DNA of 64,000 nt from Mobula hypostoma (Eukaryota). The notes beneath the pieces were generated by a model. That model saw only the letters and a list, made by a program, of their open reading frames with translations, was not told the DNA's origin and made no database searches. Positions within the stretch are counted from its first letter, which is position 1. Each line of letters opens with the position of its first letter. The translations under genes and the position numbers were made by a program. The stretch lies in assembly GCF_963921235.1 (NCBI RefSeq), contig NC_086108.1:27592001-27656000 (forward strand), written 5' to 3'. This document shows positions 1 through 64,000 of this stretch, one piece after another.

Positions 1-386
1 ATCTGATTGAAACATATAAAATCCTAAAGGGATTGGACAGGCTAGATGCAGGAAGATTGTTCCCGATGTTGGGGAAGTCCAGAATGAGGGGTCACAGTTT
101 GAGGATAAAGGGGAAGCCTTTTAGGACCGAGGTTAGGAAAAACTTCTTCACACAGAGAGTGGTGAATCTGTGGAATTCTCTGCCACAGGAAACAGTTGAG
201 GCCAGTTCATTGGCTATATTTAAGAGGGAGTTAGATATGGCCCTTGTGGCTAAAGGGATCAGGGGGTATGGAGGGAAGGCTGGTACAGGGTTCTGAGTTG
301 GATGTTCAGCCATGATCATACTGAATGGCGGTGCAGGCTCGAAGGGCCGAATGGCCTACTCCTGCACCTATTTTCTATGTTTCTAT
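1..386 (+). mobile_element. CR1 LINE 3' end (young family), ORF2 C-terminus plus 3' UTR
   Basis: ORF 33-296 has the CR1 C-terminal motifs RGHSLRI and RKNFFTQRVVNLWNSLP; ends in a TTTCTATG tail; near-identical to 17710-18103 and the reverse complement of 43252-43640. Confidence 0.92.
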
Positions 387-387
387 T

Positions 388-790
388 CTCCTTTCAGGCT
401 GCCCTCTTACCACTTCTCATCTCATCTGCCCATCACCTTCATCTGGAGCTCCTCATCCTTCCCTTTCTCCCATGGTCTACTCTTCTGTTCAATCAAATTA
501 TTTCTTCTTCACCACAATACCTCTTCCACCTATCATATTTCAGATTCTCACTTCATTCCCCCTCCTCCACTTACCCATTTCCCCCTTACCTGGTTTCACC
601 TGTCACCTGCCAGCTTGTATGCCTCTCCCCACCCCCCGCCCTCACCACCTTCTTTTCCTGTTTTCTGCCTTTCCAGTCCTGATGAAGGGTCTCAGTCTGA
701 AGCATTGACTGTTTATTCCTCTCCAGCATTCCTCCAGCATGTTGTGTGTGTTGATCTGGATTTCCAGCATCTGCAGAATCTCCTGTGCCT
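388..790 (+). mobile_element. Decayed Penelope-like terminal repeat with degenerate hammerhead motif
   Basis: Pyrimidine-rich tract, then CAGTC-CTGATGA-AGGGTCTCAGTCT-GAAG-CATT-GACTG (674-711) and the CCAGCATCTGCAGA end shared with 13713-14207 and 27600-27990. Confidence 0.6.
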
Positions 791-870
791 TAGAGATGGA
801 AGCTATTAGGCATCGACTAGGTGTTCAGCAGTTTTCAATTGCTTTACTTGCATATATCCACTATCATGTC

Positions 871-3661
871 ATTTTTTTATAATGTAATTTTTATTGAGTT
901 TTCAAAAAGAATACACGAAAAGATAAAATCTACCCTCCCCGCTCCCCTTAACCCTCCCCCCCGCCATATATAGTCCTACCTAAAAAGAAAGAAGAGAAAA
1001 AAAAAGAAGAGCCGCCTGGGTATTGGAAGGTTTCCACATGTTCCATGGGATTCAAAATAAATTTGGTATAATTATTTGTTACTTTCCCCAAGAGACCAAG
1101 ATCTTTATCGGAGCACTTAAATATGCCATCCTATCTTTTGTAAATAAAGGCGCCAAATATTCAAAAATGTTACATATTTATCTCTTAAATTATAAGTAAT
1201 TTTTTCGAGTGGAATAGAACTAGCCATTTCATTATTCCAACAATCCATACTTAAACACGAATCAGATTTCCAAGTAACTGCTATAGTCTTCTTAGCTGCT
1301 GCCAATGCAATTTTTATAAATTCTTTCTGATATTTATTCAATTTAAGTTTCGGCTTTATCCCTTCAATATCACCTAATAGAAATAATACAGGGTTATGTG
1401 GAAGTTGAGTTCCAGTAATTTGTTCCAATAAGACTCTTAAATTTATCCAAAAGGGTTGAATTTTAAAACAAGACCAAGTAGAATGTAAAAAAGTACCAAT
1501 TTCTTGATTACACCGAAAGCATTTATCGGATAGATTTGAATTTAATCTATTTATTTTCTGTGGTGTAATGTATAATTGGTGTAAAAAATTATATTGTACT
1601 AATCTAAGTCGAACATCTATTGTATATGTCATACTGTCAAGACAGAGTCTTGACCAATTTGTTTCATCAATATTAATATTCAGATCTGTTTCCCATTTTT
1701 GCTTTGACATATGGATTCCTTGTTTAATTGTCTGTTCTTGAATCAAATTATACATACAAGAAATAAATTTTTTAATTTTCCCTTTTTGAATTAAAATTTC
1801 AATTTCATTAGGTTTTGGCAAAAACATTGTTTGACCCAGCTTACCTTTTAAGTAAGCCCTTAATTGAAGGTAACAAAAAAAGTATTATTTGATATTTTAT
1901 ATTTATACTTTAATTGTTCAAATGACATCAATATACCACGTTCATAACAATCTCCTATAAATTTAATCCCTTTTTGGTACCAATTATATAAAAGTTGATT
2001 GTCCATTGTAAAAGGAATAAGTCTGTTTTGGAACAAAGGTCTCCTTGCTAATAGAGATTTCCGTGTTTCATTATCAACATTTATCTTATTCCATAGATCA
2101 ATCAAATGTGTTAATATAGGAGATTCTTTCTTTTCCCGTATCTACTTAGATTCCCATTTATATATAAAATCTTCAGGTCTATTTTCTCCTATCTTGTCTA
2201 ATTCTATTTTAATCCATGCTGGTTTTCGATCATCGAAGAAAGATGCAATAAATCTAAGTTGATTTGCTTTATAATAGTTTTTAATGTTTGGAAGTTGTAA
2301 CCCTCCTAACCCAAATTTACATGTCAATTTTTCCAATGATATTCTTGACATTTTACCTTTCCAAAGAAATTTCCTCACACATTTATTTAACTCTTGAAAA
2401 AATTTCTGTGGCAATTGTATTGGTAATGTTTGAAACAAATACTGTAATCTAGGAAATATATCCATTTTTACAACATTGACTCTACCTACTAATGTTATTA
2501 GTAGTATCATCCATTTGTCAAAATCTTCTTGAATTTTTTTCAACAGTGGTAAATAATTAAATTTATATAAATTCTTTACATCATTATCAAGTCTTATACC
2601 TAAATACTTTATACCATTTACCGGCCATCTAAATTGGGTTACTAATCGACATTGACTATAGTCTCCTTTAGTAACAGGTAAAATTTCACTTTTATCCCAA
2701 TTTATTTCGTAACCTGATACCTTCCCATATTCATCTAATTGAGAAGATAATTTATGTAATGAATGTTGTGGGTTTGTTAAGTAGATCAAAATATCATCGG
2801 CAAAATGATTAATTTTATATTCCTCCTGATTAACTCTAAAATCCATAATATCTGGATCAATTCTGATTAGTTCTGCTAATGGCTCTATCGCCAATACAAA
2901 TAAAACAGGTGATAATGGACAACCTTGTCTAGTTGACCATTTTAACTGGAATGGTGTTGAAATTTGAGAGTTTGTCACTACTTTAGCCTTAGGGTTAGAA
3001 TTTAAAGTTTTAATCCAATTTATAAAAGATGTTCCTAACCCATATTTTTCTAATACTTTAAATAAAAAATCCCATTCTAATCTATCAAATGCTTTTTCTG
3101 CATCCAAGGCTACTACTATACTCTTCTCGTCCCTTTTTTGTGCCAAATGAATTATACTGAGTAGCCGAGTTACATTATCTGCCAATTGTCTATTTTTAAT
3201 AAATCCTGTTTGATCCATATGTATTAATTTTGGTAAATATTTAGATAATCTATTCGATAAAATTTTTGCTATTATTTTATAATCCGTATTCAATAAAGAA
3301 ATAGGCCTGTATGATGTTGGTTTCATAGGGTCTCTGTCTTTTTTTGGCAATACTATTACAATCGCTGTTGAAAAAGATTCTGGGAGTTTATGTGTTTTTT
3401 TCTGCTTGATGTATTAGTTCCATAAAGAGAGGAAATAATAAATCTTTAAATTTTTTATAAAATTCAGGTGGAAAACCATCTTCTCCTGGAGATTTATTAC
3501 TTTGGAGTGATCCTAAAGCTTCTTCAACTTCTTTTAATGTAAAAGGCATATCTATTCCATTCTGTTCTTCCAAATTCAATTTTGGAAGAGATACTTGTGA
3601 TAAAAACCTTTCTATCTCATTAACATCATTTTGTGATTCTGATTGATATAATTCAGAATAG
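871..3661 (-). mobile_element. 5'-truncated L1-clade LINE, frameshifted ORF2 (RT plus C-terminal Cys/His domain)
   Basis: ORFs 3388-3579, 2142-3350 (YRPISLLNTDYKI, LDAEKAFD, RQGCPLSP, FADD, KYLG), 1860-2105 and 1117-1827 (CFRC..H...WSC..IQPFW); T-rich tail at ~871-902; possible TSD ACTATCAT (860-867 / 3663-3670). Confidence 0.92.
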
Positions 3662-6600
3662 TACTATCATTGACTCGTTTACAGATGTGCCCTCAATTTA
3701 TGAATATCTTTCTTCATTGCATATAGCATGTCACTTTCTGCCCACATGCATAATCCAGACTGAATCAAACATTCAATTCATAGTCTGTGAATTGCATATC
3801 TTTCTATGCAAAGTATGGACAACTACAATGCATTCTGCCTAGCCTTTTCCAAAGTTACACTTAGCAAATATTTCTATGAACAGAGGATACCTGTATGTAC
3901 TTGCATCCATCTGCTATGCAAAGAGTATGTACAGTATACTCCATACACTGATCACTATAAAGCACTATTAGTATTGTTTGTGTACGCAGTCAGCAGTTCA
4001 CTATCGCTCACACCTGAATAAAAAGCAGTTCAGTGCATACTTTAGTAAAATATGCAAAAACAAATTATTATGCAGAAAGATTAGTGATGCAGATATACAA
4101 AATTTACTTCATAAGGTCTACAACCCATTCTGCTGTCAAAGGAAGAAATACAATTTAAAAGCCCAATCACAGCTTCCAAATCAAAACAAATTTATATGCC
4201 AATGTGGCCTCTTGAAGACAAGAGTTGAACCTCTCTTTCTATCCCTTGCTGCCATTGATCTGGATGTATATCATGAAATGGATAACAGCACTGTGAATGA
4301 AGTCAGTGAGCCATATCCAAGCACTTTGAGTATGGGCCATTTAATAGACCAGCTAGTTAATCTCTTCAAATTTATTACATAAACTCTTTGACAGCTGAGG
4401 TGTCCAATTCCTTAACCTGTCCTTTTTTAATATGACATTAAATTGTACCTGAATTCTTGAAGAAATGGTATAACAAAGGCACACAACAGTACTTTGTTTC
4501 CCAAGGAAAGGTTATACAATTCAAAGAATATGAATTGAACAGCGGAGTTATCCCATTTTATGCATGATGGTGTGGGAAGGGGACTGGGGCAGACAGATAA
4601 GGTTATCTAAAAGGTTATACTGATTGACATCCAGCCTGAACTTCAATCTGATGGGTGAGATTGTAATTTAGATAGCTTGGATTGCTTTTTGCAAAGAGAG
4701 AAGTCATATGGGGCAATTGATAAATCAAAATAGATTTTAGTCTTTAAAACTGAATGCAGATGACATTATTGACAATCACTGGAAATTTGCATGAGAAGCC
4801 CCAGCTAACTTTTACAGTGTATACAGTGCATGGGACTGATTGGACCTACTTTCCATTAAATGTATCTTCTATGTCTGTATCTGTATCTGTGATTATATGA
4901 TCTGTAGGTATAACGGGATTTCATTGCTTGTCTTTGAACACACCTTTCCTTTTGTCAACACTCCCTCACGATGGAACCTGTATTAATACTGAGACCTGCT
5001 ATTAAACTTTCCATGCTTGGCATCCAGAGCTAAATAATGTTCAGATCGAAAGAACACAAGGGAATAGGATCAGGACTAGGCACTTTAGCTATTCAAGTCT
5101 GACCCGCCACTCAACGTAATTCTGAAATCTTTAATGAATTAATCTCCCAGTCTTGATCATCCAATTTACCTCGTTGTGGCCTTGGCACTGTCTTCTGCGT
5201 CTGTTTTCTTTTTGTATGCAATGATATGTGTGGATGGCATGTAAACAAAAGCTTTTCACTGTGTCTTAGTACATATGACAGTAATAAATCAATAATAATC
5301 ATGGCTAATCTGCTCCTTGTCAGTTCCCTCTCACCAATAATCCCCCAAGTTTTCAAAAATGTATCAAGTTCATCTTTACAGCCAGTGATCCAGTCTCTAA
5401 AACCCTCCAGAGTAGTAAATTTCAGAGATTCACCACCAAAGAGAGGGGCTGAGATAAGTACGGAAATTCAGCAAATTTCAGTGAGAAGGTGGGGGAGTCT
5501 TCAATATACTCAGCTCATAGATAACCATATGTGATAACCCATGTCCAAAATACTGGAGAAAGACAAAACTAGGTCAGGGAGAAGAGCTATTCAAGCCTGA
5601 GGTCGCAGCATATAGTTCCTTAAACTCAGGAACACATTCCAAAAGGTGTAATCAGACAAGAGGTGCTGCTGGCGTGAATGAGGGGTATTGCAGCAGGTTA
5701 CCAAATGCAGTTACTATTTCATCAAAAAAGACAAGAGTTGAGTGCTTGATTGTAGTTTCCACTAAGTGGTCATATTTAAGAGAATTTTGGACATGTTGAG
5801 TGACTGCATCTCAAAGATATAGAATGCATGTGATGTTGTAAACCTACTCCCATTCCACTTCCTCACTTATGCCCTCCCCATCCCAAAAAGAACATTAATA
5901 TTTTATGCAAGGAGAACAGTGTCATTTGATAAACATTTTATCTATTCAAAAGCAGTTGCATGGTTTGGACTATGCCTGGGGTAAATGAGAGAATAATCTC
6001 AATAGTGTGGCAAGCAAAATTGAGATCAAAAGAGCTTAAAGCGAGACAGCTATGTGATATACTATAACATAGGAAATGGAGGGGATGAAAAATGTTATTT
6101 TAAATAATGTTTTGATGAAAGAACAGACAATCACCTTGGAGACAAGGCAGAACTAGTCAGTAGTGATTCATCAAATGCAAATAAGATTTTTTTAGAAGAC
6201 AACACTTTGAGTTATATATCAGTGCATAAGTGATTTGAGACATTCATTTTGTAAAGTATAATGCATGGCAGATGGTAGGGTTTTGCACTATGCTTCCTTA
6301 AACGCTCCAATACTGAGATCTTTCTCACTTCATGTTTGGATATAATGAAGACTATTTGCTGGGAAACTGCAGATACAGTTTCATGTTGCCATGTGACTAA
6401 ATGATGTTGGAGGTTTTCGTTGGCTGCATTTCTTAAGCTCCTGCAGTAGCTAGACAGTTGTCATTCGGTGAGTGGATAGCTCTGGACGAACAGTGCTTTA
6501 CTTGAGACCTTTTTAATTAGTCAGGCTTCATATGGAAACATTTATTGGTTTTGCTTTTCATTAATTTCAAAAGCAGTTTGATAGCTAGTGTTAGTGTGAC

Positions 6601-6789
6601 ATGTTAAATACAGTCTATTGAAAAAGTTTGCTAATTGGTTTATCATTGTCAAATGTTACAAAATCCTGTGATAAGTTGTTTGCATGCCATCCAGATAGAT
6701 TATTCCATACATAAGGACATTGAGACAACAAAAGGAAAACAAAGCGGAATACAAAATATAGTGTTACAGTTACAGAGAATATGTTAGAG

Positions 6790-8369
6790 AATCTGCATGG
6801 AGGTACAGTCAAGATGAAGAGTCTTGCCTGGAGCTATGTGTGGTGGCTGGGAATAGATAAACAGATTGAAGACTTGGCCAAAAGCTGTTTGGAAGCCAAA
6901 AAGTACAAGATGCACCCTTACAGGTACAATGACTCCCATAGGAGTGACCAGCGTCACCACGTCGAGGAGTACATACTGACTCTGCTGGGCCATTCCTGGA
7001 CTCCATGTCTCTAACTGCTGTGGATGCTCATTCAAAGTGGCTGGAGATTATACCAATGAAGTCAACCACCGAGGCAAAGACCTAGTCCTCCACCCTGAGG
7101 ACTACCTTCACCAGAAACAGCTTACCAGAACAAATTGTGAGGGACAACGAACCACAATACATGTCAGAAAAACTCCAACTGTTCAAGAAGGAAAAATGCA
7201 TCAGACATTTCAGGTTAGCTTCTTTCACCACCCAGCAATGAATGGGTTAGCTGAAAGGTTTATCCAAACCTTCAAGAAGACCATTAAAGTGATGGACAAG
7301 GAGGACATTCTATGACACAAGGTGGACAACTTCCTTTTTGTACATCGGAACTGTGTTCATGCAATGACAAAACAAACACCTGCAATGCTGCTTCCTTTTC
7401 GTGTATCGGCACTCTGTTCATGTGACAACAAATCAAACACCTGCTATTCATGAACAAGAATCTAAGATCTCACATAGACCTCCTGAAGCCAGACCTCCGG
7501 AGGGAAGTACAGAATAAACCACTCAGCCAGTTGCCAAGTGAAGCAGTAAGGACCTTCCAGACTGGACAGGAAGTCCTAGTGCATAATTACCAAGAAGAAA
7601 AGTGGACACCAGTAGGATAACTACAAGAACTGGGCAACACAGTGGATGTTGGAGATGAGACATGGAGATGTCATGTGGACCAGACACAGGATGCTCAACT
7701 GAAGAACACACCTGAGTCGATTGCATCAAACAAGATGGACATATTACAGTCACGAGACTTACCTCTCAGTGATGATGTCACTGACAGCAACGTGACACCG
7801 GAAACCAAGAACGTTGTCTTAGACAAGACTCCTGCCAAACTTGATGCCACTCCACAGGTCCAGAGGCACGATGAGAATGTTATCGTTGATAAGGTATCTG
7901 CCAAATCTGATGCTGCTCCACAGGTCCAGAGGCACGACGAGAACGTTATCAATTACAGGACACCTCCTAAACCTTATGGCTCTCCGTAGGTCTAGAGGTG
8001 CTGTCCTGAAAGAAACAAAGTGCCACCCAAAAGACGGAACCTTTAGAACACTGAAGTTAGTTATGGACTCTTATTGTGAAAGCATGTTTATTTGGAATAT
8101 TGTTTATGAAAGGGAAATTGAATGTTTTGTACATATTCAGTTTTACGTTACATTGCTCTAAAGGGGGAGGAAATGTATTGTATGGATCTACTTCTTTTTG
8201 AGCAAAGGCTCTCCCTCCTTAGCACTATGTATTGGTCTGTTGTCTGTGCATGCACTGTTGTCTACACATGTGCATTGTGTTTTCTCTTTCTCTCTCTCGC
8301 TGCAATGGAAATACAGCAGTTAAAGTCATCTCCCGCGTGCACGTTTTTGTTTTTTGTATATACACAACA
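6790..8369 (+). mobile_element. Gypsy LTR retrotransposon 3' remnant (integrase, PPT, 3' LTR)
   Basis: KMKSLAWSYVWWLGIDKQIE (integrase zinc-binding domain) and HPAMNGLAERFIQTFK (core); PPT AAGGGGGAGGAAA at 8161-8173, then a TG...ACA LTR at 8174-8369. Confidence 0.8.
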
Positions 8370-9420
8370 GAATACTTTGTTTGTGATGGACTGGGCTGTA
8401 TTCAGCACTTTCTGTAGGCGTTTCTATTCCTGGACATTGGCGTTTCCGTAGGAAGTTGTGATGCAACCAGTTAGGATACGCTCCATTGTGCATCTACAGA
8501 AGTGTTCGAAGCTTTAGCAGAAATGCCAAATCTATGCAAACATCTAAGAAAGTAAAGGCACTGTCATGCCTTATATTTGAAGACACTTACATTCGCGTCC
8601 CAGCACAGATCCTCTGATATGTTAAGTCCAAGGAACGTAAAGCTATTGACCCTCTCCACCTCCACACTCCTAATGACGACTGGTTCCAGCTTCATCCTCT
8701 TGTAGTTGATAATCAGCTCTTTTGTTTTGCTAATGTTGAGTGGAAGGGTGTTGTGGCACCACTGAACCAGGTTTTCAATCTCCCCTCTATATGCTGATTC
8801 TTCGCCACCTTTGATTCAGCCAACATTAGTGGCATCAGCAAACTTAAAAATGGCAATCTTAAGATTGCATTTAGCCGCACAGTCATAATTGTGATGTGAG
8901 TGGAGCAGGGGACTAAGCACACAGCCCTGTGGTGTACCTGCGCAGATGGCAAGTGTGGAAGAGATGTTGTTGTTAATCCAGACTGACTGGGGTCTGCCAG
9001 TAAGGGAATCAATGATCCAGTCACATGGAGGTACCAAAACCCAGATCCTGGAGCTTAGTGTTGTGCCTTGAGGGGATGATAGTGTTGAATGCTAAACTGT
9101 AGTCCATGAGGAGCATCCAGATTATTGCATCTTCATTGTCCAGGTGTTCTGGAGCTGAGAAAAGAAAAGAGCCAATGAAATGGCATCTGCTGTGATGGCA
9201 AGCAAAATGCAGTGGATCCAGGTCACTCCTCAGGCAGGAATTGATGTACTTCATGACTAACCTTGTGAAGGACTTCATCATTCTATCTGGCACTAATTGA
9301 GCTATAATTCCAGCTCTTATTGGAGCAATATATCCATAGATCCCTGCAAAAGTAGCACCAACCATAGCTATACTGAACTGTCTCCCTGCAAATGGGGAGC
9401 TCTGCCTCAAAACATACAGA
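8370..9420 (-). mobile_element. Rex1/Babar-type LINE RT fragment (decayed)
   Basis: DYSLAFNTIIPS, DSLTGRPQSV, GTPQGCVLSPLL and FKFADAT across ORFs 9021-9410 and 8816-9037; a probable 3' tail lies at ~6620-6790, on the other side of the Gypsy remnant. Confidence 0.75.
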
Positions 9421-9739
9421 ACTGCATTCCAGGCCTAGGCAAGTAGAGGTCAGTCCACCACACTACAACAACACCTCCTTTGTCTGCGGCTTTGATGGTG
9501 AGGCCAGGATTGGTGCAGAGAGAACAGAGGGCAGAGCTTTCATGGGGCGTAAATTTTGAAGTGGAAAGCAGAGTGCTGAAGTCGAGAAGGTTGATGTTTC
9601 ATCTGCATTAGAGATGAAAAATGTTCTAGAGCAGGCAGAAAACTAAAGCAAGGTTCCAAGAAGAGGGTGAGGGTTGAAAACAGGAGAATGGTTCATCAGT
9701 GTGGTGTGGGTACATCAAGCTCATACAAGGGAAAAACAA

Positions 9740-10230
9740 TAACTGAATACAGAATAAGAAGCTACAGTTACAGAGGTGGTGCAGGCAAACAATAAGGTAC
9801 AAAGCCGTGATGAAGTAGACTGTGAGGTCACGAGTTTATCTTATTGAGCAAGACGTCTATTTAAGAGTGCTATAACAATGGGATGGAAGCTGTCTGTGAG
9901 GCTTTTGTATATGCTGCTGATGGAAGAAGGAGAAGAGAGAATGTCTAGGGTGTGTGGGGGCCTTTGATTTTGTTGGCAGCTTTACTGAGATGCGCAATGT
10001 GCAGAGAGAGTCCCAAGACAGCAGACTAGTATGAGTGATATGGTGACTTTGCAATTTCTTGTGGTGCTACATGGAGCATAAGCCATGGTGCATCTGGATA
10101 GGTGTGCTCTATATGCATCTATTGCAATTGATGAGTATCAATGCTGGCATACCAAATTTCCATAGCCTCCTGAGGAAACAGAGTTACAGGTACACTTTCT
10201 TGTTTAATACTCGGAACCTGAAGTACTGAA
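9740..10230 (-). mobile_element. Rex1/Babar-type LINE 3' fragment
   Basis: Relic 'KAPTHPRHSLFSFF', matching the C-terminal D/PxHPxHxLF motif seen in other copies in this window. Confidence 0.5.
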
Positions 10231-11713
10231 CCCTCTTGACCTTAATTGATGGACTTAAAATTCCACCACATGCTGAGCTAGTTCCCAACATTCATGCAAT
10301 ATAATATTAAGCATACAATACTATATTCCAGTATTTGTAAAACATTACCCTGCTAATATGCATTCCTAGATAACCACATGTGAATGTAAAAACCAGAACA
10401 TGGCATACTAGATTTTAATGTTGGAGCAATGGTGCAAAAGCTGTACCTGCCATTGATTCTATGCTATAATTTAACAGGGAGTAGATAATGTAGAAGTCCA
10501 TAAAGCAACATGAAATTCACAACAAGAATAAAAGCCTGGATGTCTTGTCAAATGCCGAAGAAGATCGAAAAGGCAGAGCTGCTGAGAAGTGAACACTGAA
10601 GTTTGACAAGCTTTGTGCAAAAGATTTTCACAAACTCAAACTTGAACTGAAGAGAGGAGTTGTTTGTGGACTCATGCATAAATTGCTCGTTCAAATAAAA
10701 TTGCCGCTTGGATTTTATCACATACAGCTTCAGTGCAATCGTTTCAAAGATTATTTAGTTCCACTGCATGGCAGAGATCAAAAAATGATTTTGTACACAT
10801 TCAGCTTTAGATTTTAAAATGTGGAAAGAAACAAAATTCAAGTTTTATTTTCTGAGAAAAGAAAACTACTGTTGCAATATGAATGTCCAATGAACCTCCT
10901 AAGATACATCAGCAACTTTCCTTTGGAACGTCTTTGATGTGACAGCCTTCTTCTGAATGTCTGGGTCTGTTTGAATAAATGAAGAAGACTGGATTCATAT
11001 TGCTCCTCCCATGACTTCAGGACTTCCCAAAGCACCGTGCAGCAATTGGAGTACTATTGAAGTGCTGTTACAGTTGTAATTTTAGATATACTGTCAGCAT
11101 GAACCCAGATTTCCCTGAAGAAGAAATTATAATAAAGATCAGATAATCTGCTTTCAGTGACACAGATTTAGGAATAAATTTAGATGAGAAGATCCAGGAA
11201 GAATTCTTTATTGTCACTGGATCTGCATCAACCTGTGAAAGTATTCAGAGCTAAGATTCTAGTGGAAAATAAGTCTGATGCTGCTGAGTTTAAGATATAT
11301 GAAAAAGCCATGCCTGGTTGATCAGGTGGAGTAGGGGTTGTCAACCATTTTATGCCATTGACCAATACTATTAAGTAAGGGGTCTGTGGACCACAGGTTG
11401 GGAACTCCAGAGTGCATACAAAATTCATGCTGTTATTGCACAGAAAATGTCATCAAATTCATCTTCAAAGTTTCACTCTCACCACCGACTTCCCGGACAT
11501 GATTCAATACGAAAAGCATCCTGTACTTGCCAATACTGAAAGATGGCTGCTCCATATCTGGTCCATTACAACTAAATAAAACAGGGTTAGTTAAACATCT
11601 GAGCTTTTAGCGTAGAGTTTCTCTCTGCAATATAAATGTTGTGTTGATCTTTACAATATTTATATGATAATTATTGAACAAGTGCAACACCATCTCTCTT
11701 GAAAGTTCATATT

Positions 11714-12531
11714 GGCAGATGCAGTTCAACCCAGATAAGTGTGAGGTGGTTCATTTTGGTAGGTCAAATATGATAGCAGAATATAATATTAATGGTAAGG
11801 CTCTTGGCAGTGTGGAGGATCAGCGGGACCTTGGGGTGTGAGTCCATAGGACACTCAAGGCTGCTGCGTAGGTTGACTCTGTGGTTAAGAAAGCATATGG
11901 TGCAATGGCCTTCATCAATTGTGGGATTGAATTTAGAAGCTGAGAGGTAATGTTGCAGCTATATATGACCCTGGTCAGACCCCACTTGGAGTACTGTGCT
12001 CAGTTCTGGTCACCTCACTACAGGAAGGATGTAGAAACTATAGAAATGGTGCAGAGGAGATTTGCAAGGGTGTTGCCTGGATTGGGGACCATACCTTATG
12101 AGAATAGGTTGAGTGAACTTGGCCTTTTCTCCTTGGAGTGATGGAGGATGAGAGGTGACCTGATAGAGGTGTATAAGATGATGAGAGGCATTGATTGTGT
12201 GGATAATCAGAGGCTTTTTCCCAGGGCTGAAATGGCTAACACGGGAGGCCACAGTTTTAAGGTGCTTAGAAGTAGGTACAGAGTAGATGTCAGGGGTAAG
12301 TTTTTTATGCAGAGAGTAGTGAGTACGTGGAATGGGCTGCCAGTGACAATAGTGGAGGAGGATATGATAGGGTCTTTTAAGAGATTCTTGGATAGGTACA
12401 TGGAGCTTAGGAAATTAGAGGGCTTTGGGTAACACTAGGTAATTTCTAAAGTAAGTACATATTCGGCACAGCATTGTGTGCCGAAGTGCCTGTATTGTGT
12501 TGTATGTTTTCTATGTTCCTATGTTTCTATG
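11714..12531 (+). mobile_element. CR1 LINE 3' fragment (second subfamily)
   Basis: LVRPHLEYCAQFWSPHYRKD and RGDLIEVYK motifs with stops; TTTCTATG-type tail at ~12508-12531. Confidence 0.88.
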
Positions 12532-13712
12532 CTGCCATGGTGGCTTAGAATACAAGGATTCAAAGAGGCTTTGATGACGTTCTGTCAAACAATTGAAAAG
12601 CTTGTGACTTACCCCCACAAGGGTATGTCGTTGTTGTCTCTCAGAATCCCAAGAATTCTATACCCAGCTTGACGACACCAACAGCCAGGTACTGCTATTC
12701 CTGATCATCCTTTGTCTTGTGCAACCTCCTACACCAGACAGATTGCAGCTAGTTGAGGAACATTGACTTTGATCAATGGGACAGTCGATAAGTGACACCA
12801 AGTGATTTTCACTGGATGATTAGTTGAGCTATTTTTTGTAATAATTGGATGTGCAAACCTTATTTGGAAAGAGGATTTGTTGTTGATTTTCAACCTGATA
12901 GCTCTCAAGCACAAGAGAAGAAAGAAATTAGAATGGGAAAAAAGGCCATAGGATATCCAGAAACGTGAACGGAGAATGCCGGGATACTCAGCTGATCAAG
13001 CAGCCTCTGTGAAGAGAGAAACAGCATTAATGTTAAAGGTCATTGACCTCCTGTCACAAGCAGGAAATGTTAGGGGGACGGTGGATAGAACAGCAGGGAA
13101 GTATTGTGATCGGTTGGAGATCAGGAAAGTTTGTCTCACAGGGTGGTAAATAAAAATTTCCCAGGCTTACAGAACATGGAGAAGTAGATCATAGTAGAGA
13201 CCCTCTGCTCACAATGTGTACTGACCTTTTAACCTATTCCAAGATCAATCTACATCTTTCCTCCCACATAGTGCTCCTTTTACGTTCATCCATATATGCC
13301 GATCTAAGATTGTCCTAAACGTCATTGACGTATCTGCCTCTACCATCAGCCTGGTGCTATGCTCCATGTATTTACCACTGTGTACAAAATAAACTATCTC
13401 TGACATGCCCCTCCAATCACCATAAAAGTAGGTCCTTTTATATTAGCCATTGCTACCAGGGGGGAAAAAATGATAGAGGTGTGTAAAATGATCAGAGGCA
13501 TAGATTTTTCACTCAATCTATGCCTCTGATCATTTTACACACCTCTATCATTTCCTCTATCCTCTATTGCTCCAAAGAGAAAAGCCCTTGCTTGCTCAAA
13601 CTTCTCAGACATGTTCTCTAATAGCATCCTGCTAAATCTCCCTTTCACCCTCTCTAAAGCTTCCACATCCTTTCTATAATGAGGTGACCAGAACAGAATA
13701 CAATGCTTCTAG

Positions 13713-14207
13713 CAAACACGAGGAAATCTGCAGATGCTGGAAATTCAAGCAACACACATAAAAGTTGCTGGTGAACGCAGCAGGCCAGGCAGCATCTCTA
13801 GGAAGAGGTACAGTCGACGTTTCGGGCCGAGACCCTTCATCAGGACTAACTGAAAGAAGAGCTAGTGAGAGATTTGAAAGTGGGAGGGGGAGGGGGAGAT
13901 CCAAAATGATAGGAGAAGACAGGAGGGGGAGGGATAGAGCCAAGAGCTGGATAGTTGATTGGCAAAGGGGATATGAGAGGATCATGGGACAGGAGGCTTA
14001 GGGAGAAAGGAAAGGAGGGGGGAAGCCCAGAGGATGGGCAAGGGGTATAGTGAGAGGGACCGAGGGAGAAAAAGGAGACAGAAAAAAAGAATGTGTGTAT
14101 AAATAAATAACGGATGGGGTACGAGGGTATTAGCAGAAGTTTGAGAAGTCAGTGTTCATGCCATCGGGTTGGAGATTACCCAGACGGAATATAAGGTGTT
14201 GTTCCTC
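13713..14207 (-). mobile_element. 5'-truncated Penelope-like element (end of the endonuclease ORF plus terminal repeat)
   Basis: Minus strand reads LEEQHLIFRLGNLQPDGMNTDFSNFC*, as at the end of the GIY-YIG ORF near 27520-27598; 12-bp TSD CAATGCTTCTAG (13701-13712) / CAATACTTCTAG (14208-14219). Confidence 0.85.
13811..13848 (-). ncRNA. Minimal type I hammerhead ribozyme (Penelope-associated)
   Basis: Minus strand TAGTC-CTGATGA-A-GGGT(CTCG)GCCC-GAAA-CGTC-GACTG: intact CUGAUGA/GAAA core, stem I TAGTC/GACTG, stem II, palindromic ACGU stem III, GUC cleavage triplet. Confidence 0.8.
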
Positions 14208-15236
14208 CAATACTTCTAGTGTAGTCTAGCCAAAGTTTTACCTAACAGTTCTTGAACTCAATCCCCCAACTATTGAAGGCCGACACACCATATATCTTCT
14301 TAACCACCCTATCAACTTGCATAGCAACCTTTGAGGGATCTATGGGCTTTGGCACTACCCTGATTCCTTTGTTTCTCACACTGCTAACAATCCTGTCATT
14401 AACCTTCTACTCCACCTTCAAGTTCAGCCTTACAAAGTGTATCCACCTGTCTCTTCTCAGCCCAGCTCTGCATACTGTCAATGTCCCATTGTATCCTATG
14501 GGCACCTTCTACACTATACACAACAGCACCAACCTTCATGTCATCTGCAAACTTACTAACCCATCTTTCCACTGTCTCATCTAAGTCTTTGATAAAAACC
14601 ACAAAGATATTCCAGAAAAGATCCCTACAGAACACAGACCTCCAGGCAAAATTCACTCCATCTACTACTCGTCACTGCCTTCTAAAGGCAAGCCAATTCT
14701 GAATCTACGTAGGCAAGATTCCCTAGATCCCATGCCTCGAGAACTTTTGAATGAGTCTACCAATGGGATCCTTGTGAAACACCCAACTAAAATCCATACA
14801 CACCACGTCCACTGCTCTACCTTTGTCAATTTGTTTTGTCACATCCCCAAAAATGTCGATCAGTCTCATGAGGAACGACCAGCACCTCACAAAGCTATGC
14901 TAGCTATCCTTAATCAGGTGATGCTTCTCCATATACTTATATTGAGCTGAGCTGAAAAAGCATAGGAGACTAAAGACAATGAAGTCAGAATGGAGGTAGG
15001 ATAGAGAATTAAAGCAAATAGTAGCATTTAGGTGAGGAAATCCCTTGCAAGTGAAATAGAAGTGTTCTGCAAGGCAGATTCATCTATCTTCATTTGTTTT
15101 CTCCCATACTGGAGGGACCACTTTATGAGTACTGAATAGAGTACATGATTTGGAATAAATGCAAGTGAGTCGCTGCTTCAGCTGGAAGGTTTGGGTACCC
15201 GGCTGGTAATGGGAGAAGAGCAATAAAACAAGTATT

Positions 15237-16096
15237 TGTGTTATATTAAACTTTGTAAAATACCCGATGAATGTCTGAATTGTTCAAAATGACAATTTAA
15301 CACTTTGTGAGCTTGTAGCATGTAAAGTACCTGTACAAGATAAAGACTATAGGTTTGTTAATATCTAGTGTTTGCTGATAGCAGCTGGATTCTTTCTCAG
15401 TCTCGGGCACCATTAACATGAAGATGTTTGTTAATGACTAAAGGTCTGTCAGTCATAATGAGAGTTAGGTTGAAGGATCCTTTCTTAGTGTCTCTCAAAT
15501 TGGTTGGATGTATTCAAGCTTATCACTTACATGTAATATTAATGTTCTTTTGTAATTAATGGAATGTTAAGTCTAAAACATTGGTGGTCTGATGGATAAG
15601 AAGTTAACATTAAAATATCTAATTGATTTATGAGAGTGTGCTGAACACTGTGTAATGAACACATGTATTGTTTGAATGAAAGAAACTAGGCTGAGTTAAT
15701 GGTATGAGAACAAAATACCAAAGAATTTCTCTGTCTCTGTGTGACTCTCTATGATTGTGCAACTCATACTTATTGGGGTACCTTTCTCTGGGTTCTTTGG
15801 ACTTTGTCTAGACCAGAAATTATGATGGGTGCCTGGGACCCCGGGGTGGTTTCACTGGTGAGTCAAAATTTGGAGTTCCCCCAACAGTAACAATCAAGTG
15901 GTGACTAAGAATCATGTGTCCTGAAATCATTGTAGAAATATTTGTGACTTACTATGTAGTATTTTGTGTGATTTATTTGTACTTTTTATTTTATGATAAT
16001 GAATTAGGCTAAAGTTACTTTGTTGTGCTTGTACACCTATTACCACATCTCCTGGACACCCAAATTGTTTGGGTCTGATCAATCCAGCCCATTACA
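15237..16096. mobile_element. Probable solo LTR (860 bp)
   Basis: TG...CA termini flanked by the 5-bp direct repeat GTATT (15232-15236 / 16097-16101); non-coding. Confidence 0.55.
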
Positions 16097-16710
16097 GTAT
16101 TGCATCTCCTGCACATTCAGTTGGAGAACTGTGATAAGGAAGGTGTTTGGTCAGAAGAGTGGAACAATGCATTGAAGAGGGAGTGGTTTATTCAGAATGA
16201 TAGATGGGCAGGTACAAGAGAAAAAATCTCAGGTGACTGTATCACATTGGAGTTTAAATCTGGAAGTTAGTGTAGCAGAAGTTGATGAGAAGAGGTGCTC
16301 TATTTTAGACCTAGATAAAGAAGGATGAGAAAAGGAGAGCTGAGAAATGGAACAGACTTAGTTGACAGCCCTGTCAACTCAGAGAAGAGCAAAACTACAA
16401 CTAAGGAAAAAGGAAGCAGTGATGTTGATTGTGGCATAACCAGAATACGGTACTCTGCAAATGTCTGAGGCACAAATACATATATAGCTCGGTTGCCTAA
16501 AACATTTGATAGTACTGTATTTGTCAACATGGAGTGGAGAGCAAGTTCGTAAATCTGGCGGGAGCAAGGGATGTTGGGAGTGGCAAAGGTGGAATGCTGC
16601 ATAAGGGGTGTGGGACAAGTAGCAGTGAAGGACTTCAGAGGTGGGTGGCACGGGTGTAGATACACCCATACACATGAGGCAATGTCATTTGATACCAAAC
16701 AATTACCAAA

Positions 16711-18103
16711 CACGTCAGTGGTGGGGAAACTGCTGGAGTCAGTTATCAAGGATGTGATAACAGCACATTTGGAAAGCGGTGAAATGATCGGACAAAGTCA
16801 GCATGGATTTGTGAAAGGAAAATCATGTCTGACAAATCTCATAGAATTTTTTGAGGATGTAACTAGTAGAGTGGATAGGGGAGAACCAGTGGATGTGGTA
16901 TATTTGGATTTTCAAAAGGCTTTTGACAAGGTCCCACATAGGAGATTAGTGTGCAAACTTAAAGCACACGGTATTGGGGGTAAGGTATTGGTGTGGGTGG
17001 AGAATTGGTTAGCAGACAGGAAGCAAAGAGTGGGAATAAACGGGACCTTTTCAGAATGGCAGGCGGTGACTAGTGGGGTACCGCAAGGCTCAGTGCTGGG
17101 ACCCCAGTTGTTTACAATATATATTAATGACTTGGATGAGGGAATTAAATGCGGCATCTCCAAGTTTGCGGATGACACGAAGCTGGGTGGCAGTGTTAGC
17201 AGTGAGGAGGATGCTAAGAGGATGCAGGGTGACTTGGATAGGTTGGGTGAGTGGGCAAACTCATGGCAGATGCAATTTAATGTGGATAAATGTGAAGTTA
17301 TCCACTTTGGTGGCAAAAATAGGAAAACAGATTATTATCTGAATGGTGGCCGATTAGGAAAAGGGGAGGTGCAACGAGACCTGGGTGTCATTATACACCA
17401 GTCATTGAAAGTGGGCATGCAGGTACAGCAGGCGGTGAAAAAGGCGAACGGTATGCTGGCATTTATAGCGAGAGGATTCGAGTACAGGAGCAGGGAGGTA
17501 CTACTGCAGTTGTACAAGGCCTTGGTGAGACCACACCTGGAGTATTGTGTGCAGTTTTGGTCCCCTAATCTGAGGAAAGACATCTTTGCCATAGAGGGAG
17601 TACAAAGAAGGTTCACCAGATTGATTCCTGGGATGGCAGGTCTTTCATATGAAGAAAGACTGGATGAACTGGGCTTGTACTCGTTGGAATTTAGAAGATT
17701 GAGGGGGGATCTGATTGAAACGTATAAGATCCTAAAGGGATTGGACAGGCTAGATGCAGGAAGATTGTTCCCGATGTTGGGGAGGTCTAGAACGAGGGGT
17801 CACAGTTTGAGGATAGAGGGGAAGCCTTTTAGGACCGAGGTTAGGAAAAACTTCTTCACACAGAGAGTGGTGAATCTGTGGAATTCTCTGCCACAGCAAA
17901 CTGTTGAGGCCAGTTCATTAGCTATGTTTAAAAGGAAGTTAGATATGGCCCTTGTGGCTACAGGGGTCAGGGGGTATGGAGGGAAGGCTGGGTTCTGAGT
18001 TGGATGATCAGCCATGATCATAATAAATGGCGGTGCAGGCTCGAAGGGCCGAATGGCCTACTCCTGCACCTATTTTCTATGTTTCTATGTTTCTATGTTT
18101 CTA
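16711..18103 (+). mobile_element. Young 5'-truncated CR1 LINE with uninterrupted RT reading frame
   Basis: ORF 16571-17998 has QHGFVKGKSCLTNL, YLDFQKAFDKV, GVPQGSVLGP and FADD; its first ~47 codons are unrelated flank. (TTTCTATG)3 tail. Confidence 0.95.
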
Positions 18104-18852
18104 ATTGGTTTATTGATCATTACAGGATGCCTCTCTGGTGCTTCCTGCTCCCTCTCCTCTCCGTTCCTCTTCTCCCAAATATGGTTCCCCTCCCCCTGCC
18201 CCCTTCCCATTCTCAGCCCACCATATCAGAATCAGGATTATCATCTCTCACATGTCATGGTTTTTTTTGTGACAACAGTACAGAGAAATATATAAAACTA
18301 CGACAGTACTGTGCAAAACTCTAAGGCACCCTAGTTATATAAGCCTAAGACTTTTGAACATTACTGTAGATGCTGGGAGAAAGTAATGTGTCCTTACAGG
18401 AAGCAAAGGAAGTGATGTTAAGATAGCTGTAGGAGATCATGGGGTGAACTATGATGGCTATTTGGCACCAATCTATCCCCCAATATGAAGATAGAGAAGT
18501 TGAGAAAGGGAAGGAATAACCAGTTGAAATTAAATGTGGAAGTTGGCAGCAAAGGAGATGAAATTTTGAGACCTACTCAAGCGCTGAAAACAACACAAGC
18601 ACAGTCATCAGTGCAATGGAAAGGGATCTGAGACAAGAATCAGCAAGGAGATGGGCAGAGCCGGAGTTTTATAATTTTTTGTAGCTGCACCTTTGATTTG
18701 CAGGAAGTGAATAAAGTCAAAGGAGCATTTGTTCAATATGAAGGAGCCCCAACTTGCTGCCTCCACCACTGCAGCTGGTGGTGGTGATGGTGGAAAGGGC
18801 ATTTTCAGTCTCTGTTAAAGGAGGAAGCAAAGGTTCTTCAGACCATCCTGAT

Positions 18853-21800
18853 CTTCAGTTCCCAGTGGGCAATGCAGGCAGTTCACCTGGAACCGGAAGC
18901 TTCCATGGTGAGCTGGTCCCACAGGGTTAAGCAGCAATTGAATAATAAAATATTCTGGTGTTTACCCATGCTAATTTTGTCTTTATTAAGAACAAACATA
19001 ACATAGTATCAGAAGTCAACGTGAGGCCTGAACATGGAGAGTAAATGAATACTGTGAATTACTGAGAAAGAGGTTACGGATGACAAAAGGTGGCCAACAA
19101 TGCAAGAGAGCACGTTATTCCCGAAGTTCAGCAGTCATCGGATTCACCAAGAAATTCAGATGAGACGCCAAGAGTTCCTGTCATGGTTAAATTAGATCCT
19201 TCTGTCCCTGTGCAGTTTACCACCAATCTAACAGATGCTTCAAACATCAATTCTATATATATTTAGCCGCTAGCAGAGCGGAAGGGGCTGATGAAAAGTT
19301 AAAAGTGTCTATTTTTCTGGATGTAATTGGCAAAGATTCTTTGGGCATCTATAACAGCTTTCAAATTGATGAGACAGCTTTTACATTGGACACTCTGGTA
19401 AGAAAATTTGAGGCGTATTTTGTCCCAAGTAAAAAGATCATATTTGAGAGATATAAATTATTTTCCTGTGACCAGAAGCAAGGTGTTAGCTTTGACCAAT
19501 ACTTAGCTGATCTTCACACATTGAATAAGTCCTGTGGATTTGGAGATTGGAGAAACTCACTAGTTACAGACAAAATAGCTTGTGGAATTTCAGATGATGG
19601 ACTGAGAGAAAGCCTACTCCATGAAAAAGATTTGGCACTGGAAAAGGCTGTGGATATGTGTAAGGCAGAAGAGACCACACAAGGAGCTGCGAACAGTGTT
19701 TGCTGTGAAAACAGAGGGGAAGAGCACAAGGTGTTTCCCAAAGCAACAGCATAACCAAGAGGAAGGCTCAAACTGCAAATGCAGCAACCGTGGAGGTAGG
19801 CACTTCCCAAAGATGTGTCTGCTTATGGAAAGTCCTGCAATAATTGTGAAAAGAAGAATTATTTTGCAAAGTGCTGCAGAGCTGGGGCTGCAAAAAGAAA
19901 GGTGCGCACAGTTGATGAGGAAATTGAGGAAGTTTTTATGGATTCTCGGCAGACTGCTGGTGCTGGTAAGACAGAATGGATTGTTCCATGACCATGAATG
20001 AGACAGTAATTCCATTCAAGCTTGACACCAGAGCCCAGGTGAATGAAAAGGCTATACTAGAGAGAACATTCCAGTAAAAGGGGGCTGTGTAGTGACCTTC
20101 AAGAGTAAGAGGCAACACTTAAAGACACAGCCAATGCCTACAGAAAAGTGAGTACAACCAATATTAAGTCTGGGTGCATGTGAAAAGCTCAACCTGGTGA
20201 AAAGAGTTTTCATAGCGTCTTCACAAACCAAAGATGACCTTCCAGCACTCATGGAAGAGTATGCAAATGTCTTCAAGGGACTCAGATGTTTACCTCGTGT
20301 ACACTAAATTCATATAGATGAGACAGTGGCTCCTGTTGTCCATGCATGCAGGAAAATTCCATTTGCATTTAGAGACAAACTTAAACAACAATAAGCACAC
20401 ATGGAATGGATAAATATCATGTAGAAAATAGAAAAACCAACAGACTGGGAGAGCTCACAGGTCATTGTACAAAATAAAAATGGAACATTGCAGGTCTATG
20501 TCTAAACCCAAGAGATCTCAATAAAGCCATCAAGAGAGAACATTTTAAATAGTCAACATGGGAGGAGATCATGTCCTGGTTTGCAAGGCCCAAGTGGTTC
20601 AGCAAACTCGATGCCCTCTCTAGTTTTGGCAGATGAAGCTTGGTGAAGCAAGTTCGAGACTGCGTACTTTTAACACACCACAGGGAAAACATCACTTTCT
20701 TTGGCTATGGCCTGGGATTCTGTCTGTACCAGCAGAAGTCTACCATAAAACCATTCTCGTGACCTTTGAGGGCATACCTGGTGTAGAGACCATGATGGAT
20801 AATATCATCTTCTGGGGTTCCTCTGATGATGTACATGATGCACCAGTGAGACGGGTGCTTGACGTGACACAGAATGTCAATTTGAAATTAAATGAACAGA
20901 AATGAGAGTTTGGTGTTAAGACTCTGACTTTCAGAGGAGATGTCATATCTGAAGAGGGAATGAAGCTTGACCTAGGAAAGACGTCAGCCATTGAAAACAT
21001 GGAGAGGCTTCATAACAAAGAATAGGGGAGACATTTCCTGGGGATGGTGATTTACCTGGCTAAGTTCATTCCTCAACTGTCAATTCTATCAGCATTACTT
21101 AGATCATTCCTTGAGTGGATTTGCTCTCACAAGCAAGAAAAGATTTTCCAAATGCTAAAAAAAGTCTTAAATGAAGATCCCATGCTGATGTTTTATAATC
21201 CGGAAAGGTGTACTAGGATCTCGGCTGATGTATCCCAGTATGGCCTAGAACCAGCACTACTGCAGCAGCATGATGACACATGGCAACCAGCGGCCTATGC
21301 ATCCAGGGCCTTAACAAGTGCGGAAGCCAGCTATACACAGATAGTGAAAAAGCTTCTCGCCAGCACATATGCATGTGAAAGGTTCCATCAGTACATCTAT
21401 AGACAAGCTTTTGAAGTGGAGACAGACCATAAACCAGTGGTCGCAATGATGTCCAAACCACTGAATGACTGTCCCATGAGGATATAGTGCATGTTCAAAA
21501 GGCTGCTGAAATATGATGTGAAGATGATCTACAAGCCAGGAAAACATATGTTTGTTGCTGATGCACTCTCTTGAGCAGTTGACAAGAAACAAAAGACCAA
21601 GAGATTAATGTGGATATACTGGCCTATATTGACATGATTGTCACCTCCATTCTAGTATCTCCTGATAAGATGGAGAAGATTAGGAAACCAGCAGGGACAG
21701 ATGAAACAATAAAAATACTCAAAGATACAATATGGATAGGATGGTCAGCACCTATGAATGTCTGTCCAATGTGTATTTGGGATTATTGGGCATGGAAAGC

Positions 21801-23268
21801 TGAACTGTTAGTAGTGAAAGATATGGTCTTCAAAGGAAAGAGGCTTGTGATTCCAGTGTTGCTACTCATGGAAATGCTCCAGAAGATACATGGAGATAGA
21901 TGAAAGGTACCTTGGTGAAGAAAAATGTAAATGTAGAGTTTAGGAAGTGACGTGCTGGCCAAGAATGAACCAAAACATAAGCCAGACCACTGCTTCATAT
22001 GAAATATGTCTTAAATACAGACCAAAGCAGCAAGCAGAACCATTTACCCCACACCCTGTACCAGACAGGCCATACTTCAAAGCTTGAGTGAATTTGTTTG
22101 AACGTAATGGGAAGAGTCACATTTTTGTAACAGACTACTTTTCCAGTTACTCAGAGGTTGCAACACTGCAATCAACACTCAGCAACGTGGTCGGTCATCA
22201 TCTTCCTGAAAGGTGTGTTTGTGAGACATGGAATTCCACGTGAAGTGGTACCAGACGATGGTCCACAATTTTCAAGCTGTGAATTTGAGTCCTTTGCCAA
22301 TGATTGGAGGATTTGGCATATAACTTCAAGCAACCATCAACCAAAAACTAATGGCCTAGCAGAGAGTTCAATCAAGGTAGTAAAGGGCCTTGTGAAGAAA
22401 GTGCAAAGTGGTTGAGAGGATTTCTACAAAAGTCTAAGGATTTACAGAAGTATGCCACTGCAGATTGGCATTTCACCTGCCCAAATTCTGTTGGGTAGAC
22501 GCATACAAACTAATCTTTCAGTACATGAAAACTTGTTGACACCTAAAGGAGCATACAAAGTCAAATTGGCTAAAATGAAAGGGAAAGAAAAACTAAAACA
22601 TTATCACAACAAGACTGCAAAAAGCCTACCCCCCCTCCTAAAGTTTGAAGATCAAGGGCAAATCCACAATCATGATTCTGGCACAGGTCCATGTAAGGAT
22701 ATGTGCAATAGGAAGTTGCTCCACATTCTTACCAGATCAAGAGAGAGAAAAGAACACCTCTGATAAGGAACCGTATGGATCTACGACCACAAGTTCCAAC
22801 CCATAGCAGTGCACATCATCTGCCAGTACACCAAAGGGGCCAGCAGATGTAAAAATAATCTTGTTGTACAGATTTCTGAGAATGACACAAAATATTAACG
22901 CACCAACTGTAAGCAATACACCTGTGGAAAAAATGGCAGAACAAAAAGGGTCATTAAACCACCTCAGGACTAAATGAAAGTTGCTGAGTGAAAATAGGCT
23001 GGCTGCAGAATATAGATATCTTTGTTGAAAAGGATGATTATTCCTTGTAAGTTTATAAGATAGGATTATGTTTGTTTTCTTTAAAAGGGGAAGATGTGTA
23101 TATAATAAAGAACTTCAGTTCCCAGTTGGCATTGCAGGCAGTTATCATAGGATGGCAGCTTCGATGGTAAGCTGGCTGCATGCGCTTAGTGTTGAACAGC
23201 AGTTGAATAGTAAAATGTCCTAACACTTAGCCATGTCAAATTTGTTCTTGTTATGAACAAACATGACA
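18853..23268 (+). mobile_element. Full-length decayed Gypsy LTR retrotransposon
   Basis: Diverged LTR pair ~18853-19003 / 23095-23268; PBS TAGTATCAGAAGT at 19004-19016 (TGGTGTCAGAAGT/tRNA-Leu-like); PPT AAAAGGGGAAGA at 23083-23094; gag relic (ORF 19305-19754, CxxC knuckle), protease KLDTRAQVN, RT TMMDNII, RNase H ISADVSQYGL, integrase DDGPQFSS; many stops and frameshifts. Confidence 0.88.
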
Positions 23269-24462
23269 ATAATGAAGGTTAAAATATTGTGAAAGATTAA
23301 AATTTGTGATTTCTAGCACCTGGGAAAAAAGGGGCAAAAAATCTTGTAAATGCACCAAATGTAACAAGTAATGATGTGAAACTGTGAATCACAACAACTT
23401 TGAGAGAGAGTTTTGCTGATGAGCATTTCAAGCAGTTTCTACCTTAAGTAGTATTAACATGATTCTAAATAGTCAAAAGACATACATCCCACCTTCCTGC
23501 TTCTATTGCACATAACCCTTAGCAATTAGACAGGTAATTGTTTCAGCAGCCCTGTGGCAACAAGTCAATTTTCCTCATTCCATAATGTGATGAGTTCTTG
23601 TTGCATCCACCCTTAAATAAAACCTCCACTCACAAATTCTCACAGAATTTCCATTTGCTGTCCATCTTCTACTTTTGGTGCCAGTAACAATATTTTGACA
23701 ATAACTGTCTCTTTATGTCGTCGAACATGTCACTTCTTTGTTATACTGAGTTGTTAAAATTTTTACCTCAATAACATGCTTCGGTCCACTTTAATTATTT
23801 CAGAATAATTGGAAATACTGTGCCTTTTAGAAGTGCACCTTAAAGATCATTCTGATCCACAAGTTTGCTTTATTTAACACATAGGTTAATAATAATAATT
23901 GCCATAATAGGTTAATATGCTATCTTTTACCATTCTTCAGGCTTTTAAATTTATTTTATTTTGTTTGAAAGCAAATGACAATTTCGATATAGGTGCTGCA
24001 CTTCCCTTTTTAACCACCTGAATATCCAGATTGGCTTCTAGGGTATTGGTCTGATTGACTTATTGACCAAGTTCCTTGTGGTAGAACATCAACTCCAGGT
24101 TATTAACCAGAGCTGCTTGCAAATTTATTTCCAGATAAAAGGAGATCATGTTATTAGTAGGTACACTTCTTAGATGCTTTTGCTGTCTATACTCATAACA
24201 TCTGAGATTTCAAAAGAACTGGGATTAAGGACATTGGAAAAGTAAAAACATTGAACTTTATTGGAGAAATGGAAGCCAATCAGTGTATCACATGCACATT
24301 GTCCCTTCGTCAAATCTATCCAAATAATGTTCACCCTGCGTTTACATATTTGTCCCTCCCTCTACACATTACCTTCATACAAAAACTTGACTAATTTTAC
24401 TTTAAAAATAACCTCCCTCAACCACTCACAGGAGTAGAACATTCCATGCTCAAACAACAATA

Positions 24463-25500
24463 TCCTGTGCGGATGACAACAAGGTTGGTGTCAAAGCAGA
24501 CAGCGAGGAAGCCTATCAAAACTTGCATCGGGATCTAAACAATCTGAGGGGGATAAAAAGCTGAACAATAGCAGATGGAATTTAATGCAAACAAGTGTGA
24601 GGTGTTGCATTTTGGGAGGAGAAACTGGGGTAAGATTTGCACAGAGAATGGGTGAGGCACTGTTGTATGCAGTGGAACAGAGAACCCTGGGAATACAGAG
24701 CCATAATTCCTTGAAAGCAGTAATATGGGTAGATAGGGTTGTAAAGAGAGTTCTTGGCACATTGGCCTTCATAAATTAGGGCACTGTGTATGGGAAGTTG
24801 TATAAGACATTGGCCAAGTTTAGAGTACTGTGTGCAGTTCTGGTCACCTCCTGTACCTATGGGAAAGATATCAATAAAGTTGAAAGTGTGCAGAGAAAAT
24901 TTACACCACAGATGCTGCTGGGACTTGAGGACTTGAGTTACAAGGATAGGCTGAATAGGGTAGGACTTTATTCTCTGGAACACAGGAGAACAAGGAAAAT
25001 CTTGTAGCGGTATACAAAGTTATAAAGGCTATAGGTTGGGTGAGTGGATGGAGGTTTCTTTCCCCTAAAGATGTGTGAGAGCAGAACTAGAGGTTAAACG
25101 TTTCAGGATAAAATATGAAATGTTTAAGGGAACCTGAGGGAGGTACTTCACTTAGACAAGATTCCCCCCACAGTCCAAAGTCGTAACGGTTAGTAGGATA
25201 ATTGGTCATTGTAAACTGTCCTGTAATTCGGCTAAGGTTAAATTGGTGGGTTGATGAATGGCGTGACTGTTTGGGCCATATCTCTAAATAAAATTAAAAT
25301 TAAAATAAACGAACAGTTTATTCTAGCGGAAGTGGTAGATGCAGATTAAAAAAATAACATTTCAAAGACATTTGGATAGTTCAATATGGATGAGAGAGGT
25401 GTGAAGGGCTATTGTCTGGGTGCAGGTAGATGGGTCTAGGCATTAAATCAGACTGGTAATGAATAGATGGGCCGAGGGGGCCTGTTTCTGTGTGAATCTA
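24463..25500 (+). mobile_element. Old CR1 3' fragment containing a SINE-like piece (~25160-25300)
   Basis: Decayed ADD, KCEVLHFG and KVESVQRKFT motifs. Confidence 0.7.
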
Positions 25501-26873
25501 TGACTAATCTCTATCCTCACTGTTTAGTTTCATTTCTTAGCTGATGATTCACTGATCTTGTCATCGTGAGGTAAGGGATATCTTATCTGTCCTTGCTGCT
25601 CCAATGAATTCAATTTTAATATTGTGAATCTGTCCATATAGCCACAACTTCCACTTCCCAACATTATTCTTGACTTCCTTTACTCTCTACAGCTTCTATC
25701 TTAAACTCCATGCAAAGTATTATAGAAAACTTTCAATACTTTTTTTTAATCTTCCACTCTTTGTCCCCATTTTCAAGCTTCAAATTTGTTGCATTTATCA
25801 TCTGCCTGAACTTGCCTGAGAAATTATTTAGTTCTTAGTTCACTTTATTAATCCATTTTTTTCAGAATCTTTCAATTTTCTCCTATTTTGCTCCCAAAAA
25901 TGAATTACTGCACACCTCTCCACAGATAATTTCCATCTCCTATCTGAATTCCTATTCCACCATTCTGTCTCCTTCAAATTTTTTATTACGCTCAGTCATT
26001 GTTTGATAAATCCAATATCATACTGTCAGTGAAAATGGGGATTCTGTCATCTGCATCCAACTATATCTTCAAACTGCCCTCATTTCTGGCATGTATCGTC
26101 TATTTCCAATTTATCTGCAGAGTGAATTACACTCATTCACTCAAAACTCATTTTTCCTGAGTCTTAACCAATTTTCTAGTCAAACCACTTCATGTTCAGT
26201 TATATCAGGTGTCTATTTGTTTTCTTAAACAAGATTTCTTATTAGATACTCAATTAAATACCTAATAATTCTTGTACACCCCATCTGTTGCAGTCCCTTG
26301 ATCTGCCAAATGGATACTTGTTTTAAAGCTATCTTAACAAATCTTTATTAACTGAACAATACATTTTCAATCCCTCATTAAATCTCTTACTATTGATTCT
26401 ACCAGATTGTCTAGAGATGGACTGACTTGAGAATGTCTGATGCTACTGTTGCTCTTTGACAGCTGGCTCTACGTTCCCATGGAATGATCTGTAGTATAGG
26501 TAGGGCTATCAAATTGTAGTTAGATCCTATATTTTCACATCTCTGACCAACATTACCTTCTTAATTGCTGGTCTGTTGTGATAGATATTTGCTCCTTGTT
26601 TCAAAATCTCAGCATTCTAAACACAAGCAGCTACCACTTGTAAGATCATAAACATATGCAAGTAAACTTCCAACTAATATCGAATTCTTTAACTTCTGGT
26701 TGTAAATGGGAGCCAACCTTCAGGTCTTAAAATGTAAATGGATAGCAGTACACACAAAATCTTGGAGGAGTTCAGAAGGTCAGGCAGCATCTATGAAAAA
26801 GAGCACAATTGATGTTTTGAACAAAGACCCTTCAACAGGAATAGCGAAAGGTATCAGCCCAAAACATCAACTG

Positions 26874-27990
26874 TCCTCTTTCTTTAAGGATCGTGGTTTT
26901 CATTCTGCTGTCATCAATGATGCCATCACCCACATCTCCTCCATTTCCCATACTTTGGCTCTCACCCCATCCTCCTGCCACCACAACAGGGACAGAGTTC
27001 CCCTTGTCCTCACCTACCACCCTACCAGCCACCGGATCCAGCACATTATCCTCTGCAACTTCCACCACCTTCAACTGGACCCCAAAACTAAGCACATCTG
27101 TCCCTCTCTACCCCTCTCCACTTTCCGCAGGGACTGGTCCCTCCGCAACTCCCTATTCCACATGTCCCTCCCCACGGATCTCCCACCTGGCACTTATCCC
27201 TGTAAGCGCAAGTGCTACACCTGTCCCTACACCTCCTCTCTTGCCACCATTCAGGGCCCCAAACAGTTCTTCCAAGTGAGGCAACACTTCACTTGTGAGT
27301 CTGTTGGGGTCACCTATTGCATCCGGTGCTCCCAGTGTGGCCTCCTCTACATCGGTGAAACCTGACGCAGACTGGGGGACCGCTTTGTCAAGCTCCGCTC
27401 CATCCGCCACAACAGAGAGGATCTCCCAGTAGCCACCCACTTCAACTCTGCTTCCCACTCCCATTCAGATATATCCATACATGGCCTCTTCTACTGCCAT
27501 GATGAGGCTAAACTCAGGTTGGAGGAGCAACACCTCATATACCGTCTAGGTAGTCTCCAGCCCCTTGGTATGAACATAGAATTCTCCAATTTACGGTAAT
27601 TCCCTCCCCCTCCCTTCCTCTATCCCTATTTCACTCTGCCCCCTCCCCCAGCTTCCTATCACCTCCCCCATGGTTCCGCCTCCTTCTATTACCCATTGTG
27701 TTTTCCCTTATTCCTTCTTCACCTTTCCTGCCTATCACCTCCCTGCTTCCCCTCCCCCACCCCTTTATCTTTCCCCTTACTGGTTCTTCACCTGGAACCT
27801 ACCAGCCTTCTCCTTCCCACCCTCCCCCCACCTTCTTTATAGGGCTTCTGCCCCTTCCCTCTACAGTCTTGACGAAGAGTTCCGGCCTGAAACGTCGACC
27901 GATCTTTTCCACGGATGTTGCCTGACCTGCTGAGTTCCTCCAGCATGTTGTGAGTGTTGCTTTGACCCCAGCATCTGCAGATTATTTTGT
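26874..27990 (+). mobile_element. Penelope-like element 3' part (GIY-YIG endonuclease plus terminal repeat)
   Basis: RVPLVLTYHP, Cys-rich linker CKRKCYTC, VTYCIRCSQCGLLYIGET (GIY-YIG); hammerhead variant CAGTC-TTGACGA...GAAA-CGTC-GACCG at 27864-27901. Confidence 0.88.
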
Positions 27991-28041
27991 GTTTCCAGAG
28001 ATGCTTCTGGCCTGCTGAGTTCCTCCAGCATTTTGTGTATA

Positions 28042-29619
28042 CAGGTGTCCCCCACTTTTCGAACGTACGCTTTACGAAACCTCACTGTTACGAAAGACCT
28101 ATATTAGTACCCTGTTTTCGCTTTCAAAAGGTGTTTTCACTGTTACGAAAAAAATCAGCGCGCGCCCCGAGCAGCCGCTCTCTCCCGGATTCAGAACAGC
28201 ATTGCTGAAACACGTTGCATTGAGCAGCCGTTTGCAAGATGAGTTCTAAGGTGTCGGAAAAGCCTGAAAGAGCTCGTAAGGGTGTTACATTTAGCGTAAA
28301 ACTAGACATAATTAAGCGTTTTGATTGTGGTGAATGAAGTAAGGACAACGTGAGTTTGACTTGTGGAAGCTGACGAAGATGATGTTGAAGAGGTTTTGGC
28401 ATCCCATGTCCAAGAACTGATAGATGAAGAGCTGATGCAATTGGAAGAGGAAAGGATAACAATCGAAACCGAATGCAGTAGCAAAATGAACGTGAAGCCA
28501 CTTCATGAGATTTTCGCTGCAATGATAAAGTACGACTTTACTTTTGAAAGGGTACGTCGGTTTAAGGGATATTTGCAAGATAGTATCAGTCCTTACAAAG
28601 AACTGTATGATAGAAAAATGCACGAGGCTAAGCAGTCAAGCAAGCCCTCCACATCAGCCACAGCAGACGACGAGCCTCGACTTTCTGACATCGAGGCGGG
28701 CAGTCATAGGAGAAGATAAGCCGCCTGCGCTAATGGAAACAGACAAGATGACACCCCAGTGTCCCACCACCCCAACACCCAGGCCGCGGACAGATACAGT
28801 ACCGATTCGCGAAGAACGCAGCAGTAGCCAGGAGACACACAGCACATCTTTAAGAAAAAAGCTGAAATAAGCATTCTAATTAATTAGGTGCCGCCCCACA
28901 CGTAAACATTGGCCCAGATCAGAGGCGATGCAATCGGCAATCGGCACTGATCTGAGCTGACAATTATGTGTCAGGTGGCACCTAATTAATTAGCATGTTT
29001 ATTTCAGCTTTTTTCTTAAATATGTGCTGTGTGTCTCCTGGCTACTGCTGGACTCCTGCGTGTCTCGTGGCAATGTATCGGTTGGTAGCCTGGAGGGTGG
29101 GGGCCACTGCACCACCCCAGCCTGCGACGACTCAGTCTAACACACCATCATCAGTGTGCTCTGCAAGCTGTCTTCCCGATTCAGGTAAGTGATACTACAC
29201 TGTACATACATTATTTCTACTTTATATCGGCTGTGTATTTTTACGTGTTATATGGTATGATTTGGCAGCTTCATAGCTTAAAGGTTACTGGAGAGCGCTT
29301 GGGCTGTGTTTCTGCGGAGAGCGCTTGCATGAGGTTTTCTGCTGAGAGCGCTTGCGTGAGATTTTTGCTTCGGCGAGCAGCGCCGACAATGATTGTGGAA
29401 AAGTATATTAATCATATCATTCCTGCTTTTACTACATGTTATTGTTATTTTCGGTTTTATGTGTTATTTGGCATGATTTGGTAGGTTATTTTTGGGTCTG
29501 CGAAAGCTCACAAAATTTTCCCATATAAATAAATGGTAATTGCTTCTTCGCTTTACGACATTTTGGCTTACGAACCGTTTCATAGGAATGCTCTATCTTC
29601 GGATGGCGGGGGAAACCTG
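28042..29619 (+). mobile_element. Internally deleted Tigger/pogo DNA transposon
   Basis: TA TSDs (28040-28041, 29620-29621); imperfect TIRs CAGGTGTCCCCC / GGGGGAAACCTG; N-terminal HTH relic RKGVTFSVKLDIIKRFD joined to the acidic C-terminus EDDVEEVLASHVQELIDEELMQLE; DDE domain missing. Confidence 0.85.
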
Positions 29620-30700
29620 TATTGCTTGGATTTCCAGCATCTGCAGCTTTTCTCTTGTCTGCAAGTAGATAACAGTCATCAATTTGAAGTGAAAAAAGTA
29701 TAGTCTATGGAACAGCTTTGCAGATGCTTTGTCTGTAAGAGAGCACATGCTAGCTCACTGCACCTGCTTTTTTGCTCAAGAGCAAAGTATGAGACTTGGT
29801 TATTTCAAACAGCCAAGCTGACTCTTTTATGTTGCTTACTTCAAGGAAAATTATAGTACTAATGGACAATATCATTTGGTATATCAATAACTGATGTGCT
29901 TATAGTTGGAAGAGTGTTTTGTACTCAAGGAAGTCAGCTTCACGGCAGTTACAGTATTAATTTGAAATTGTGAATATTAAGCAGAGCTCTATGTCTCGAA
30001 AAGATGCTTTGAAACCATTTGTGCTAAAAAGATACCTAAGAAAATATCATATGCATGTGATATCATCCAAATGGAAGTAAAAGGGCATGAATGTAGAGAG
30101 AAGTTCAGTCTTATTAGGAATACAGTAATGGACATCAAGAAGAAACGTGGAACAAGCATGGGGTGAACTAGAATCTATTACCCAGTTCCATTTTCTGAGA
30201 CAGATGGTGTGTTCATCTTTATCTTTGGTACTGTATGTCTTTTTATTTTATCGGAACTATACCTGTATTTTGGAAATATTTTGTGTTTAAGAAATGTTTT
30301 ATATTTAGCAAATGCTTTGTGTTGTAGAAATAACTGTGTGTTAGAAATCGTTTGCAATTTGAAAATGGTTAAGATAGAAATCCTCTGAGTTTAAAATATG
30401 TTTTAAGAATGTTCTTTGGATTTAAACATATATTACTGAAAATAAATGTACTCTGTTTTAAACTACTTTGTTAGCTGGAAGTACCTTCCCCTGGGTGATA
30501 AGAGGGAACCCACTGGTTACATAATGGATATTGGCAGCTAAACTCACCACGGAGAATAAACAATAAAGTAAACTTATCTTTGAAGACTGTTACAGCATAA
30601 TCTCTACTTAGTGAGAGTACTCATGACTATTTATATCCAATAGGACTTAAGCACTTCATTTGAGTTTAAAACGTCCGGTCCACAAACCTAATACCCACAG

Positions 30701-30718
30701 TGGGTGTCCGATGTGGTC
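30701..30718 (+). promoter_or_regulatory. Degenerate primer-binding site (tRNA-Lys1,2-like)
   Basis: TGGGTGTCCGATGTGGTC lies directly after the LTR end and resembles the foamy PBS TGGCGCCCAACGTGGGGC, mostly through transition changes. Confidence 0.55.
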
Positions 30719-30889
30719 ACTGTTATGCCAAAAGTATTATTTTAGAAAGCATTTTCATTTAGCAGTAGGCTAACTCATAGAGCTCTCAACAAGTGCTATA
30801 GCACTGCAAATCATACTATAAAATTTTCGACATCCTGATTTCTAGCAGTGGTGCAGGCCAATTGATATTATGAACGTGTTAATAGTATA

Positions 30890-31680
30890 ACAGAGCTAAG
30901 TAGTTACGGCGCCCAACGGCGACTCCTTTGCTTGCATCTTCGAAAATGGTTCTATTTCCACCTTTAATTTCTCTATTTTTCAGTTTCAGGGTTCCTTTGA
31001 AGACCCTGGCCTGGAGTTACACGCTGACTACGTTTCTTTGCGGGAATGGGACCCACTCCCGGGGTTCCACAATCAGCCGCTATTCGGCATGCCAAAGGCT
31101 TGGCCTAAGATTTCGACATGGATTCAGAAGCCTGGGATCTTGAGGAACTGGAGATGAACGGATCAAGGGTCACTGTCACCACAGGAGATCCGTGTGTCGT
31201 TGGGGGAGTCAGAACAGCTGCTGTGTGCCTGGGGACCTGGGATCTTTGCGATCTTCAGGCACAGAGCTCAAAAAGTGATGCAATGGACTTTTAAAATCGT
31301 AAACCAGCGAGTTGTTTGTTATGTCTCCCCGCTTGTTGGAAAATGGGGTTATCTCTTTCTCCCTTATTCGGAGAGAGTGAGCCTTCAGCATGTCGAATTA
31401 TCGGGTGAACAATGTAGTCTTTGGGGTAACTGCAAGTCTGTGTCTGTGCTATTGCTTCGCTCACGCTTGAGTGCTGGTGGGGGGAGGAGGATTTTTGCTT
31501 ACTGCTGCTTATGTGGGGGAGGGAGGGGAGCTGTGGGGGGACTTTGGGGTTCTAACATTTAATTATCATTCATTCTTGGAGCACTCGTCTGTTTTTGTGG
31601 ATGGTTGTGAAGAAAAAGCATTTCAGGATGCATATTGTATATATTTTTCTGACATTAAATTGTACCTTTTAACCTTTGAA
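30890..31680 (+). mobile_element. Non-autonomous LINE-tailed element inserted in gag
   Basis: CpG-richer than its flanks; ends ATTAAA...ACCTTTTAACCTTTGAA (short-repeat tail); the gag relic resumes directly after it. Confidence 0.55.
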
Positions 31681-32549
31681 ATATAATTACTGGGATTAAG
31701 ACCCAGCTGTTCCTGAAATTGAACATAATGAATACTTTAATCTTCAATTTAGAGACTAGAATAATAAAGGGATTGAAGACAGAATAAGATGCAGATTAGA
31801 CAGATCAAACCCAATGTATGTCTTGCTGGACTCATACTTCCACAAATTGTACCAGATCCCTACAATATAGTCTTATTTGTGCCTGGAGACAACAAAATTG
31901 TCTCCTTTTTAGATAGAAACCAAGCACCTAGGTGGGGATCACACACTTATGTGATAGGACCTGGTTACCCACATCTTAATCCTGATGCAATGGACACATG
32001 AGGTAGCGACCTAACCTGTAAACACTCGAGGTGCTAATGAAGCCTGGAGAACAGATGCTTGGGAACATGCACTAGAATTACTAAAACTATTGACTATAAC
32101 TTATAAAAGCATCCCCTGAACAAACTTCTCATCATGTTTGCAGGCAGTATGCGAACACTGCTAGCTGATGTTGAAGGAATTCTGAAATGGCTCTTAGAAT
32201 GCCAGGAGGTTAAAGGGATACTCCCCAACATAGTCATAATTTCTGAAATAATATTATTTCCCATAGTCCTGGTGGCACTTCCACACGAATATGGAAACCC
32301 ATATCAGATATATTTATAAACAAATAAATGACAGAGATGTAAGGAAAGACATTATACTGTATTCAGTAAAATAGTCAAAAGGTGGGGTCAAGAACAGCTT
32401 ATAATATTGGAGAACAAATGGCGAGGGCAGACTGGGACTTAGCTCATTCGATAATGTCCCCCCTATATCAACACCTGATACATAAACAATTTGACATGGT
32501 CTGCGCTTGCAGGACTGGACACAAGTGCAGAGGAACGGCAGACTTTCTC

Positions 32550-33380
32550 TGTCACGGTGGACACAGGCTCCAGCTCAACCCAGGAGCATTGAATGGCAGG
32601 CTCATGACTCGACCCAAGAGCGGTGAATGGCAGGTTCACGACCCAACCTGGGAGCGGTGAATGGCAGGCTCACGTCCCGACCCGGGAGCATCAAATGGCA
32701 GGTTCACGTCCCAACCCAGGAGCATCGAATGGCAGGCTCATGACTCGACCCAAGAGCGGCGAATGGCAGGTTCACGACCCGACCCGGGAGCATCGAATTG
32801 CAGGCTCACATCCCGACCCGGGAGCATCGAATGGCAGGCTCACGTCCCGACCCGGGAGCATCGAATGGCAGGCTCACGACTCGACCTGGGAGCATCGAAT
32901 GGCAGGCTCACGACCCAACCTGGGAGCGGCGAATGGCAGGCTCACGTCCCGACCCGGGAGCATCGAATGGCAGGCTCACGTCCCGACCCGGGAGCATCAA
33001 ATGGCAGGTTCACGTCCCGACCCGGGAGCATCGAATGGCAGGCTCATGTCCCGACCCGGGAGAATCGAATGGCAGAATCCCCATGAAGAAATGGGAATAA
33101 CGGGTTAGGCATAGGATTAACAACAGAGCCTCAGCAGGACAACTAAACAACAAATCACCTTCTGTAACACAGTAGGACCCCATGAAAGAGCTAACTAGAG
33201 AACCCTTTAAATAGTCATAGAATACAGGAAGCACATGCCAGTCATAATTAACTTAACAAGAATAAACTGAAAGTTCAAGGGCCTAAGCTCTAGTTAAGAT
33301 AATAGTAAATACAGGTGTTTGAGGAATCAAGAAGATCGAAGTTCTACGGCAAGCCACAGAGGCCCATGGGGCTCGTAACA
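32550..33380 (-). mobile_element. Solo-LTR-like insertion carrying a minisatellite
   Basis: Termini TGTCACG...CGTAACA; TATTTAAAG on the minus strand near 33205-33214; no TSD found. Confidence 0.55.
32576..33075. repeat. 34-bp minisatellite, ~14-15 copies
   Basis: Unit GGGAGCATCGAATGGCAGGCTCACGTCCCGACCC. Confidence 0.95.
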
Positions 33381-33977
33381 CAACTTCAGGTTATTGAAGA
33401 GGGCCTGCACATCCACGTGCTAGTAGCAGGATTACCGTTTGTCCCCACACTAGGGCAACGAGATGGTAGCACAGATTCTCTCTAAATGGAATGTAGGGTC
33501 AGTAACAAAGACATCAAGCCAGCCTTGTTCCTCGGGTTGATCATATTCACAGCATTCTCCTACACCAACACTTCAGCAGGGAAGATGTAATCAACAAATC
33601 AAGCAAGTTCTCTGGTGACCATGTGCCTTAGGAAGAGAGATTCAGCTACAAGGTGGAGGAACAGACACTAGGTACAGGCCACAACTTATAGTTCCACCCC
33701 TTTCTTTGCAGAAGAAATTATTAGACTAAGATACTCCTTCTGGGACAGACGGAACATTAAGAGGCCACATCAAAATTACGGAGAAGAGTATGAAAAAAAG
33801 CACACATCACAAGGCCTGCTCATCCTTCATCCTCTCAATATAAAAAGGAACAGAACCCATTCTAATCATGCACTTCCTCTCCTGCAGCTTAGGGAAAACA
33901 AAATGTAAAGAAGGGAAAGGCTAATGTTAATGCATTGAAAACTGAACAGGAGGATTTCAGCAACAGCTCTACTCAAA

Positions 33978-35130
33978 ATGCTCCATCTGACCAACAGGAT
34001 ACAGGCATACCTAGTCTCGCCTTTCCATATGACAAAGCTTGTACCTTTTGGCATAATTTGACCCTGCCATTTTGATACAGCAATAGAAATGGTAACAGAA
34101 GCTGCAAGGATTTGATTTGTAAAAGTATAAATCTTGCATACATCTAGCTAATGGCTTACTGGTCACATCGGCTGTCATGAACCCTGTGGGCTTGTGTATT
34201 TAATTGTTGTTTTATCTAGAGTCATTAAGCCCTTGTTCTTTCTGATTAATCCTGTCAAGTTTATTTTGACAGGCATGAGTTTTCTGCATTCTGTGATTAA
34301 TTTGGTTCAGATCTAAGGACTCAATTTGATTCAGAATGTTGTTCGCTTCTATTGTTTACATGATTTGTTGTGTTTTTTTTTCCTTAAAGGCAACCCAACT
34401 TATCAGAAACCTGAAAATAGTATTCTTGTGATAATTTATCTCTGAACGGTGTATATGTGGTTAGTCTCCACGGCTTTTTGTAGTGAGATTGCAACTGTCA
34501 CAGCACTCAAAAATTCCATATTCTCACATGCTGGCATTCCTCCCCCTACATACGCACTGACTGAGGGTCCTTATTCAACGGTAAAGGCTTTCGAGCCACG
34601 TGTGAACAAACAGGCGTAAATAAGGAGTACAGCATTGCCTTCTGCCCACAATCAAACAACCCATTTTGAAGCGAAGGAATCGAGAGATGAAGAAGGCCTG
34701 GCTAAACTGCTCTACACTAGAGGCACGGTAGGCTACACCCGTCCCTGAAGTGCTACTGTCCGTAAACAATGCGCCAAATGCAAAAATAGGAGTACAGAGG
34801 AATGTTACACCTTATTCCTTAACATATAACGTCCACTGAAATACACCCCTGATTGCCAACGTAGGCCAACCAAAGCCTATACTCAATACACCTCTCCTCA
34901 GGGCATTCAAGTGAAAGGAAAAGAACCTGTCAAGAAAGCTTAGAGACCTAAAAAAGAGTGGTGGGTCAAAGAAAATGAGTTCCACAGAAATAATTCCAAC
35001 CCTATTTTCCATCATGGATGAAAAACTCCTTGTCTCATTACTCAGGTTAGAACTATGTCCATGGATAACATCAAATCTGCCCCAACAGGATTTATCCCCC
35101 AGAATGAGTGGAAACCGTGTATTAGATCTG
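33978..35130 (+). pseudogene. pol: Foamy-type pol relic: possible protease start plus integrase; RT and RNase H deleted
   Basis: ATG at 33978 is in frame with CHFDTA (34065-34082; ~AHWDSG). Integrase: ILVIIYL*TVYMWLVSTAFCSEIATVTAL ~ [40 protein letters not shown] ~ EFSTPYHPQSS; KRRNREMK ~ ERKNSDIK; C-terminal A*RPKKEWWVKE...G*KTPCLITQVRTMSMDNIK ~ SWSPVVGQLVQE...RWHKPSTVLKV...RTVSIDNLK. Foreign insert at ~34173-34388. Confidence 0.82.
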
Positions 35131-35169
35131 TCCATGGGTCCAAGATGGAAACCCTAGACCTCAACAGGT

Positions 35170-37502
35170 GGAAGGATTGAGATGTATTGAAAAGGTAAAA
35201 CACATACTGTACTTAGATCTGAAAAGCAACATAAAAATCCCTATTCACTTGAGGAATATCTCATGGATACATTGCCCAGGGATAATACATTCAGAACACG
35301 TTGTTGATTTCAGTGAAGGCCAGATTCAAACTTCAAAGAAGAACTGCTGGTTTGCTGCATTTTACTTTTAATGCTTGTGTTTATTATACTATTGTTCACT
35401 TCTGCCTTACTAATCATTTGCTTTTCCACAGACCAAGTCATATTTACCATGGAAGATTCTCATCTGGCTCAGACACCGCTAAAACAAAATGACTCAGAGA
35501 ATATTAGATTGATAGGATGGTCGCGGTTAACCATGGATATTAAACCCTAGCTATCTACATGATACGCATGTCAGGGCAGTACAATATGGAGAGCAACCTG
35601 TTGCCCATTCAGCAGGCTCCCTCATTCACGCAGCAGAAGTATCCAAATAAATCCAGCATAGACCAATAAAATTTGGCGCCAGTGGTGTTGCAGGAGTTGC
35701 CAGTCTGCTTTGAACTCAACGTTGAACTACCTTCAGGACTCCAGCTCTGGAATTTTCCTTGGAGTTTACTCCCAAAGCCTTCCCATGCTTGCATATAGCA
35801 GCAAGATTTGAGATTAGAAGTTTTCTTCTCTAAGCTGTCAACCACAGCTGATGAGCCCTGTCTGCCTGAAGTGGCAGGTTTTAAGGTGCTAGTAACTGGC
35901 CTTTGCCCCTTCTCTTCTCAGTACAAATGGTTCCACTGGGCTTAGTAGCTAAGCGACATTTGAAGACTAGGAGCTCAATTTGATTGTTAGAAGCTATTTG
36001 AGATGCACACCATTTGGAGCATTTAATAAGTAGTGAGAGCTTATCCCCCACTACTCCCCCCCCCACCCACTCCACGATGACAACCTTAAGGAAACAACCA
36101 AGCAATTGCAAGCAATGGTAATTCTAATTTAAATATCACTAAATGGCCCTGAACTCTCGGTCATATGTGAACTAATATACTGGAACCCTTAAATCTTGCC
36201 TCTGGCAAATTGATCGTTGCTGTCCACTTAAACATTCACTCTGACCGTTTTGCAGACGAAATGAACCTAGATACATGGGAGGGTAAAGAATCACTTGCAG
36301 AAATGATATATAACACCTGAACAAAACTGAAAAATTCCATCCAGATATTCAAAATAAACTAATAGAGTAATCCCTTGACGTGGATCCCTCCACACTTGAA
36401 GAAAATTACATGTTATCGAATAATCCCACTCTTGGCTACATGACATTGAAACTATTGGACTACAGCATTGTGAAAAACCCTATTTTTTAAACGAAGACTT
36501 CTCCATTATACGGATATCTTACTGCACTTTTCCTTTAAGGATAAAAAGAATATGAGCTTACTTACTACAAAGATTTTGGACATTTTCATTTCTGCAATTA
36601 TGGCCACTATTCCATTCCATTATTAAATGTCAAGGTTACATGACAATTTTCTGTATTTCTGGGTTATGTTCTAAATGATTCAGCAAAGCCTTGATCTGGG
36701 TTTTTACATGGGAAGATAAGATGGAAAGATACACAGAAATAGAGGCTAAGATAAAATGAAAATATTTTCCTGCCTGGTCAAATGAAATTTAAAAATCCAA
36801 TAAATTTTTTAGGGATTTCATTTCCATAGACTATTGTATTTATCCAGATTTCTTGTTTGCCCTTCATCAAACAGTTGTGAATAGTTTGTGCTACTGTGCA
36901 AATACTATCTTACAACAAAAATTAGTTCAGAATTATTGGTGCCCTTACAAATTCAATTATATTTCAGATAGACTTTGACAACAAGTTGAAGAACAGGGAA
37001 ACAAACCTATGACAAACTTTAGTATTGGAGGCCAATTGATAATGTTAAATTTTGGGGTTACACTGCTAACATTACTCCCCAAATAGACATTGTTACATAC
37101 AGAGGTTTATGACTCTTGGGGTAATTTGATGATTTAATATACTCAAGGTAGTTGTCCAGTTTTAAGGAACAATTTATGATTGATGCAACAAACAATGTTC
37201 TAGGATTTGATATTTCTCAACAATGGGTAGAAGAAACTAGAGGAGCGAGGCACCTCCTTTCACAAATTTCTTTCTCAGACTCATACTAAGCACCTGACTG
37301 GCTTAACACTTTAGATGAAACAATAGCTAAGACCTTTCCAGCTGTTGCACATTTAGCTTCCACAGCAGCAAATACGGTTTCCGGATGGATTGGAAATATT
37401 TTAAATTAGGTTGAAGATATTATTTTGGCAGTTTTCCAATGGACCTTTCTCTTAGCCATTGGAATTATTATTTTTGGAGTATACTTTTTGTTGAAATGCT
37501 GA
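35170..37502 (+). pseudogene. env: Foamy-type Env relic (internally deleted; insert at ~35510-36090)
   Basis: Leader TM LVFIILLFTSALLIICFST ~ LVCILLIIVLVSCFVT. In one frame from 37158: SFKEQFMIDATNNVLGFDIS ~ SIKEQIERAKAELLRLDIH; PDWLNTLDETIAKTFPAVAHLASTAANTVSGWIGNIL ~ PAWIQQLAAATKDVWPAAASALQGIGNFLSGTAQGIF; then TM anchor FLLAIGIIIFGVYFLLKC*. Confidence 0.8.
35510..36090. mobile_element. Interspersed repeat inserted in env (possibly an RTE-type 5' region)
   Basis: Shift to higher GC that interrupts the env relic; family assignment is tentative. Confidence 0.4.
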
Positions 37503-38729
37503 AGCCTGCAGTGATGGGAATTTGGTGACTACTACTTTTTGTATAACGGTGTCACACCTGAGACATTTTTAACTCCCAAACATAACCTGCATCACAATGG
37601 TTTATTTCTCATTTGACTGCTTTGTTATACACTGCCTTATATTTGTCCCTTTACCTATACCTTTGGTTTATCCTTAGCCCTGGCAAAGTAAAGAGCAGGG
37701 CCTACCCTGACTACATTATCCTTGCATCTCTCCTTTTCCTAGTCCTGATCACGAATGTATACATATTGGCATGCCTGTTTCTCACCTCATCTTGAGGAGC
37801 TGGGATGGGTCTGTCATGAATAATTGGCTTAATAACACAATCCCATAGAAAGATATGTCAACAGAATTATTTTTACTTACCTATTTGGATGTTACATATT
37901 TTACTTTCTGACATGGGTAACTTTTTATATACAAACGTATACAGTTCATTAGATTTCATGTAGTGTACATTGTAAGTGTGTTGTTCATTGCTAATGATGG
38001 CATTATACTATCATGATTTACACCTTTGACTTTTAAAACCATCGATCTTACAATATTTATTGTGTTATGTTACATAGTGGAAAAGGACTTGCCAGGAGAA
38101 TGATAGCTACCCCAGAGGAATGCCATACTCCTGATAACCTTCTTAACTATTCTATTGTGATTTCTTCTGAAATGGAGATGTAATCCTAGGGCCCCTGGGG
38201 TTTACAAAACATTATCTTGTCACAAGGTAGAACTGTTTGAATGTGTTTCACTTACTATTTAGGTATAAGTATATATTGTGTATGTGATACTCGTACAATG
38301 CAACAAATAGGACCACTAGACTTATCCATATTGCTGTTTGCGTTATACTCAATGTTACAAGAATAGTTTGTATGTTTGGTTAATAAAATCCCAGGATTTG
38401 ACAGAACAGACTGAGTAGCCTTGTTATGCTAAAGCTTTCTGGGAAAACATACAAGTTGGGAAGATGTGCCAATTCTTCTCAGTTAGACCTAATCCTTATC
38501 AAAGTAAAGGGGGAAAACCTGAACAATTATACACAGAGTTCAGAATCACTAAAATGGGAAGAAACATGTTTGATGTCAGAATGTTAAATTAAACCATACC
38601 GATAGTGTTCACTTCCATGGGAGAGACATGCCCCAACTCAAATGTGGTGTCATCTTTCTTTCTCTGGGAGCTTAAAATTCAAGGCATGGACAGAATCCTC
38701 TTCCTTATTTTTGTAAAAGTTTCTTTGTT

Positions 38730-39030
38730 GCTTATTTATTTATTTGTTTGTTTGTTTGTTTATTTATTTATTTATTGAGATAAAGCATGGAATAGCCCTT
38801 CTGGCCCTTCAACCAGCACTCTGCTTTAACCCCAGCCTAATCACGGGAAAATTTACAATGACCCATTAACCTACCAACTGATATGTCTTTAGATTGTGGG
38901 AGTAAACCAGAGCACCCAGAGAAAACCCACATAGTCACGGGAAGAACAGACGTATTCCGTAAAGTGATGGAAATAGAGTCCAGGTTGCTGGTTCTGTAAA
39001 GCATTGTGCTAAACTCTAGCTACCATGTCA
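38730..39030 (-). mobile_element. SINE-like element with (TTTA/TTTG)n tail
   Basis: Tail at 38732-38776; core GAGTAAACCAGAGCACCCAGAGAAAACCCAC resembles the SINE fragment at 50420-50560. Confidence 0.6.
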
Positions 39031-40887
39031 CGATTTATGTATTTAACAATATTGTAAAATCCTGCAACAGATGTAGATAATTTTTTCTAATTAAATGGGA
39101 GATTACTAATCCTTAGGCAAAAGAAGACAGCAGTACATGATCAGTAACTTGTTTACAAGACTTGTTTTCATGAAACCTGATGTGTACCACATCAAAAGCA
39201 ATGTGAACACCTTGTGAAAGAGATGAACGATGAACTATCTTCAGCTTATTGAGAGACATTGCTAGCTTACCTGATGAACTAACACTAACAGAAACAGTGA
39301 TCAAAACTGCATCAAGAAACTGGCAAGAACTGTTAGTGGGGAAGAAGATCTTAAAGATGGATCGATATAGACTTGTATTATGGGCATTAATGCATCACTG
39401 TTGTGTGTTTATGGAAAATTCTATTGTTGAAATTTCTTTGACCTTTGGGAAATGTGTGCAGCTCAGATTGAGGAAGTGAATATTCTGAAGAGAAAACTAC
39501 ACAGAACCCTTACATTGGGAAGTACTCAATGAGTCCTTTGAGCGTCGTAGTGAAGACAGCATTTCTAGTAATGATAACCTACTGGAACAGATGAAGGAGT
39601 AATAGTCTGTTCCCAAGGTGAGTCTAGGCAGGGGACTTGAAGCTGATATCTGTAGGAAGAAGCTGAGATAGAAATCTTTGCTCAGCAATAGTGTGATGGA
39701 TATTTGGTTTTCATCTCATGTTTGCTAATCTCGGCTTTTTAAACACAAGCAGTTGCCACTAGGAAGATCACAAACAGATGCAAGTAAACTTCCAATAATA
39801 TTGAGTTGTTTAACTTCTGGTCATAAATGGAAAGCAGTAAACAGTTTGAAGTTAAAAAAGTATTGTCTATAGAACAGTTTTGCAGATGCTCTCTGTCTGT
39901 GAGAAAGCATATTCTAGCTCATCACACCTGCTTCTCTGCTCAAAAGTAGAGTATAAGACAATGGGTTGTTTCAAACTGACAAATAGACTCTTAAGTTGCT
40001 CAGTTCAAGGAAGCCTGCAAAATAGATGGATATCATTTAGCACACCAATAAGTGATGTGTTTATAGCTGGAAAAGTTTTATGTACTCAAGAAAGTTAGCC
40101 TCACAGCATTTACATCACGAATTGTGAACTGTGAATGTTAAGCTGAAGCCTTCATCTTCTTAAGATGTTTTTAGACAGGTTATGTTAAAAGGATATACAG
40201 TATGAAGAAATATCATCTGAGTGTGAAGTCATCCATGCAGGAGAAAAAGGATATAAATGTAAAGAGTAGTTCAGCCTTATCAGGAAGGGGGTAGAAAAGA
40301 TCAAGAGGAAACCTGGAAGATGCACGGAGTGAACTAGAATCCATTCCTCTAGTTTCAGTTTCTGAGACAGATGGTTTGTTCATTTTCATCTCTTTAGTTT
40401 ATAGGAAATGTACTTGTATTTAGGAAATCTTTTATGTTTAAGAAATGCTTTGTGTTTTAGAAATGGCTTGCAATTCAGAAATGTTTAAGTTAGAAATCCT
40501 GTGTTGGTGATGTTTGGATTTAAACATGTATCACTGAAAATAAATTAACAGTTGAATAAACTCTTCTTGGTTCAGGTATCAATTTTAACTGATGTTGATA
40601 ACAAACTCTGCCATCTTCATGAAGGTAGCAGAGTTTGTCATTGAATCATTGGTTTAAATCGATAACTGTACCCAGCTGGATACCTGAGAGGAGTTACTTA
40701 TATCATACACACCAAAAAAGCATTAGATCCTTTTATGACTGATCTGTGTTTAAACTACTTAGTTAGCTGGAAGAATCTTCTTCTTGGAAGGGAGAGAGAA
40801 ACTCATTGCTCTAATAGTGGATATTGATAGTTTAACTCGCCATGGAGAATAAATAGTGAAGTAAACTAGTTTTTGAAGTTTGCATAG

Positions 40888-41303
40888 TGTCACACCTTGA
40901 ACTGACCACCAGATGGGGGCAGAAATGATGAGGCCAACTCTGTCTGCTCACCCATATAAGGCTAATTATTAGTTCATGGTTATCAATGGTGTCTTGTTTG
41001 TAGCCTTATGTAAGCTCATTGACCCTTATTTATTTGCTCGGTCTTAGAATAATCTTTTGTAAGTGAAGTTGCACCTTTGTAGGAATCTATAGTTTTTGGA
41101 ACTTGAGTTTATATTTTTTGGATTTTGAATTTGCCTGTGAGACATTTTAGACCCCCTCCTGAACCCTGCCTGCTATGGATTCCAGTAAAGCCTTGTTGGG
41201 TTTTATCCCTCTAATTTTGTGTGACTTTTCTCTGCAATTGGGTTCTATACTATTCAGTGTAAGGAAAGTTAAAACTGAAGAAGTTACCTAGTCAACTGTG
41301 ACA
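40888..41303. mobile_element. Solo LTR (416 bp) inside the foamy 3' LTR
   Basis: TGTCACA...TGTGACA termini; ATAG at 40884-40887 and 41799-41802 may be the TSD, displaced by the adjacent LINE. Confidence 0.65.
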
Positions 41304-41798
41304 GAGTTGTCCTGTCCAAGACCGGAAGAAGCTGCAGAAGATTGTGAACACAGCCCAGCACATCACACAAACCAATCTTCTGTCCGTGGACTCACTTTAC
41401 ACCTCACGCTGTCGGAGCAGTGCTGCCAGGATAATCCAGGACACGACCCACCCAGCCAACACACTTTTCGTCCCTCTTCCCTCGGGAGAAGGCTCAGGAG
41501 TTTGAAGACTCGTGTGGCCAGATTTGGGAACAGCTTCTTTCCAACTGTGATAAGACTGCTGAACGGATCCTGATCCAGATCTGGGCCGTAACCCCCAAAT
41601 ATCCGGACCTGTCTCTCGATTTTTTTTTTGCACTACCTTACTTTCCCTTTTTTATTTTCTATTTGTGATTTATAATTTAAATTTTTAATATTTAATATTT
41701 GTACTCCAGGGAGCGCGAAGCGCAGAATCAAATACCGCTGTGATGATTGTACGTTCTAGTATCAATTGATTGGTGACAATAAAGTATGAAGTATAAAG
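41304..41798 (+). mobile_element. Rex1/Babar-type LINE 3' end
   Basis: GRRLRSLKTRVARFGNSFFPTVIRLLN; AATAAAGTAT tail. Confidence 0.8.
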
Positions 41799-42084
41799 AT
41801 AGTTACAGTATTATCTTTCCTTAGTGAGAGTACTCATAGCAGTTCATATCTAAAAGGGTTTAAAGTCTTTGAGTTTAGAACTTCATGGTTAGCAAACCCA
41901 ATGCCATCGCCTTGTTGCATAGTATAATGTATTCCAAGCTCAACTAAATAACGTTTTTATACATAGTGCTAAGATAACAACTATATTTATTCCAATCTTG
42001 GTGTTTATGTTGTAACAAGCCTATCAAATGGGAAAACTACTTGTAATGTACAGTACACAGTGAAACTACTTGCAAAGATACATA

Positions 42085-43251
42085 CATCAGCATGCTATTT
42101 ATCGACAACAGCTCAGCATTCAATACCACCATCCCCTCAAGACTAATCAATAAGCTTCAAGACTTTGGCTTCAAAACCTCCTTGTGGAATTGAATCCTCG
42201 ATTTCCTCGCTTGTAGACCCTAGTCAGTTTGGATCGGCAACAACATCTCCTCCACAATCTCCATCAGAAGATATGCACCGTGAGGCTATGTGCTTAACCC
42301 CTGCTCTGCTCACTTACACTTATGACAGTGAGGCTAAGCACTGCTCCAATAGCATATTTAGGTTTGTCGATGATGCCACTGTCACTGGTCAAACCAAAGG
42401 TGGTGATGAATTGCTATATAGATTGGAGATTGAAAATCTGGCTGAGGGGTGACACAACAGCTTCTTACTCAATCTCAGTAAGACCAAGGAACTGATTGAT
42501 TATTGACTTCAGGAGGAGGAAACAGGAGGTTCATGAGCCAGTCCTCATCAGAGGATCCAAGGTAGTGAGAGTCAGCAACTTTAAATTTCTTGGTGTTACT
42601 CTTTCAGAGGACATGTCCTGGGCCCAGCATGTAAGTGTAATAGCAAAGAAAACATGCCAGTGCCTCAACTTCCTTAGATATTTGCAAAGAATTTGGCGTG
42701 ACATCTAAAATTGTGACAAACTTTATACAGGTGGTAGTGGAGAGTATATTGACCGGCAGCATCACAGCCTGATATGGAACCAGCAATGCACTAGAACGGA
42801 AAATCCTACAAAAGTAATGGATGTGGCCCAGTACCTCTAGATAAACCCCTCCCCACCATGAAGAGTATTGTTACAGGAAAGCAGCGTCCAATATCAGGAA
42901 CCCCCACCACCCACATACTCTCTTCTTACCGCTATCATCAGCAAGGTACAGGAGTGTCAGGACTCACATGAGTATGTTCAGAAATGTTATTACTCATCAA
43001 CCATCAGGGTCTTGAACCAAAGGGAATAACTTCACTCAACTTCACTTGCCCCATCATTGAAATGTTCTGACAAGCTATGGGCTCACTTTCAACGACTCAT
43101 CATCTCGTGTTCCTTTGTATTTGCACAGTTTGTTGTTTTTAACATATTGGTTGAATTTGCATGTTGCTGAGGTCTTTCATTGATGCTATGATGGTTATTA
43201 TTTTATTATGGATTTATTGAGTATGCCCATGAGAAAATGAATCACAGTGTT
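42085..43251 (+). mobile_element. Rex1/Babar-type LINE fragment (tail resumes at 45767-45828)
   Basis: [21 protein letters not shown] and FKFLGVTLSED; the 3' UTR is split by the CR1 at 43252. Confidence 0.78.
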
Positions 43252-45766
43252 ACATAGAAACATAGAAAATAGGTGCAGGAGTAGGTCATTCGGCCCTTCG
43301 AGTCTGCACCACCATTTATTATGATCATGGCTGATCATCCAACTCAGAACCCCACCCCAGCCTTCCCTCCATATCCCCTGACACCCGTAGCCACAAGGGC
43401 CATATCTAACTCCCTCTTAAATATAGCCAATGAACTGGCCTCAACTGTTTCCTGTGGCAGAGAATTCCACAGATTCACCACTCTCTGTGTGAAGAAGTTT
43501 TTCCTAATCTCAGTCCTAAAAGGCTTCCCCTGTATCCTCAAACTGTGGCCCCTCGTTCTGGACTTCCCCAACATCGGGAACAATCTTCCCGCATCTAGCC
43601 TGTCCAATCCCTTTAGGATTTTATACGTTTCAATCAGATCCCCCCTCAATCTTCTAAATTCCAACGAGTACAAGCCCAGTTCATCCAGTCTTTCTTCATA
43701 TGAAAGTCCTGCCATCCCAGGAATCAATCTGGTGAACCTTCTTTGTACTCCCTCTATGGCAAGGATGTCTTTCCTCAGATTAGGGGACCAAAACTGCACA
43801 CAATACTCCAGGTGTGGTCTCACCAAGGCCTCGTACAACTGCAGTAGTACCTTCCTGCTCCTGTACTCGAATCCTCTCGCTATAAATGCCAGCATACCAT
43901 TCGCCTTTTTCACCGCCTGCTGTACCTGCATGCCCACTTTCAATGACTGGTGTATAATGACACCCAGGTCTCATTGTACCTCCCCTTTTCCTAATCGGCC
44001 ACCATTCAGATAATAATCTGTTTTCCTATTTTTGCCACCAAAGTGGATAACTTCACATTTATCCACATTAAATTGCATCTGCCATGAATTTGCCCACTCA
44101 CCCAACCTATCCAAGTCACCCTGCATCCTCTTAGCATCCTCCTCACAGCTAACACTGCCACCCAGCTTCGTGTCATCCGCAAACTTGGAGATGCTGCATT
44201 CAATTCCCTCATCCAAGTCATTAATATATATTGTAAACAACTGGGGTCCCAGCACTGAGCCTTGCGGTACCCCACTAGTCACCGCCTGCCATTCTGAAAA
44301 GGTCCTGTTTATTCCCACTCTTTGCTTCCTGTCTGCTAACCAATTCTCCACCCACACCAATACCTTACCCCCAATACAGTGTGCTTTAAGTTTGCACACT
44401 AATCTTCTGTGTGGGACCTTGTCAAAAGCCTTTTGAAAATCCAAATATACCACATCCACTGGTTCTCCCCTATCCACTCTACTAGTTACATCCTCAAAAA
44501 ATTCTATGAGATTCATCAGACATGATTTTCCTTTCACAAATCCATGCTGACTTTGTCCGATGATTTCACCGCTTTCCAAATGTGCTGTTATCACATCCTT
44601 GATAACTGACTCCAGCAGTTTCCCCACCACCGACGTTAGGCTAACCGGTCTATAATTCCCCGGTTTCTCTCTCCCTCCTTTTTTAAAAAGTGGGGTTACA
44701 TAGCCACCCTCCAATCCTCAGGAACTAGTCCAGAATCTAACGAGTTTTGAAAAATTATCACTAATGCATCCACTATTTCTTAGGCTACTTCCTTAAGCAC
44801 TCTAGGATGCAGACCATCTGGCCCTGGGGATTTATCTGCCTTCAATCCCTTCAATTTACCTAACACCACTTCCCTACTAACATGTATTTTGCTCAGTTCC
44901 TCCATCTCACTGGACCCTCTGTCCCCTACTATTTCTGGAAGATTATTTATCTCCTCCTTAGTGAAGACAGAACCAAAGTAATTATTCAATTGGTCTGCCA
45001 TGTCCTTGCTCCCCATAATCAATTCACCTGTTTCTGTCTGCAGGGGACCGACATTTGTCTTTACCAGTCTTTTCCTTTTTACATATCTATAAAAGCTTTT
45101 ACAGTCCATTCTTATGTTCCCTGCCAGTTTTCTCTCATAATCTTTTTTCCCCTTCCTAATAAAGCCCCTTGTCCTCCTGTGCTGAACTCTGAATTTCTCC
45201 CAGTCCTCAGGTGAGCCACTTTCTCTGGCTAATTTGTATGCTTCTTCTTTGGAATTGATACTATCCCTAATTTCTCTTGTCAGCCACGGGTGCACTACCT
45301 TCCTTGATTTATTCTTTTGCCAAACTGGGATGAACAATTGTTGTAGTTCATCCATGCAACCTTTAAATGCTTGCCATTGCATATCCACCGTCAATCCTTT
45401 AAGTGTCATTTGCCAGTCTATCTTAGCTAATTCATGTCTCATACCTTCAAAGTTACCCCTCTTTAAGTTCAGAACCTTTGTTTCTGAATTAACTATGTCA
45501 CTCTCAATCTTAATGAAGAATTCCACCATATTATGGTCACTCTTACCCAAGGGGCCTCTCACGACAAGATCGCTAATTAACCCTTCCTCATTGCTCAAAA
45601 CCCAGTCCAGAATAGCCTGCTCTCTAGTTGGTTCCTTGACATGTTGGTTCAAAAAAGCATCCCGCATACATTCCAAGAAATCCTCTTCCTCAGCACCTTT
45701 ACCAATTTGGTTCACCCAATCTACATGTAGATTGAAGTCACCCATTATAACTGCTGTTCCTTTATT
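43252..45766 (-). mobile_element. Young CR1 LINE, 5'-truncated within the AP endonuclease
   Basis: MGDFN, LGKSDH, KSPGPDG and RT motifs, broken by a few stops or frameshifts; tail ACATAGAAACATAGAAA; TSD GTGTT (43247-43251 / 45767-45771). Confidence 0.95.
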
Positions 45767-46278
45767 GTGTTGTAGTATATGGCAACATATTTGTACTTTT
45801 ATAATGAATTTCCTTTGAAATTTGAACCATGTTCTGCTCTTGTGGGCAAAACTTGACCAAATAAGTTTGAAGTTTAGCACCTGATTGTGACAAATATTTT
45901 ACTAATGATAAATATAATTTGTGAGTATCTGTTTGCAAGTCAACATTATAATAGAGCATGATTTCCCTGCCCCATACTCTTCCTGTGTTTTATCTGTTAC
46001 ATCTGTGTTAAAGTGCAGAGCATGCAAAAAGAGAAGAGAATCACACCAGCAGTTCCCTGGGATTGTGCAACATAAGTCTAACTCAGCAGCCCCCATAATA
46101 CTAACCCAAGGAATCGAAGGAATGAGCTATAGCTCCTCTCAAGTCTGCTCCAACATTCAATATAATCATAGCAATCTGATGGATGACTTCAGCTTTCTTG
46201 CCTGATCCTCAGAATCCTTGATGCATTCCTCCTACCCCACAGTTGTCCAAAACTGCTTCGTTCTCGGTCTTGCATATA

Positions 46279-47913
46279 CAGTTGAAGTCAGAAGTTTACA
46301 TACACCTTAGCCAAATACATTTAAACTCAGTTTTTCACAATTCTTGACATTTAATCCTCAAAATCATTCCCTGTCTTAGGTCAGCTAGGATCACTATTTT
46401 AAGAATGTGAAATGTCAGAATAATAGTAGAGAGAATGATTTATTTCAGCTTTTATTTCTTTCATCACTTTCCCAGTGGGTCAGAAGTTTACATACACTTT
46501 GTTAGTATTTGGTAGCATTGCCTTTAAATTGTTTAACTTGGATCAAATGTTTTGGGGTAGCCTTCCACAAGCCTCTCACAGTAAGTTGCTAGAATTTTGT
46601 TCCATTCCTCCAGACAGAGCCGGTGTAACTGAGTCAGGTTTGTAGGCCTCCTTGCTCGCACACGCGTTTTCAGTTCTGCCCATAAATTTTCTATCGGATT
46701 GAGGTCAGAAAATGATGTCAAGTCTGGTTCATCCTTGGGAGCAATTTCCAAATGCCTGAATGTACCACGTTCACCTGTACAAACAATAGTACACAAGTAT
46801 AAACACCATGGGACCACGCAGCCATCATACCACCCAGGAAGGAGACGCATTCTGTCTCCTAGAGATGAACATACTTTGGCGTGAAAAGTGCAAGTCAATC
46901 CCAGAACAACAGCAAAGGATCTTGTGAAGATGCTGGAGGAAACAGGTAGACAAGTATCTATATCCACAGTAAAACAAGTCCTATATCGACATAACCTGAA
47001 AGGCTGCTCAGCAAGGAAGAAGCCACTGCTCCAAAACCGCCATAAAAAAGCCAGACTACAGTTTGCAAGTGCATATGGGGACAAAGATCTTACTTTTTGG
47101 AGAAATGTCCTCTGGTCTGATGAAACAAAAATTGAACTGTTTGGCCATAATGACCATCATTATGTTTGGAGGAAAAAGGATGAGGCTTGCAAGCCGAAGA
47201 ACACCATCCCAATTATGAAGCATGGGGGTGGCAGCATCATGTTGTGGGGGTGCTTTGCTGCAGGAGGGAATGGTGCACTTCACAAAATAGATGGCATCAT
47301 GAGAAAGGAAAAATATGTGGATATATTGAAGCAACATCTCAAGACATCAGCCAGGAAGTTAAAGCTCGGTCACAAATAGGTCTTCCAAATGGACAATGAC
47401 CCCAAGCATACCTCCAAAGTTGTGGCAAAATTACTTAAGGACAACAAAGTCAAGATATTGGAGTGGCCATCACAAAGCCCTGACCTCAATCCGATAGAAC
47501 ATTTGTGGGCAGAACTGAAAAAGCGTGTGCGAGCAAGGAGGCCTACAAACCTGACTCAGTTACACCAGTTCTGTCTGGAGGAATGGAACAAAATTCCAGC
47601 AACTTACTATGAGAAGCTTGTGGAAGGCTACCCAAAACATTTGATCCAAGTTAAACAATTTAAAGGCAATGCTACCAAATACTAACAAAGTGTATGTCAA
47701 TTTCTGACCCACTGGGAAAGTGATGAAAGAAATAAAAGCTGAAATAAATCATTCTCTCTACTATTATTCTGACATTTCACATTCTTAAAACAAAGTAGTG
47801 ATCCTAACTGACCTAAGACAGGGAATCTTTTCTGGGACTAAATGTCAGGAATTGTGAAAAACTGAGTTTAAATGTATTTGGCTAAGGTGTATGTAAACTT
47901 CTGACTTCAACTG
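46279..47913 (+). mobile_element. Tc1 transposon of the Sleeping Beauty (IR/DR) subfamily, defective
   Basis: TA TSDs; termini CAGTTGAAGTCAGAAGTTTACATACAC; transposase relic 46720-47685 with WSDETK, DNDPKH, SPDLNPIE (DD34E) and a KGNATKY end; two in-frame stops; N-terminal ~19 codons missing. Confidence 0.96.
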
Positions 47914-48058
47914 TACTTAATTACTCAATACTCCTTACTTTGCACGGTAGGATCTTTTCCATTGAACCAAAATTCACCATAAAGAATCCATTGGCCCAAT
48001 TATCTTGCACATTACCACAATCTGTTTGTGTTTTTTAACCACCAATCCCCTTATCTGT

Positions 48059-48620
48059 AGAATCAGAATCAGAATCAGGTTTACTAACACTGACATTGTA
48101 TTGTGACATTTGTTGATTTGCCGCAATACTGTGCAATGCATAAAAATTACTGTAAGTTACAACAAGAAGTATAGGAAAATAAATAATTAGAGAACAAAAA
48201 GTGAGGAGGTGCTTATGGGTTCACGGTTTGTTCAGAAATCTGAAGGTGGCAAAGTAGCTTTCACTGAAACATTGAGTGTTTACCTTCAGGCTCCTGTACC
48301 TCCTCCCTGATGGTATGAATGAGAAGAAGGCATGTTTAGAATGGTGGGGATCTCTAATGATCAATGCCACCTTCTTGAGGAATGGCCTATTAAAGAGATC
48401 CTTGATGGTCGGGAGGATAGTGCCCAATTTTGATGGAGGTGGCTGATTTTACAACCCTCTGTAGCTTTATCTGCCTCCATGCCAGACAGTGATGAAACCA
48501 GTCAAAATGCTCTCCATGGTACACCTACAAAAATTTGTTTTTGTGACCCACCAAGTCTCCTCAAACTGTTAATGAAATATAGCAAAAAATTGAAGCAATA
48601 TGTTGGGCCCAGGATAGGTC
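48059..48620 (-). mobile_element. Rex1/Babar-type LINE 3' fragment
   Basis: IIRDPHHSKHAFFSFIPSGRRYRSLK; (AGAATC)n tail at 48059-48078. Confidence 0.7.
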
Positions 48621-49126
48621 TTCAGGGAACAACATGATTAGAGCTGCTATTTCATAGCCTTAGCTAACCAGCTGGATCCTGAGCTCTGCCACAGTCTGAG
48701 ATGGATTTCTATATTCTCCTTGCCTGGGTTTCCCCAGTTCTCTGCATGGTTAATTGGTTCACTTAGTTTAATTGCCAAAGGAGAGTTATGAGCATGTGGG
48801 AGGACAGAAAGTTGTAGGAGGGATGGGGAATAAAGGAGAAGCAAATGCAATTGATGTGGTGGACAATGGGGTAAATTTCTTCCTTCTGTGTTGTAGTAAT
48901 TTGATTCCAATAGGCCTTAACCCCCAATTTTAATCTTGTCAATAATGGAGCAGAAGAATTATCCGAAAATAACATTGAATGAAAGTCGAGTTAATTTTCA
49001 AAGGCACAATTACATGTATGCAGATGCAATGAAAGACTTACTTGAACATGGCTTTAGAGATATTACATTCACAAGGAAAACATAAACTAAATTTATATTA
49101 TGCAAAATAATACAGGAGTATATTAA

Positions 49127-49243
49127 GGCTGGGGCGGGGTTCTGAGTTGGAGGATCAGCCATGATCATAATAAATGGCGTTGCAGGCTCGAAGGGCCGAA
49201 TGGCCTTCTCCTGCACCTATTTTCTATGTTTCTATGTTTCTAT
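49127..49243 (+). mobile_element. Very short CR1 insertion (3' UTR only)
   Basis: Matches 17985-18103, including the (TTTCTATG)3 tail. Confidence 0.85.
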
Positions 49244-50419
49244 GTGCAAAGAAGCAGTCCTCAGTGCACATGAAAGTGAGCAGAAGTAATGCAGATAGTG
49301 ATAGTTCTTGATCTCATTCAGGTACATCTATCAATTGCCCCACAGTCAACACACCAACGGCAGCTGTGGGGTTTACACCCACTGTGATCCACCCCTTGCT
49401 GGCTACCATATGTGGGAAGCTCAACTCAAAATGACCAACACTCAAGCCCAAAGATTAAAACCCACTGCCAACATTGGAGCTGCTGGAAATGATAACATAT
49501 TTCAGCAAAGATTTCAATGTGAGGGAAAATAAATGAATACATTTTGATTTACGACTCAGCCCAGACAGTGTACTAGTGTTGTTTAAGTTGTATTTGATTT
49601 AATAGGCTTAGAAGAATGAAGGATTCATTGGCATCCTGAAGTGACACTAATCACATATCAGCTTTCCCATTCTGACTTTTCAAATCTGTTCTTGCTCTAT
49701 GGATTTATGATCCTCCAGCACCAAGATTAATTTCCACAGCATGCAAGTTTCAATTTTCCATTTTAATGGGAAAATTGTTTGTTTTCAGAGAAAATATTGA
49801 GATCATAACATACAGAGAGCCTCCCACTAACTTCCGTTCTGCATCAGATTGCTGCAGTTGGAATATTGAAGCTGATTGATAACTTGGCTTGAATTATTAC
49901 AGATATTGAAATCAAGATTGGGTTAATCATTTACCTTGACATCAGGGTTCAATTCTTTTAAGTGTGCTAAATTTCAGTTTCATTTCCAGAACAATGACAA
50001 GAATTGAACTCAGTGCAGAGATCTGACTTGAAATCCTGTTGTGACTGTCATAAAAATTAAATTCAATTGATCTAGAATTTATAACAAATCTAGGCCCAAA
50101 ACCCTAGGGATTGCCAAAACAATCTACCCGTCTTATCAATGTCCTTCAAGAGACCGTTGTACTGTCTGGTCTATATGTGACTACAAACACGTAACTAGTA
50201 TAACGCACTACTCTGTTCAAGGGCAAGTAAGGAAATGCAAAAAATGCTGGTATTACTAGTGATGCCCAGGAAGTAAAAACTAAATAAATAAAATAAACGA
50301 GTATTGCATGTAACACTGAAGCCCAGTCTACTGATGCCTCTCCCAGAACTTCCTACCAAACACTGAAACTATTTAAAATTGAAAAACAGTTAACTTCACA
50401 AACAACATATCCTGAATAA

Positions 50420-50990
50420 AAGGAGAAAACTGGAGCACCCAGAAGAATTCTACAGAGTCATAGTGAGAATGGGCAAACTGCATACTGAGATCTCCAGAGG
50501 TCAAGATTGAACCCAATTCATTAGTGCTGTGAGATAGTGGGTCTACTAGCTGTGCTATTGCACTGCTATGAAGCATGGGAAGCCAGTCCAACTTCAAAGA
50601 AGATGACAGCTATTTAGCAGCTGAAGCAAAGGTCGCTACAAAGTCAAAGTAGCTCATGGTATAGCAGGATATGTGTCTTCTGCATGACCACCACACTTTC
50701 TTGGTAACCAAGTGCAGCAGTTTGGCACAGCTGGCAGAGTTGCTTCTTCACAGTGCTCAGGTTCAATCCTGAACTCAGGTGATAACTGTGTGGAGATTGC
50801 ACTGTTTTTACAGTGACAACCAAGATTTGCTTCAGGCTCTCTGCTTTCCTTCCACATACTAAAGATATACAAGTTGTTGGGTTCATTGGCCACTGTAAAT
50901 TGCTCTGAACTTAGTTGTGGTTAGTTGAATTTGGGAGGAGTTAATGTGAAAGTGGGAAGAATAAAATTTGGATACATGAAGGATGATGGG
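50420..50990. mobile_element. Two decayed tRNA-derived SINE fragments (~50420-50560 minus, ~50720-50990 plus)
   Basis: B-box-like GGTTCAATC in both (plus strand at 50760; reverse complement GATTGAACC at 50505). Confidence 0.5.
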
Positions 50991-51659
50991 CAGTAAAAAC
51001 CAAAGTGGCTTCTCTCCGAACTTTACCTATCTAAAACTCTAAGTCTACCCTATGTCTCTGTGAAGAACAGGCTCATCACAGGCAGAGACCAAAACATATT
51101 TCTCCATAGTGAGAAGATATAGAAAGCCTGCAATAAAGTTCTGAATCCCCCAGCAATGATCTTGAAAATGTCCTACACAATTTCCATCTGTGCCAAATGG
51201 GTGCAGAGACCAGAACATAAACAGAACAATGGAGACCATTAAATCAGCAATCAGCTAAGTGCCTTTCTTCACTCTGTTTGTAACTGATAAAAACAGTTAA
51301 TGGCCACATGTTTCAAGTCCAACTCTGCTGGTTATCATGGATTTGGAAGCTATGTACTAGATGATGTCTTCAGTGTGATTAATGTATAATGTAGAATGAG
51401 TGTCAGTGGATGGTTGACACGAACTTGGGTGGGCTGAATAGTCTGGTGATGTTAAATATCTCTAGGACTGTCTCTGTGACTCTAATTGCATGGCCAATAA
51501 TATTGGGGCAAATGGCTTGAAGTGTCCAGCCAATAATCCAATGGTTAATAATCAACCCAGAAATAATCAATAGCACACTTTTTATGTCTGATTTACACAT
51601 AAAAATATAAATGAAAATACAAAATACATCAGCTTCTCAGTGTTTGCAGCACTGTATAT

Positions 51660-52392
51660 CTAAATTTCTTGGTGTTCACCTGGTGGAGAATCTCACCTGG
51701 TCCCTCAACACCAGCTCCATAGCAAAGAAAGCCCAGCAGTGAATCTACTTTCTGCGAAGGCTGAGAAAAGTCCATCTCCCACCACCTCCCCCCACCCCCC
51801 CCGTCCTCACCACATTCTACAGAGGTTGTATTGAGAGCTTCCTGAGCAGCTGCATCACTGCCTGGTTCGGAAATTGCACCATCTCGGATCGCAAGACACT
51901 GCAGCGGATAGTGAGGTCAGCTGAGAAGATCATCAGGGTCTCTCATCCCACCATTACAGACATTTACACCACATGCTGCATCCACAAAGCAAACAGCATT
52001 ATGAAGGAACTCACGCACCCCTCATACAAACTCTTCTCCCTTCTGCCATCTGAGCTCTCACGACCAGACTATGTAACAGTTTCTTCCCCCAAGCCATCAG
52101 ACTCCTCAATACCTAGAGCCTGGACTGGCACCAGCCTACTGCCCCCTACTGTGCCTATTGTCTTGTTTATTATTTATTGTAATGTCTGCACTGTTTTGTG
52201 CACTTTATTCAATCCTGGGTAGGTCCGTAGTCTAGTGTAGTTTTTGTGTTGTTTTACGTAGTTCAGTGTAGTTTTTGTATTGTTTCATGTAGCACCATAG
52301 TCCTGAAAAACATTGTCTCATTTTCACTGTGTACTGTACCAGTGATTATGGTCAAAATAACAATAAAAAGTAACTTGACTTGACTTGACTTG
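51660..52392 (+). mobile_element. Rex1/Babar-type LINE 3' part
   Basis: KFLGVHL, LQRIVRSAEKII and THPSYKLFSLLPS; (ACTTG)n tail. Confidence 0.82.
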
Positions 52393-52579
52393 AAATTTCT
52401 TACGTTTATAGTGAGTTTCTGCACAACAAATAAAAGGGCTACAGACTCAGTGAAGATTTTGATTCTGTAAACGGGGAATCACACTATGTCAGTGAGGGTA
52501 CAAAATTTTTTAAAAGTTTCACATCTGATTTTTGGATTTAGCATATCAAGCAAATGACTTCAGCCATCAATCTTCAAAT

Positions 52580-52975
52580 CTGAATATAGTTCTTTTTAAC
52601 TTAGAATATAGAATATATGAATAGAGGAGCGGAGTTGACGACATTAATGAATGTATTCGAACTAATATATTGGTTCAGCCTTGTTTTGTTTTGTTTGCTT
52701 ATTTTGGGTTTAGTCATTAGTTCTATTTTTTTAGGGTTTTTTTCTGGGTTTTTTTTGGGGGGGGGTTTCTTTGCAATGTCCTTTTCTTTTTATTTCTTTT
52801 TTTTCCATGATTAACTATATCAAGAGTTTGAAAGTCTATTACACTTGTACTATTTGTAGCCTTTTTTTATATGTTTATTAACAATAAGATAATTCCAATC
52901 TCTTTGTATCACTATTGTTATCATGTTTATGAACTTGAAAATTAATAAAAAGGTTAAAAAAGAAAGAAAAAAAAG
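52580..52975 (+). mobile_element. L1-clade LINE 3' UTR with poly(A)
   Basis: T/G-rich UTR, AATAAA at 52944 and an A-rich tail. Confidence 0.5.
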
Positions 52976-53374
52976 ATTGTAGATTTAATTTAAAATGCAG
53001 CTCTGAACCACAGGTACCCAAAAGCCTTGAATCAGAGACCAGCTAATGCTGATTAAAATTCATTTAGGTGTCTTTGGTGTGGATGAGAATTGGGAGATGA
53101 GAGGTTTGTATGTAGTTTCAAAGAAAGCATTGCGGATGCATTGCAAAATGGAATTGTTCTTTGATGTTTAGCACACAAAATAATGGGTAGTGTGGGCCAG
53201 CCAGACCTTTCGAGCAAAAGTATCTCAATAAGATGCCTGCTGTATCTTGTTTTGTTGAATAAAGATGCTGCTTCATAAGTACCCGTACTTTCCTCCAATG
53301 ACTTTATTCACACAACAACAACATCTTGGGTGGGTTCCTTAAACAAAATGCAACTGTCAATTTCTCCCTGAAGC

Positions 53375-56300
53375 TCAAGCAAAAATGGAGGGTAAACAGA
53401 TAGAGGTCGTGGACCACGTAGGTCCCAGTGACATAGGTAGGATGAGTGACAAGGTTCTGCATAGGGAGTTCAGGGAGTTAGGTGCTAAGTTAAAGGGTGG
53501 AACCTCCAGGGTTGTGATCTCAGGATTGCTACTCCTGCCACGTGCTAGTGAGGCAAGAACTAGATAGATTTTACAATTTAATATGTGGCTAAGGAGTTGG
53601 TGTAGGAGGGAGGGCATAACATTTTTGAATCATTGGGCTCTCTTCCAGGGAAGGTGAAACCTGTAGGGAGGGGACAGTTTGCATTTGAACTGGAGGGGGA
53701 CCAATATCTTAGCAAGAATATTTGTCAATGCTGCACAGCGGGGTTTAGACTAGTGTTACAAGGTGATGGGAACCAAAGTTAGTGGAGAGGTTGTGGAGGC
53801 CGATGTTGGTAAGACCTCAGACAAAGTCAGGGATCAAAATGTTGAGCATGGTGTGACTAGTGTCCTAAGCTGCAAATGCAAGAGGTATCATTGGAAAGGT
53901 GGATGAGCTCAGGACATTGATCAATACCTGGAATTATGATGTTGTAACTATTAATGAGACTTGGCTGTAGGAGGGGCAGTACTGGTGGCTCAATATTCTG
54001 GAGGTCTGTTGCTTTAAATGTGACAGATTGAGAGGGATTAAAGGAGGATGGCTGGTGTTACTTGTCAGGGAAAATGTCACAGCAGAGCTCTGTCAGGACA
54101 GACTGCAGAACTCGACTAGTGATGCATCATGGGTGGAACTGAATAATAAGAAAGGTATGACCACTCTAATGGGACTATATCACAGACCAACCAAAAGTCC
54201 TAAGAATTTAGAGGAACAAATTTGTAAAGCGATCACAAACTGTTGCCAGAATCATTGGGTTGTTATAGTAGGTGATTTTAACTTTACACATATTGACTGA
54301 GAATTCCATACTGTAAAAGGACTGGATGAGATAGAGTTTGTCAAATATGTTCAGGAAAGGTTCCTTCGTCAGTACGTAGAAGTCCCAATGACAAAGCATG
54401 CAATACTGGATCTGCATTTAGGGAATTAAATAGGACAGGTGACAGATGTTTGTGTAGGGAAACTCGTTGTATCTAGTGGCCACAATGCCAGAAGTTTCAA
54501 AGTAAGTATGCAAAAAGATAGGTCTGGTCTGCAGGCTGAGATTCTAAATTGAAGAAAAGCCAATTTTGATGGTGTCAGAAATGATCTGGCAAATGTGGAT
54601 TGGGACAGGCTATTTTAAGATAAAACTGTAATTGGAAAGCGACAGGCCTTCAAAAATGAAATTTTGTGAATACAAAGCTTGTACTGTATGTGCCTGTCAG
54701 AATAAAAGGTAATGATAACAGATGTAGGGAACCTTGGTTTTCAAGGGATATTGAGACCCTGTTTAAGAGAAAAAAATGAGGTGTATAGCAGGTATAGGCA
54801 AATAGGAACAAATGAGGTGCTTATGAAGTACATGAAATGCAAGAGAACACTTAAAGAAATCAGGAAGGCTAAAAGAAGCCATAAAGTTACTCTAGCAAAC
54901 AAGGTCAAGGTGAATCCTAAAGGATTCTATATGTACGTTAAGAGCAAAAGGATTGCGAAGGACAAAATTGGTCCTCTGGAAGACCAGAATGGTAATCCAT
55001 GTGTGGAACCAAAATAGTTTGGGGGAGATCTTAAATGCATTCTTTGCATCTGTATTTATTCAGGAGATAGATCCAGACTCTATAGAAGTGAGGCAAAGTA
55101 ACATCAACTTCATGGACCCTGTACGGATTACAGAGGAGGTGGTGTTTGCTACCCTGTGGCAAATCCAGGTGGATAAATCCCCAGGGCCTGACAAGGTGTT
55201 CCCTTGGACCCTATAGGAGGCAAATGCAGAAATTGCCAGGGTCATAGCAGAAATATTTAAGACATTCTAAGAGACAAAAGAGATACCAGAGGATGGGGGG
55301 GATTCCAAATGTTGTTTCCACAGTTTAAAAAAGGCTCTAAATAGAAACCAGCAAATTATAGGCCACTGAGTCTGACATCAGTTGTGGGAAAGTTATCAGA
55401 AAATATTCTAAGAGACCAGATATATAAGTATTTGATTAGACGTGGAATGGGCTATTTTTAACCAACCTTATAGAGTTTGTTGAGGATGTTACTGGGAAAG
55501 TGGACGAAGGCAAGGCGGAGGATGTTGTCTACATGGACTTTAGTAAGGCATTTGAGAAGGTCCTGCATGGGAGGCTGGTCAAGAAGGTTCAGTCGCTCGG
55601 CATTCAGGATGAGGTAGTAAATTAGATTAGACATTGGCTTTGAGGGAGAAGCCAGAGAGTGCTAGTAGAGGGTTGCCTCTGACTGGAGCCCTGTGACTTG
55701 TGGTATGCCACAGGGATCAGTGCTGGGTCCTTTGTCGTTTGTCATTTATATCAATGATCAGGATGATAATGTGGTTAACTGGATCAGCAAATTTGCGGAT
55801 GACACCAAGACTGGTAGGGGGGAGGTGTAGTGGACAGTGAGGAAGGATAATAGGGCTTGCAGAGGGATCTGCATCAGCTTGAAAATGGGTTGAAAAATGT
55901 AGATGGAAATTAATGCAGACAAGTGTGAGCTTTTGCACTTCGGTAGGACCAACAAGCATAGGTCTTACACAGTGAACAGTAGGGCACTAAAGAACATGGT
56001 AGGATAAAGGGATCTTGGAATACAAGTGCTTAATTAATTGAAATTGGTGTCTCAGGTAGATTGGGTCATAAAGGAAGCTTTTGGCACACTGGCCTTTATA
56101 AGTCAATATTATGAGTACAGAAGATGGGGTATTATGTAAAAGTTGTATTAGACGCTGGTGAGGCCTAATTTGGAGAATCGTCTGTGGTTCTGGTCACCTA
56201 CCTACAGGAAAGATGTAAACAAAGATGAAAGAGTGCAGGGGAAAATTACAAGGATGTTGCCAGGTCTGGAGGACCTGAGCTATATGGCAAGATTGAATAG

Positions 56301-56700
56301 GTTTGGACTGTTTTCTTTAGAACATAGAAGATTGAGAGAAGATTTGATAAAGGGATACAGATAGAGTAAATACAAGCAGGCTTTTTCCACTGAGGCTGGA
56401 TGTGACTATAGCCAGAGGTCATAGCTTAAGGATGAAAGGTGAAAAATTTAAGGGCAACATGAGAGGAAACTTCTTCACTCTGAGGGATTGTGAGAGTGTG
56501 GAATAAGCTGCCAGCACAAGTGGTGCATGTGAGCTTGATTTCAATGTTTAAGAGAAGTTTGGATCAATACATAGATAATAGGGACATGGAGGACTACAGT
56601 CCAGGTGCAGGTCATTGGAAGTAGGCAGTTTAAATGGTCTCTGCCTGGAACAGAGGGGCCGAAGTGCCTGTTTCTGTGCTGCGCTTCTCAATGACTCTGA
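53375..56700 (+). mobile_element. Old near-full-length CR1 LINE (esterase-type ORF1, endonuclease, RT), heavily decayed
   Basis: ORF1 VVDHVGPSDIGR / VVISGLL / DSLHLN (SGNH-like); ORF2 VGDFN, KSPGPD, DFSKAF, QGSVLGP, KFADDTK, RPNLE. Confidence 0.85.
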
Positions 56701-57092
56701 AAGTTTAACTGGAAGGAACTTTAATGATGCTGAAATATTCAGGAGATCAAACAGCAATCAAGGAGAGAAGACATAGAAATAATGTTTTATGTTGCTAAAT
56801 TTTCAACTGGATTCTATTAAAAGTCACAAACAAGAGAAAATCTGCAGATGCTGGACATCCGAGTAACACACACAAAATGCTGGAGGAGCTCAGGCTAAAA
56901 CGTCGACTGTACACTTTTCAATAGATGCCGCCTGGCCTGCCGAGTTCCTACAGTATTTTGTATCTATTACAAGTACATCAACCAAAAACATTACCACATT
57001 CTCTTTTTTTTTGTTTCCAATGATATTTTCTGACCTGCTCAATATCTCTTAGAGTATTCTGCTTTCTCGTATTTGCACTTAATTATTTTTCT

Positions 57093-60000
57093 TTTTTTTC
57101 GTAATTTATTTTTTATTGAAGTTCATCATCAAACAAACATTTCCATAAAATGTATTTCAGATATTGTACATATATATCATATAGTCATATTTGTGTCAAA
57201 TTTCCACATAATATTTATCTGAGGATATTTATATAGTATTTATAGAAAAGAGAGGAAAGATAGAACAATCAAAAGAAGAAAACTATGTACAAAGTAGGGA
57301 GTGATCATTTTTTACAATGTATTCATTGACTTGTGAGAATAAAACCAGGCTAATGAGGTGTTATGTAGTTAAACCATTTTCCCAGTATGAATCAAATTGT
57401 TCCAACGTATGATTAACAGATGCTGTTATCTTCTCCATTTTATGAATGTCCATTGGAATTTCCATCCATACATTTAAAGTTGGGCTCTCCTGTGATAACC
57501 ATTTCCTGGTAAGGGTCTTCTTACCAGCCACTAGCAGTATATTCATTAAATATTTATCTCTTTTCAACCATTCTTAAGGTATATACCCAAAATATATGGT
57601 CTTACTCTCTAAGGGTATTTCACATTTAAAGATGTCTTGTAGGGCATTATGTATCCCACTCCAATAGTCTTTGATAATGGGGCATTCCCAGAAAATATGA
57701 TAATGGTTTACATTTTGATTTCCACAATTTCTCCAGCAAACAGGGAGGTTACTATCATAATGGGATTTTGAGAGGGTGTAATAAAATATCTTATCAAGTT
57801 TTTCCACCCGAACTCCCTCCATTTCTGTGAACTGGTACACTTCCATTGATATCTCCATATTATTTTCCATTCTTCCTCAGATATCACTATCTCTCCTTCC
57901 TTCTCCCATTTTGTTTTAATGTATGAAGTTGAATGTGTTTTAAGATTTGACAAATCCTTATACATGCTAGAAATGATTCTACTACTGTTGTCTGAATTAT
58001 ATGCTTTTCTAAATAGCTCTATCAAACATGTACTTGCCTTGGTTACATTTTTAACCATCCTATTAACATACTGTTGCATCTGTAAATACCGATAAAAGTC
58101 TTGTTTTTCTGGTAAGTGTTTCTCTTTGAGCATTTCAAAGCTGAACAGTGTTCCTTCTTTCATTATACTGCAAATAGCTGTTATTCCTTTAGCTGTCCAG
58201 TCCTTAAATCTAGCATCCGAATTATTCGGCGTAAAATCGAGTCATGTGCACATCATTTAAGAATTGCAATGTCTCTCTCTAGTTTATATTCTTTGATAAT
58301 AGTTTTCCATATTTTAAGAGTCCATTTCACCCATGGGTTATCAATATTATTTATGTAACTTTGTAGGTTGTTATCAGCCAAAATTGCCTGTATGGGGATG
58401 GAAAGCATCCTCTCCTCAATGTTTTTCCATTGAGCTGTACATGATGGGTTGCACCAGCATGTCACAGCTCTCAACTGTGCCGCAAAATAGTTATCTCTAA
58501 GAGAAGGTAGGCCCCATCCCCCCTTTTCCTTGGCTAATTGCAAAGTTTTGAGACAGACTCTAGGCCTTTTACCTTGCCATATATATCTTGATAGCATCTT
58601 GTTCCATTCATTGAATTGATTTCGGTTAATCTCTATTGGTAGGGTCTGAAAGAGATATAGTAGTCTGGGCAGTATATTCATTTTAATAGATTCAATCCTT
58701 GAACTGAGACCAAGAAAAGGAATTATGTTCCATCTTGTTATATCTTCCTTAATTTTTTATATATATAGGCTGATAATTGCATTCTGACAATTTTGCCAAA
58801 TCTTTTGGCATAATGAGGCCCAAATATTTGACAGCCTCTGTTTGCCATGCCCAAGGATATCTATTTTCAATTTCTCTTGGTGGGCTATAGTTATATGAAA
58901 GTAGTTGGGTTTTATCTATGTACCCTGATAATTGGCCATATTGTTCAAAGGATTGCATCGATTTAGGTAAAGAGTATATTGGTTGCCCTAGATAGGTCAA
59001 AATGTCATCTGTGTAACAGGCCAAATTATGCTCTGTCCCTTTAATAGTAATTCCCCTGATATCTTCATTTTGTCTGATGTGTTGAGCTAATGGTTCCAGA
59101 TATAATGCGAAGAGTAGCGGTGACCATGCACAACCCTGTCTCGTGCCCCTTTCTAGGGTAAAACTATTAGATTAATATCCATTACTTTTAATCCTGGCAG
59201 TAGGATTGCCGTATAGTGCCTGTATAGTTTTGATAATTGTGTCATGTAGACCAAATCTATGTAAAACTCTGTAAAAAAAATTCCAATTAACCGGATCAAA
59301 TGCCTTTTCAGCATCCACGCTTATCACTATTGCTTCAATTTCATTTTTTTAATATGATCCATAATGTGAAGTGTCCTTCGTATATTGTCTTGTGTTTGGC
59401 ATTGTTGTATAAAACCTGTCTGATGATTATGTACCAGTGTGGGTAGAAACTCTTCTAATCCTGTGGCCATAATGGAGGTAAATAATCTATAATTCACATT
59501 AAGAACAGATATTGGTCTAAATGACCCACATTCCATTTTATCCTTGCCTTCTTTTGGTATAGCTGAGATTATCGCCTCCTTCCAGCTGGGTGGCATTTGT
59601 GCTTTTCTTAGAGCCCGGTTCAGCGTGCGGAGCAAAACAGGAATTAACTCACTTCTAAACTCTTTATACCACTCTGCTGTATATCCATCTATCCAGGTGA
59701 CTTGCTTAATTTAAGCCTATTAATTGCAGTTTTTTGTTCAGCTTCAGTTATGTCAGCAGTCATCGTTCTATTTTGTTATTTTCTTAAAATGGGTAACTCC
59801 AAAGAATTCAGGAAGGTGTCAATCTGGGCTGTGCTTCCCCCTGGAGCTTTGGAATATAGAGTTTTGTAAAACATTTCGAAAGCTTCTTGAATTTCCCTTA
59901 GCTTTTTTTTAATCACTTTTTTTCTTGGATCCCCAATTCTATGAATTGTATTTTCTGCTATCTTTTTTTTCAGTTTCCATGCCAGTATTTTCATAGCTTT

Positions 60001-61438
60001 AGATCCAATTTCACAGTGTCTCTGTTTCAGAAACATTAAATTTTTTCTAATTTCTTGTGTAGCAAAACTATTAATTTCATTCCTAATTTTTTAAATTTCC
60101 TCTAGTGTATCCTGTGCCAAACTCAATTTGTGTTTTTTTCTAGTTCCTTTGGCTTATTTTGTAATTCCTCTAATGTTTTATTCCTTTTTTTTCTTATATG
60201 AAGATATCGCTATAATTTTCCTTCTTAAGACAGTCTTCAGAATATCCCATAGAATGGGAGGTGAAACCTCACCTTTATCATTGAATTCTAAGTAAAGACC
60301 AATTTCTTTTTTAATTTGTTCCTTAAAATAGGTATCATTGAGTAGACTTGAATTTAGTTTCCAAATAGTATTCTTTGGTTGTAGGTCAAAATCAACAGAT
60401 AAATACATAGGTGCATGGTCACTTACATCTACTCTCCCAATTCCATAGGTGTTTATTTTGTCTTTATCTTTTCCAAATGTTATGAAATAGTCTATTCTTG
60501 TACATACGGAATGGGGGCAGGGGGCAGAATAATGAGTGTAATCCCTTCTGTCGGGGAAAAGGTCCCTCTATATATCAATTAGATCAATATCCTCAAAAAG
60601 CGTGTTAACTTTCTTATGTAAGGACTTTGTTTCATAAGTTTTTCTATTGGAAGAGTCTAACTTTGGTTGTAATTGTAAATTTAAGTATCCCCCATATATC
60701 AAGGGACCTTTTGTTTCCGTTACCATAACATTAGTAATTTTCTGGAAGAAACTAATATGACTTCCTGTGGGTGCATATATATTCAATAAAGTAACTGGAT
60801 TTCCATCTATATTCCCCCTTACCAGAATATATCTGCCCTCCTTATCTCCCATTTCGAATACTTTTTCAAAATTTAGCTTGCTTGAGATGAGAATAGCAAC
60901 TCCTCTTCTATGTCCTGATTTATATGAGGAGAAAAACAAATTAGTTAAACCCATTCTCTTTAGTTTTCCATGCTCATTATCACTTAAGTGAGTTTCCTGT
61001 AAATATGTTCTATGGGCCTGTTCTTTTTTCATTTTTGATAGAATTTTACTTCGTTTGATTGGATTTAACAGCCCATTGACATTAAAAGAAATGAAATTTT
61101 ACTTTGTCCTTAGCCATGTGTATTTATCTGTTAGTATATCACTGAGATTTGCAGAATAACCAATTTCCCCCGGGATCAATAAAGAATGACTATGACTATG
61201 ACTATATAACTTAATCATCTACTCCCTGAACAAATAAGAACCAAGAAACACGAATAATTTAAAAAAAGTTAACAAAGGTGTGATTCCAAAGCTGGGGTCT
61301 CTAGATGACCCTGAGTTGAGCTAGAAGAAATGTCTATCTGTGGGGGATAGCCCCTCCTACCTGTGAGTTGAGGGCCCCCGCTGCAGTACCTATAAAAGTA
61401 AGTATGTCCATTACACAGAAATGATTCCCCTGTGTATT

Positions 61439-61472
<34 letters not shown>

Positions 61473-62774
61473 TCTCATTTAGGTGCAGAAAAAGGAATGA
61501 ATGAATTAATTTTTAAAAATTGAGTAATATAAGTTCCACATTTTAATATGTATTTCTGGAGATAGGTATATCACCGTCTATTTTTGCTTCCGTTTAGTTT
61601 ATCAGCACTTTTAAAGTTAGACAAACCTTACGGTTCTTCTGAAGGAGGTGAGGGCTGTCTTCTGAGAAATCACAGTCTCTTCCTAATATCCATCTCTCGT
61701 CCTCCTCCCATCCTCTGCTTTCTCGGTTCTCTTACTATTTGCCAAGCATATTGGGATAACTGCTCAGTCAGGCTTTCCCTTGGTTTGACCACGCTAACGG
61801 GCAATCCTCTGTTCTTCATGTCTGTAGTCGCCTCAGCCACTATCTGATATAGCTGTATCCCTCCTTCATAAAATACTCTCAGTTTAATAGGGTATGGGGT
61901 TTAGAATTTAGTCCTTTCTTGCTTTAATATTTGTTTCACTTCAGAATATTCCTTCCGATTCTGTAGGACCGCCGAGGGGTAATCATGATCGAAATATATT
62001 AACTTCCCATTCCAAAACACCCTCTTCTTACCCCAGGCCCTTTGTAGAATCACTGCCTTGCTCTTGAATCGAAGGAATCTAAGTACTATTGAGCGCAGCT
62101 TACTTTCTGTGTCTCCGAGAGACCTCGGGACGAGCACACGATGCGCCCTCTCAGTTTCAATCTCCATAGTCGGGAGAATCTCCTGTGCTTCCTGCAGCAA
62201 CTTTTCTACAAACTCCATCATCGACAAACCCTCCACTCCTTCGGGAACATTATTCCTGATATTTTTCTATCGCAATCTTCCCTCCTGGTCAAGCAATTTA
62301 CTCTCCTGTTGATTTAGAATTTTTATTGTCTTACTTAGAATTCGTTCCACGTTTTGCACGCGATCTTCCACCTTCTCAATTCGAGTCTCTGCCACCGCTA
62401 TTTTCCGATTGACATTGCTGAGCTCTGACTTTATATCATTTAGTTGCTGTTTTATATCTTTTTGGACTTCCTTTAACTCTTCCAGAATTTTTATCATATT
62501 TGCCGCTTCACCTGAACAAGGCCCCATGTCAGCTTCGCCACCACGTGCACGTATAGGAGAGCCGCTCGTTGTACCTCTCTGTCCCAAGGCTCCGCAGTGA
62601 TGCTTTTTTATCTCCATTCTTTTTCCCCATTCTTGCCCCCCTTATCAATTCTGATATTTTTGGAAGATCTTATATTTGATGGATTAACAGGCCAAAATAT
62701 GCGTTTTTCCAGAGGAGCTATTGATTTAGACGATTGATTTAGCTATTGATTCTGGACGATGAAATCACTGGAAC
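57093..62774 (-). mobile_element. Full-length L1-clade LINE (ORF1 ~62630-61628, ORF2 ~61117-57361), inactivated
   Basis: ORF1 coiled coil plus IETERAHR...IYFDHDY; ORF2 [44 protein letters not shown]; perfect 19-bp TSD TGCACTTAATTATTTTTCT (57074-57092 / 62775-62793). Confidence 0.93.
61446..61472. repeat. (AT)n microsatellite in the L1 inter-ORF spacer
   Basis: Direct observation. Confidence 0.9.
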
Positions 62775-63769
62775 TGCACTTAATTATTTTTCTATAGACT
62801 AAACTGACATGCTTTACAAAAATCTTACGCTTATTTAAAAAAAAATTGAATATCCTGTTGTTACAGTCTATACAGGTTATGGGCATTTTACATTTATATA
62901 TATAATTTTTCCCTTACCTATGTGCCACCAGAAAGAATTTTTCATTGCCCAACAAGGCTGCACAGGTGTCCCATCATTGATTCACAGACCAACTTATGTG
63001 TCAGATTAAGTCAGATGGAAATAACTTCATCTTTGCCAGAATATTTTTTGTATTCAAGTTGCATTATAGACTTGGGAATATGATGTCAGCTGAAAGTTTG
63101 GTGAATTGTTCTGAGGGGACACTCATCAGTATAAGGTAAGACTCTGATTCACTATTGAAGGAGGATTGACACATCGTTCTCATCAAACAAGTTAGTTATG
63201 TAGCCATAATAGAGAATGAAGTGGAAATACATAGCTGAGGTACATTAAATGTAGCAGCTCCAGAAGGCGGCTGGGAGGAGTAGAGGGTACTTTGGGCAGT
63301 ATGGGGTAGAGTTGAAGAGATGATTGGGAAGCATGGGGAGGAAATTGATGCTGCCAGTGATGACTTGAGAAAAGGGAGGTGGTTGCCTCAATAATTTGGG
63401 AGTAGTGTGGAGATTCAGCAGTGAAGGAGAAGTCCAAGGGAAACTCTGTGGAGACAGTAGTAAATGCAGATGGTGGTATGCAGAGCAGCAAAAAATCTGC
63501 TGGATGAACAGTTCTGCTCAACCCATGAAGAGCACTGGGGAGCCATAATAATTTCCACTGATGGAAGCAGTCACTAAAGGGGAGAGGCGATGGGAGATTA
63601 CACACTGAGGAAAGTAAATAAATTAAATTCCCTAGCAAAGGTCTCCCTAGTGCTGGACCTTATAGCTCACATTAGAATAGGGTAAATCATTGAAAGTTAG
63701 CATATGATTCCAACAAATAATTAAGAAGGAAAATTGAAAGAGGATCTCAAGCTTTCCTGGTATATATAA

Positions 63770-63860
63770 CAAATAAACTCTTCTCAGGCTTCCAGCCAGG
63801 TACAGACATCAATTATAACTGACGTTTCAATAAGAAACTGCCATCTTCTTCAAGGATGAA
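63770..63860 (-). mobile_element. Penelope-type terminal repeat fragment (second family) with degenerate hammerhead
   Basis: Minus strand TTGAAGA-AGATGGCAG...ATT-GAAA-CGTC; related to the palindrome at 40555-40700. Confidence 0.45.
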
Positions 63861-64000
63861 GAAGAAAAATTGTATATCGGTCTTTATTATAAGTAGATTT
63901 GAGCACAAGGTTATTTCTTGCTCCAATTAGCTAAAGCCCTGATGAGAATGCATGTGGATTATGTGTATGCATCTAATCTCCTTACCTAGGAAAAGATATT

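Follow-up and report, generated by a model that had tools for sequence, protein, structure and literature searches.

The window analysed here, a stretch of 64,000 nucleotides of Mobula hypostoma DNA, very probably contains, at positions 26577–41911 of its forward strand, a provirus, now dead, that belongs to an ancient family of foamy-like endogenous retroviruses (ERVs; class III, related to Spumaretrovirinae). Relics of gag, pol and env lie in retroviral order between two LTRs of the same orientation, every gene carries stops and frameshifts, and the provirus has no present function. Taken by itself, the window sequence gave one weak direct family match in a Pfam scan (Foamy_virus_ENV, E 0.04). 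The foamy identification was possible because sister copies elsewhere in the genome carry readable evidence.

Structure of the provirus and its family

Without inserts, each LTR is about 1.2–1.3 kb long. LTR-LTR alignment resolved the 5′ LTR into two pieces, 26577–26709, which starts with TGTGATAG and is 80% identical to 39692–39830, and 29673–30699, which ends in ...CACA. The 3′ LTR consists of three pieces: 39692–40549, which starts with TGTGATGG and was delimited by the same alignment, 40743–40888, for which sister copies were used as well, and 41776–41911, whose end was placed by the inverted terminal 8-mer of sister copies. All these pieces, like the internal features below, are on the + strand. 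Both LTRs start with TGTGAT(A/G)G. The inverted termini are 8 bases long and their reverse complement, CCATCACA, closes the LTR of sister copy L004; other sister LTRs end in ...CCA followed by tca(c/t), and the window's own LTR ends are decayed. The pair has the TG...CA ends and short inverted termini expected of a foamy-like ERV. Over 953 aligned bases, 21.7% of sites differ between the two LTRs (p-distance 0.22, K2P 0.26). Foamy viruses make a 4-base target-site duplication. The candidate duplication on the left flank, CTGT (26573–26576), weak alone, agrees at three of four bases with TTGT on the right flank (41912–41915).

A candidate primer binding site (PBS), tRNA-Lys-like, is found two bases past the LTR end (30701–30718). 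In comparisons made with tRNA-Lys only, it fits the host tRNA-Lys at 7–8 of 18 bases ungapped and better with a one-base gap, and the PBS of two sister copies has 11 and 10 of the 18 bases expected from host tRNA-Lys(CTT). The Lys1,2 site proposed in the initial annotation is supported by these sister copies as tRNA-Lys-like, but Lys(CTT) and Lys(TTT) are indistinguishable here. According to excerpts of one published account, most mammalian foamy viruses prime with tRNA-Lys and some foamy viruses with tRNA-Asn (PMC5512871).

The PBS is followed by a leader, possibly with the gag start (30719–30890), which runs colinear with its counterpart in L004 and L006; there it directly adjoins the gag region. 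The N-terminal part of gag and the start of its central domain (31681–32469) are common to L004, L006, L021 and L030. The C-terminal part of gag and the pol start (protease/RT region, 33380–34167) contain many stops, which leaves the separate pol ATG of the initial annotation putative, and are colinear with copies C91, C2 and C73. They end at a deletion scar (34168–34373) where sister copies have 1.4–2.1 kb; the missing piece comprises the RT thumb/connection and RNase H, which match foamy-virus PR-RT. The integrase catalytic core (34374–34712), with stops and a frameshift, is 40% identical to a sister frame with Pfam rve, and the integrase C-terminal relic (34713–35170) is colinear with sister stretches matching Pfam SH3_11.

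By hydropathy scan, env opens (35171–35517, start coordinate approximate) with a leader before a first hydrophobic segment at 35332–35433; sister env frames have the same layout, with about 45–60 residues ahead of the hydrophobic run. The surface-subunit relic (36107–37104) is the best-preserved block of the family, at 73–80% identity to 39 other copies scored. In the transmembrane-subunit relic (37105–37510), the same scan gave a membrane-spanning segment at 37416–37499; about 280–330 bases are missing from its start, which are present in all seven sister loci covering both sides. The region after env (37511–38700), where foamy viruses carry accessory genes and an internal promoter, is common to C91, C18b, C71 and C73. 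Accessory coding is putative: the approximately 1.85 kb of family-shared sequence from env to the 3′ LTR gave neither a Pfam match nor a preserved frame. The 3′ internal region (39028–39691), shared with sister copies, ends in a polypurine-tract remnant. A purine run lies beside the 3′ LTR in all three junction-spanning sister copies (L022, L026 and L028), and 4–6 bases of this run are missing from the window.

These relics are separated by younger insertions, estimated at about ten in the initial annotation; we counted at least eight events, plus two internal deletions. The largest, 2,963 bases of nested insertions in the 5′ LTR (26710–29672), occurs neither in the 3′ LTR nor in sister LTRs; its outer element holds a 1.58-kb inner element (28039–29621) that shares 84% identity with an unrelated site next to copy C73. 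A 790-base high-copy repeat (30891–31680; 11,313 first-look candidates, 82–85% identity in 39 other copies scored) does not occur in L004 and L006. An insertion with a 34-base tandem array (32470–33379, array at 32578–33075) stands where C2 and C91 have 68–84 bases, a 589-base insertion interrupts env (35518–36106) where sister copies are continuous (e.g. C91, 9999 to 10006), and an insertion with a (TTAT)n run (38701–39027) replaces 37–42 bases of the sister copies. The 3′ LTR carries a small insertion (40550–40742), found in neither the 5′ LTR nor C91, and another of 887 bases (40889–41775), delimited by LTR-LTR alignment and sister copies.

The internal blocks follow the same order as in six other copies compared and in L004/L006 at every junction: LTR-PBS-leader-gag is colinear with L004 and L006, gag-pol-env with C2, C73 and C91, and post-env region-polypurine tract-LTR with L022, L026 and L028. 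Together with the LTR alignment, this colinearity bears out the LTR pair, gene order and PBS-like site first read from the window. The "hidden provirus" described there is a real, single provirus but not a unique one, being one among hundreds of dispersed copies. In the 3.48-Gb genome, first-look searches returned 2,516 candidates for the LTR, 400 for env DNA, 285 for env protein and 557 for integrase, so that the search for further copies proposed at the outset yielded hundreds of internal-piece candidates (285–557). Among the integrase matches listed, the 149 others all had stops or a short frame (48–201 aa).

Foamy affinity of pol and weaker foamy signals in gag and env

Pol of the family is, as judged by sequence comparison, clearly foamy-like. 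The foamy-virus PDB entries concerned are those for integrase (3L2Q/3DLR), PR-RT (7O24/7KSE) and RNase H (2LSN). The integrase core frame of sister copy L038 matched foamy-virus integrase at E 1.4e-19 (73.5 bits), compared with E 3.9e-8 (36.4 bits) for the best other retroviral integrase, and all eight PDB matches of a second sister frame were the foamy-virus integrase chains. RNase H of copy C2 matched foamy PR-RT at E 5.9e-14; the next match was a gamma-type (MLV-type) RT/RNase H at E 7.3e-4. The RT thumb/connection of copy C73 matched five foamy PR-RT sequences (E 2.2e-15 to 4.7e-13), followed at E 0.051 by the sole non-retroviral chain in the search; neither HIV nor MLV RT appeared at E up to 1. 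Across these three fragments, foamy-virus chains lead the next retro-element or cellular homologue by 33–44 bits, in agreement with the affinity first proposed. "Closest to foamy viruses" is meant relative to solved structures only: enzymes of ERV-L, epsilon-like and fish retroviruses are missing from the PDB, and the margins therefore cannot discriminate between class III lineages. The window's own integrase (34374–34658) matched a sister frame at E 3.9e-12; read through with X, the relic had no PDB match by itself, and no Pfam match was found for its C-terminal part at 34713–35170. No RT polymerase core (Pfam RVT_1) was detected in 96 frames of at least 60 aa from three copies or in copy C2 read through.

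In total, 323 frames were scanned against 24,736 Pfam models. The families found on sister frames were, from 5′ to 3′, Gag_FV_central, RT_RNaseH, rve (with Integrase_H2C2), SH3_11 and Foamy_virus_ENV. The only virus-genus-specific ones were the two spumavirus families, each at its expected place.

For gag, the signal points weakly to a foamy type. The window gave no Pfam match at 33380–34167 (gag end and pol start). Of five sister frames spanning the place of the central domain, two matched Gag_FV_central (E 4.2e-4 and 7.9e-3), both at profile positions 87–144, with scores of 20.4 and 16.2 bits that lie under the curated Pfam cut-off of 30. The window's gag relic at 32370–32480 matched a sister Gag frame that carries this Pfam match at E 6e-12. 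A CCHC motif was seen in none of seven gag stretches read in three sense frames each, where decay could have erased one. The N-terminal part of gag had no Pfam match, and a PDB sequence search with the Gag frame did not find the foamy Gag entries.

The env signal likewise points, weakly, to a foamy type. Foamy_virus_ENV was matched in three of seven frames (E 0.014–0.04, profile positions 339–412), one of which is the window's own (36793–36975, profile 365–412), at 12.1–13.6 bits, under the curated cut-off of 27. The Gag and Env matches come from homologous copies and hence are not independent. In a protein search, window env at 36766–37080 matched family copies at E 3.9e-38. The other env searches were blank: the window env region read through with X had no Pfam match, the transmembrane relic matched nothing in PDB or Pfam, no foamy Env was found in PDB (transmembrane part by sequence search, surface part by profile search), an env profile returned nothing from 1.84 billion representative proteins, and a strict first-look genome-wide search with PF03408 and word-based searches returned nothing. 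The initial annotation had matched three genes to foamy virus; pol is clear, while gag and env are weak, all under Pfam cut-offs.

Alternative readings

The structure could in principle be two independent solo LTRs of a dispersed repeat that flank unrelated retroviral debris and never formed one provirus. The LTR is indeed highly dispersed, the target duplication is imperfect, and identity within the pair (73–80% by segment) is barely higher than between the LTR and its copies at other sites (67–73%). Such a chance arrangement is nevertheless very improbable, given that the LTRs share their orientation and that the flanks agree at three bases. In addition, L004 and L006 show exactly the same succession of PBS, leader and gag after the 5′ LTR, the internal end before the 3′ LTR is that of L022, L026 and L028, and none of the internal blocks departs from the order seen in six other copies. 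An unrelated dispersed repeat had been named at the outset as the finding that would count against a provirus; the repeat is dispersed, but it belongs to the same element. Smaller still is the probability that the element is an ERV of gamma or epsilon type, or a Ty3/Gypsy or BEL element, an LTR retrotransposon that is not retroviral. Ty3/Gypsy elements have Gypsy-type RT and integrase, often with a chromodomain, and a CCHC Gag, usually without env; gamma- and epsilon-type ERVs have a CCHC Gag with a p30-type capsid, a TLV_coat-type Env and an MLV-like pol. The integrase, RNase H and RT fragments match foamy-virus chains far above others, and Ty3/Gypsy was rejected on the ground that the best matches are retroviral foamy enzymes. 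The gamma/epsilon type was rejected as well: zf-CCHC, Gag_p30, TLV_coat and chromodomain were not found in any Pfam scan, and MLV-type RT/RNase H appeared only at the E 7.3e-4 given above, in one search, and not for the RT thumb. Best matches among Gypsy or gamma/epsilon elements, the other outcome foreseen as adverse, did not occur among solved structures, where foamy enzymes came first.

More serious, although still unlikely, is a class III ERV, ERV-L-like or of another basal lineage, whose relation to foamy viruses is confined to pol, whose gag and env are not foamy-type and whose weak Pfam matches are noise. This would agree with Gag and Env matches all under their cut-offs, with the blank results of the other env and gag searches and with a PDB devoid of ERV-L and fish retrovirus enzymes. 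Against it, the matches to the two spumavirus families fall where the gene order predicts, and different copies match at corresponding positions of the profiles. ERV-L (class III) has no env gene and carries a dUTPase in pol. ERV-L itself was rejected by an env-sized block that has a leader and two hydrophobic anchors, the second a C-terminal membrane span, and by the absence of any dUTPase match in Pfam scans of window and sister frames. The foamy-like provirus is the preferred reading.

Proposed history and known relatives

The ancestor of the family would have had the layout LTR, tRNA-Lys-type PBS, gag without zinc knuckles, pol (protease, RT, RNase H, integrase), long-leader env, post-env region, polypurine tract and LTR. 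In a cartilaginous fish, such a retrovirus may have infected the germ line and amplified until there were hundreds of proviruses, along with LTRs in the thousands, most of them solo. The window copy would have integrated, probably with a 4-base target duplication, then decayed neutrally through stops and frameshifts in every gene, lost about 1.4–2 kb (RT thumb to integrase N-terminus) and about 0.3 kb of env, and received its at least eight transposon or satellite insertions.

Foamy-like ERVs of elephant shark (CmiFLERVs; Aiewsakun and Katzourakis 2017, PMC5512871) and small-spotted catshark (ERV-Spuma.0-Sca, 293 elements reported; PMC10699275) are in print, and the window family is therefore of a known kind, as anticipated by the caution that this might be a new lineage or locus rather than a new class. 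As far as excerpts of the published descriptions go, these elements, which trees of Pol or RT served to define, likewise have a cartilaginous-fish host and a foamy-type Pol and are multi-copy and defective. Among the species screened in the catshark work were three batoids, namely two skates and a sawfish; its excerpted text reports elements from catshark only (PMC10699275). No batoid foamy-like retroviruses were reported in the literature searched. It is possible, though we hold it tentatively, that the family is a separate foamy-like lineage in a ray, with integrations of about 100 million years or older, a foamy-type Gag central domain and Env still visible and perhaps a shared shortened protease-RT region. 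If true, direct fossils of foamy structural genes, beyond Pol, would reach back into cartilaginous fish; the ray host, the great age and the recognisable foamy-type Gag and Env would be the possible interest of the family. If the copies do share a shortened protease-RT region, helper elements would have spread most of the hundreds of copies.

Exogenous foamy viruses (prototype/simian, marmoset) provide the best matches of the family's integrase core, RNase H and RT thumb/connection. They also appear to share with the family a tRNA-Lys-type PBS, a Gag without CCHC, an Env whose hydrophobic anchor is preceded by a long leader, and additional sequence separating env from the 3′ LTR. In contrast to them, the window element is dead and endogenous, Pfam's 982-position model suggests an Env about 0.7 kb-equivalents longer than the family's, the family's Gag tail is short past the central domain, and no tas/bet homology was seen. 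The teleost and amphibian foamy-like ERVs AciFLERV, AliFLERV and NviFLERV (PMC5512871; also PMC5210030) appear to share, in excerpts of their descriptions, the LTR, tRNA-Lys PBS, gag-pol-env and accessory region, and can be abundant. As described there, they are young with readable frames, AciFLERV having paired-LTR distances of 0.2–1.1% (PMC5512871), whereas divergence in the window family is greater by an order of magnitude. The window's LTR K2P is also far higher than the LTR divergence of 0.024–0.033 given for complete elephant-shark ERVs in an excerpt of PMC4422223.

Delimitation of one nested provirus

The window repeat scan joined 26597–30650 and 39719–41863 by direct repeats, which pairwise BLAST resolved into two LTRs of identical orientation. 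The 5′ LTR occupies 26577–26709 and 29673–30699 (+), and the 3′ LTR 39692–40549, 40743–40888 and 41776–41911 (+). Both open with TGTGAT(A/G)G. LTRs of sister copies found elsewhere in the genome end with the reverse complement of this starting 8-mer, and both window ends are decayed versions of it. The four flanking bases outside the provirus (CTGT and TTGT) agree at 3 of 4 positions. When the inserts are excluded, the two LTRs differ by 125 transitions and 82 transversions over 953 aligned bases (p 0.217, K2P 0.26).

Six copies with their flanks were mapped onto the window and onto each other. A single block order is common to the mapped copies: 31996–32469, 33380–34167, 34387–35517, 36107–37104, 37109–37244, 37247–38700 and 39028–39691, then the LTR. 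At two family loci, L004 and L006, the LTR end is followed by the PBS, the leader and the gag block without interruption, indicating that 30891–31680 is an insertion in the window and that the 5′ LTR belongs with the internal part. At three others (L022, L026 and L028), a purine-rich tract joins the internal end to the LTR; in the window, 4–6 bases of this tract are missing. A chance pairing of LTRs was discarded because the 5′ LTR is joined to the internal part as in L004 and L006 and the block order is kept in the sister copies. Together, these results show that a stretch of about 15 kb which looks like junk is a single nested provirus. They confirm the initial annotation, in which two long LTRs and genes in retroviral order had been observed: the LTR pair is resolved and the blocks are colinear with those of the sister copies. 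For genome annotation, they also delimit a large LTR family.

Compared with the sister copies, the window has lost 1.4–2.1 kb between 34167 and 34387. A second loss, of about 280–330 bases, lies at 37105–37154, the extra bases being present in all seven sister loci that cover both sides. The provirus is split by insertions as had been described, with a count of at least 8 here where about ten had been given. Its length is about 8.7 kb without inserts and roughly 10.5–11 kb with the deletions restored.

A PBS-like site begins two bases past the LTR and was scored against the 18-base sequences predicted for two tRNAs, Lys(CTT) and Lys(TTT). In the host genome, 21 and 28 matches to the two tRNA 3′-end types were found (control, 0), and ARAGORN confirmed one genomic match per type, as tRNA-Lys(CTT) and tRNA-Lys(TTT). 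Lys(CTT) and Lys(TTT) scored 11/18 and 10/18 in L006, 10/18 and 10/18 in L004, and 7/18 and 8/18 (ungapped) in the window. Mismatches to Lys(CTT) are mostly transitions in L006 and L004 (4/7 and 5/8). Judged from these scores, the site is tRNA-Lys-like, in line with the Lys1,2 PBS listed initially among spumavirus hallmarks, but the isoacceptors CTT and TTT score alike and are not separable.

Relationships of pol, gag and env

Apart from an L1-type insertion, frames of the sister copy C2 gave a Pfam series in 5′–3′ order: Gag_FV_central (E 4.2e-4), RT_RNaseH (E 2.3e-3), rve (E 2.2e-5), SH3_11, the retroviral integrase C-terminus (E 1.1e-5; 26 bits, above the cut-off of 25), and Foamy_virus_ENV (E 0.031). 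Sixty more frames from other copies yielded Gag_FV_central (E 7.9e-3), rve with Integrase_H2C2, SH3_11 three times and Foamy_virus_ENV (E 0.014).

The decisive tests for pol were PDB sequence searches with unaltered or X-read frames. The integrase core of locus L038 (132 aa) matched foamy-virus integrase in the first eight rows (E 1.4e-19, 73.5 bits); the next best entry, labelled 'Integrase', reached E 3.9e-8 (36.4 bits) and was followed by HIV-1 integrase-labelled entries. With a second integrase frame, all eight matches were the same foamy-virus integrase chains and no other match was obtained. The RNase H of C2 matched foamy-virus PR-RT and RNase H (E 5.9e-14 to 1.7e-10; next 7.3e-4). Similarly, the RT thumb/connection of the sister copy C73 matched residues 343–505 of foamy PR-RT (E 2.2e-15; next 0.051); up to E 1, no RT of another retrovirus appeared. 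Since these searches favour foamy-virus chains, the family pol is foamy-like relative to the solved structures of the PDB, from which enzymes of ERV-L, epsilon-like and fish retroviruses are absent. An origin from Gypsy, gamma or epsilon elements, best matches to which had been named initially as evidence against a foamy virus, was dropped because the best PDB matches of integrase, RNase H and RT are foamy-virus enzymes. The window's integrase relic itself had no relevant match in a PDB sequence search, and no homologous proteins were found with an integrase frame in a word-based protein search.

Pfam did not detect the RT polymerase core (RVT_1) in three copies (96 frames of at least 60 aa), and reading C2 through with X gave none either. 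In C2, only about 1 kb extends from the Gag_FV_central match to the RT connection. Judged by position, the polymerase core looks shortened, and a shortening of the gag tail, protease and RT core may be common to the amplified copies (C2, C73 and C91). A 'DTPxG' string was noted by eye close to where the protease is expected, and we make no claim that it is an active site.

For gag and env, window frames of at least 45 aa (76 plus-strand, 67 minus-strand) were scanned against Pfam. The sole relevant plus-strand match was Foamy_virus_ENV at 36793–36975 (E 0.04, 12.1 bits, profile 365–412), and no retroviral match came from the 67 minus-strand frames. Gag_FV_central was matched in 2 of the 5 frames covering its spot and Foamy_virus_ENV in 3 of 7. 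Because all these matches lie below the curated cut-offs (30 and 27 bits) and come from homologous copies, they count jointly as a single weak signal for gag and another for env. They carry weight through their specificity for spumavirus families: these were the only genus-specific viral families among 323 frames compared with 24,736 Pfam models, each at the right place in the gene order and with agreeing profile positions. The window gag relic matched a sister Gag frame (E 6e-12). All sense frames of 7 gag stretches lack a CCHC motif, which decay could have erased; a Gag without CCHC knuckles had been listed initially as a spumavirus hallmark. Hydropathy placed a hydrophobic env segment at 35332–35433, preceded by a leader of about 50 residues (a long leader before the first TM segment had been listed initially as a spumavirus hallmark), and a membrane span at 37416–37499, near the frame end. 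The sister env frames have the same hydrophobic layout.

No Pfam family was matched by the window env region (three frames, read through with X), by frames from the gag N-terminal part or by two additional env frames. In the PDB, neither a sister Gag frame nor the env TM part of the window found a relevant match by sequence. An alignment of the family's env frames (SU part) had 0 matches as a profile against the PDB, no homologues among longer proteins in a word-based search, and 0 at E 0.001 as a HMMER profile against 1.84 billion representative proteins. A search of the whole genome for PF03408 gave 9 candidates, all of them weaker than E 0.001, and was uninformative as the controls were also silent. 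One env and one Gag frame had no usable match in the ESM Atlas, where IQ-motif clusters (0.84 or less) were taken as chance. The foamy reading of Gag and Env in the initial annotation is weakly favoured by the sub-threshold profile matches; the other searches linked neither to a known protein.

Family size, age and published relatives

A genome search for further copies, as suggested initially, covered 3.48 Gb in 200 contigs. It gave 2,516 first-look candidates for the LTR (39 scored copies elsewhere, 67–73% identical), 400 for the env-like block 36100–37760 (39 other scored copies, 73–80% identical), 557 for a sister integrase frame (150 scored) and 285 for a sister env frame, as protein. Among the integrase matches listed, all 149 others are interrupted by stops or limited to a short open frame (48–201 aa). 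The env surface-subunit block 36107–37104 is more alike among copies (73–80%) than the LTR (67–73%); lower CpG content and past selection are possibilities.

With hundreds of copies and LTR pairs about 22% diverged, the family offers many datable insertions. LTR-based ages are rough, as they rest on assumed rates and CpG decay inflates the distance; the lowest rate used was that assumed for a catshark in PMC10699275. Sampled words from the left junction occurred in sequencing runs of other organisms (57% in those of a second organism and 23% in those of a fifth, with small shares of 11–13% and 4% in organisms C and D), which is not evidence of a shared insertion.

Foamy viruses have been used in arguing that retroviruses are of marine, Palaeozoic origin (PMC5512871). 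Within their record, fossils from cartilaginous fish are the sparsest. That 2017 survey presents shark foamy-like ERVs, with one shark and Pol alone as basis (PMC5512871). The 2023 catshark lineage comprises 293 Pol-based elements; no Gag or Env domain was detected in it, and the screen, which took in three batoids, reported no elements from them (PMC10699275). In contrast, the present family provides more characters than Pol, namely hints of foamy-type Gag and Env. In the literature searched for skates or elasmobranchs, no report of such elements was found, and a ray host, if this is one, would fill a host gap in the record of foamy-like ERVs. In PMC4422223, elephant-shark ERVs group with snakehead- and epsilon-type viruses, and their LTR divergences are 0.024–0.033, compared with a K2P of 0.26 for the window provirus. 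Very old and abundant, the family is a new addition to the published cartilaginous-fish foamy-like ERVs. The foamy reading made initially is supported by the pol matches in the PDB and, such elements being already in print, the family is not a new class. It remains of interest mainly for its age, its host group and the possibility that its Gag and Env are of foamy type.

Inserted and neighbouring repeats

The 5′ LTR contains a nested pair of insertions (26710–29672). In the outer one (26710–28038), 26706–27596 (+) has two open frames (219 and 77 aa) without Pfam match, ending in a Cys-rich stretch that is followed by a motif resembling the GIY-YIG endonuclease of Penelope-like elements. Short tails of this insert (27860–28040, 29618–29658) recur beside several sister copies. 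The 1.58-kb element nested in it (28039–29621) is 84% identical to a site adjoining C73 and includes an internal inverted stretch (28779–29050) and a frame rich in acidic residues (28360–28716). For the 790-base repeat at 30891–31680, first-look candidates number 11,313 genome-wide, and 39 other scored copies are 82–85% identical; its family is much younger and far more abundant than the provirus. The insertion at 32470–33379 splits the gag relic and carries a 34-base tandem array (32578–33075, alternatively 32503–33148 in the repeat scan; 14.6 units, 86% matches) that yields long spurious plus-strand open frames. Further insertions lie at 35518–36106, between provirus blocks ending at 35517 and starting at 36107, at 38701–39027, between blocks ending at 38700 and starting at 39028, and in the 3′ LTR at 40550–40742 and 40889–41775.

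An Rfam scan of 25000–44000 gave no match. The L1-type insertion of C2 (L030:2198–4774, −) splits the integrase of that copy and matched Transposase_22 (E 1.1e-9), Exo_endo_phos (E 1e-9) and zf-RVT in Pfam. Beyond the provirus, 43254–44717 (−) has long open frames of 248 and 208 aa that are LINE reverse transcriptase-like by eye. Part of it (43254–43999) is 97% identical to a stretch beside the sister copy C18a, which points to a young, recently active family beside the old provirus.
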